A stretch of DNA of 64,000 nucleotides from Utricularia gibba (lineage: Eukaryota > Plantae > Magnoliophyta). Both the position numbers and the translations under genes were made by a program. The number at the start of each line of letters is the position of its first letter. Position 1 is the first letter of the stretch. Shown here one piece after another: positions 1-64,000 of this stretch. The notes under the pieces are model-generated. The model did not search any database. It was given only the letters and a program-made list of their open reading frames with translations, and was not told the origin of the DNA. The DNA is taken from NCBI GenBank assembly GCA_002189035.1, contig NEEC01000019.1, forward strand, positions 1 to 64,000, written 5' to 3'.

Positions 1-568
1 GCACACCAGAAAAAGCCGTGCTGTAAAAAAAAAATATCTTATACAAAATTAGAGTTTGAGGCTTAGACACTATGCACTCATCATTTTCCCTGAACATATT
101 CAATGGTCTGGCCAACCACTCTAGGAGGAATAAGGATGAACACAGGTAAAACCCATACATGTCACTAAGTTCTATGTTGTAGTGGAAGAGCTCTCAAGTC
201 TCTATGTTCTTTGTTAAGTACCTCCATGTGCATCATTTTCATTTTCAGCCATCATTCTTGTTACAATTTGTATGTGTCTTGCAAGGTAAAACCCATACAT
301 GTCACTATTAGTCTGCCACTGCCTGTTAGGATCAAGTTCGTGCCCGTGCAGATGTGATTTTTTAACACATGAAGCATGCGAGTAACTTCTACTATCTGTG
401 CTTGAGTGACAATATTCTTACCCGCACTTGCTACCTCCTCTCTTCACTCCTTGCATGGATAGCATGAATCGAAACCTTTTCTTTGCCTCAGCAGACTCAA
501 TCTTCGATTTTCTGTTTTATTTTCTGTTTTAGACTTGAGGACAAGTCTAGAGTCGTTGTAGGATAGTG
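1..568 (+). mobile_element. 3' non-coding region of an Athila-type gypsy element (runs off window start)
   Basis: Similar to 44050-44430 (e.g. ctaggaggaataaggatgaac vs ctaggagaaataaggatgaac); lies directly upstream of an LTR starting TGATAACAC. Confidence 0.6.
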
Positions 569-1724
569 TGATAACACCGTTTTTATTGTGTTTTTATATA
601 TGTTTTTAAGTGTGTTTTGTAGGGTTAAATGTTGCTTAGGGTGCTAAAATGTCTTCTTTTGCATATTTAGACTGTTGAAATATGTTTATTGTGAAAACAG
701 ACTCAATTGGCAACAATTGAGCAGAAAACTCTAATATTTCGTCTAGTCTATGTTTTAAGTCTTATCAGGGTAAGAGCTAGTACTGTAGCAGCGCACTTTC
801 CGCGCTGACAAGTCAAAGGAGATAGAAAAGCTATACAAAAGTCACTTTCCGCCGAAAGTCGCCGCCCTTCTGAAAAGATAAGATTTGGAGTAGAGATCTC
901 CCTTCTAGAAGACTCAGGAAAGAACAATGCTACCCTTAATTTTGAGCTGCAAAAGGGAAAAGGAAGGGAGAGAAGAGAGAGAGTACACTGTGCACGCAGA
1001 GTGCACAGACAGAGAACAGGAGCGAGCGGGAGCAAGGAGAACTCCGTTTCTCCAGGGAACGACTCCGGTGACCTCCAGATCTACGTGTTTACACCGTCTT
1101 TTCGCCCAGAAACTTGATTTCCAGCAGATCTATGACCGAGAGCAACCGCTAGACACTTCATTTTCTATTTTCTGCACTTATATTTCGTTAACAACTAGCT
1201 GCTATTTCCTTCAACGTTTACATGCTTTCTGTTATGTTCTTGCACCTTGTCGTGAACGATAAATTCTCTGTAGACCTTATTTCTGCGTTTAATCATGTTC
1301 TTGACTAAGCCTTTCATGTTTGCCTTTAAGCGTTCTTAAGATGGGTTTAAGTCTATGGGTTCTCTTGAGTGACACAAAGAGCCAGACCTTGGTGTAAAAC
1401 CCATCCAAATTACTTTTATTTTATGTTTTCTGCATCTTTATATTAATTTCAGTCCCTTTTCACCCTTGCAACCCATTCCTTTCAGTCACTGTTATTTTAG
1501 ATCTTACCTGCATTAGAACTAAATCCCAGAAAACCCCCCTGTTTCAAGTAATTGTGTTGAACTTCAGAAAATTGCAACCATTCCCTGTGGATTCAACCCT
1601 TGCTTTCCACGCTACATTAATTCTTGTGATTTGTGTAGTAAAATAGCTCGGTTTATAAATTTCTTTTGATGCGTTGAATGTGCTAAACCGCGACATTTAG
1701 CAACCCCATTCCCAACGTTCATCA
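569..1724 (+). mobile_element. Athila-type LTR (3' LTR), inserted into a copia RT region
   Basis: Starts TGATAACAC, ends GTTCATCA; tail resembles the tails of the LTRs at 38205-39563 and 60582-61998; copia coding sequence resumes immediately after (gagatccaacatcatttgaa). Confidence 0.7.
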
Positions 1725-3230
1725 GAGATCCAACATCATTTGAAGTGGCTGTACAAAATCCGAAATGGAGAGATGCCATGAAGGAAGAAATGAATTCTAT
1801 ACTTGAAAATGAAACACGAGAGTTGGTTGATAAACCTATTGGCCTGAAGTGGTTATTCAAAACAAAAATGAATGCAGATGGTTTAGTTAACAAATATAAG
1901 GATAGATTAGTAGCCAAAAGATATAATCAGATCAAAGGAATAAATTTTCATGAGATTTTTGCACCAGTAGCAAGATTTGACACGATTAAATTACTTCTTG
2001 CCATTTCATCGGTTCATGGATGGAACGCGTATCACATGGATGTGAAGACTGCGTTTTTGAATGGTGTGTTGGAGGAGGATGTTTTTGTTGGACAACCAAA
2101 GGGCTTTCAAGTGTCAGGTCATGAAGACAAAGTATTGAAGCTAAAGAAATCTCTCCATGGGTTGAAGCAATCTCCTAAATCATGGAATGAAGATAACTTT
2201 CTGTAGGGTATTGGTTTCATGAAAACATATAGTGATTACTCACTGTATGTTAAAGGAACGGGAGATGATCGTTTATGTTGATAATCTTATGATTACCTTA
2301 GGTGATGAAAGGAAGATTGAAGTATTCAAAGGTCTACTCAAAAAGGAATTCAAGATAATTGACCTTGGAATGATTTCCTACTATTTAGGCAGGGAAATTC
2401 ATCAACTTGAAGGTGTTGAACATTCATATCTCAGAAGAAGTATTGTAATGAACTTTTTGAAAGGTTTGGGTTCAAAGATGTCAATCCTTCAAAAACTCCC
2501 TTGAATTACAAACATGTGATTCGAGAAAACAATCAAGGAAGAAATGTAGATGCTACTACCTATAGAAGTATGTTGGAACCCTCATCTATCTCCAGCATAC
2601 AAGGTCTGACCTGTGTTTTTGTGTAACTGTCTTATCTTGCTTCCTCAACAAACAACCAACAACTCACATGGCAATTGTGAAAAGAGCTTTCAGGTACATA
2701 AAATCTACTACTAATTCGGATTGTTCTATCTCTATGAAGGTGAAAAACCAGTCTTCCAACTTAGAGCCTATTCAGATTGTGATTATGGTATGGCTGAAGA
2801 TAACAAGAGTACATTTAGTGTAGTTTTCAAAGAAAAAAAGGTGTCAGCACAATCAACAGCTGAAGCAGAATACATCTCTATAGCACATGCTTCGAACTAT
2901 TGCGTTTGGTTGAGACAGACGTTAAACGAACTTGGATTCATTCGGATGGAAGCTACATACCTGCTTATGGGTAATCGAGCTGCAATCACCATTGCTAAGG
3001 ATCCAACAAACTTCAAAAAAGCCAAACACATAAGAATCAGGTATCATGTCATAAGGAATTACATCAAGGAGAAGAAGATTAAAGTGTAGTATGTTGAGAG
3101 TGGGAATCAGCTTGCTGAAGGGCTCACCAAAGGTTTGAACAGAGTTCAATTTAAGGTAGCAAGGAAGAACATGAATCTCATGACTACAGTAGACTTTCTC
3201 AAGTTGGAAGATCTCGGTCTTGGGGGGAGT
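1725..3230 (+). pseudogene. Ty1/copia reverse transcriptase-RNase H remnant with stops and frameshifts
   Basis: ORFs 1745-2206 (KWLFKTK, FAPVAR, HMDVKTAFLNG), 2232-2504 (YVDNL), 2721-3089 (YSDCD, STAEAEY, KHIRIRYH); polypurine tract ttggggggag at 3221-3230. Confidence 0.92.
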
Positions 3231-3527
3231 ATTGGAGATCAGCCTCAATCCAAAGCTTGAATGTGATTAGAAGTACCAATCTTGTGTCATAAAGTCATGT
3301 TTTAGTTGAAAAGTGTTGGGTTCGAGTAGTTGGGCTTTTCTGTATGTTTTTAATGATTGGCCCACTGATGGTAACCTAGGTTTTGGGTATATATAAACAC
3401 TACTAGGAAAAGTGTGAATTACGTTTTCGGTCATTGTTATTGTTCATAATTCGTTTTTCATCCAAGGTGATCTCATAAGAATTATCTCTTTGTTCCTTCC
3501 CAAGACTCTATCTTTCTTGGATCAACA
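3231..3527 (+). mobile_element. Copia 3' LTR
   Basis: Follows the PPT, starts TATTGG (degenerate TGTTGG), ends ATCAACA; reverse complement of the LTR at 15313-15636. Confidence 0.85.
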
Positions 3528-5261
3528 AAGGGCCTATGGGAGAATCAACAAAGCGATGAGGCGTTAGGCGTAGAATTCAACCTTCTCAAAGTGGATCAAC
3601 TTGACTAGAAAAGGTCCATTATTTCCAAATACATTATTATTACTACTTTTCTTCTAAGAAGACCCAATCCTTCATCTATATAAGAAGGGCCTCACTCTTG
3701 TTAAAAGGGAACTTGGATGGTAATCACTTTTCGGAGCAATGCTCCTTCTTTAAGTTCTTGTAGAACTTCAGACTTATCAAGTCTTGCTTGTGGTGTCTAG
3801 TGTGTGATATCACTCCCAATTCCTTCCTTTATTCTGTGATTGTGGTACTATTTCATAGTTTGTGTTGCAAGGATCTTTCAAATCCTTGAGGGCCAACTTC
3901 TTTTCCTTGGGATTGCTTCTTCTAAACCAAGATCTGGTTTGCCAATCACTTGTTGATTGGAGGGTCGTATTAGGTGGTATCAAAGCCAATCTTTCTCTTC
4001 TTGATATCCTATCTATCTTGTTGTCGTTTCGTTCCAAAGAAAAGAAACCAATAAAAAACCCAGATCTAACTGATTTGCTTATCTTGTCTTTGCTTATCTC
4101 TTCCTCTGAAAAGAAAAACCAAAAGGGGGTTCCTTATCTTTGTTTGTTCTGTCCTATTCTTCTGGTTTGCTGCAAAAAGAAAAAAAAAACGTGTTGAAGG
4201 AAGAAAGAAGGTTAGCAAATTGATTCCATTGAATTTTCTACTTACCAAACAATAGAAAAGTAAAAAAAAAAAAGTCTAGCCACTTAAATTCATTGAATCT
4301 TCAATTTACCAAACAAAATAAAAGTCAATATTGTACAACTTTGTCTATTGTCACACTTATATTCCATTTTAACTCTTTTTAATTGTCTATCTACCTCTTT
4401 TGTACTAATTACAACAAGTTACCTTCTATCCTGGTATTCCTACTCTTACTTTATCATAATTACTATTTCCATCACCAACTCCTATATTGCTCATTTTCCT
4501 TATCTGACTGTTTAACCTATCCACCTTTATCTCTTTAAACCACACTTAGATTTTTAATTCTATCTTTCTTTCGTTGTTCTTTTTCCTTCTTTTTGTCTAC
4601 ACTTTTCTCTTGAAGTAGGATGTGGAGCTCTAATAACCCTACAGAAGAATCAAATGCTATGGATGCTCGTTTCTTATTCACTGCAATGCAAAGAGAGTTT
4701 AAGAGATTGCAGAGATGCATGGAGCAAATCCGCATCAAACTAGAGGAACATGATGAATCTCTCAAGAACATCAAAAAGCAAGGAGAGGACAGTATCTCCA
4801 ATGGTAGAACAAGAATTCCAACACACCATAGAACGAAGATATCAAAGAAATAATAAAAACTAAGGAGAAATAATAAAAACAAATCACGATGCAAGATATG
4901 ATAAAAACAACCTTGATGAGTATGATTCATCTGGAGGTGATGATATAGAATGAAGATATCAAAGAAATTGGAGGTCAAATCATGATGCAAGATATGATGA
5001 AAGACTAAGGGGTAGACACACACTGAATACAAAGAATTTGATAACATCAAGATGAAACACCTTCCTTTTCAAGGGAAAAACGATCCAAATGCCAACTTGG
5101 AGTGGGAGACTCGTGTGGAGCACGTGTTTGATTGCCACAACTATTCTGAAGCCAAGAAGATCAAGCTTGCTGTTGTTGAGTTTACAGATTATGCCATAAC
5201 TTGGTGGGATAAAATAGTACTCAACAGAAGACAAAATGATGAAGAACCAATTCGTACTTGA
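3528..5261 (+). mobile_element. CRM-clade (centromeric chromovirus) 5' LTR part, PBS and gag remnant
   Basis: PBS tggtatcaaagcc at 3975-3987; gag pieces 4620-4853 (FTAMQREFKRL) and 5052-5261 (FQGKNDP...LEWETRVEHVFDCHNYSEAKKIKLAVVEFTDYAITWWD); LTR resembles 18018-18604. Confidence 0.8.
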
Positions 5262-6289
5262 GAACAATTCTCAAATTGCGGTGCCAATCAGTAAAATTCG
5301 AGCCAACCAACTTATTGGACTCTAGAATGGATCTCAAATTTACGCTGGAAGAAGAGAAAACAAACACATCATGTAGTGTTCCTTAAATCACATCTAACTG
5401 GTCTTTATTAAATGTGATATACTCCCACTATGTTTTTCGAGATGGCAGCCCCTTACTGACAAAATGAGAAAATCACATTTTCTTAGTGAGACAGTGTCCC
5501 ATTTCATTCATCTCCACCTTGCCTGTAGCCAACAAGCTTTAATGAATGAAACAGGTAGTCATGCCAATTGTATCTATGATACAACCACTGTATTATTGAG
5601 TCATCAACTCTTGATGTAAAAACTATTTACCTCAACCTTTCCTCCAATTTTACCAACCTTGGCTTTAGTCAACAAGTTGATAAAATTAGTTAAGCCAACC
5701 CACCGTGAATCTTAGTTATTTGATTCACTAAGCTTAGTTATTTGATTCCTCTCCTTATGTCAGTGGAAGGAATAAGCTTAGTTATTTGATAGGGGATTTT
5801 TCCATAGGCAACACTTGCACTATAGATATCGATATCCTATCAGATAGGAATCCTGACAACCCTTGCCCTTTCGTTCATAACGCATCATTTCCCTCGATTT
5901 TCATACATAAAGCTCGAAAATCCTAATTGACCCTAGATGCCTTGGTCAGAAATAAATTATCAAACATCATATGCATCGATAATTCACCAATATGATCATC
6001 ATAATCAAAATTCGTGCAAAGGCCATCATGCCCCACGACTACACACATATAAAGCATCATCATGCTGCGCATATACACGTAAGATATGATTCTCGAAAGC
6101 ATCAATCATGAATAAAATTTCGTGCATCCTAAGGCAGCAAAACAATCCAAAATAACCAGATTTCGTGCATCACATGCTTATGATGATCGCCAGCAAGGCT
6201 ACATACGAGAACATCTCGCAATCACATGCTGTCACAATAATTGCCGGCAAGGCAACATACGAGAACATCTAACTCTCATGTTTCATTTT

Positions 6290-6420
6290 CAAGTAGAATT
6301 CATTTCTTCCTTCATGGCCTCTCTCCATTTCGGATTTTTTACAGCCATTTCAAATGATGTTGGATCTCCTGTCAATAATTCAGCCAAAAGATCAGCTACA
6401 GCATCTTGGACTAACCTATC
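6290..6420 (-). pseudogene. Short fragment of the same copia family (start of RT)
   Basis: Matches 13660-13765 (ccatttcggatttt...tcaaatgatgttggatctcctgtcaataa). Confidence 0.75.
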
Positions 6421-6429
6421 TGATCACAC

Positions 6430-7750
6430 CTGAAACGACCAACGCCCGGAGCATCCATTGTTTGCATTATTCGCGTCCTTGTAATTGTTGTTTCAGCCAG
6501 TGTGTCGTAAAGGGTTTTCACTTTGCGCTTCTTCAGTGTGCCAGTAGCCTCGCATCGCCATCTATCTTGCACCACCTCTAATTAGAGATCCGCTGTCCTG
6601 CGCACAAGCGGCCATGCCTTCATGGGTTCTTCCTACTTTACACCATCCACGACCTTAGCTACCCTACCGGAGTGGTGTTTGACTACCAGGTCGTCCTCCC
6701 TGAGCACTTCAATCCATCTCATTAGCCTCGTGTTCTTTTCCTTTTGAGTGAACGAGTACTTGTGACTCTTTTCACACTCGACTTCACCCAATGCAGGCAG
6801 TGCTTCCGTAACGAACATGCGAAAGCAACAACCGCTATTTCCACGTCATGAGTAGGGTAACTTTATTCATGAGGATTTGGCTTCCTAGAGCCGGATGGTC
6901 TAATGCCTTCTTGCTGCATCAAGCACATCCTGAGATGCATCACTATGACTACCGATATTCCCTCCCATCGTAGGTTGTGTAAGGGTGTCTAGGGGAATGA
7001 AAACTGCGCTCACAAATCTCGGGCCATAAGTGTTTCGCTCCTTTCTTCGTCCACTCACGGAAGGAGTACTGCAATCCCTGAATGTCCTTTAAGAAACTTC
7101 CGATAGCAACCTGCCGTTTGCAACCAACCTCGAAACCCCCTGTGCACTTTCAGCTTGAGGGGACACCGCCGCCACTGTATTTGTTCGAATCCACCGTGGC
7201 GCCTTCTGTTGACGCTTTGTGTCCATGAGACGAGGAACTTGAAAACCGGGAAATCATCTTTACTGAACTTGCCGTACAACTGACAGCCCCGCAAACGCTG
7301 CAAACCGGCTCCAAGAAGCTGCCCATGCTGCTCCTCATCCCGGGGATAAATCAGAATAGCATATATGAACACAATCACAGAGTCATCCACAGAAGCAACA
7401 AGCACACTTGTCCTTAACCCCATGAATACAACAGGGCGTTTGTTGATCCAAAGGGAATCAGCGTGGACCCATAGTGAACATGTCTCGTCCTAGATGACGT
7501 TTTCGGAATGTCCTCTGTGTCTTACGCTTTGCACATGATAACCTAAACTTAACTCCAACGATCGAAACGCCGTAGCACCAATAATGGATCATGTGGTTAT
7601 CAACGGTCACTCTAGCCCCAAGACTCGTAGGACACTCTAGAACGCCTCTAAACCTCTTGAATTCCTTCTCGTCTCCAATGTTTTCCGTGTTGTTGTGGCC
7701 ACCCTCGAAATCTTGAGAGGATCATGCCCCTAAGCCTCCTCAAATTCAGT
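6430..7750 (-). pseudogene. Highly degenerate Tekay-like gypsy pol remnant (RT, RNase H, start of integrase)
   Basis: 6633-6818 HKYSFTQKEKNTRLMRWIEVL resembles SLKYLFTQKELNMRQRRWIELL; 7055-7423 resembles the RT C-terminus (CQLYGKFSK, RGFRGWLQTAGCYRKF). Confidence 0.7.
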
Positions 7751-7752
7751 AC

Positions 7753-9164
7753 TGTCAGGACCCATGCCTAGGGCCCAAGAGGCATGAGACATGACTGCCA
7801 AACCCCATCAAACGTTAGGACTCAAGGCTACTTAACCCCTTTTGTAGCATGGAGAAATAACATTAAGTTGGCTACATATATATTAACTCGCAACCGTTCA
7901 AACATGCAAAAGGAACTATGTCCAGCCTACTTAGCACATTCCTCACAACATAGCTAAGGTTTCAACAGCTGTTCACGACATGCCACAACTTCTATGGGAA
8001 AACCTCTAGTTTGGTTGACCACCAGACCTTCAGCCATTCCCCTCTACACCTGGAACAAGTTAAAACATGAAGTGGTCATGCTACTGAAGTTTGGTAAAAG
8101 ATAAACGTGCATGAAGTGAAGAAAGAGTGTTTGAGCATAAAATCTCAAAGCCAAGCACATATCCATGTAGTGAGTCCCATTCTCTATCTTTGCCCAATCC
8201 CCTTGACCCTTCAACTTAGGCATCACCTCCAGATCTTAGGAAATGGGCCATGTATTGCCTAAGTCCTTTAGTAGTGTTCAGAAGAGCCACCAACCGAACA
8301 CCACCTCTAAACTCAGACCATAGCATGCATATAACGTGTTCCCTGGCCTTTCTTTTCTGGCTTACCCCATAGGGATGCCTCAGACATGTCTGACATATTT
8401 AGCCATGAATCCCATGGTTAAAACCATGTTGCTAGGAGCGTGGGTCCACACTCCTCTCCATTTCCTATCATAAGTTCACATAGCACGTAGGGAAAAACAT
8501 TGAGCACTCTATACACTTCAAAAGGGAATACCCGTTTGGAAACTGACCAACAAGGGCACCTAATCCTTGGAAAATAACAAATTAGGTTCTGAAAGAAGAA
8601 TTTTAGGGACTCTAAATAGATTTGAAGCATTAAGATCAGAAGGACGTGCCCTGCTGGACTTTTCACACAAAGAAGAACAGGGAAGAAAAACGGGTTAATG
8701 AAAACATGAAAGAAATCTTTCTAAGACAACATATAACAACACATAGGCAATTAATCGCATATGTTCCAGAGAAGCATCAAGACATGCTTCTAAAAACAGT
8801 AGCACTCATCCCACTTACCTTCCTACAGAAGTAATCCCTTTCTTATGGCTAATTCCACGAAATTCCTTCCTCTTTAGCTCTAACACCCCCTTCCTTCCAC
8901 AACTCTACTTCCTAAGGTATCTCCTCAACAACTCAAAGCAACTATATCCTCCAGAACTTAAGAGACTCCATGAGTCAGCATACCCTCTATCCTGAGGTTG
9001 CCATGTGGTCCTTCCTTTAGATAGCACTTGCTTCATCTTCATTGGTTAATAAAAACAACCCCCATACCGGTGTGGGCCCCATCCCTTATTGATTTCATAC
9101 ATAACCATGATCATTAGAGAGGTAATATGCTAAACCCCAGCATTGGATGTCACAGACCATAACA
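7753..9164 (-). mobile_element. Solo LTR (Tekay-like family), TSD AGTAC
   Basis: Minus-strand termini TGTTATGG...GGGTCCTGACA; AGTAC at 7748-7752 and 9165-9169. Confidence 0.85.
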
Positions 9165-9443
9165 AGTACATATACCTCCCTATGCCTCAGGCATGTGAAC
9201 TGCTCATGTGCTGCGTGCTGCATGCCTGCAATTGCGTTCAGCTCATAAGATGATTTTCAATGCGTATACAACTCAAGGTTCCCATTGATTTCATCAAATT
9301 ATGCCCACTAACATTCCGAAAACGAGCACACAGTGCACCACAGCCGAGGGGTGCGAATAGAGTTCATGAAAATCGTTCTCAGCGTACGAACGGATATCCT
9401 GTTCTGATGTTCGCATGTCGACAGCAAACCGAGAGCTTGAAGT

Positions 9444-10390
9444 TGTCATGACCCATGACCAGGGACCATGACGCATGAGATACGAATGCCAAGCCTTAAT
9501 GAACGCTAGGATGAAGGGTAACGCAACTCTAATACAACGTGGTAAAATGTCATTATGTTGGTTACATATCCATGAACTCATACCAAAAGGAACTACGTTT
9601 CACCTACATAGCATATATCTCGTGACATTGTTGTCGTTTGTACAGCGTTTCGAAGACCCCTGCACAACTTGTTACAGCCCAAACTCCTACTTCGGTTGAT
9701 CACCACACCTTCAACTATTCTCCTGGAAGAAGCGTAAACAATATAGTGGTCATCCTACTACGATTAGGGTAAGAAGAAAATAAAGAGGTACGGAGGATAA
9801 AAACCAAGGAACAAGCACATAACCACAAAGTGAGTCCCATAGTGCATATCTTCGATGAAATCCATTGACCTAGCCATCGCCTCCGTGTCTTAGCATTTTG
9901 GTCATGTGCTTTCGAAGTTCATGAGTGGTGATCCGAAGACCAACGAAGTCACCACCACCTCCAAACGCACACCCTATCATGGACAAACATGTTTTCCTTG
10001 CCCTTTTTGCGTGGCTAAGCCCATGAGGATGCCTCCCGCACGTCTTTCATTTTTAGTCATGAATCCCATGGCTAAAACCTCGTTGCTACTGGCGTGGGTC
10101 AAAACCCGTCTCCAATTTCGAACACATGTTCACATAGCACGTACGGAGGGAACCATGAATGTTCCCTACGCATCTATAGGGTAAAACTCATTTGGGAAGC
10201 AAACAACAGGGTGCCTTGCCCATAAGCGGAATGGTTGAGGCATCCAGAAATGATTTCAAGGACTCTAAACGGAGTTTGAAGTACCAAATTAAACAAGAAA
10301 AGGACGTGGTCTTCTACACTCTTGACGCAACGAAGAACAAACAAGGAGAAAATGGTTAAAAAAACACGGAAGAACTCTTTCCATTCCGGA
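9444..10390 (-). mobile_element. Truncated LTR of the same Tekay-like family
   Basis: Begins tgtcatgaccc like tgtcaggaccc at 7753; 9840-10390 resembles 8100-8720. Confidence 0.7.
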
Positions 10391-10399
10391 TCTCATTGC

Positions 10400-11170
10400 T
10401 TTTGGCAAAAAACTGAAAAAATGTCAATGAAAATCGTTTTGCCCTCCATGCAATTGCTTTTGGATCTCATTGCACCTGAGCGAGCTTGTTGATGGTTTCA
10501 TGTTGTCCTACTGCAGGAAAATGTGATGTGAAACTTTGGTCAATCTGCCTAGATTAACCCTAATAGCATGGCTCTTCATGATTCTTCATGGTATTCCCAC
10601 TATGAGGTGCATTGTGATATGATCAAACTTTCATTCGGGAATCTCCTTGCTTGTTGCTTCCCTCTAGGACTTAGGTATTTTTCTTCTTTAATGCTTTGGG
10701 ATGTTGCACCAGCTTGCTCTCAAGTCATCATTCATTTTGTTGACAAACGGTTGTACATTTGGTTCATATAAGATCTTTTGCTTCACTCCAATTGAGTTAG
10801 GATCAACTAACCTATCTTTTCACATCTCAAATGACCAACGCTCAGGACACCAAGTTTCTGCATTCTTCGTGTCCTTGTACTTGTCGTTTTAGCCAATGTG
10901 TCGTAAGGTTCTAACTTCGAGGTTCTTTAATTTGCTGTCATCGTGCACGCAAGCAGCCTTGCCTGATCGTTTCAATCCATTTCCTTAGACTCATGTTCTC
11001 TTCTTTTGAGTAAACAAGTATTTCCAACTCTTAAAACACATGACTTCACCCCATGTAGATAGTGCTTCCATAACTTCAATGTGAAAGCAACAATTCCTAT
11101 TTCTATGTCATGAGATTGGAATAATTCCCTACAACGCTTTTTTTTCCCATTCCTCAGTGTCATTGTGCTG
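10400..11170 (-). pseudogene. Degenerate Tekay-like RNase H-integrase remnant
   Basis: 10972-11163 SHDIEIGIVAFTLKLWKHYLHG resembles [22 protein letters not shown]. Confidence 0.7.
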
Positions 11171-11261
11171 ATATTTTATCCTCCTTCAGAGTTGGGATTG
11201 GCTTGCGACAATAGGCTTCCTTTTTGGTTCAATTCCCCAACTTCTGTTGTCAACTAGCTCT

Positions 11262-12262
11262 CTATTTAATTTATCCACTTTACCAATTACCTCTCATGTA
11301 ATTGTATCATTCTATTTTATATCGATGAGTGATTCTACTACTGTGTGTGACCTTATGCGCTTCTTCAATCAAGGCCGTAATAATGGATTTATTAATTAAC
11401 TCTTAATTAATCAAATCCTTCATTATCGATCATGAGTGATGTCTAGCAACATATCATGATCCTCAAGATTAGAGAATAATCAGGTGAATTGATTGAGCCT
11501 TTCCATGACCAGCCACCATGCAATGAACAACTTTCATCATACTTATATCTCATTCGATACCAAAACATGGGTGTGTCTTGCTGATGTATTGAACTTATAA
11601 TTGCATTCAAGCACTAACACTCAATGACCTACTCAAAGAATTCAAGTGTCGTTACCCTGGGCCCAGGACTTATTGTTAGGCTTTGATGCAATTACTTGAG
11701 ATATGATCTCATCGCTAACTTGAGTGATGAATCCTTTATTGATCAATCAACTATCTCCAACTTTAAGGAGTCACATCTCTACTCATCCATACTAGGCAAG
11801 TCATGGTTAGACTCCCATTAGTAATAAGCGACAATGTGAGCTTAAGATCAAGATAACTTTGTTGACTTCAAGTCTAAGCTTACTTGCACGGCTGTCATAT
11901 TCGAGATCTTGCTACTGACACTTGGTTAGCTTCCCATAGTAGCATCTCGAAGATGAGTTATCCAGTGAATCGATTCTCTAATCGACACCCATACATAGGT
12001 TCTAGTAATCTCATTACATCAATTGTGAGAACCATTGCCCAAACTGTTTAGGGAACTCAATGTGTGCAAGCTTATCCGTATTTGTGATATCATCATTTCA
12101 AAAATACTCTAGCCAGGAAATTTTAACTTGATCATGAGTGCTTGAAGAATCTCACATTATGATCTCATCATAATTTCTATAGCACATATATCAAGTAGAA
12201 GATTTTATCAATGATATAAATTTGCCAATGAGTTGATTGTCTCTAGAACACATACACTAACA
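11262..12262 (-). mobile_element. Angela/BARE-1-like copia LTR, 5' about 1 kb only
   Basis: Minus-strand start TGTTAGTGTATGTGTTCTAGAGACAAT, reminiscent of the BARE-1 start TGTTGGAAATATGCCCTAGAGGCAAT; homologous to 29152-30195. Confidence 0.8.
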
Positions 12263-12480
12263 GTTTGAACACCTCGAACCTTTCTGGCAGCATAATTATC
12301 TCGTCCTTGGGCTTTTGCAACATTTTGTAGAGAGTTTTGATGTTCATCAAGCCTGACATTTATATTTTCCAGAATGCGATGCAATCTTGCGAATTCCTGT
12401 TATATAGCTCTCAAAGTTAACTTCTCATCTGGTGAGTCATCCTTGTCATGCTCACTTCTTGAGTTTGACATTCTAAACAG
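12263..12480 (-). pseudogene. CRM gag N-terminal remnant
   Basis: Minus translation MSNSRSEHDKDDSPDEKLTLRAI*QEFARLHRILENINVRLDEH resembles 4620-4853. Confidence 0.6.
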
Positions 12481-13019
12481 AAGACAAAAGAAACAAGCAG
12501 CAAAAGAAAGAAAAAAGAATATAGTGAAAGAAAAAAGAAACACACACAAGGTTTACCACTCAATCCCGAAGCTTCAAGTCCTTGATGCAGTCCATAAAAT
12601 CATCATGCTTGACCTCATGACACCTCAAGAATTAATCACTTCCTGATTGGTATCGATTATGGTGTTATGATGGGGTTAGGTGAAGGTGGCAGTGTCAATT
12701 GTCTCAAGATAGAGACTAACGGGATTGGTTGAATTATGTTGGTTGCTTGTTGCAGTAGATAAATAGGAGGGATGGACACAAGGTAAGAACAGATGAAAAC
12801 TCAGGAATGGGCAATCAACAAAGCGAATATTCAAATGGAATGGTAGGGACAACTAAGTGATAGGGGATGAGGATCAAGATAAGGAAAATAACAATAAAGT
12901 GGTTGCTTGGTGGAATGGGAAAAGTAGAGAGGTGGGTCACAAATAAACATATACATTAATGGATGATAGTGATGGGTGATGGGTATTCACCTTCACACTG
13001 TTGGTAAATTTCCATGCCT

Positions 13020-15636
13020 AGATAGTAGGACATCATTCCAAGGTCATTAATCTTGAATTCATTTTTGACAAGGGCTTTGAATTCTTCAATCTTCCTTTCA
13101 TCACTTGAAGTAATCATAAAATCATCCACATATACACTAACAAATAAACGATCATCTCCCTTTCCTTTAACGTATAGTGAGTAATCACTATATGTTTTTT
13201 TGAAACCAATACCTTGGAGAGAAAGTTATCCATTTGTTCATTCCATGCTCTAGGAGCTTGCTTTAACCCATAGAGAGATTTCTTTAGCTTCAATATTTTG
13301 TCTTCATCACCTGACACTTCGAAGCCCTTTGGTTGTTCAACAAAAACAACCTCCTCTAACACACCATTCAAGAACGCAGTCTTCACATCCATGTGATACA
13401 CTTTCCATCCATGAGCAGCTGAAATGGCAAGAAATACTTTAATCTTGTCAAATCTTGCTACTGGTGCAAAAATCTCATGAAAATTTATTCCTTTGATCTG
13501 ATTATATCCCTTGGCTACTAATCTAACCTTATATTTGTTGATAGAGCCATCTGCATTCATCTTGATTTCGAATAACCACTTGAGGTCAATAGGTTTGAAA
13601 TCCCTATCTTTGGGTTTATCAACTAACTCCCATGTTTCATTTTCAAGTATATAATTCATTTCTTCCTTCCTGGCCTCATTCCATTTCGGATTTTGTACAG
13701 CCAATTCAAATGATGTTGGATCTCCTGTCAATAATCCAGCCAAAATGTCAACTACAGCATCTTGGACATCATCATTCAACTTGGAGAAAATTAGTGTAGG
13801 AGCCTTGTTTTTTTTGCTTCTTCTAATGTCAGTAACACGACTATCTTCATTATCTATTGAATCTCTGATGTTTTTGCATTTCCTTCCTTGCCAATCACAA
13901 TCAGATGGGTAATAATCTTCATCATCAGTATCAGGTTCCTCCCCATCAGATTCATCTATTGATGAGTCTTCTACATTCGTGCCTTTCTCCTCTTCTGGGA
14001 TTTCGAAATTCCCATCGAAATGTTGATCATTGGCCTAATGAGATTGTTCATATAGGGGTTCTGAGTTTGATTCTGAATTCTCATTGGATGAGTCATCTTG
14101 ATTTGTGACCTTCTCCTCCTCTAGAGGTGGGAAAATCTCATCAAAATGCTGTTCATTTACTTGATTTGAATCTTCATGGACGAGTTCTGAAGTTTCTTGG
14201 TTTGTTTAATTTCTGGAAAAGATGTTTTGAGGCATATGTGCCCAGAGGTCTCCTTTCACATGAGTGCTATGCCTTCCACGACTTTTATGACCTTCTGCAT
14301 CAGTGAGAGAAATGCAATCATCAATTAAAGTATATCTTGCACCTTCATCAAAAGAGACATCATGGCTGAAGATAAATTTCTTCTAGTCAGGTATATACAC
14401 TTTATATTCCTTGGTAGTGTTGCTATAACCAATAAATACACCAGATACAGATTTCTTATCAACTTTTTCTCGTTTTTGGTCTGGTACATGAGTAAAACAC
14501 AGACTACCAAAGATTCTAAGGAGAGCAGCTTTACCATAAGTTTTCTCAACTTCATAACCATCTCTTAGTTCCAATCTCTTTTTTATGCAACTCAATCATG
14601 AACTCTCTAAATGTTGGCTCTGGTGTAACACGATATTCAGGATACAGCTGATGGAGCTTTCCTTCAATAATGGCAAGGATTCTTCTTTCTGTCTCAAGTG
14701 CACATAACTTTGGCTCGAATCTTGCAAGTAGGCTCATGATTGCCTTGCTAATCACCTTTTGATCCTCAAGTTTTTCCCCCTAATCCTCGAATCTACTTCA
14801 CAAGCTTCATAGTATGTTCATAATAGACTTGTATGGTCTCAAAGTCCTCCAGCTTGTTTTTGCATAATATCTCTCTGAGTTTGGCATCGCCTTTATAATG
14901 GGATTTGAGAGTATCCCATATTTCTTTCGCTGATTGACACTCTGCAATATCATCAAACAGATGTTCAGAGATGGCTTGATACAAGGCATCCATTGTTTCA
15001 TCTTTTCTCTGTTGAAGATACTCAGCTTCCTCTTGCTGTTCTGATGTGGATTTGCTTGTTATTGTAATAGCCGGAATCTCCCTTTTGACAACACCCCAAA
15101 TCTTTCTGACCCGAAGGTAGCTACACATCTTTTTGACCCAGCTTCCATACTTAGAACCATCAAATATTGGAGGTCCTCTCCCAGATGCCATCATAGCCAC
15201 CGTTTGAAAACCTTTGGGTTGATACTTGGTAATCCACTAAGTAAAAAACGCTGAACAGTAAATAAAATACTGAAACAAACACAAGTTTGAAAACCTTACT
15301 ACTCTGATATCATGTTGATGCAAGAAAGATAGAGTCTTGGGAAGTAACAAAAAGGTAATGCTTATGAGATCACCTTGGATGAAAAACGACTCATTAACAA
15401 TAAGAATGACCGAAAACCTAGTTGACATGCATTCCTAGTAGGGTTTATATATACCCAATACCTAGGTTACCCAACAGTGGGCCACAATCATTGAAAACAC
15501 ACAAAAAAGCCCAACAACTCGAACCCAACACTTCCATGCTCGAACCCAACTCCTTTTTATCTGAAACATGACATTATGATACAAGATTAATGTTTCCAAT
15601 CACCTTCAACCTTTGGATGGAGGCTGATCTCCAACA
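13020..15636 (-). mobile_element. Copia element: 5' LTR, PBS, gag, internal deletion, RT; 3'-truncated
   Basis: LTR 15313-15636 (TGTTGG...ATCAACA); degenerate Met PBS tgatatcagagt at 15301-15312; gag 14793-15200 (PPIFDGSKYGSW); post-integrase motif LRIFGSLCF...VFIGY at 14383-14595; RT 13114-13779. Confidence 0.9.
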
Positions 15637-15829
15637 CACACTCCTTCTCTTCTTACACCCTTAAAGTTGATATTCAAGGTGTTCTTGCTATTCAATTGAA
15701 ACTCAATTTCGAGCTCTTCTTCAATCAAAAGTACGAAGAAGTACGTGGCTTGAACGTTTTTTTTTGTTTTTCTTTTTTCAATAAGCAAGAATGGAAGAAC
15801 TACCCTTTTTGTTTTTCTTTTTTCTTTGT

Positions 15830-18604
15830 TGAGTGATGTTTTGTTGGAAGAACATATATGTCATTTACGTGAAGTGCTGCTTGTCTTTAGAAAGGAGTGT
15901 TTGTATGCTAACATCAAGAACTGTGAATTTTGCACAAACAAAATTTCTTTTCTTTGCTACATTGTGTGTGATGCAGAAATTCAATGGATGGAGAAAAGGT
16001 GAACGCAATTAGAGAATTACTAACTCCTACCACAGTTGGAGAAGTATGTAGCTTCCATCGATTGGCAAGTTTTGTCCGTTGTTTTGCTAAGGATTTTAGC
16101 ACTCTTAGTGAACCATTGGATTAAGTGATAAAGAAGAATGTTCAGTTTTTCTGAGGAAAAGTTTACATTCAAACAATTTAATAATAAGTTTAGCTCCTCT
16201 CCTTTACTTGCATTACCAAATATCTATAAAACATTTGAAATTGAATGCAATGCTTCTTGAATTGAAATAAGTATTGTTCTAATGCAAACAAGTCAACCCA
16301 TTACCTACTTCAGTGAAAAGTTGGGTGGAGTTATACTCAATTACTCAACTTATGATAAAGAGCAACTGTACTCACTAGTAAGAACACTAGAAACTTGGAA
16401 ACATTATCTATAGTACATGGAAGATGGGTGGAGTTCATTGATACCATTCCATATGTTACGAAAGTATACACTTTTGGCTACTCTTGATGTTTAAATGCTT
16501 GGATTTTCAATAATAAAAAAATTTTATAGTCTTGATAATGATTTTTAGGATATTTATCTTTAATGTTAGCATAAACCTCATCATTTCTAAAAGCAAGATG
16601 ATTTCCTTTTCAAGAAGAATAGGTTATCTATTCTTCTTTATTTCATTCGAGAGTTTTTGGTGAAAGAGATTCATGGTGGCGGACTTATGGGACATTTTGG
16701 TGTCATCAAGAAATTGGGCATGCTCCAAGAATACTTCTATTGGCCACACATGAGAAGAGATATACAAAGAATTGGTGAAACATGTTTGGTGTGTAAAAAG
16801 GCAAAATAAAAATCCACTTCTCACGGATTATACACTCATCTTCCTATCCTATTCACCCTTTTATTGACCTTTCTATGGATTTTCTTTTAGGTTTACCAAG
16901 AATTCAAAAGGGAAAGGATTCAATCTTTACAATGGTTGATAGATTTTCCAAAACGGCACATTTCATTCATTGCCACAAGAATGATGTTGCAACCCATGTT
17001 GCAAACTTATTCTTTAAAGAGATTTTCAGAATTCATGGAATGCCATTTACCATTGTATGTGATTGAGATGCTAAGCTTCTCAACCACTTCTAGTGCACAC
17101 TTTGGAGTAAGTTGGGAACAAAATTCTTTTCTTTACCACTTGTTATCTACAAACTAATGGACTAAACAAGGTTACAAACTGAAATCTATCTACCTTCATG
17201 CCATCATCAAAGTGAACATTAGAACATGGGAAGATTGCTTGCCCCATGTTATGTTTACATACAATAGAGTGGTACTTTCTTCTATACATTGTTCTCCTTT
17301 GAATTTGTGCATGGATTTAATCTCCGTGCTCCTTTAGGCTTTTTTCCATTTCCATTTGATGAATTTCATAGCTTTGATGGTACTAAGAAGGAACGGTGGT
17401 AGAACAACCTTTGGTGAATCCCATATCGGTTTCGGGTGGGGGAGATGATGAGATTAAGTAGAATGATCACACAAACCTTGTTTGAGGTCTATTCCGGAGC
17501 ATGGCGGAGGATTCTTTATCAGAACTCCAAAGTTAAGCATACTTGGCTGAGGGTAATTTTGGGATGGGTGACCACATGGGAAGCTCCTGGCCAAAGATGG
17601 GGAGAATGTAAAACCGTGAGAGTTAGGTACCCAAAGTGGACAATATCGTGCAAAGGGGGGATGGGCCATGATATAAGAGAGCAGAAACACTACATTAGAA
17701 TGTTCAAAATCAACTTGAAATAAAAAACAAGGACTATGCAGCAAAAGCAAACAAGCATAGAAAGAGAATTATCCTAAAGCCAAAGAAATATGTTTGGGTA
17801 CATTTCTGAAAGGAAAGATTTCCAAACAAGAAATATTGAAAGCTTTCAACAAGTGGAGAGATGATCCCTTTCAATTCATTGAGAAAATGGATGACAATGC
17901 TTACAAAATTCTACTAGGTGAGTTTTGGAACATTCTACATTCAATATTATTGATTTTATTCCTTATGATGTAGATAGTGATGATTCAAAGATGATTCTCT
18001 TTAAAGAAGGGAGGGGATAATGAGATCACGGATGTCACGAACAAAGACAATGAAGATGAATGGAAGAAGGATGCCATTCTTCTTACAATGCAACTTGGGC
18101 AATAAATAGAGCAAGAGGCCAAACGAATCAAGAGCCTGACACGTGCTTAGTTCAATCTACTCAAAGTAGATTATGGGCCAATCAAAAAATGAATGAAAAG
18201 TGTGGCATTAAGTTCAATCTACTCAAAGTAGACTACGTGGAGTAAAGTTGGGGATTACTTTCTAGATCACTTTTAGTACTCTTTTTTTGAAAAGGCATTT
18301 TTTTCTAGCTATATAAGAAGGATCTCACTCTTATTTAGGAACAATTCAGGTTGTCATGTGTTTTGATAGCAATCCTACAAGTTCTTATAAAATTTAGACT
18401 TATCAATCTTTGCGTGTGGTGTGTAATGTGTTTTATCACTCACATTTCCTTGCTTGCTCCGTAAACGTGGCATCATTTTCATTGTTTGGGTTGCAGGGAT
18501 ATTTATTCCTTCTTGGAAATTTTCCTCTTTTTTTGAAGGATTGTGTTTTCTTTGAAACTCCGGATCTTTTTTTCCAAACACTTGTTGTTTAGAGGGTCAC
18601 ATCA
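15830..18604 (+). mobile_element. CRM pol remnant (RT end, RNase H, integrase) and 3' LTR
   Basis: LEEHICHLREVL...LYANIK; [28 protein letters not shown] (16875-17066); PPT aagaagggagggga; LTR 18018-18604 with TAATGAG...CACATCA termini. Confidence 0.85.
17389..17673 (+). mobile_element. Cassandra-like TRIM solo LTR containing a 5S rRNA-derived domain
   Basis: 17518-17583 matches the internal control region of plant 5S rRNA at about 53/66 by eye against a recalled consensus, with the C-box GGATGGGTGACC intact; TRIM motifs atcccatatcgg and aaaaccgtgag...cccaaagtggacaatatcgtgc; candidate TSD TAAGA at 17384-17388 and 17674-17678; degenerate termini. Confidence 0.8.
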
Positions 18605-19390
18605 CAACCACTCCAAAAGACAAAAGACCTTGTGACATTCAAGCTATCCCTCTATATTGGAAAGACACACTGCTGACGTTAACTCCAAATTCAAAGGCTA
18701 TGATGAACAATCTTGGCATCGATCATAGTGCATTTCTTCAATATCATATGTACCATGGTTGTATAATTGTTAGACTCCTCTTAGATTGGCCTCTATCTAT
18801 TTTGATCCTAAGCTTCATAGATGTAGGGCCCAAACCCCTTTTTTCTTGCAACAAGAATATCACCACATAAAGGATAAGAATCAGAAATTCAAGATTATCA
18901 TACTCAAATCCATCTTTACAAAATTGTGAAACTTGGAATTCCATTGACGAGGGGCTTCTTTGAGCCTATATAAACTTTTATTCAGTTTACACACCTATCC
19001 TTGTCGTCCTTCCACTTCATACCTTCCAATTTGTCCCATGTCTAGATCATCCTACATGTCTCATGTAAAAATGCAGTTTTGGAAGCTAGTTCATCTCATT
19101 CCAAATCTAAAAAGAAATTAATGCCAAGATGATGTGTATGATTGAGACCCTTACCACAGGAGCACAAATCTCATGATAATCCATTCTAGCCTTCTTGCTA
19201 TAACCTTTTACGAGTATATTGGTTTTGACATCTGACTTCTGAGAACCATCAAGATTAGTCTTGAATTTGTATATCCACTCATTTTCGAGATGTTTAATAG
19301 TAGTGGGTAATTCCAAAAAATTATGAGTCTTGTTCTCTCCCAAAATTTCCATTTATAGGTAGCTTCCTCCAATGTTTCATGCTCTCCATC
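18605..19390 (-). pseudogene. Degenerate copia RT remnant (different family)
   Basis: 19107-19352 EWIYKFKTNLDG...LVKGYS...DYHEICAPVVR. Confidence 0.75.
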
Positions 19391-19391
19391 T

Positions 19392-19760
19392 TGATATGAG
19401 CCTCCAAACAACAAGTATTAGGAAAACCAAATCTTGGGTTGAAAATAATCAATCCTTCAAGAAAAGAAGAAGTTTCCTCTAAAAGAATGAAAATCCTTGC
19501 AATCCAAACTATGAAAATGGTGCCAAACTCACATAATAAGAAAGAAGATGAGAATGATGAACCACACTAGACATCATAAGTTAAACTTGCTAAATCTAAA
19601 GTTCTACAAGAATTCAAAAAGGAGAATTGCTCTCAAAAGTCATTATAATCAAAGTAATCTACAAAAACTACTACAAAAGCCAACCTCTTCTTTTCTTGAA
19701 GGATTGGTTCATTTGAAATCCAAGATATGGTTTGCCAAATATTTTTTGTTTGAAAAGTCG
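19392..19760 (-). mobile_element. CRM LTR 3'-end fragment
   Basis: Minus strand ends acttgttgtttggaggctcatatca, like acttgttgtttagagggtcacatca at 18580-18604. Confidence 0.65.
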
Positions 19761-19779
19761 TATCAAATCCCAACACACC

Positions 19780-20458
19780 CATCACCATTTTCTAATACAT
19801 GTTCACTTAGAACATTGACAAAGAACATTGAGTATTTCATATACTTCAAAAGGGGAAACTATGTTTGGAAAACGAACAACAAGGGTACCCTATCCTCAAA
19901 GGTTTAAGGGACGATTTCAGGGACTCTAAAAGAATTTTCGAACACCACTCTTTACAAGGAAGAATGATTTCAAAAGAGCATGCTCTATTGGACTTTTCAT
20001 AACAATGAAGAACAAGAGAAGAGAGATGGGTTTACAAAGTAGGAAGAACACCCTTCAAAAATAAAAAGAGAGTACATAAGCACATAGCCACATTTTGTTC
20101 CAGAGTTATGTTTCTATTAAGAGTCAGTAGCATTCATCCCACTTACTTTATTCCTAGCAAAACACCCATTCCTTATAGCAAAGCCCCTGAAATCCTTTTC
20201 TCTTCTGCTATATCCTCTAATTCCTTCCCTCTAGAACTCTCGTTCTTAGGGTTTTCCTTAAACAATAAGTAGTAATACAGGTACATGAGTTAGCATCCCC
20301 TCTAACCTAAGGGTTCCATGTGGCTTTTCCTAATGGTTGCTAAAAAAAGTAAACTCCAGACGGATGTGGACCCCATCCCTTATTGATTTCATACATAACA
20401 ATGACTATTAGAGAGGTATTATGCCTAATTGTAGTACTAGAGATTTCATACCATAACG
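19780..20458 (-). mobile_element. Truncated Tekay-like LTR (third copy)
   Basis: Homologous to 8500-9164 (ccccatcccttattgatttcatacataac, attagagaggt); carries the LTR 5' terminus. Confidence 0.75.
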
Positions 20459-20797
20459 TCACATGATCTATGGATTTCTTTGCATAATCATTTTGAAATA
20501 TTAAACCCAGCTTGTCTAATTAGATTCAAACAGATATTTAGCACTTAAGATTGGGCAGTTTTTGCATTACCAAATATTTCACTAAACATAGTGGTTTATT
20601 GACAAATATGTTTAGTGAAATATTTAGAGGCCTTTACACCAAACATCAAATGCCATAATTGTTCTGCTTATGTTTTTATTGCCAATTTCTTTGGTCCTAC
20701 TAAGCTAATACAAATCTAGCATGGACTAAATGATAGGTATGAGTCAACCAAGAATCAGATCATTGTGATGGATGGCCTTATGGTGGATAATTCCTAT

Positions 20798-22296
20798 TTA
20801 ATCTTTCTTTATGTGGAACAAGAAAAACACAAGGCATCCATGAGATCTATTGATGGTTTCACACCTGCTGCTATGCACATAACTCTTCCTGATAGTAGTG
20901 TACGTAGGAATGTTGCTTGTTAGATCATCCATAGTAAATTTCTTACCAGAAATGCTAAGAAAAGGGATGGACGCTTCTTTTAGATCTTCAAAGAAGAAGG
21001 ATTTCGAATTTTTTTTTTTTTGGATCGAAGATAAAAGACTAATGGAAAACAAATGAACAAGAGAAAGATTTGCTCTGATAACACCTGATATGATCCCCCA
21101 AACAACAAGTATTTGGCAAACCACATCTAGGGTTTCAAATGAAGCAACTATTCAAAACAAGTAGAAGGTTTCCCTCAAAGACATCGCATTTCAAAAAAGT
21201 AGCGAAATTTATCCACTTACCAATGATATCTCATGTAATTGTGTCATTCTATTTTATATCGATAGGTGACCCTATAGGCTTGTTCAATCAAGCCATTGAT
21301 ATTGGATAATGTAATTAAATCTTAATTAACAGATCAATCATGAGTGATGTCTAGCATCATATCATGTCCCCAAAATGTAAGAATAATCAAGTGAATTGAT
21401 TGAGCCTTTCTACGATCAACTACCATACAATGAACAACCTTCATCATACTTATATCTCATTCGATACCAGAACATGGGTGTCTGTCTTTCTGATTTATTG
21501 AAATTATAATTGCATTTAAGTACTAACATTCAATGACCTACTCAAACATCTGAAGTGTCATTACCCTGGGCCAAAGACTTTTTGTTAGGCTTTGATGCAA
21601 TTACTTAAAATAAGATCTCATAGCTAACATAATTGATTAATCCTTTATTGATCAATCAACTATCTTCAATCTTAAGGAGTCACATCTCTTCTCATCCATT
21701 GAATCGATTCTCTAATCGACACCCACACATAGGTTCTAGTAATCTCATTACATTAATTGTGAGAACTATTGCCTAAATTTTTTGAGGAACTCAATATGTG
21801 CCAACTTATCTATATTTGTGATATCCTCATTTTATAGACACTCTAGCTAGGGAATTTTTAACTTGAACACATATACTTGAAGAATCTCACATTATGATCT
21901 GATTATAATTTTTATAGCACATAGATCAAGTAGAGTATTTTATCAATGATATAAATTTGATTATAATTCAAAGTAAATATCAAAATATAAGATTTTTCAA
22001 TGAGGTTATTGTCTCTAGAACACATACACCAACATGCTCTTCTTATACTCAAAACAAAAGGACTACTTGTGAACTAGGAAGTTATGGCCCAACTTTACTC
22101 AACTTGATTCAATTTAAATAAGTTGAAAATGTCATAAGATTCATGGTTTCCTTAGTTCGCCCATGATTCCTTCAAAAGCTATTGATTCTTTTGGGCTCTT
22201 GATATAGTGATTGGTCCAAGTGACATTGTAGGAGGCATTGTATCCTTCTTCTCTTCATCTTTATTGTCTTTGTTTGTGACATCCATGATCTCATCA
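20798..22296 (-). mobile_element. CRM 5' LTR plus PBS, interrupted by an Angela-like LTR fragment
   Basis: LTR start TGATGAGATC at 22296 (cf. 18018); LTR end at 21086; PBS tgttatcagagc at 21072-21083. Confidence 0.7.
21205..22034 (-). mobile_element. Angela-like LTR fragment with an internal deletion
   Basis: Starts TGTTGGTGTATGTGTTCTAGAGAC on the minus strand; lacks about 0.18 kb relative to 11262-12262 at 21700. Confidence 0.8.
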
Positions 22297-22369
22297 TCCC
22301 ATAACTTGACAGCCATACTCTTACTTTGATTGATCATCACACCTTTAGCTATTCCCCTCCACTCTTGGA

Positions 22370-23450
22370 ACAACTTTAAACCATAGAGTCATGCTACTGT
22401 AATTTGAGAAAAGATAGACATGCATGAAGTAAAGAAAGATCATTTGAGTGTAAAATCTTGAAAAAAAGAACATAACCACATTGTGAGTCACATAGTCTAT
22501 CTTTGCCCAAATCCCTTGACCCTTTGGCTTAGGCATCAACTCCATGTTTTAGGAGTTGGGTCATGTATTGTCTAAGTTTATCAGTAGTGATCAGAAGAGC
22601 CACCGACCAACTACCACCTCCATACCAAGACAATATCATTCATAAACATGTTTCCCGCATCTTTCTTGTTTGGCTTACCCCATAAGGATACCTCAAACAT
22701 GTCTGACATGATTACCCTTGAATCCCAGGGTTAAAACCATGTTGCTAGGAGTGGGGTCCACACCCCCTCACCCTTTTATAACATATGTTCACATAGCACA
22801 TATACAAAGAACATTGAGTATTTCATTAACTTGAAAAGTGGAAAACATGTTTGAAAAATGACCAACAAGGGCATGTAATCCTTAAAATAAACAATTAAGG
22901 TTAAAAAAAGAGGATTATAGGGACTCAAATAATTTTTGAACACCAACCAACAAAAGGAAGAATGATTTCAAAAGAGCATGCTCTTTTGTACCTTTCAGAA
23001 TAGTGAAGAACAAGAGATGAGAGATGGGTTTACAAAACAGGAGGAACACCCTTCAAAAATAAAAAAGAGAACACATAAGCACATAGCCACATTTTGTTCT
23101 AGCAAAAATGAGAAACATGTTTCTAACAAGGGTTAGTAGCATTCATCCTACTTACCTTATTCCCTACAAAACACTCCTTTCTTATAGGTGAACTCACGAA
23201 ATCCCTTCCTCTTCTAGTATATCCTCTAATTCCTTCCTTGTACACCTCGGCTCCTTATGGTTTTCTTCAACACACACTGACCACTAGTATCAATACAGGT
23301 CACCATGTGGCTTTCTCCCTAATTAACACTGCAATCTCTTTCATAATCCCCATGCGGATGTGGATCCCATTCCTCATTGATTTTATAAATAATTATGATC
23401 ATTAGAGAGGTATGATGCTTAAGTATAGCACTAGACTGGATACCATAACA
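22370..23450 (-). mobile_element. Truncated Tekay-like LTR (fourth copy)
   Basis: Homologous to 8040-9164; terminus TGTTATGGTATCC. Confidence 0.75.
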
Positions 23451-23988
23451 CCTTGAATCTGTCAGCCTTGATGTCTTAATCTCTTCATCTCAGCCTAGCT
23501 CTATTCTTCGATTTATTTTGGAGGAGGTATGATGACAAAAGTTCTTGAGTTATTCATCCACATAAATGGATGAAGGATTAAGTCGCCATTCAGATTAACT
23601 CTCTTGATGCTACTCCCCTTAACCTACGTTCATGTTGGATAAACCTTCTAGATATGAGAAGGCTAAAGGAATTGTAGCCAAAGGGTCCACTCAAGTTGAA
23701 GAGTGTTGCGTGTCGTTTTCTCAACAAATTTTAAATATGTAAAACACAAAGGAGCATAGTACGAGTATAGATCTCAGGAAGTTGAGTTTTGCGAAAAGTG
23801 TTCTGTAAGAAACTTTAACAAAATGTCACGGTTTTGTAAAAGGGAGTTTTTGAAGTACAGAAATGAAAGTTACAACCTAAGTAATGGACCTTGACTATAG
23901 GTTGCAGTTCCTAGTAAGTAGACTCCATTTCCTCTTTTTGTCTAGTAAGTGCTTCTTCCTGTTCCTAATAGCTGGTTATAGGAGCAAG

Positions 23989-26900
23989 TGTGAGGACCCC
24001 AACTCCCATGAAGGACCTTCTGGTATACAGCCGGAGATGCAGAGCAACAGGGAGCCGTGAAGAAAGGGAGGCTTAATTAGAAGCCACTGTGCCGTAATAT
24101 TTTGAGTAGGGTCATGCCTAAGACATTATATATGGCTCGACCGCTTTTGTAATGACAGTTTTCGATTTCTAGTGACCCACTCAGTTCTCGAAGCCCTCTT
24201 TGAGAATTTTTTGATTCCTCTTTCTTGTCGTCACGATAGGGAACAGGAAGAAGCACTCCTACCGGCAGCTGAATCCTGCTGAGTTCCTTGCTGAACGGCC
24301 GCGTACTCGCTCCCAAATGGCCCTCCAAGAAGAGGCCCCTGACAACTTGGTATCAGAGCAGTCGATTCCTTCGGTCTCCTCGGCATTCATGGATCCAGAG
24401 CAATTCAAAATGTTGATAGATCAATTAGAGAGAATGGATTCGTTTCAGCGTATGCTACAATCACAATTGGACAAGCTGGTGAATCGGATGGAAACCTTAG
24501 AAGGTTGCACATGCCCGCAAGCTTCTGGGGGACGAAGCCCTGGTGGGTACCCGAGTACTCCACCTCCCGGAGAACAACGGACCAGTTCCTTTCAGCGGAG
24601 CTTCAAGGCTGCCCGCCTGGATGTTCCCAAATTTAACAGCAGTTCTGACCCTAACCATTGGGCGAACAAGATGGATTATTTCTTTGCATACCACCTGATT
24701 GCAACAGAGGAGGAGAAACTACAAATAGTTGCCACCAGTCTGGATGGATTCACACAATCCTGATTTATGAAACTCTCACGGAGCGCTCAACCCCTAACGT
24801 GGGAATTGGTTAGAGGGGATTGTTGCGAAACCTTTTCGGATAATGTGGCAGTCTCTGCTATGGCAGACTTGCTTGAACTTCGCATGGATCGGGATTTGGG
24901 GTCTTACAACGACCAATTCATTAATCTTTCTCTTCGTGTAGGCTTGTTGGATCCATCTCATGAAACGTCTATTTACTTGAAGGGCTTGCCCGACGCCTTA
25001 CGAAACCAAGTGCTACTAACAGAACCGCGAGATGTGAAGATGGCCATGCGGAAAGCCATAATTTTTGCGAAGAACAAGACTCTTATGCAGCCTATGTGAG
25101 AACGCTACGGGGACAGGGGCAAGGAAGAACGCTATACTGATCGGGGCAGGGATCTTCGGGGAACACCTTCCTCGAGGCACTCTCCAAATCCAAATCCCTT
25201 GAAACGCTTACCAAGAGAGGAATTTGAAGAACGCAGGGCTAAAGGATTATGTTTTAACTGTGATGAGCAGTTCAAACCAGGTCATAAATGCAAAAAGTTA
25301 TTTGTACTCGAATTAGCCTCAGATGAAGGTGAGTCATTATACTCAGATGGGGAACAAGGCCCGGAATTATCATTGTTGGCAGCTATTGGGAGCTCCTCCG
25401 CACGGACACTCAAAATACCAGGAGAAATTAAGGGGAAGAAATTGATCTTCTTGGTGGACTCAGGTAGCTCTCACACATTCGTACGGGCCTCAATAGCTTA
25501 TAAACTACACTTATCAGTGGAACCTGTCAAGGGAGTTCAGGTAACCGTGGCTAATGGGGAAGCTATTCCTTGTGTGGGGATCGTGCGCAACTGCCCCCTT
25601 CGAATTGAAGACCATCAATTCCTTGTAGACATATACCTACTCAATGAATTGGGATATGATGGGGTTCTTGGAATTAATTGGTTAAATTCGTTGGGCACGG
25701 TGAAATGTAATTTCGAAGAGTTATGGGTCAGCTTTGAAGTAGGAGGGAAGAACTTTTTGGCACATGGCAGTGATAACGCTAGGGAGCTTTGGTCATTGCA
25801 CCATCTTGAATCACGTCTTTCCGATGACTTGGATCGAATTGTTCAGCGCATCTCTGAGACGTATGCTGTTATCTTCCAGGAACCACAAGGATTAGCTCTG
25901 GTGCGGTATTGTGATCATGGTATACACCTGCTGCCGGGCTCAAGAACAATAGCACGGCGACCATATCGATATCCTCAAACCCAAAAGACTGAGATTGAAA
26001 ATCAATGTGTCGAATTACTTTCCAAAGGGTGGATCCGAGAGAGTTCCTCTCAATTTGCAGCTCCGGTTTTATTGATCTCCAAGAATGATGGGGGATGGCG
26101 TTTATGCATTGACTACTGAGGCTTAAACTCTATTACTGAGAAGGTAAAATTTCCCATACCTACCGTGGAAGAATTGTTATCTGAGCTGAATGGGGCTAGA
26201 GTATTCACCAAACTGGATCTTCGCTCGAGCTATCATCAAATACGAATAAAGGAGCAGGACATCCACAAGACCGCCTTCCAGATGCACAATGCTCATTATG
26301 AATTCATCGTGATGCCGTTTGGACTTACAAATGCTCCTGCTACCTTTCAGTCTCTCATGCATCATATTTTTAGACCATATTTGCAGAAATTTGTTATTGT
26401 GCTCTTTGATGACATCCTAGTTTTCAGCAAGACCGAGTTGGATCACTTAGATCACTTGACGCGTCATTGACCTCCTACAAGCAAATCACCTCTTCGTGAA
26501 GAAGTCTAAATGCTTGTTCGCCGAGACTGAAGTGTCATACTTGGGACACGTGGTAGGCAGGGATGGGGTGAAGGTGGACCCAGCAAAAATACAGGCCACT
26601 AAGGAGTGGCCGAGACCTCGGACAACCAAAGGCTTGCGAGGATTCCTAGGCCTCACAGGGTATTACCGCCGGTTTATACAGCATTTTAGCATAAAGACAA
26701 CAACCCTCACAAGTTTGCTGAAAAGGAACAGCTTTAAGTGGTCACCTCAGGCTGAGGAGGAATTTATGGCCCTCAAATTGGAATTGACGCAAGCCCCTGT
26801 TTTAATTGCTTCAGATTTTTCACAAGAGTTTACATTGGAATGCGATGCTTCAGACATGGGAATTGGGGCGGTTCTCCATCAGGGGCACCCCATCGCCTAC

Positions 26901-28871
26901 TATAGCAAACAGTTGACACCAACCCAACAGCTCCTTGCAGTGTATGAGAAAGAAATGATTGGCCTGGTTTATTCGATCAAGCATTGGAGGCATTACCTAT
27001 GGGGCAGGCACTTTAAGGTTCGAACGGATCATCAGAATTTAAAATTTTTACAACAGCAGAAATTGGTGACGCCATTCCAGCAAAAGTGGTTGGGGAAGCT
27101 GTTAGGTTTTGACTTCGAAATAATATACATACCTGGCTCCAGTAATCAGGCTGCAGGCGCCTTGTGCCAGAGGGATCAAGAGGAAGTGGAGCTGGCTCAA
27201 ATATCGTTACCACAACTTGACCTTCGGACCCAAATAAAAAGGGCACAGGAGATGTCGGCCGCCACTCAAGAACGCAGAAGTCTCATACGTCAGGGGACAG
27301 ATGGAGGTAACTGGAAATTTATCCAAGGAATTCTTTATTTTAAGGATCGGCTTTATGTGCCAGTGGACTCCGAATTACCGAAACATATCATTATTATGAT
27401 TCATGATGCTCATCATGAGGGGTACCCCAAGACACTCCATCGCGTATCTCGTGATTTTTATTGGCAGGGCATGAAGGCACAAATTCAAGAATTTGTAAAA
27501 AGGTGCGATGTGTGTCAAAGGAACAAATCCAAGCAGAGGAAACCGGCTGGCATGTTACAACCTTTGGCTATCCCGAATCAGGTATGGGCCGATGTCTCAA
27601 CGGACTTCGTATAACCTTTAGCGATAAGATATTCACTGGTACATTCTGGAAGGAATTGTTGGGAATGCTAGGTACAAAGCTATGCTATTCGACAGCCTAC
27701 CGTCCTCAATCGAATGGTCAAACCGAGGCTGTCAATAAAATCATGGAAACATACCTAAGATGTTTCACTAGTGACAAGCCTACTCAATGGGCGAACTGGC
27801 TATCTTGGGCCAAATACTCGTACAACACCAGTCTTCAGAGCAGTATCAGTATGATGCCATTTGAAGTGGTGTATGGACGGCCTGTACCTAAGATTATTCC
27901 GTATGAAAAGGGGAATTCCAGGGTATTGGCAGTGGATTTAGAACTCCGAGCCCACGATGCGATCCTACGACTTTGTAGAGAGAGATTGAATCATAGCCAA
28001 CAGTTAATGAAAAGTTATTATGATCACAAGCATCGACATTTGGAGTTTCCAAAAGGAGAGTTAGTTTTATTGAAGGTTCTAGTTAGTTTTAAAAGGAGAA
28101 TATCTGGGGGGACGAAGCTGACCCCAAAAATATTGTGGACCTTACAAGGTGATCAAAAAATAGGACAGTTGGCTTATAAACTGGAGCTGCCGCTTGGAAT
28201 CAAAATCCATCCAGTGTTCCACATCAGCTGCCTAAAGAAATTTTTTGGGGACCCCAAGGCTGTTGTAGTACCTATTCCTGATCAAGAAGAAGAAGAGGAT
28301 CCCATACAGCCGCAGGCGATTCTGAACACGCGTGTGCAGAATGGTAACAAGGAGAATCTGGTGCACTGGAGAGGACTGTCTCCTGCAGATGCCACCTAAG
28401 AGGATCTAGGGACTCTGTTGAATCAATTTCCTGAATTATCTTCTACGTGGACCGACCTAGCGGAAGCGAGGGAGCAACAGGGATGTAGAGCAACAGGGAG
28501 TCGGAGATGTAGAGCAACATCTTCTCAATGCCCCATGAAGGACCTTCTGGTATACAGCCGGAGATGTAGAGCAATAGGGAGCCGTGAAGAAAGGGAGGCT
28601 TAATTAGAAGCCACTGTGCCGTAATATTTTGAGTAGGGTCGTGCCTAAGACGTTATATATGGCTCGACCGCTTTTGTAATGACAGTTTTCGATTTCTAGT
28701 GACCCACTCAGTTCTCGAAGCCCTCTTTGAGAATTTTTTGATTCCTCTTTCCTGTCGTCACGATAGGGAACAGGAAGAAGCACTCCTACCGGCAGCTGAA
28801 TCCTACTGAGTTCCTTGCTGAACGGCCGCGTACTCGCTCCCAAACGACCCTCCAAGAAGAGGCCCCTTACA
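23989..28871 (+). mobile_element. Near-complete Reina-like chromovirus LTR retrotransposon, TSD GCAAG, now non-functional
   Basis: 5' LTR 23989-24344 (TGT...GACA); PBS tggtatcagagc 24348-24359; 3' LTR 28532-28871; GCAAG at 23984-23988 and 28872-28876; 9 LTR-LTR mismatches in about 340 bp by eye. Confidence 0.95.
24380..28450 (+). pseudogene. gag-pol of the Reina-like element (gag, zinc knuckle, protease, RT, RNase H, integrase, chromodomain)
   Basis: LDVPKFN; CFNCDEQFKPGHKC; LVDSGSSH; WRLCIDY; LFDDILVFS; LECDAS; HDAHHEG...CDVC; PQAILNTR...LVHWRGLSPADAT*E; several in-frame stops and an integrase deletion. Confidence 0.93.
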
Positions 28872-29151
28872 GCAAGAAATAGCCTACTCTTCCTTACACT
28901 CTGATTGACAAGAAGGCATAAGGTCACTACCTATCCACTATCGTCAATTGACAAGGAGGAATAGCCTCATGTGATTCCCCCTTTGACAATTAAGAAGACA
29001 AGAGGATTGACGTCAATTAACTTCAAAATTGAATTATGCGCATGTGCTTAGCTGTTGCCAATGACCAATGTCACTACCTGTACACTATCGTGGTAACTTG
29101 GTCACAAACAATTCGCTACTTCCCTCGAACCGGTTGGGTTGAAGTTGGTGC

Positions 29152-30609
29152 TGTTAGTGTATGTGTTCTAGAGACAATCAACTCATTGGAAAATCTTATC
29201 TTTTGATATTTACTTTGAATTGTGATCAAATTTATTTCATTGATAAAATTCTCTACTTGATCTATGTGCTATAGAAATTATGATGAGATCATAATGTGAG
29301 ATTCTTCAAGCATTTATGTTCAACTTAAAAACTCCCTGGCTAGAGTGCTTGTGAAATGAGAATATCACAAATACGGATAAGCTAGCACACATTGAGTTCT
29401 ATAAACTGTTTAGGCAATAGTTCTCACAATTGATGTAATGAGATTACTAGAACCTATGTGTGGGTGTCGATTAGAGAATCGATTCACTGGATAACTCATC
29501 TTCGAGATGCTACTATGGGAAGCTAACCAAGTGTCAGTAGCAAGATCTCGAATATGACAGCCGTGCAAGTAAGCTTAGACTTGAAGTCAACAAAGTTATC
29601 TTGATCTTAAGCTCACATTGTCGCTTATTACTAATGGGAGTCTAACCATGACTTGCCTAGTATGGATGAGTAGAGATGTGACTCCTTAAAGTTGGAGATA
29701 GTTGATTGATCAATAAAGGATTCATCACTCAAGTTAGCGATGAGATCATATCTCAAGTAATTACATCAAAGTCTAATGGTAAGTACTGAGCCCATGGTAA
29801 TGACACTTGAATTGTTTGAGTAGGTCATTGAGTGTTAGTGCTTGAATGCAATTATAAGTTCGATACATCAGCAAGACACACCCATGTTTTGGTATCGAAT
29901 GAGATATAAGTATGATGAAAGCTGTTCATTGCATGGTGGCTGGTCATGGAAAGGCTCAATCAATTCACCTGATTATTCTTTAATCTTGGGGATCATGATA
30001 TGTTGCTAGACATCACTCATGATCGATAATGATGGATTTGATTAATTAAGAGGTAATTAATAAATCCATTATTACGGCCTTGATTGAGGAAGCCTATAGG
30101 GTCACACATAATAGTGGACTCACTCATCGATATAAAATAGAATGACACAATTACATGAGATGTAATTGGTAAAGTGGATAAATCAAATAGAGAGTTATTT
30201 TGAGATTAATATTGATTAAACTCAAAATAAAAGATCTCATATAGATATGATTTGATATGTCACAAAATATCTATCAAAAGATTTAGATATTGAGATCTGC
30301 TCGAAGGTCTTTTGTGTTCTCTGAGACTTATCCACAAGAAGACATTTTTCTCTATTAGCACCTGAGAAATTCGACCAGTATTCAAGAGCCTTGAGAAGGT
30401 TATCGACAGAGTGCTCCACGTGTGGATACGATAGAGGCCGTCTGCTATTGGCGGTTGGTGAACAACGGAGTCATGTGAAAGGTACTTTGAACATCCCTTC
30501 GTCTGATATATACCGTATTCCAAGATCTGTGATTGGGGTTTCTCAAAATTTTTAAAATTCCGTTGTTTTTTAGATATATACCGTAATTTGAACGACTCGA
30601 GAATTCCCA
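29152..30609 (+). mobile_element. Angela-like LTR (copy A), essentially full length
   Basis: Starts TGTTAGTG; 3' part matches the LTR end at 63186-63300; no PBS after it. Confidence 0.8.
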
Positions 30610-30619
30610 TTTATCAGCT

Positions 30620-31500
30620 ATAAAGAAAGCCCCTTATCATCCTCCTTGCATTTATTGCACACTATTCAAGCATTTATGTCAAGTTTTCACTTTGCTATTT
30701 CTATTCGGACACTCAGTCTTAGGTCAGTATCCAAACACTTGGGCCTATGCTGCTGTTTGAGTGCTCACTCTCAGCCTTGTGTGTCCACAGAGTTAACTAT
30801 GCTATCTTCAAGCCAATTCCTAGATACCAGGTAAACTAGAGTCTTTGAGCTCTCTACATATACTAGGCTCGTCACTATTTTCCATGGACACTTAGGACTT
30901 TTTTCCTCTTCCTCAACTACTAAGTCTCTCATGCATGGGTTCTTGCTATGTCATTTGTGATTACTGAACCTTCTTCGAGTTTAACATGCACTTTCTATTC
31001 GAGTTTTCAATAAAAGAAAATATATTTACAGAGAGTCCATGCATAAGTCTTCTACACATGAAGAAAGCTTTCTAACAGACAATTCATACTTAGATATTCT
31101 TTATAAGAAAGTACCTTCTTGAGCAACTCTCATTTGTGTTTTCTATACATCATCAATCATAAAATAAAAGCAAGATCCAGTTCTATCACATACTAGTATT
31201 CCTAGCTCGAAAGAGAAGCCTAGTTTGCTCTCACGCTAAAAGCATTCAGTAAAAAAGTGTTCTTTATCTCTAGTTTGTGTTACTCTTTCCTTATCCTAGA
31301 AGCTCTACTAGGAAAAATCTCATTTGATGTGTTTGGGAGTTATTGGGGAACTCCTTCCTTTGTTGCCAAAAGAAAAATATCCTCTTACACTTTTTTGTCT
31401 AACGTGTAAAGTTGTGTAAGACTTCTTCTTTTTTACTTACAGTCAGCTATCTTGTCTCCTCCCATTCACATTTTTCTTTTGCCACTAGTCATTAAATTTG
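30620..31500 (-). pseudogene. Very degenerate copia RNase H / 3'-end remnant (duplicated at about 46730-47610)
   Basis: Weak similarity to the copia RNase H C-terminus; many stops. Confidence 0.35.
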
Positions 31501-33279
31501 AATGGTTTTTTTCCACTTTTTCCTCATGCTCCCTTGGTCTTAATAGATTATATGTCATATTGATTTTGCAAATAAATTGTTATTGAGTTGATCCTAGCCT
31601 TAATGCAAAAAACTTATGAGAGTGGGCCATAAATTAAATCAATAATTTACTGTATTTTTACAAAAAGATAATGCAAACCATACCAAAATCATATTTCAGC
31701 ATAATTTGACTACTAGTGACTCTAGTTTCTTAACATAAAATCATAATGAATGTGTATTGTCATATTATGCTATGACAACATTAAATTTATCCCTGAATTC
31801 TGATTGAGACTAGCAAAATTCCAACTTCAAACTAAAACATGGTGATACAAATAACTAGTTTTCTTTTAAGATGCATGAAGAAATGGAGTGCTTGGATATG
31901 AAACAATTTACCATTCAAGTACGTATAGTCATTGTTCTCATGAGGAATGATTTCAAGAACTAAAAACATTTAACAATTATAATTTATGTATGATGGTATT
32001 GAGCAAACTCTCTAGCCTCCTTATTTCAATTTGATATCTTCTACTCTTACGAATTGATTAATCTCATCTCAAGCACTCGTCACTATGCCTTCACACTCTC
32101 TTTTACTCTGTGTGGTTTTTTTTTAAAGCAATAGGTCTCATCGTAATTCTTTTAGTGATGCTTTTTTATCCGATTTCTTTTTGTCTATTTTTTTGTTGGT
32201 AATCAATAGCCTAAATACAAACAAAAATATGCCAATTCACATTAATCTGAATTGCACTGCCTAGATTCTAGTAATCATGCTTGCTCTCAGGAAAAAAAAA
32301 TAAAAAAAAATGGTCATTCATTGTTCTCACAAGGTTTCAAACAAAGTTCATGCATCCTAGATATTATTTAAGAGAAAATTTTATTATAGGCAATAAGCTT
32401 ATATCCAATTTTCATTTTTTGTGTCAATTTTTTTTGTTTCATTAAAAGCATTAAACATATAAAAACCATTTCAATTTTAATTGATACCTAAAAAAATAGT
32501 TTTTTATTTCATTGAATCACTAGTACGATCGATTTCATTAAAACCATTAGTGTAGATTTTCAATTAAACATATCAAAATCATTACTAAAGCCATGAAATA
32601 TTTCAAAATGCTCCTTTTTCATCGAAGATTTCCAAATCCCTCCAAAAAACTTAAGAATTATTTCCATGTGTATTCCTTTTGGATTTCAACAACTGGATAT
32701 GCGATTGGAAAAGGGAATTGAAAATATCACACTTTTGCTTAAAAAATTGGATAAGATGTGGGAGTTTTTAAATTAAAATGAGAACAATATTGCATAAATT
32801 AAGAATTGAAATATGTTCCTTCGACTCGTTGCTATCATCCTTCCTTTGTGTTGTGATCCTCTTTCCTCTCCTCTACAGTTACTCCATTCCATGCTCATTT
32901 TCCTTACATTTGTCTAAAATCTACAATTTTCAGCATCTCACTTTCTAGGTCGTTCGGGATTCAGGTATGGAATGATTTTAATCTACAATAGTATGCTTAA
33001 TTACTTAGAAAATTGATCGATGACACTAAACTATTACATAATTACATCACTTTGGGATTGTTAATATCTTATCATACGTTTTCGGAATAAAACTTGCTTA
33101 TATATCAATTAATCATCGTTGTTGCTGTGTAATATTCGTTGTTTTCATATTTTTATTTTGTAGCATCATCAATGGTTTGTTATGTTATTGTGAAAATGAC
33201 TTGTTTGGCTATTTTTTTATCATTTTTAATTAAATATGTTGTCGTTTTATATACTATTTAGCTAGGAATTAATGTTGTT

Positions 33280-34000
33280 TAAATATGCATGAAGTCGCCA
33301 TGCATTGAAATCGGAGAACCTATTATATATAAAATAGAGTAGGTTAAACAGATAGAGGAAGAGTTGGATAGTTTTAGTGATTCCGTACTAAAACTTCATT
33401 TTAAATCCAACTCTAAAGATTGTAACATGGAAGGGGAGGCATACTTTACAAAATCATAGGACATGTACACTAAAGCAATTAAGTGAAGATCATATCATAG
33501 CATGTGGTCCATGCAATGTGAATAAGTCAATCTGATTGGGAAAAACCTTAGTAAAAAAGATTAGAAAAATTCCGAATATAAAAACAGGAAAATTCAAAAA
33601 CAAATTTAGGAGAATCTTTGAACATTTAGAACTAGAAAAGTGCATTTAACATCATTCATGGACATGATGTTGAACAATTTTGCATATTGTCCAGGTACGT
33701 AGCAGAGGTGAAATGAGCTAATCTGGAGAAAGCCTGTTTTATTTGAAGTGTGAATGTTTACCTGGTGGTAAAAAAACATTTAGTAAGATATGTGGTTGCC
33801 TTCAAGCTTGTAGAAAGACTTTTCTAAATTTCTGTAGACAATTGGTAGGGGTAAATCGGTATTTGTCAGTTGTAGTTGAGATTGATGCAAAAAACAACAT
33901 TTTCTATTGCTTGGGATGGGATTGAAGCGGAAAATGATGGAAATTGGACATGGTTCATTAGATTATTGGCAAAAGACATGAAAATCAATTGTAAAAATAC
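33280..34000 (+). pseudogene. Mutator (MuDR/MULE) transposase remnant
   Basis: CLQACRKTFLNFCRQLVG...VEIDAKNNIF and IAWDGIEAENDGNWTWFIRLLAKDM resemble the MULE domain (GIDANNNIFPIAWAVVEAENKESWTWFLELLKEDL). Confidence 0.85.
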
Positions 34001-34329
34001 ATCTAAATTTAAAGAGTATCCGGAAAAATTTTTGAATGTTGTTTTACTTTTGAAAAATAAAAAGTACAAATATAAATTATTTAAAGAAAATAGAAATAGA
34101 AATAATGTGTTTTGAAAAAATTACAGAAATTAATTGAAAACTATTTTTCAAATATGATAATATTCTATAAAAATTATTTTAGACTAGCAAAAATAGTAAT
34201 AAATAATAAATTTCATAGTGAGATAACCATACATAATTAAATAATAAAATTCGACATAATTAACTCATAAATTAAACTCAACTAAACACTCCTAGTATGA
34301 TTTTTCCAAAGTTAATCATGGTTCCTATC

Positions 34330-35480
34330 TCTAATTGTCATAACAGGTTCTTTTAATTCAATAGTATTTTTTTCAACAAGATCATCATCATCACCCTCAA
34401 ACAATGGATTAGGATCTTTGCAGACACTCAACTTAGATCTATCAACTTTGACACTAACTTATGAAGAAAATTATGAATGGCCATATGGCTAAAACTAATC
34501 AAACTGGACAACATGATTTCAGATTGTAAGGCATGTCATTGATTATATGAACATTTTTTTCCAAACTCCGAATACTCTTTCAATAATAGAACGTATTGTT
34601 GAATGCTCATGGTTGAATAACTCTTCTGCTCTATTGTAGCTATGCCTTGCATGTTGCCAATCAAGAAGATGATATCATGTACTTTCTTATTGAAAAAACC
34701 AACATCAACCAGATAATACTTTCTTGCAGATATTCAACTTTAAATAAGAAATAATTGATAAATGTATCTGTATACAAAATATACTGGACAATCAAAGATC
34801 TAGAGGCGGTTTGGGAAAATTGTTTTCGTCATTTCATAGATACTCCATCAACATTCTACTATCATGTCAAGTACCTTTGTAACCAGCAGCAGCAAAGGTG
34901 AAGTATAAATTAAAATCACATACTGGTAGAATATTTTGTATAGAAACACCTTTTGTCCAATATAATGAACTCTTTCATCCTCAAGCACACAAGCTTTTAT
35001 ATGGGTACCATCGATTGCACTCACAAAGCTTTCAAATAAAGATAATATCGAGTTTTGTTCCTAATGTAAGCTGATAACTGTGTGTAATCCCTCATTGGCT
35101 TAATCCATGAATCTAGCATTCAACAACAAGCTTTTAAGACATTATGAAGTAAAGTGCTAATAGTGTCTACACCATGTGCAAAAAACTTCGGTAAGCTTTG
35201 ATTCCCCATTTGAGTTTCAAAAATCTTCAAAAATATAGAAACTTCTTCTTTTACAATAACATGACGTCAATTTTTTAAGTCGTACTCATCAACTAGCACA
35301 CTGTAGAATGTAAGGAACATAGAGGGCTTCATGTGTAAGTCTTGGTAAGCTATGATATCCACCTCATTTAACATTGACAATAATATTGCCCAACCTAATA
35401 CTGAACGATCATGGACAGGTTGTCATACCCAATATTGTTGGTGGTAGCTACCCACAAAACCAAAGAATTCCCTTCTACTA
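34330..35480 (-). pseudogene. PIF/Harbinger transposase remnant
   Basis: Minus strand: DLHMKPSMF...RHVIVKEEVSIFL (about 35230-35345); AIDGTHIKA (about 35000-35020); AGYKGT*HDSRML...FPKPP (about 34800-34890); FGVWKK. Confidence 0.85.
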
Positions 35481-35549
35481 GGAAGCATTGATATCTATAA
35501 TTGACACAATTCCTCATCATTTTCTTCTTTTGTGGAGGATGATGATTGA

Positions 35550-36200
35550 TTCATCATGATTGCTCCCTTTAATTGAGGCCAAGAATTTGATTTAAATAGA
35601 GGGAAATAGAACTCTTGAGAGAGTCGCAAAAACAAGTGATCTGTAATACAAGAAAAAAGTGCATTACTTTGACACGAGAATGACACAAAGTGTATCAATT
35701 TCAGTACTCTTATGGTCCTACAAAATCTCATACTCATTAATGAAAAAGTGAATCACCATAAATGCAATCAGTTTAATTTCACATCCTAAAACTAGTTGCG
35801 GGTGAAGCTCCAAATGAAGCACCATCCAGCCTTGATGAATTGTTCATTATCCATCGCAGGCATGCCTCATCACTTTTGACTATTATAAAAATCTCTCGGT
35901 TTAAACTACTCTTAATCAAATTTATGTGATTTACCTTAGTTCGCCTTTGAGTTCACGCAAATTTTTGGTCATGTCTCTCTTTCTTTTGGGGCGGCTCCAT
36001 ATGATCCATATCATCCAGCCCATAGTTGTTGCATTCTCACCATTAGATTCTTCAAATTCTGAATTGTTCTATTGCCGACCACCATTACGGACAATACATT
36101 CAGGTGCATGCTCAACAATGGGGTCAAATAACTTTTGAAATAGTTTTGCAAACATTGGAGGTGTTTCCTTCAATTTTGCATTAAGAGCATTTTTCTACAT
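35550..36200 (-). pseudogene. Probable PIF/Harbinger ORF1 (Myb/SANT-like partner) remnant
   Basis: Lies upstream of the transposase on the same strand; KLKETPPMFAKLFQKLF and LHFVSFSCQSNALF resemble PIF ORF1 C-terminal regions; weak. Confidence 0.45.
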
Positions 36201-36309
36201 GAAAAAAAAACAATGTCATGTATCAAAAAATAAACAAGCAAATAAAACAAAACAAAAACCACAATAATAACTAGCATCCATTACAAATAAAAACCACCAT
36301 TAATTCTCA

Positions 36310-36900
36310 TCATTGAATGCAAGAAGAGGAGAGATTCTTGAAAAGTTGTGGAGTTTGGTATATACCATCTAACTCTTACCACCCTCAAACTAATGGGCAA
36401 CCAGAAGTTTATAATAGGGAGATCACGCAAATTTTAGAGAAGATTGTGAATTTCTTTCGGAAAGATTGGAGTTCAAAGTTGAATAACACCTTTTGGGCAG
36501 TTCGCACAGCCTTCAAAACCCCAATTGTTATGTCTCTCTTTCCATTTGTATATGGTAAGCATTGTTATTTGCCCATTGAATTAGAACTGTGGTCAGATGA
36601 GGAATTTAGAGACTGAACTTGGGGATCAAAGCCAATGGTTATTTGCGGAAGGTAAACCTTCCAAGCTTGATGAATTATGGCATGATGCCTACATGAATTC
36701 TAAGATCTTCAAGGAACACACAAAGCAATTCTGTGATTGCTAGATTTTGTGGAAGAATTTTGAGCCTAGCTAGAAGGTATTGTTGTTTCTATCAAAACTC
36801 AAATTCTGCCTAAGTTCACAGGTTGAAAACATTTCATGAGTTGATAGCCAATAAACTGGGTCACCCTATGGATGCTGTGATATTCATGGAAATTTCTCTA
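36310..36900 (+). pseudogene. Athila-type integrase remnant
   Basis: YHPQTNGQPEVYNREITQILEKIV...DWSSKL...WAVRTAFKTPI...YGKHCYLPIELE. Confidence 0.85.
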
Positions 36901-38204
36901 TAAGTCACTTTGCACTCAAGTCTTACCCTAATATTTATTCTAGGGTCCTGATTGGAATGTAACCAACATTCATTTTTTTGTTTTATTTGTGCAATTTTAT
37001 TTTGTTTCTCCTATTTCTCTTTGTGCATTTTACTTTCTACAAAGTTGCAATTTGTCAATTTCTCTATCTCCTACACACTTGTTGGACTCATTCAAAACTG
37101 TTTCTTCTCATCATATGGATTGCATGATGTTGTGTTTTATTTTGATGTTTGTATACTTCCGTTTTAGTAAAAATAGTGCATAAATACTTGAATTAGGAGG
37201 GGACATAGGTCGATGCACATGGACTCCAAGTTTGCATGAATGAAACTTGAATTGGCCCAATTTCTCTTTAATCTAATGTTAATGTGGGCCTATTGTTCCT
37301 TGAAGTCTATAAGGGTCCAGTACATTTGGGTTAGGCTACATGAACTAACAGTTTGCTAGATATTACTAGAACAGGGTTAAAAGCAGAATTACATGTCTAT
37401 TGCAGCCCATAAATAGGATATTGACAACTCTAAATATCAGGATATGAGATAGATTGGCATGATCAGATTGCAAGTGTAAAAGGAAAAAAATCAAAAAGCA
37501 AAAGAGGTGATATTGAAGGCCTCCCATGACATGCAACATGAGCAGGTCGGATTGAGTGGAGAGAGGAGAGAGAATTCTGTCACTGGAAGCTATTTTCTTG
37601 CAAGTTTGAACAAGTTTTTAAGGAAAAAGATGAAGGAGGAATAGTTCAAGTGTGATACTGGAACTAATCTCCAACTCCCAAAACCTAGCAATGACAGACA
37701 GCTTTCAGAGTGAACCTTGGGAACCATTCTGTTTGAGAAGAACAAGAGGCACACATGAGAATTCAACTGGAGCAGGAGAAACTTTTTATTTTTTGCCCAA
37801 ACTTTTTTTCTACATTTTTTTCGCAAACTTGGTAGCTGTTGCATTTCCTATTTTTTAATGTTTAACTTGTTTGAATGTCTTCATCAACCTAGCATGCTTT
37901 CTTCATTGTTTCCTTTGTTGTTTAAAACTTGAATTGGAACAGTAACTTGAGAATGGATTAGTCTTTTCTATCATGGTTAACTTTTAGATTAAGTGAAATG
38001 CTTTCTTTTAATTTCAAGAGAATATTGATTTATGCATTTTATTTTCTATATTTTAGTTTAGAAGCCAATTGAAGAATTTCTATAATTCAAATGGAGGAGA
38101 AACCTATGCCCAAACAAAAAATCCTTGTATAGTCCCACTTAAACCTTCAAATAACATCTAAAAAATATTTGCTCTCGATGGATCGATCTATACTTACTAC
38201 TGCT

Positions 38205-39563
38205 TGATAACACACAAATTTTCATGCTTTGTGATATTAAAATCATAACTTTTTAAACATGTGTTAGTTACTTATTTTATATTTTTAAGTATTTTTATAT
38301 GATATAGGGAATGTATGATTTTGTGTACAAATGGGCTAGATCTTTGAATTTAGCCCATTCTATGTTAGTAACGTGTTTTGAGTGTAGCAACAACCTCCAA
38401 AATGCAAGGGAGACAATATGGATTTCGTACAAGCATCAAGTTGCAGATAAAAAGGCAGCATGAAATGAGTGCACTATCACGACGGCAGCCTGCAAGTTAG
38501 GTGCAGGAGCAATAGTTTTGTTAGAGATAGCACTTCCCTTGGAAAATGAGAGGGGAGAAGAAATTTTCTAGAAGAGAGAGAATTGAAAAAGCGGAGAGAG
38601 CTTGGAGAGTTTCAGTAGTGACACAAAGGCGGCTCCTCCAACAACACAAACATCGATCATAAGAGGAGAAGAAGGAGATTCTCGCGAAGAAGACTCCCCA
38701 TCCTCAAGAACACTCCCAAGACCCAATCAGCACTACTGTTCCACGCTATGAACAGTAGCAGACAAAAAACATGACACTTTATTTAGTTTGCTGAAACTTT
38801 AATTTCATTGGTGGTTTGTTTGACAATGAAATCTTACTTTATTTTCCATACATAAGTAGCTATACCTTAGGGATGTCTTAAGGTGTAGGATGGTGATATG
38901 GGGCAAGGGTTAATAATGCAATTGATCTTTGTTTCTTAGTTCTTGTTTCTATCATTTCATGGGTAGACTTAAGGGGGGGAAACAAGTAGCTTCACAACTC
39001 AGATGTCTGATTTAGAGGTAGACCAAAAAATCAAAGTGGGAGTAGTAGGTATTAGTCCATGGTAGAACCATTAGAACTAAGTAGACCTAGTTCTATATAC
39101 TGTGCATGCGGGTAGACCCAATTGTGACGTTGGTAATGATATTGGGGACTATATGAGCCGAAAACATGATGAATGACCTGAGTAGACTCAGGTTGTTTGG
39201 AGTAATGAGCATAGGAATAATGTAAATTAAGTTAGTAACCTTAGCATCACGTCACCTACATTACCTTAAAGCATCTTAGTATTACTCAATACTCAGAATC
39301 AGCACTTGTTATTTTCTGCTCTGCATTTTGACCTTACTTCATGAGTTTGTCTATTAGTGTTAGTTCGACCTTATACTAAAAATGAAATCATTTTGTGATT
39401 CTACATAGGCTAGAACACATAGCAAGCATTCGATCCTTGGGATCGACCTCGAAAACCACTATGCATGTTTTCCAAACTTGTATTTTGTGAATAGTAGGGT
39501 TTATAAATTTATTTGATATGAAATTTGATTTTATTACAACGGTATCAAATTTTCCATTTATTA
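38205..39563 (+). mobile_element. Athila-type solo LTR nested in another LTR, TSD CTGCT/CTACT
   Basis: TGATAACAC...CCATTTATTA; flanks 38200-38204 and 39564-39568 differ by one transition; same family as 60582-61998. Confidence 0.8.
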
Positions 39564-39678
39564 CTACTACATTATTTTCTTTGTTTATGAGATGTAACAT
39601 ATTTTTTAATTTATAAATATTTTTTGATGGTGAGCACCTTTAGGTCTTGAAATCTTTAGAATTTTCCATTCGTTAAAA

Positions 39679-41350
39679 TGATGTCATTGACGAGGAGCTA
39701 GGTGCTTTTCAGTTGTCTATTATTAATGCATTTGTGTTCTTTTGTAGGTGAAACTCTTTTCCTACTTAACCCCAAGATTGAGAAATCACATAAGAGTAAA
39801 AGAAGCATGCAAAGAAGAAACAACATAAGCCAACCACAAAGATCAAACAAGGAGCTGCTATACACGAATCACTTGTGGATGCAAATGTTGTGGAGAAGTC
39901 TATGTAGGAATATGATAGCCCTAATTATTACTACCTTGAAATCTACATAAATTTTCTAGAGGAAGCTACTACATTTGTACTCCGACCAAGAATCATTTTT
40001 TTTTTATTTTCTACGGAAATAGGAATGACGATGCACACTAGCACTTGGATGGCTTTATTTCAATCAGTGTGGTAGTCAAACCGAAGGAATTGAGAGAGGA
40101 TAGTATGTTGTTACAAGTTTTCCAATTTAAATTTGAAGGAGATGCGAAGGATTGGTTCAATACTTTGGAATCAAGAAGCAGAGAGAGCTGGTAGAAATGA
40201 AGGAATTCTTGAACAAGTATTTTCAATTTACAAAGGTTACGGAGTTAAGGAGAAAAATTGTAGATATTTATCAGTTCATGGGAGACTCGTTGCACAAGTA
40301 TTGGGACAAGTTGAATAAATTACTTGCGACCTATCCTCATCACGGGTATGAGTTGTGAAATTCTTTTTGGAAGGTCTATTACTATCGATGAGAACATAGT
40401 TAGATGTTGCTACTGTAGGAAGCATGAGAACTCTGACTCCTACCCAAGCTTGGATGAAGATCAAGGAGATGATGGAACAGTCTCATCATTCTTATTCTAG
40501 AAAGAATGTCTATAGTTAAGTGAATTCTGTTGGAGAAAGCTCAATGTCATGTGGGATGATGAATCAATGCTTTGATAATGTGAAGAAGACGGACAAGAAA
40601 ATCAGCGAGCTACATGATATGATGAGAGAATTATGCATGGTGCAATCTAAGTTTCATCATGTGAGCTATGCTCTGTTCCATGACATAAAGCAGAAACCTT
40701 CTCGTTGACGTATGACAATGTGAGAGTCGATCCCATGGTGTATGCGGAAAATCAAGGAGGATGGCACCAAGCTTGGGACTACATTCCCAAACATCTGAAT
40801 TTGAGTAGGAGAATTGTGAATGCTTTGAATCAACATCTTCTATAGCAGAACCAGCCACACGAAGTCACCAAGTCTCAACAACAACTCGTACAATAGACTC
40901 AGTCATAGGGATAGACTAAGAGAAACATTCAGCAGAAGCATTTGCAACAAAGAACGTATCAGCCTCCTCATTAGTGGAGCGATCAAGTGAAACCAGGACC
41001 CTCTTAAGAGGAAACGTGCATTGAAAGAGAGGATAGCAAAAAGAAGAAAGAATCAATTCAAGGAGCGATCAAGCACATTTAAAAGCAAGTCGGACAATTG
41101 GAAACATGAGTTCAAGAACAAATTTGGAAAGGTGCCTTTTCAATCATCAGTGAATCCACAAGGAAATCTTTCAGCAATTGAGTTGAGAAGCAAGATGAAA
41201 TTGCCCAAAAGAGAAGTGATCCAGCCTCACTATCAACCTAGCAGTGAACTACTTTGAGAAATAAGCCAGAAAGAAAACCTAGCAAAAGATAGTGGTGGAG
41301 GGCAATCTGCACACCCACCCATAGAAGAAAAGATTGAGGTAAACGTTACT
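39679..41350 (+). pseudogene. Athila-type PBS and gag remnant
   Basis: tgatgtcattgacgagga at 39679-39696 resembles the Athila PBS tggcgccgttgccgggga; LEGDAKDWFNT; FLNKYF...ELRRKI...SLHKYWDKLNKLL..YPHHG; VNPQGNLSAIELRS. Confidence 0.8.
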
Positions 41351-42799
41351 CAGCCCCCATTCTGGGGAGGTTAAGTCACCTTTTAGTTCTCCATAGGTGC
41401 AATAGTGTCTCATTTAATAAGGGGATGAGGATCTTCTCCAAATGCTACTTTACTCTTTACTCCCTTTCATTTCCGTAGTCTTCGTCTTACCATAGGACCT
41501 TTGCACATCTCAACCATGGTGGCCGCCTCTTCCTCTGACTCTATCACCCCTCCTTTGGTCACCCTCGATCATACGCATGTCCTAGCATCTCCATTGCTCC
41601 TTGATTCACCGGCTAATGCGATGCCCCCTGCTTGACATTTGCCTAGATCTGAGGCTAAGCCCTTTACCGATAACCCTAGGTCCTCTTTGAGTGAGACTTT
41701 GCTCATCGTGAGATTGAGGCTGATATTTTGTAGTTGCTACTGGCCCTCTGGGTGAAGCACCTTCATACCCTTGCCTCCACCACCCTCTTGACCATCTCGG
41801 ATGCCCCACAACCCTCTGCTTCAAGTGTCGCACTCAGGCACAAGCAAACTCCCTCACGAAAAGCTCCTCCTATTATAGATCTGGACGAACCAGTAGATTT
41901 TTCCCTTACCCAGGCTACACCTTCCCATTCTGCTTCAAGTGTCCCACATGTTGCATTGCTATTACTCGTGGCCACCACCTTTGCTGCCCCACCTCCATTG
42001 GTAGACCGCTTGACTCCTAAGCCTCCCTTGACTCTTGACTATATTTATGCTGATTTCCTCAAGGATGAGTCGCCTCTTAACTTGTTGGAGAGAGTTACCT
42101 CCAAGATGATGATAGGAACAACTCAAGATGTTGCACAAGTGGACAACCAGAGCTTCGTCCTACCTAGAGCAATATCAATAAGGTCATGACCACTAGGGAA
42201 TATAAACTCGATTGTAGACAACAGCAGAAGAAGATATGGCTACTAAACAATGGGAAGAGCAAATGGAAGCAATCAAAAAGCCGTAGAGAAGGAATCAAAG
42301 CCAACTACACCACCCAATGAGGAAACGAGGGAAGAGTCCACCAAGATAAGCAAAGGGATACAAGAAAAAGACAACTACGGAACAATGGAGTAAGCACCAA
42401 CAAAACAACAGAAAAGCACAGGAAACATCATGAGCTAAACAACATAAGGGAGAGAAATGTAAGAAGAAGAAAACTAACCCCTTGTTGAATCTACCCTATT
42501 GGCAGACACGGACATCACCATGGTAGATTAGGAGGATTGCTCAAGGAGAAGGCCATGCCTTTTTCAACAAGGTAGACATTGATATCTTCATAGAACCTTG
42601 GATTCAGCAGCAAAGCTCACAAGGAGAAGCTGGACATAATTTTGGAGAAAGATTGGAATCACCTTAGGTGTTAGTGAGGAATCACCCTAAAACTCATATT
42701 AGATGGTACATCATTCCTCAAAAGTTTTCTGAATCATCTCTCTATCTGTGCCGAACTATGTTATGAATCTGTCACGACACTTGCATATGATGTGGCTGA

Positions 42800-43560
42800 A
42801 ACTGTTTTTGAGCAGGGAATAATTTCATTTATACAATTTGAAAAGTGGTTTGCACATTCGTTGGCTAATTGAAATAGAGCTATAGGTTTTGTTTCTATGG
42901 AAGTGTTGAATTTCTACTGCTTTTCAAACATCCATCTTCGATTTCCCTAGTATTGACTATTTTGATGAGCACGAAGTTTATGAACAGTTAACTGAGCAGT
43001 GTGAGGTAGTTTTCTAACAAAAAGAAACTAAGGCTAGTCTTATAGTCAACCATGTGTGGAGGATCATTCACGTTTTAGTTTCTACTTCTTTCTTTCTACA
43101 CCAACACACTTTCAACTCCCTATTTAAAAATGAAACCTTTATATTGTGGAGTTTGATGATCAAAGAGCCCTTAAATGTGGGAGCATTACTTGCTGATTCA
43201 ATGAAGAAAGAAGTAGGAAACATAAACCATGTGCTAACTTTGTGATTCGACAATTGTTTTCATATTTGGCTTTTAAGGAATTTGGCTCTGATGTGATGGA
43301 AAATGTCTACTTGTATATGAGACCACCTCCGATTCCTATTGACTTGTATTTCTTGACGAATATTGCAATGATTCGACTTGACAATGGCAAGATCATCTTT
43401 TTAATGAGCATAGGTAATGAGAAAATCAGGGAGCAGGCCCTGCCCAATGCTCTGGAACACTCTTCATCTATAGGAGCTAGAAAGATGATTGAGAAAAATG
43501 GAGATTGCTGCATTAAACTTTCAAGATGTATTTAGAGATATTGTTGGATTTGCAGAAGAA
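42800..43560 (+). pseudogene. Athila extra (env-like/ORF2) remnant
   Basis: RIIHVLVST...ETFILWSLMIKEPLNVGALLADSM...IRQLFSYL is typical of the Athila 3' ORF. Confidence 0.6.
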
Positions 43561-44049
43561 TGCAGGTCCTACTCCCCCTCCTAATCCTTGATTCAACTCT
43601 TACCTAAATTTTTGTGTAGATATGTGTTTTCTTTGTCATTTGTGTATCATTTTCTCTCCGTTTCCATTGCACAATATGTGTTTGCTTTATGTCTATTTGT
43701 TTCTCATGGAGTTCTGTTGAGCATGTTTAGGAATTTCGAATAATGTTAGAAGTGTAAAATGTCCACCCTCTTTATTCTGTCAAGACTCAACATGTTTAGT
43801 TCTTATCTACTTAAGACTTATATGAGGGTAGCCAAATTTTAAGAGAAATGCTTACATGCAGCCTACATTTTTCTTTGTTTGCACTAGCATTTACTTTTGA
43901 ATAGTAATGTAGTGGTCTGCCAATCTATGGCTGTGTGGGTTGAACTCAGTTAGATATATAGACAGTGGTTGATGCACAAGGAAACAATTATAGATAGAAT
44001 AAATATCACAAAAGCCTGCTAAACTCCAAAACTCGAGCTGTAATATAAA

Positions 44050-45200
44050 AAAACGAGAGCTAGAGGTAGCGACTTAAACACCATGAATATAGTACCCCAA
44101 ACATAGTGGTTTGACGAACCAGTCTAGGAGAAATAAGGATGAACGAAAGTGAGGGGAAAGCGACAAGGCTGTAATGGAGAAGTTCTGAGCCTTCTATATT
44201 TTTGTAGTACCTCTCTATGCATCATTTTCATCTTTTAGCCATACCTTGTCAATAAGTCTTCAGTGGCTTGCTAGGGTAAAACTTATAGTGTCACAGCTTG
44301 TATGCCACTACTTGCTAGGATCGAGTTAGTGTAGATGCAGATTAGATTTTTGAATATATATAGTATGCGAGTAACCTCTATTATCTATGGTTGAGTGAAA
44401 TTGTTCTAACATGTGCTTGCTACATCAATAGCATGAGTTGGAAAACATTCTTAGTCTTCGGTATTTTCATGTGTCTTTATGGATGTTTTGTATGGTTCAA
44501 TGTTATTTTGCATGCCTAATTGTTTTTTTTTTTGTGTATTTAGTTGGTAGGAATGTGTTTATTGTTAAAATAGGCTTAATTGACAACAATTGAGCCGTAA
44601 ACTCTCATATTTCCCTCTAATCTGTGTTTAAGTCTTAACATGGTAAGAGTTAATACTAGAAGCTTACTTCCCGCATTGAAAAGTTAGAAGGGGAAAAAAT
44701 TGAGAAAAAGTGGCTTTTAGCCAAAAGCAGTCGACTTCTCAAAAGTTAGAACGGTGGTTCTCTAGTGACACCTCTAACTAGCTTTCAGATCTACTCACAT
44801 AGACTAGTTTTTTCTCTCAAACTCTTCAAGTCAGCTAATCTACAAATGATTGCAATCAATTAACACTTTATTTTCACTTTTTGTAATACTGTTTCCCATC
44901 TTGAACATGTTTTTCAGTATTTTCTATGTTTCTCTTGCAATTTTGGTGCTTAGTTGTGAACTGGAAACTTCCTACAAACGTTATTTTTGTTTATCCAGTC
45001 ATTCTTACTTCAATTCTTTGATTCTTAGTTTTTAAGTTTAATATAGCAACTTTTCTCACACTCTTTTCCATAACTCATTGGTGTGATAAAGTTGGATTTA
45101 AACCTAAGGATTCCTTTGAAAATTCAACAGCCAAATCTTGGGGAAAACCCTAACAGAATCACTTCCCTCATGTGCTTTACGGATATCTTTTAACCTTGCA
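44050..45200 (+). mobile_element. Athila-type 3' non-coding region and partial 3' LTR
   Basis: Homologous to 60-1500 (e.g. acaacaattgagccgtaaactc vs gcaacaattgagcagaaaactc). Confidence 0.65.
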
Positions 45201-45262
45201 ATGCACTCATGCTATTTACTATTATTTCATGTCTGATAAATCTTCTACATTGAAGAAAAGAG

Positions 45263-48200
45263 TATTAGTGTATGTGTTCTAGAGACAATCAAACTCATTG
45301 CCAAATCTTATCTTTGGATATTTACTTTGAATTGTGATCAAATTTATATCATTAATAAAATCCTCTACTTGATCTATGTGCTATAGAAATTATTATGAGA
45401 TCCTAATGTGAGATTCTTCAAGCATTTATGTTCAACTTAAAAACTCCCTGGCTAGAGTGCTTGTGAAATGAGAATATCACAAATACGGATAAGCTAGCAC
45501 ACATTGAGTTCTATAAACTGTTTAGGCAATAGTTCTCACAATTGATGTAATGAGATTACTAGAACCTATGTGTGGGTGTCGATTAGAGAATCGATTCACT
45601 GGATAACTCATCTTCGAGATGCTACTATGGAAAGCTAACCAAGTGTCAGTAGCAAGATCTCGAATATGACAGCCATGCAAGTAAGCTTAGACTTGAAGTC
45701 AACAAAGTTATCTTGATCTTAAGCTCACATTTTCGCTCATTACTAATGAGAGCCTAACCATGGCTTGCCTAGTATGGATGAGTAGGGATGTGACTCCTTA
45801 AAGTTGGAGATAGTTGATTGATCAATAAAGGATTCATCACTCAAGTTAGCGATGAGATCATATCTCAAGTAATTACATCAAAGTCTAATGGTAAGTACTG
45901 GGCCCATGGTAATGACACTTGAATTGTTTGAGTAGGTCATTGAGTGTTAGTGCTTGAATGCAATTATAAGTTCGATACATCAGCAAGACACACCCATGTT
46001 TTGGTATCGAATGAGATATAAGTATGATGAAAGCTGTTCATTGCATGGTGGCTGGTCATGGAAAGGCTCAATCAGTTCACCTGATTATTCTTTAATCTTG
46101 GGGATCATGATATGTTGCTAGACATCACTCATGATCGATAATGATGGATTTGATTAATTAAGAGGTAATTAATAAATCCATTATTACGGCCTTGATTGAG
46201 GAAGCCTATAGGGTCACACATAATAGTGGACTCACTCATCGATATAAAATAGAATGACACAATTACATGAGATGTAATTGGTAAAGTGGATAAATCAAAT
46301 AGAGAGTTATTTTGAGATTAATATTGATTAAACTCAAAATAAAAGATCTCATATAGATATGATTTGATATGTCACAAAATATCTATCAAAAGATTTAGAT
46401 ATTGAGATCTGCTCGAAGGTCTTTTGTGTTCTCTGAGACTTATCCACAAGAAGACATTTTTCTCTATTAGCACCTGAGAAATTCGACCAGTATTCAAGAG
46501 CCTTGAGAAGGTTATCGACAGAGTGCTCCACGTGTGGATACGATAGAGGCCGTCTGCTATTGGCGGTTGGTGAACAACGGAGTCATGTGAAAGGTACTTT
46601 GAACATCCTTCGTCTGATATATACCGTATTCCAAGATCTGTGATTGGGGTTTCTCAAAATTTTTAAAATTCCGTTGTTTTTTAGATATATACCGTAATTT
46701 GAACGACTCGAGAATTCCCATTTATCAGCTATAAAGAAAGCCCCTTATCATCCTCCTTGCATTTATTGCACACTATTCAAGCATTTATGTCAAGTTTTCA
46801 CTTTGCTATTTCTATTCGGACACTCAGTCTTAGGTCAGTATCCAAACACTTGGGCCTATGCTGCTGTTTGAGTGCTCACTCTCAGCCTTGTGTGTCCACA
46901 GAGTTAACTATGCTATCTTCAAGCCAATTCCTAGATACCAGGTAAACTAGAGTCTTTGAGCTCTCTACATATACTAGGCTCGTCACTATTTTCCATGGAC
47001 ACTTAGGACTTTTTTCCTCTTCCTCAACTACTAAGTCTCTCATGCATGGGTTCTTGCTATGTCATTTGTGATTACTGAACCTTCTTCGAGTTTAACATGC
47101 ACTTTCTATTCGAGTTTTCAATAAAAGAAAATATATTTACAGAGAGTCCATGCATAAGTCTTCTACACATGAAGAAAGCTTTCTAACAGACAATTCATAC
47201 TTAGATATTCTTTATAAGAAAGTACCTTCTTGAGCAACTCTCATTTGTGTTTTCTATACATCATCAATCATAAAATAAAAGCAAGATCCAGTTCTATCAC
47301 ATACTAGTATTCCTAGCTCGAAAGAGAAGCCTAGTTTGCTCTCACGCTAAAAGCATTCAGTAAAAAAGTGTTCTTCATCTCTAGTTTGTGTTACTCTTTC
47401 CTTATCCTAGAAGCTCTACTAGGAAAAATCTCATTTGATGTGTTTGGGAGTTATTGGGGAACTCCTTCCTTTGTTGCCAAAAGAAAAATATCCTCTTACA
47501 CTTTTTTGTCTAACGTGTAAAGTTGTGTAAGACTTCTTCTTTTTTACTTACAGTCAGCTATCTTGTCTCCTCCCATTCACATTTTTCTTTTGCCACTAGT
47601 CATTAAATTTGAATGGTTTTTTTCCACTTTTTCCTCATGCTCCCTTGGTCTTAATAGATTATATGTCATATTGATTTTGCAAATAAATTGTTATTGAGTT
47701 GATCCTAGCCTTAATGCAAAAAACTTATGAGAGTGGGCCATAAATTAAATCAATAATTTACTGTATTTTTACAAAAAGATAATGCAAACCATACCAAAAT
47801 CATATTTCAGCATAATTTGACTACTAGTGACTCTAGTTTCTTAACATAAAATCATAATGAATGTGTATTGTCATATTATGCTATGACAACATTAAATTTA
47901 TCCCTGAATTCTGATTGAGACTAGCAAAATTCCAACTTCAAACTAAAACATGGTGATACAAATAACTAGTTTTCTTTTAAGATGCATGAAGAAATGGAGT
48001 GCTTGGATATGAAACAATTTACCATTCAAGTACGTATAGTCATTGTTCTCATGAGGAATGATTTCAAGAACTAAAAACATTTAACAATTATAATTTATGT
48101 ATGATGGTATTGAGCAAACTCTCTAGCCTCCTTATTTCAATTTGATATCTTCTACTCTTACGAATTGATTAATCTCATCTCAAGCACTCGTCACTATGCC

Positions 48201-50070
48201 TTCACACTCTCTTTTACTCTGTGTGGTTTTTTTTTAAAGCAATAGGTCTCATCGTAATTCTTTTAGTGATGCTTTTTTATCCGATTTCTTTTTGTCTATT
48301 TTTTTGTTGGTAATCAATAGCCTAAATACAAACAAAAATATGCCAATTCACATTAATCTGAATTGCACTGCCTAGATTCTAGTAATCATGCTTGCTCTCA
48401 GGAAAAAAAAATAAAAAAAAATGGTCATTCATTGTTCTCACAAGGTTTCAAACAAAGTTCATGCATCCTAGATATTATTTAAGAGAAAATTTTATTATAG
48501 GCAATAAGCTTATATCCAATTTTCATTTTTTGTGTCAATTTTTTTTGTTTCATTAAAAGCATTAAACATATAAAAACCATTTCAATTTTAATTGATACCT
48601 AAAAAAATAGTTTTTTATTTCATTGAATCACTAGTACGATCGATTTCATTAAAACCATTAGTGTAGATTTTCAATTAAACATATCAAAATCATTACTAAA
48701 GCCATGAAATATTTCAAAATGCTCCTTTTTCATCGAAGATTTCCAAATCCCTCCAAAAAACTTAAGAATTATTTCCATGTGTATTCCTTTTGGATTTCAA
48801 CAACTGGATATGCGATTGGAAAAGGGAATTGAAAATATCACACTTTTGCTTAAAAAATTGGATAAGATGTGGGAGTTTTTAAATTAAAATGAGAACAATA
48901 TTGCATAAATTAAGAATTGAAATATGTTCCTTCGACTCGTTGCTATCATCCTTCCTTTGTGTTGTGATCCTCTTTCCTCTCCTCTACAGTTACTCCATTC
49001 CATGCTCATTTTCCTTACATTTGTCTAAAATCTACAATTTTCAGCATCTCACTTTCTAGGTCGTTCGGGATTCAGGTATGGAATGATTTTAATCTACAAT
49101 AGTATGCTTAATTACTTAGAAAATTGATCGATGACACTAAACTATTACATAATTACATCACTTTGGGATTGTTAATATCTTATCATACGTTTTCGGAATA
49201 AAACTTGCTTATATATCAATTAATCATCGTTGTTGCTGTGTAATATTCGTTGTTTTCATATTTTTATTTTGTAGCATCATCAATGGTTTGTTATGTTATT
49301 GTGAAAATGACTTGTTTGGCTATTTTTTTATCATTTTTAATTAAATATGTTGTCGTTTTATATACTATTTAGCTAGGAATTAATGTTGTTTAAATATGCA
49401 TGAAGTCGCCATGCATTGAAATCGGAGAACCTATTATATATAAAATAGAGTAGGTTAAACAGATAGAGGAAGAGTTGGATAGTTTTAGTGATTCCGTACT
49501 AAAACTTCATTTTAAATCCAACTCTAAAGATTGTAACATGGAAGGGGAGGCATACTTTACAAAATCATAGGACATGTACACTAAAGCAATTAAGTGAAGA
49601 TCATATCATAGCATGTGGTCCATGCAATGTGAATAAGTCAATCTGATTGGGAAAAACCTTAGTAAAAAAGATTAGAAAAATTCCGAATATAAAAACAGGA
49701 AAATTCAAAAACAAATTTAGGAGAATCTTTGAACATTTAGAACTAGAAAAGTGCATTTAACATCATTCATGGACATGATGTTGAACAATTTTGCATATTG
49801 TCCAGGTACGTAGCAGAGGTGAAATGAGCTAATCTGGAGAAAGCCTGTTTTATTTGAAGTGTGAATGTTTACCTGGTGGTAAAAAAACATTTAGTAAGAT
49901 ATGTGGTTGCCTTCAAGCTTGTAGAAAGACTTTTCTAAATTTCTGTAGACAATTGGTAGGGGTAAATCGGTATTTGTCAGTTGTAGTTGAGATTGATGCA
50001 AAAAACAACATTTTCTATTGCTTGGGATGGGATTGAAGCGGAAAATGATGGAAATTGGACATGGTTCATT
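45263..50070 (+). repeat. Segmental duplication, copy B: Angela-like LTR (45263-46720), copia remnant and Mutator remnant
   Basis: Near-identical to 29152-33959; different upstream and downstream flanks. Confidence 0.97.
49390..50070 (+). pseudogene. Mutator transposase remnant (duplicate), cut at WTWFI
   Basis: Same sequence as 33280-33959 but lacks the RLLAKDM continuation. Confidence 0.85.
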
Positions 50071-50140
50071 TTCTCTTCCGCTTCCTCGTCTGTGTTATGT
50101 GCCTCTTCCTCTTCTGTTTGTGATCTCGTACTTGATGTAG

Positions 50141-51122
50141 AATTCGCCTCCGTGGACAAGGAGATTTCCAAAAACGTGATCAAAGCAGCATTCCTGGAAA
50201 CAGAAAGGGAGTTTCTTTCTCTTGTGAAGCAGCAATGGATGTGCACGCCACAGATTGCTTCTGCGGGTACGTGCTGCTTGGTTGGGGTCATATGCAATGG
50301 GCTTCTGTATATCGCCAATGCGGGAGACTCGAGAGTGGTTACTGGCAGGGGAAAGAGGACCGGCAGAGGGATGGAGGCGATTCAGCTGTCGGAAGAACAT
50401 AACGTCAACATTGAATCAGTCAGAAATGAGCTCCAGCGGTTGAACCCCAATGACCCGCAGATTGTGGTTCAAAAGCACCAAGTTTGGCGTGTAAAGGGCA
50501 TCATACAGGTAGGCGCATAGCTTTGATTCCTGTGTTCGGGTCTTTCATTGCAGCTGTTGAACAGAAAACCATTCGCTCTTTCACAAGGTGACAAGATCCA
50601 TCGGAGATGCTTATCTCAAGAGCTCCGAGTTCAACAGGGAGCCTCTATTGCCGAAATTCAGAATATCAGAGCCCTTCAGTTACCCGATTCTCAGTCCAGA
50701 GCCATGGATTACGGTGCAGGAGCTGAATCCCAATGATAAGTTTCTCATATTCGCATCAGATGGCTTGTGGGAGCATCTCAGTAACCAAGAAGCTGTTGAG
50801 ATCGTCAAGAAGAATCCCCGTTCTGTAAGCCAGAGCGACAGGTGAACCAACTTCAATAACAATAAATGATCTGATCTAAAATATTGTCATGCAGGGCATT
50901 GCAAGAAAACTAGTTGACGCAGCCCTCTGCATAGCGGCGAAGAAGCGTGAGATACTGTACTCCGACTTGAAGGATATTGGACCTGGTGTAAGGAGATACT
51001 TCCATGATGATATCACAGTCGTGGTTGTCTTTCTAGATCAATCCTCCAGCACGAGTTGTCCCAGAGTCTCGGTAAGAGGAGGTGGCTTTCTGGGTGAGGT
51101 CTTGATTCGGGATTCCATGTAA
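50141..51122 (+). CDS. PP2C.D: Clade-D protein phosphatase 2C (PP2C38-like), exons 2-4 only: 50141-50508, 50588-50824, 50895-51122; exon 1 not found in window
   Basis: Spliced frame is open: [33 protein letters not shown]|[54 protein letters not shown] introns at 50509-50587 and 50825-50894 sit at the conserved clade-D positions; phase-1 acceptor AG at 50139-50140 follows a pyrimidine tract. Confidence 0.93.
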
Positions 51123-51836
51123 ATGTGCAGCAGAGTTTTAATCGTCAGAGTGCTTGAGTGCTTGAAATACATGGATAGGAGAATGGGGGAAATTCAAGTA
51201 ATTGTAATGATTACAGACCTCCTAAAAACCCAGAATTCCGCAGAATCTCTGCAGCTTTACAATACTACAGTTTCCCCTCGTGAGATCATGAGCGAATATA
51301 GCAACTCCCTCTGAGTCAAATGTGCCTGTGACCCCCAAAACCACATCAGAAATGCTAAAGACTGAAGAACGCAACGCGCGAATGTGTGGAGTAGATCACT
51401 TTTAAGACATACAAGACGCATTTTCCAAACGATTTACGCGAAAATTGCACCGTTTGGAGCTTTATTTATACCAAAATAAATTTAAGACCCAGGAAAACAC
51501 ATGAAGAAGCAGAACCGGAAAACCGAAAACAATTGAACACCATGTGTAGGAAAAAGTGAGTATAAGAAAATGTCAGATGGACAACGAAGCATTCCACGCT
51601 AAGTAGAGATGAATCAAGCAAGTGAATTTTTGTAATCAAGTATTGTCCATTAGGACATGCAACTCACGTGACGTTTGAAAACATTTATCATGAACTCACT
51701 AAGCACAGAAGGGTCAAACCGCATCCTATCCACGAAAAAACCAGATGTAAAAACTAGGCACTGGAAATGTGTGAGGAACCTCACTGCCAGCAAGAAATCT
51801 ATATGTTATGCAAAGAGGCCAAATGTCAAGAATTAA

Positions 51837-52860
51837 GGGCTCATTTGGTATGATGTATAGTATTAGAGTGCTTTTAAAAACTAAGGAAAATAAAACCTTC
51901 AAATGGTTGGGTTTGATTAGTTTGGTATGATAGTTTATTTTATAAAGGATAACCAAATGTGTGTTTGGTTGGTTATATTAAAATATTAGTTTTAATGATA
52001 TTTTACTATTATACTTTTATTAATTGACATAATTACTTTCTTCCAAATCCCATCATAAAGCTTCTATTCCTAGCGAGAAAATTGCTATTCCCTCTACCCA
52101 AACTAGTGCCATTGAAATTCTCCCAAAACACTATTCAAGTTGAATTTTGTAGCAATAAAATTGCTCGAGTTCTTTACGATTCAAGTCCCAACGCTCCTAG
52201 TGAGTTATTGCTTGTGATTTCATTTCAATGTTATGTGGGTAATTAAAGCATGAAATGTTTTTTTTATTTTCTAACCATATTCTTTATTTTAATGGGCTTT
52301 TGTTATAGGATGGATGAGTTTTTAGAATTTGTGATGTTCTTTGTTCTCCAACAAACTATTTTTTCACGGTTCATTTGGTTGTGCTTATTACTTGCTCTTT
52401 TGCTAGAGCAAGATGAACAAAATCAGAAACGTAAAAAACGAAAGTACTCCATGATTGGTAAAATGAATATGCAATCTTGACATCTTCAATATCTTATTGG
52501 TTATAGTGATTTTGCTTGTTTGGATAATTTGCAAATGATTAGAAATGACTTCGGTAGATTGTGTAGTTTGTTAGGAAATGCTGGTGATTTAATGAATTCA
52601 AAGCATGTCTCTATAGCTAATAAAGTATCTATTTTTTTTTTTGGGTTTTGTTAGATTCATTTTTTTATTTTAATGTTCAACCCTTCCATATCCCATTTTC
52701 TGGTTATCACATAAAACAAATGCATTCACTAGGAGGAAGACAGCTTTTAGTGCCACGGTTCGTGATTTAAATGGTTTCCACAATTTTGGTTTTTCTATTT
52801 CGTGCGCTGATCAAAAGTAGCCTCATTAATGCCTTTTTACATCAGAGTGTTTGATGTCAT
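51837..52860 (+). mobile_element. PIF/Harbinger element left end and transposase N-terminal remnant
   Basis: TAA followed by TIR-like GGGCTCATTTGG at 51837; about 52480-52640 LQYLIGYSDFACLDNLQMIRNDFGRLCSLL...SKHVSIANKVSIFF matches the PIF transposase N-terminus. Confidence 0.75.
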
Positions 52861-53092
52861 TAACCAAGTACTCTATGAGTTTACTTGCTTTTCATACGGA
52901 ACACCTCTCTAATGTAATACACTTCCATGAAATTCAACACTTGAAAACTAAAAGCCTGCATTTTATAAACATGCAAATTAGCTACCTTTAAACATCTTGG
53001 AAGAGCTAGGGGAGAGTTTTAGTAGAACCCTTTGAAATGATCAATGGAGAAAAAATGATCATCTTTAAATTGTTATCTTAAAAAGTTATATA

Positions 53093-54760
53093 GTATAATT
53101 TTTACATTCTAATATCTTTTATCATTTATAATTATATTTTATATTTCTATAATATAATTTTTACATTCTGATATCTTTTATTATTTGTAATTATATTTTA
53201 TACTTCTATAATATAGTTTTTATATTCTAATATCTTTTATCATTTGTAATTATATTTTAATACTTCTATAATATAATTTTTGCATTCTAATATTTTTTAT
53301 CATTTGTAATTATATTTTATACTTCTATAATATAATTTTTACATTCTAATATCTTTTATCATTTATAATTATATTTTATACTTCTATAATAGAGTTTTTC
53401 ACATTCTAATATCTTTTATCATTTATAATTATAGTTTATACTTCATTGTTATAGTTTTTACATTCTGATATCTGATAAGTGATTTTGTGTCGTTCCAAAA
53501 CATGCTCTGCCATTACTCTTGAGAGTTATTTTTACTTATCTTAGACTTCACTTTCTCATTATTTTCAATTGATTTTATATCTTTCACACTACTTTTATTT
53601 TTTTGGAGAGAAAGTGTATTTTATGGATTTTTAGGGTACTTTTGGATCAATTTGAGGAGAAATCAAGACCCACCAAATTATGGACTTGATGGGCCACAAA
53701 TCTCAGCCAAAGACTTGGTCAAACGATGAAGATTTAGTCCAAAATCATGAATAAGATAGAGATATGAAGATCTTCTAAGATTTGGATAAAAGATTTCGAT
53801 AAAAGATCTTATCCAAGCCCATCGAATAAGCTCAATACGAATACTTGGATCTACTCTCCTATAAATACCCCACCCTCTCAACTATTAGAGACGTCCTTTA
53901 ACCACTTTTCCTTTGTATTTTCCTATTTCGTGTCTATTTTCATGTTAAAGTTAAGTCTGCGCATGTAGGCACTTGCGGCTGAGGATCTACGGTGAAGCTT
54001 TACTTGCGCAAGTCCTGCGCGTGTGACTATTTTACTATGTTTTTCGACATTTAAATTGAGGTTTGATTCTGTTTTTCGTAACGTTTTCTTTACCAACGTG
54101 CTCTTTAGTATCACATAACCCGAAGGGAGTGTGAGAGAATCAAAGGTTAGCCTCAAGCATCTAAGGAGAAGGCTTCAATTGGACATCGTTGGTAAGGCAC
54201 ATTCTGTCTAATCTATCTACGAGGTGCGAGGTGTAAGGGTTAGATTTGGATATGGGGAAAACATAGGTTATCACAAGAGGTGAAATGGCTCTAATGGCGT
54301 GGTTGATTCCATAATCCCACAAAATAAGGAATGGTGCTATAACGGTTATCGAGTAACACTACTTTAGAATAACACTCCCAGAGCTTGCGCAAGCAGGTCA
54401 GTTTTCAAGGTTTACACACAAGTTTGGGCGAGTTTTAAGCAAGGTGGATCTTAGATACAATGTCACTTTTCTTGTTGTTTTTAAATCCAAATCTTTCTTT
54501 TGTTTTCAGTCTTTTTGAGTGTTTCTTTGAAAAGAAAATTCCAATAACGATTCCCTGTGGATACGATCTTATTTTATTACTTCGATGGTTTATGTGTGCA
54601 CTTGCAGATTCACCATCAATATCTTTTATCATTTGTAATTATATTTTATATTTCTATAATACAATTTTTACATTCTAATATCTTTTATCATTTGTAATTA
54701 TATTTTATACTTCTAGAATATAGTCTTTACATTCTAATATCTTTTATCATTTGTAATCAT
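53093..54760. repeat. 59-bp AT-rich tandem array (about 6.5 + 2.5 copies) split by a solo LTR
   Basis: Unit atataatttttacattctaatatcttttatcatttgtaattatattttatacttctata at 53093-53472 and 54619-54760. Confidence 0.92.
53473..54618 (+). mobile_element. Solo LTR, TSD ATATC
   Basis: TGATAAGTG...CACCATCA; ATATC at 53468-53472 and 54619-54623. Confidence 0.9.
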
Positions 54761-54770
54761 ATTTATTTTT

Positions 54771-55430
54771 TGTTACTAAAAAATGCATATAATATAATTT
54801 TTATCACAAAAAAGCATGGAACAATTATGCCAAGTAGCAACCCCAATTTTGCCTTCCTACACAAAGCGATGGTGGTGGATGCCCCAAGATGCTACCTTGT
54901 AGTTGTGTTTCTATCGAGTAGTGGTAACTTAGGCTTTAGTGAGGCCCACTTCATGTACAAGATAAATAGGTTGAACATTTGTATGTAGAGACAGTTTTTG
55001 GTAATTAATTTGGCTTGTTCACGTCTTACACGATAGGGAACAAAAAGAAGACTGCATTCAGGCCTCTGACCGCAGAAAATTACATGTGCAATTGACCGGT
55101 GACACAAGCTCAAGGGGCAGCATCGTATGAGGCTCGTAACAATTTGGTATCAGAGCCAGTGACCCTGTTGGACCCAAAACCCATTCCTATGTAAGAAATG
55201 CTAAAAATGTTAGCTGAATCTATAGCATATTTGCAGCATAGTGTTCAACACGTCTCCTGGAGCATGGAACACCTGGATCCATCAGGTCCCTTGACACTAC
55301 TGGGAGAACAACCTCAAGTTAGTTCTTTCCCAGATCCATGCTCAGCGGAGGAGCATGCGATTGACAGCCATGCCAATGTTTCTCAAAAAGTACTTAAAAC
55401 ATGGATGTGCCTAAATTCGATGGAACTTGA
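54771..55430 (+). mobile_element. Chromovirus-like 5' end: 371-bp LTR, Met PBS and gag start
   Basis: TGTTAC...GTAACA termini (54771-55141); tggtatcagagcc at 55145-55157; MDVPKFDGT at about 55402-55428. Confidence 0.75.
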
Positions 55431-55439
55431 GATTCGGTA

Positions 55440-58400
55440 CATCAAGTGCATTGAACTAGTGCCGAAAAGTGTGAAGTACCTTAAGTAGCTCTATCTGTCA
55501 AAGCCAAAACTGAATGAAAAAGGTAAGGTGAAGTTGAGTGAAAATTGCTCATCCCTTTTGACTTGGAAGCTACCTGAAAAACGCAAAGACCCTGGAATCT
55601 TTTTATTCCTTGAAAAATTGATGACTTGAACATCAGGAGATCAATGACTCACCTGGGAGCCTCCATAAACATGTTGTCATTTTCTGTGCATGAGACTCTT
55701 AGGTTAGGAACTCTACAAGCCTCAAGAGTGCAAATTGAGCTTGTTGATCGAAGAGTAATTTCTCCTAAAGGCTTGGTTGAAGACGTCCTGGTGAAGATTG
55801 AAAAATTGGTGTTTCCAACAGACTTCTATGTGGTGAATATGCCTCCTAGAAATTCAAAGGATACAACCATCATCCTTGGAAGGCCATTTTTGAGCATTTC
55901 CAATGCAATAATTAATGTGAAGATGGGCACAATTGAATTATCCTTTGATGAAGAAAAGATTACGGTGGACATGAAGGAAGAGAACAATTATACCAGTGAT
56001 TTTGAGAGTGTATGCTCAATGGATGTGATGGATGAATTGGTTGACGAGCATTTTTAGAAGGCTATACAAGAGAAGGAAGAAGAGAATGAAGAATCACTTT
56101 TTGGTAGGGTGGAAGCTGAAAAAAGGTCAGAACAAGTGAATGCTATGCAGATCAAGACCCTGGAAGAGAGGACATCTGAGTTGAAGCCACTGCTCACACA
56201 CCTAAAGTGCACATTCTTGAATGAAGAAATGAACACTTCTGTTATCATCTCTAATAGTCTTAGCTTAGACCAAGAGTTGCAATTGCTCGAGGTGCTGATC
56301 AGAAACAAGAAAGCGATTGACTGGACCCTTACAAATATTGAAGGCATCTCTCCTTGTGTATGTATGCATAAGATTCTATTAGAAGATGGAGCCAAACTTG
56401 AATGCCAGCCATAAAGACGCCTCAACCCAAACATGATGGAAGTTGTAAAAAAAGAAATTTTCAAGCTTCATAATGTACACATTATCTATTCATTCCATCA
56501 CAGAAAACGACTGGGTGAGTCCAATCCATGTGATGCCCAAGCAGACTAGTATGATAGTGGTGGAGAATGATAAGGGAGATCTGGTACTACAAAGAATCCA
56601 AAATAGGTGGCGCATGTGCATAGACTATAGGAAATCAAATGAAGTGATTAAAAAGAATCATTACCCTTTACCTTTCATTGATCAAATGCTTAGAAAATTA
56701 ACAGGAAAATCTTTTTATTTCTTTTTAGATGGTTATTCTAGATATAACCAAGTTGCAATTTCAGGTAAAGATCAAGACAAAACAACTTTTACCTGCCTAT
56801 TTGGGACTTAGGCCTATAAAAGGATGCCCTTTGGATTGTGCAATGCCCTTGCTACCTTCCATAGGTGCATGACCAGTATCTTCTTAAATTTTGGTGAGGA
56901 TTTTATTGAATTTTTTATGGACGATTTCACAGTGTATGGAAATGATTATAAGTCATATTTAGGTCATTTTGATCAAGTATTGCGAAAATCTGTTAAAAAA
57001 AATCTTGTTCTTAATTTTGAAAAATGCCATTTTATGGTTGATCATGGAATTGTGCTTGGTCATGTTATTTCTAGGAAAGATATTGAGGTAGACAAAAAAA
57101 AATTAAAATTATGACTGAATTACCGTAACTCATTGATGTGAAGGGTATGAGATCATTTTTGGGGCATGTTGGTTTTTACATAAGATTTATTCAGAATTTT
57201 TCTAAGATTCCCTTACCTCTTAGTAGGCTTTTGCACAATGATGTGGAATTTATTTTTGATGATTGATGCATGTCGTTTCCACAACAAATTTTAATACTTT
57301 TAAAACTCGTAAAACACAAAAGCATAGTACGGGTGTCGGACACAGGGAATTGTTTTTAAGTGAAATGTGAGGTACCCCGAATACAACTGTCACGATTTGT
57401 AAACAGTTTTGAAGGTAAAAGGTGCGAGAAACGTTGATGATGAAGCTTGAGTAAGGGAATGAGAGGGGTTTTGAGAAAACAACTAAAATGAACGTAAGCG
57501 ATGAACCTTAAATAAAGTAAATGTTCTTGGGTTTGGAATCCTGTCCAGCTATGTTCGTTGCGTCTTCACTCTTCTCTGGTCCTCTCGAGTACTCGGTTAT
57601 AGGAGTAAGGAATTGCCTACCCTCCCTTACACTCTCTTGCAAGAAGGCACGGGAATAGCCCGAAGTTGTTCCTCCTTGGACAAACGTGAGAATAAGAGGT
57701 CCTGCCAGCGTACCCTCACAGCCGAATTGCGCACGTGTGCCCGAGTGTTACCAATGACCCAATGAGTCCAGATACGAGTTGGTGCTTTCCACCTTGCTCC
57801 TATCCATTGATCCTGAAGTACGGCCACAGACAAAACGTTGTCTTCCTCCTGCCAAAAGGGCTCGAGTTGGTACTTTCCACCTTGCTCCTCTCCAAAATCC
57901 GCGGGTAGTGATCAGCTAACCATGAACCTTGAACAAGGGGACTGTTACAGAAAGACTGCAACATAGTCACGCCAAGACATACGAAACCCATTCGGATTCA
58001 GAGAAAATATGAAGATAAGCTAACGATACATAGATCTAGGGGTGTTTCAACCCAGAAATGGAAGCTTCTAGTCGCGAACGGTCATACAAACTAAAGGAAA
58101 CGCAAACAAGGTTCTAGAGAGAAGTTAGAGGAAAAATCCTCTAGAGAGAGAAACAAAAGGGAAAACTAAACTGAAGAAAAAATTAAACTTGTCTGAACAG
58201 AACTGAACTTCATTGAGAGTCTGAGCTTTCGTGTCCCTATGATTCTACTGAACTTGGGATGACTTGCAAGCAACGTCTGACACTGGTACGCTAATGATGC
58301 TGCCTGTCAGAGACTCTCGTGTTCCGCACGTCAAGGCTCATGATTAGGCGTCTGTAGTCTTCCGGAAATCAAGGGAATGTCACCTCGGGAAGATCCAATT

Positions 58401-60000
58401 TGTCGCCATCTGATGCCCTCTTTCTCTCACTTCCTACCACGTGTGCGCCTGTAGAAAAACTCAATTAAAACTAGTAAAATTAATAGATAAAATACAAGAT
58501 TTAGGATAATTACCCTAAACTAGATAAAAACCCAAATCTCACATTATAGACTCCTAATTAGACACTTCTAATCACATTTAAACATAAAAACAACCTAAGA
58601 AATAATAAGAAAATGACACTTAACAATGATTCATACAAAAATGCTTTTAATTGCTTGAAAAAAGCTACGACCATTGCTCCTGTGATGCAACCACCAGACC
58701 AAACATATGATTTTGAAATTATGGGTGATGCTAGTAGTCATGCTGTACGAGCAATTTTAGGACAGAAAAGTGAAGGGAGACATCATGTGATTTCTTATGC
58801 CTCTAAAACTTTGGATGAAGCCCAAAAAAATTATACTATCACCGAGAGGGAATTTTTGGCTGTGATATTTGCTTTGGAAAAATTTCATTCCTATATTTTA
58901 GGCAAAGTGGTGGTCTACACAGACCATTTTGCAGTAAAACACTTGATGGAGAAGAAGGAGACGAAACCACAGTTGATCAAATGGATTCTCCTTGTTGAGG
59001 AGTTTGATATTGAAATTAAAGAAAACCCTAGAAGGGAGAATATGGTCACGGACCATTTCAGCATGATGTAAGGGATAAAGAATGACAGTTCTATCACTGA
59101 AACATTTCCGAATGAACAATTATTCCTCATGGTTTGAAAAATGATTGTTCTATCTTAGATAAAGAAGCTATTGATTACATCTCAAAGTGGATTGAAGCCA
59201 TTCCTAAAAGGATAGATGATACAAAGACAATGATTAATTTTCTGCATAACAACATTTTTGTGCGGTACGGGACTCCTAAGGCACTAATAAGTGATAGCGG
59301 AACACACTTTTATAATCAGGCCTTGAGGAGCATTTTGAAGCAGTTCAATGTTTGGTACAAGCCATCAACAGCATACCATCTACAAACAAATGGCCAAACG
59401 AAAGTTTCAAATAGGGAGATTAAATAGATTCTCAAAAAGGTAGTCAACCCGAATAGGAAGGATTGGAGCATGAGATTGAGAGATGCTTCGTGGGCGATAA
59501 AGACAGCATACAAGACACCAATTGGGACCTCTCCATTCAGGTTAGTCTATGGAAAACCTTGCAGGTTACCAGTTACGTTAGAGCACATGGCCTGGTGGGC
59601 AGCGAAGAGGCTAAATCTCGATGATAGCCTCAGTGCAAGCCAAAGAAAATTACAGCTCTCAGAACTGGAAGAGCTAAGAAATGATGCCTACAAGTGCTCG
59701 AGCATTTGTCATGACAAGCATATTTCCAGAAAATTCTTAGAAGTTGGTCAAAAAGTTTTGCTATTTCAATCAAGACTGAAGTTGCATCCAGGGAAACTTA
59801 AATCTCGTTGGATTGGACCGTTTCAAGTGAAAGAAGTTTTCCCAAACGGAACTGTGGAGATTTAGGATGGAGAAATTAATGCAAGTTTTATTATGAATGG
59901 ACATAGATTGAAGATTTTTTATGAAAATCTTCAAAACAGGGTGGCTAGGAAAGTTGAAGTTCTTGTCCTAAGGGACACTAACAATGTAGAACTTACTGGA
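55440..60000 (+). pseudogene. Athila-type pol (protease, RT, RNase H, integrase), degenerate, interrupted by a solo LTR
   Basis: KLPEKRKDPG; LGASIN..., GLVEDVLVK, ILGRPFL; WVSPIHV...WRMCIDYR; FMDDFTVYG; MGDASSHAV...YTITEREFLAV; YHLQTNGQ...[16 protein letters not shown]. Confidence 0.92.
57264..58625 (-). mobile_element. Solo LTR, TSD ATGAT
   Basis: Minus-strand TGTTAAGTG...GCATCA; ATGAT at 57259-57263 and 58626-58630; removing it restores FDDSYKNAFNCLK. Confidence 0.9.
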
Positions 60001-60336
60001 ACTTGTCCTAAGGACTGGAAACAGGGACGCTCTGGGGAGGCAACCCAAGTTTAATTTTTGTTAATTTTTATGTTTTATTTTCATGTCATTTTATTTCGCA
60101 CTTTTAGACTAAGGTGAGAGTTATTTTGTGGTTTTGTTTGTGTTCCTGTTACAAATTGGGGTGTTATATTGCGGTTACAGACAAGGAATGTACAAGGGTC
60201 GCAATTAATTGTCAGGATTTTATGAAATTGCCCTTAAACCCTCACTGAATTTGGGGGTAAATTCGTTTGTAACGTTCATTTGGTTTCAAAATTTTTCAGT
60301 GTGTTCTTGAGAATTACATAAAGAGTAGCTAGCAAG

Positions 60337-62484
60337 ATGCCGGCAAAACACCAACACCAGAGCATTACTACTTCAAAACCCAGCAAGAAGGTCACTACTG
60401 AGAGCAGTAAGTGGAAGAAAATTGAGGAGGAAACCAAAATTGCTCCTACTCATGAACAAAACAAGGTTATGAAAGCTGGAGAATAACAGTTTCAAGGAGT
60501 TGACACCCTTTTGCATGCTGCACATTTGGGCGGAGTTCTCTCTCAAGAAACAGAAGAACAACCTATGATAGAGAGGAGGAGTGATGACACACATTTTTCC
60601 TGAAATTCATAATGCAAAATAGTTATATTTTATTATGGTTTAGGTTAGATAAATATGGTTTTTTATGCTTTAGTGGTGTTTATGTTAATCCTATGCAATT
60701 ATGTTGAAAAGTGGACTAAATCCTTTGATTTAGTCCACAACTCTTGTTACTGATGTTTCAGTAAATTCAGCAGGGAGATGAGCCGAAAATCAGACTTGCA
60801 AGCGTGTAAAACAAGCAAAAAAGGGCGCAAAATCCGAAGAAGGACAAAGGGCATTGTTCTACTGCCACCGCAGTCTGCAAGTTCAGGCCAGGAACAGTAC
60901 TGGCGGTCAGGAATAGTACTGGCAATCAAAAACAGTGCAATGGAGTGAAGCAAAAGAAAAAGAAATTAATTCGGAAAAAGGAAGAAGAGCGCGAAGAAGC
61001 GAACAGGAGGGGGGCACAAAGGGATCTTCTTCCCCAACGGGAGAAACACCAACCAGAAGGGGGAAGAAACGCCTCCATCATCAAGAATACCACCGGAACC
61101 CAGTCCAGCGCTACTGTTCCGGGCTGTGAACAGTAGCTAACGGCGGAAGAACAATCTTTATTTACTTTCTAGTTTTCTGAACATTTCGACTTTCTACATT
61201 TTACTTGTTTACAATGTTTCTGCCATTTTGGCCAACTTATATGAATGAAATTGTGTTTTATTTCCAAAGCATGAGTGGCTAGAGTCTTAGGGATGCCTTA
61301 AGGAGAAGTGGGTGGTATGTGCTTAGGTTGATGATGAAATTTCGTTGTCTTCCTTAACTCTTGTTTCTAACAAACCATGGGTAGACCTAAGGAGGGGAGC
61401 AAGTAGTTTCACAACTTAGATGCTTGGTTCAGAGGTAGACCAACAAACCAAGACAGGATCAATCGGTGTTAGTCCAGGGTAGAACCAGTAGAACCGAGTA
61501 AACCTAGTTCTATATGCCTTGCATGCGGGTAGACCTAATTGTAATGTTGGTTATGATATTGGGGACTAGCTTAAGCCAAAAATATGATGAATGACCTGGG
61601 TAGACTTAGGTTATTCGAAGTTGTGAGTGTAGGAAGATAGCAAATTAAGTTAGGAACCTTAGTATGACACCACCCTCAGATCCTTAAGGCGTCCTCGTAT
61701 TAGTCTGAGTCAAAACCAGTACTTGTTACCTTAGCGTCAAGACGTGATATTGCTTACCTACTTTTTTTACTGAACTTGTTTACCAATGTTAGTCCAAGCT
61801 TAGACTAAGACCTACTGTTATCCGAAATTATCCATGTACTAAAACACTTAGCAAGCACAAACTCTTCGTGATCGACCCCGACATCCACTCTACAAGTTTT
61901 CCAAATTTGTATTTTGTGTAGATTAGGGACTATAAATTTATTTGATACGGATTTTCTATTTTTATTTACAACGATATTAGGAAAATTTCCATTTATCAAG
62001 GAGTCCACGACTAAAAGCACCCACTAGCCTTGATCTTCAACAAAAATTAAAGGCATTGCAGAAAAGTTACAAAGGGAAGGAAAAATTGGTTGGTGAGGAT
62101 ACACCTGTTGAGCCACCCAAGATCGTGTATCAGAAAAAGAAGAAGGGGAGGAAGGCTCAAAAGAAGCAGAAGGAGACAACCACATAGATAGGTGGTGTAA
62201 CAACAACAACGAGGATGGAAGAAGAGGTCTTACCTGAAACAGGGATGGCAACAATAGAGGTTGAGGGAACCTTGGAAGATGCAGAAGGAGTGCATGATGA
62301 CATCATAGCAGAATCTGACATACCGGAATGCACTCCAGCAGAAGAGAAGGAGCCATCCACACCTACTACTACGTCAGCAGAATCTGACATACCAGAATCA
62401 GATTTCCCTCGTCTCAATCTCTGTATGAAAAAAATAAGGAAGAGAATGAAAAAAAAAGAGAGGAAAAATAGTCATAACAACTAG
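60337..62484 (+). pseudogene. Athila-type 3' extra ORF remnant (acidic, low complexity), interrupted by a solo LTR
   Basis: Lies between the integrase and the 3' LTR; MPAKHQ... continues after the insert into 62215-62484. Confidence 0.5.
60582..61998 (+). mobile_element. Athila-type solo LTR, TSD AGGAG
   Basis: TGATGACAC...CATTTATCA; AGGAG at 60577-60581 and 61999-62003. Confidence 0.9.
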
Positions 62485-62727
62485 CATTCTTTGGAGGTAA
62501 GCATATGCTATTCTTGCTCATTTAATCTTCGAATGCACCTTTTAGTATGAAACTATCATGGATGCTTGAGTGACCACCTGACTTGCACACTAGTGCACTT
62601 TTAATTCAGACATCTTGGGCTGAATGTTAAGCATCCACATCGTTGTGTATGAAATGCATCAACTATTTGCCTCTTGTTAGTCTTAGTTAGAACTTGATGA
62701 CAAGTCTAGTATCATTATAGCATAATG

Positions 62728-63185
62728 TGATAACACATATTTTTTTGAGTATTTGAGTACACGAAAATGACTCATATTATGCTACAAAACTTAAGTTTTA
62801 TTGTCTATTTCTATGTTTTTGTGAATAGTATCGAAGTTGTGCTTTTTATTCTTAGTTGGGACTAAATTAGATTTAGTCATAACCTTAATTCTAATAGTTT
62901 TTTTCTGAGCAATGTAGCACATGTTGACATCCCAAATCCCAAGGAATCGGATATGAAAAATTTAGTAGCAGAAGATGAGGCAAAAGGCTGAAAAGAAAGA
63001 CACAAAATCCAATGACAGGAAAAATGAGGATTTTGGACACAAAATGAGACAAGATGGAAAGATAAAGGGGATCTCCCTCATTGGAGCACACAACACATTT
63101 TTTTCTGGAGAAGAGATTTGGGGAAGAACAAGGAAGGATGACAGAGGAGAAAAATAGGAATGAAGCTGAAATCTGAAGATTAACC
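62728..63185 (+). mobile_element. Start of an Athila-type 3' LTR
   Basis: gacaagtctag...tgtgataacac context matches 540-577. Confidence 0.65.
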
Positions 63186-64000
63186 TATTGGGTTTCTCGT
63201 AGACATCGTATGTCTCAAAAGCAGCGGAATTTTAAAATTCTGGAATACAGTATACATCAGACGAAGAGATGTTCAAAATACCTTTCAGATGACTGCGTTG
63301 TTCACCAACCGCCAATAGCAGACGGCCTCTATGGTATCCACACGTGGAGCACTCCATCGATAACCTTCTCAAGTCTCTTGAATGCTGGTCGAATTTCTCA
63401 TGTGCTAGTAGAGAAAAACGCCTCCTTGTGGATTAGTCTTAGAGAGCACGAAGACCTTGGAGCAGATCTCAAGATCTAAATCTTTTTTATAGATATTTTT
63501 TGACATATCAAATCATATCTATATGAGATATTTTATTTTGAGTTTAATCAATATTAATCTCAAAATAATTCTCTATTTAATTTATCCACTTTACCAATTA
63601 TATCTCATGTAATTGTGTCATTCTATTTTATATCGATGAGTGACTCCACTATTGTGTGTGACCCTATAGGTTTCCTCAATCAAGGCCGTAATAATGGATT
63701 TATTAATTAATTCTTAATTAATCAAATCCATCATTATCGATCATAAGTGATGTCTAGCAACATATCATGATCCCCAAGATTAAAGAATAATCAGGTGAAC
63801 TGATTGAGCCTTTCCATGACCAGCCACCATGCAATGAACAGCTTTCATCATACTTATATCTCATTCGATACCAGAACATGGGTGTGTGTCTTTCTGATGT
63901 ATTGAACTTATAATTACATTCAAGAACTAACACTCAATGACCTACTCAAACAATTCGAGCGTCATTACCCTGGGCCCAAGACTTACTGTTAGGCTTTGAT
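63186..64000 (-). mobile_element. Angela-like LTR, 3' part (runs off window end)
   Basis: Minus strand ends AAACCCAATA; reverse-complement homologue of about 29760-30600. Confidence 0.85.

Follow-up and report, generated by a model that had tools for sequence, protein, structure and literature searches.

What is probably a relic of a clade-D-type PP2C gene, very young and truncated at its 5' end, lies at the end of a duplicated block in the 64-kb stretch of the Utricularia gibba genome analyzed here (referred to as the window). The chimeric reading frame that runs into this relic from an upstream ATG is best read as an accidental by-product of the junction between the two. In the original prediction, the junction was taken for a Mutator insertion, but it actually marks the end of a 4.8-kb duplicated block, composed of an LTR and its flank, and the PP2C sequence is joined directly to that end.

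The window consists of plant DNA with 37% GC and is dense with transposons, copia reverse-transcriptase fragments among them. Two of these copia-type fragments form an inverted pair (1725-2415 on the plus strand and 12988-13724 on the minus strand) with 85% identity, and the minus copy matches RVT_2 at E=1e-52. A Ty3/gypsy chromovirus occupies about 24005-28871, with 340-nt LTRs that are 97.35% identical and a tRNA-Met primer-binding site (TGGTATCAGAGC) after the 5' LTR; its protease, RNase H, integrase, and chromodomain open reading frames (ORFs) are largely open. A second gypsy-like element is found at 55626-59865. In addition, an AT-rich tandem repeat with a unit of 59 to 60 nt forms two arrays, at 53052-53473 and 54559-54823, that lie 1.2 kb apart.

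The surviving part of the PP2C gene is encoded on the plus strand and begins within intron 1. The last 70 nt of this intron (50071 to 50140, phase 1) are 74% pyrimidine and end in an AG acceptor at 50139-50140. Exon 2 (50141 to 50508) includes the motif GDSR, exon 3 (50588 to 50824) carries RSIGD and SDGLWE, and exon 4 (50895 to 51122) carries HDDIT and ends with a stop codon at 51120-51122. Introns 2 (50509 to 50587, 79 nt) and 3 (50825 to 50894, 70 nt) are both bounded by GT..AG, and neither a stop nor a frameshift interrupts the 276 codons of the three exons, in agreement with the earlier description of exons 2 to 4 as intact. When the exons were searched one by one, exons 2 and 3 matched the Pfam PP2C profile (PF00481) at 34.7 and 62.2 bits, above the curated cut-off of 20.3. 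The match on these exons spans profile positions 71 to 228 of 255, with positions 1 to 70 missing. Two motifs of the full PP2C set, SDGLWE and HDDIT, are present, but RxxMED and DGHGG are absent. A search of the PDB with exon 2 gave no match at E<=0.001. About 1.1 kb past the stop codon begins a Harbinger/PIF-like N-terminal fragment, recognized by eye at 52250-52650; if this assignment is right, the unique PP2C island would span only about 2 kb.

A word search with the region 49996-50508 returned 226 plant PP2C matches, the best of which were P0001 (73%) and P0009 (72%; "protein phosphatase 2C 38" of Phtheirospermum), in a collection that excludes U. gibba's own sequences and leaves proteins of about 380 amino acids outside its length range, so that a near-identical full-length product would be missed. 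The best named matches are annotated as "PP2C 38" or "PP2C 28" and share 60 to 73% identity with the query. PP2C38 is PP2C.D3, encoded by At3g12620 (PMC6016943). Judged by the annotation of its matches, the clade-D (PP2C.D) label that had been given to this sequence appears reasonable. The position of the first intron is conserved as well, as ORFs called from single exons in other plants start where exon 2 of the relic does.

Conservation was measured against 119, 11, and 13 homologues for exons 2, 3, and 4, respectively. At columns that are at least 95% conserved, the relic keeps 39 of 41 residues in exon 2, 38 of 39 in exon 3, and 22 of 28 in exon 4. In exon 2, T replaces L in RVVLGR and N replaces H in LHPDD, and exon 3 has a single departure. 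The six in exon 4 (50895-51119), which include REMRY to REILY and RRHFHDD to RRYFHDD, hint at relaxed or altered constraint on the C terminus before truncation. Overall, the relic is 71 to 74% identical to P0001, P0009, and P0097, while these three are 77 to 87% identical among themselves. Because exons 2 to 4 are both conserved and undamaged, the gene appears to have been under selection until recently. The pattern fits a lineage on which purifying selection, if perhaps somewhat relaxed, acted through almost its entire history; it would be compatible with a very recent truncation and equally with a gene that still works. Synteny was approached through the best match, P0001, which lies on L001 (Logan SRR31865537). 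This locus proved too distant: its exons share 68% DNA identity with the relic, no intron can be aligned, and the only 288 nt available upstream contain no similar upstream sequence.

As had been claimed previously, an exon 1 with DGHGG is not found beside the relic. A six-frame scan of the 64-kb window detected no DGH-type motif, and GDSR, RSIGD, SDGLW, and DDIT occur only at the relic. Similarly, tblastn with seven DGHGG-carrying homologues gave nothing outside 50140-51086 better than E=1.7. Within the window, exon 1 with RxxMED and DGHGG is therefore absent from the 50 kb upstream and the 13 kb downstream of the relic on both strands. In P0009, DGHGG is located about 22 residues ahead of the point that matches the start of exon 2 in the window, indicating that the missing exon 1 is the one that carries this motif.

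One explanation for this absence is that the gene is intact but has a giant intron 1. Exon 1 would then lie more than 50 kb upstream, the transposons and the duplicated block would sit inside the intron, and splicing to the acceptor at 50140 would still work. Indeed, intron 1 retains its acceptor, its pyrimidine tract, and a plausible branch site, the remaining exons are intact and largely conserved, and the window ends 50 kb upstream. However, the window holds no exon-1-like sequence, and introns above 50 kb are very rare in angiosperms. Further, the block beside the acceptor ends in the middle of a copied sequence, which argues that DNA was lost at the joint. We consider a giant intron unlikely.

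Positions 45265-50070 match positions 29154-33959 as direct copies with 99.56% identity over 4807 nt, and the match stops exactly at 50070. The upstream copy (copy A, 29152 to 33959, plus strand) consists of an LTR (about 29152-30600, starting with TGTTAGTG) and the 3.4 kb that follow it, including Mutator-like debris at 33392-34000 whose frame runs past 33959. The downstream copy (copy A', 45263 to 50070, plus strand) consists of a hybrid LTR, with a purine-rich, PPT-like tract before it, and the same 3.4 kb, cut off at 50070. Past 33959, copy A continues in the same transposase-like frame, whereas past 50070 copy A' turns into the pyrimidine tract of PP2C intron 1. The boundary at 50070/50071 is thus a novel joint, a rearrangement breakpoint at which the end of the duplicated block meets the intron tail.

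The two LTR copies in A and A' have the same orientation and lie 16.1 kb apart. The window contains four copies that all begin sharply at TGTT[AG]GTG (TATTAGTG in A'), and the sequences to their left are unrelated, which identifies the repeat as an LTR. Purine-rich tracts precede A' and the copy at 22044, as expected of a 3' LTR. Members of the same LTR family that are 82 to 95% identical are found in the opposite orientation at 11252-12262, 21207-22044, and 63241-64000 (all on the minus strand), the last of which runs off the window. The 11.3 kb between the two direct copies (33960-45262) is a mosaic of decayed elements. It includes a gag fragment detected with Pfam at 40137-40355. By eye only, a piece that resembles an integrase (36317-36613) and, on the minus strand, a Harbinger-like DDE piece (34851-35060) were also recognized.

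Copies A and A' differ at 22 sites, of which 20 fall in the first ~810 nt (29153-29963, within the LTR) and only 2 in the last 3996 nt. This two-part mismatch pattern fits the signature of a crossover inside the LTR combined with a very recent copy; gene conversion could also produce such unevenness. With only 2 differences in the last 4 kb, the event appears to be very recent, and commonly assumed plant substitution rates, which are uncalibrated for this species, suggest an age of tens of thousands of years. The end of the duplication at the junction and the near-identity of its last 4 kb support what the original prediction had offered as a fallback, namely, that the locus is simply a young pseudogene. 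We also considered whether one LTR retrotransposon, with LTRs of 4.8 kb, had inserted into the intron. This candidate was rejected, as the block does not have TG..CA ends at 50070, no target-site duplication is present, and the mismatches divide sharply into two parts.

The same near-identity is what a repeat-induced misjoin would leave behind. In such an artefact, the LTR would have misled the assembler into a second copy of the flank, which was then joined to the PP2C locus, and the last 4 kb of the copies would differ at as few sites as observed here. However, a second, unrelated misjoin would be needed exactly at 50070, and A' is distinguished in its left part by differences of its own and by a native left flank. 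We regard an assembly artefact as distinctly improbable.

The truncation could have arisen as follows. Two LTR copies in the same orientation would once have lain 16.1 kb apart upstream of the PP2C gene, and unequal or ectopic homologous recombination between them would have re-copied the LTR tail along with the following 3.4 kb. The left part of the resulting hybrid LTR would correspond to the diverged downstream LTR, and its right part, together with the 3.4 kb, would be a fresh copy of the upstream one. There are two possible routes to this outcome: unequal recombination and a subsequent deletion that reached into PP2C intron 1, or repair of a single break that copied from the upstream LTR and then joined the other broken end. 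Both would leave a new copy that stops at 50070, where the final 70 nt of the intron follow. Under either route, the DNA between the downstream LTR and 50071 would have been lost, which probably included the promoter, exon 1 with RxxMED and DGHGG, and most of intron 1. Exons 2 to 4 would look perfect because almost no time has passed since then, and the start of any transcript would have to lie in the LTR or flanking debris.

The DNA immediately upstream of the joint (49503 to 50070, plus strand) reads like a decayed Mutator-like (MULE) transposase in several frames. For a 79-amino-acid piece from copy A that contains the same 25 codons as the start of the chimeric frame, the nearest clusters in the ESM-Atlas belong to the MULE family PF10551 (score 0.91), as do all ten of the best, and we treat this as a lead only. 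Pfam gave no match to any of the debris pieces; likewise, the word search with the Mutator-like piece was blank, and a full HMMER scan produced only one low-complexity false match. The Mutator/MULE label given earlier therefore has look-alikes on its side but no match from Pfam, word search, or HMMER, and is plausible but unproven. The piece itself is old debris carried in the duplicated block, also present at 33392-34000, and is not the element that caused the truncation.

The ATG at 49996-49998 lies in a frame that is open from 49987 to 50520, with the preceding stop at 49984-49986. From this ATG, the frame crosses 50070/50071 and the 70-nt pyrimidine-rich intron tail into exon 2. Its first 25 codons (49996 to 50070, plus strand), which are found again at 33885-33959, translate as MQKTTFSIAWDGIEAENDGNWTWFI and are followed by 23 codons over 50071-50139 and then by exon 2. 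A chimeric product of 325 amino acids is obtained by codon count (171+79+75), that is, by arithmetic on exons 2 to 4 with their 5' extension. Sequence reading and codon count thus reproduce the ATG frame, its 25 codons, the intron tail, the two downstream introns, and the product length as originally predicted. The ATG was also correctly described as out of frame with the upstream transposase: the transposase-like piece at 49833-50033 lies in a different, overlapping frame, confirming that the frameshift is real.

An open frame of this length is common in the window and within chance. At 9% of frame positions in the window, the frame is open for at least 153 nt upstream, and at 4% an in-frame ATG is found at least 144 nt upstream. 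The 25 codons owe their lack of stops to descent from a coding frame. As the pyrimidine tract is almost stop-free by composition, only a 1-in-3 frame match is left to explain.

Could the chimera nevertheless be expressed? Transcription from the hybrid LTR or from the debris might yield an RNA that is translated from the ATG at 49996 into a catalytically dead PP2C.D fragment that serves as a decoy for SAUR proteins or substrates. The frame is open, the downstream splice sites are intact, and the LTR at 45263 has the same direction as the gene. However, the ATG has a poor context, with T at -3 and C at +4, and the nearest plausible promoter on the same strand is the hybrid LTR, 3.4 kb upstream. 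An LTR-started leader of this length would put many AUGs ahead of the ATG. With an intact acceptor at 50140, splicing from a cryptic donor anywhere upstream would bypass the ATG altogether. The fused N terminus occurs in none of the 226 plant PP2C matches returned by the word search with 49996-50508, from whose length range full-length proteins of about 380 amino acids are excluded. Four matches that cover 80 to 89% of the query (P0002, P0058, P0091, and P0119) were examined as instances of the same fusion and rejected, as they represent intron read-through in single-exon ORF calls from other plants. A functional fusion of transposon and gene would be marked by a transcript, a protein, or conservation of the fusion; the protein search provided no such sign, and nothing similar is found in the 288 nt available upstream of the exons at L001, the closest related locus. 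Finally, the joint is too young for selection to have acted on it.

The expected properties of the product point in the same direction. In established PP2C structures, the region that corresponds to the first ~70 of the 255 profile positions contains the Arg that binds phosphate, two Asp residues that bind metal, and strands from both central sheets. With these positions missing from a beta-sandwich domain, loss of activity and poor folding would be expected, and it is doubtful that the product would keep its C-terminal fold, as the original prediction had assumed. Its proposal that a transposon-supplied start makes a decoy or dominant negative also fares badly, given the lack of the fused N terminus in the protein search and the poor ATG context. 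We consider an expressed chimera very improbable; most likely, the 325-amino-acid product is neither made nor folded. It is more improbable still that the hybrid LTR drives read-through into exons 2 to 4 and that the dead 325-amino-acid PP2C.D fragment titrates SAUR proteins or H+-ATPase tails, which, if true, would make it a newborn dominant-negative regulator of acid growth that arose from a single recombination event and perhaps still segregates.

As a truncated relic, the locus matters little for phosphatase biology, and it is best annotated as a truncated PP2C.D relic and not as a 325-amino-acid protein. It does provide a clean and datable example of the beheading of a gene by LTR recombination and deletion. 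Such beheading can leave a perfect-looking ORF that gene predictors may call. Should the intact allele still be segregating, this locus would amount to a natural knockout for one of the PP2C.D paralogues.

Several known systems offer points of comparison. As in Pack-MULE capture, a gene fragment that retains its introns is found beside Mutator-like sequence. Capture by a Pack-MULE or other transposon was nonetheless rejected: the PP2C part is not enclosed by terminal inverted repeats, the window contains no further copy of 50071-52500, and the Mutator-like bit is debris within a larger block. Like the clade-D PP2Cs, represented by Arabidopsis PP2C.D1 to PP2C.D9, the relic matches Pfam PP2C in exons 2 to 4, has "protein phosphatase 2C 38" proteins as its nearest named relatives, and has intron positions common to other plants. 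Unlike them, it lacks the exon 1 that carries RxxMED and DGHGG, and it sits on a long branch, with six departures at conserved columns of exon 4. The remaining comparison is with LTR-mediated unequal recombination, or break repair with copied filler DNA, in plants. Here, the lost segment is not visible at the locus, and we infer how much was deleted and in how many steps. The hallmarks of LTR-mediated truncation are otherwise shared, as the locus has two LTRs in direct orientation, one of which is a hybrid containing a crossover point, and its re-copied flank is joined abruptly to unrelated host DNA.
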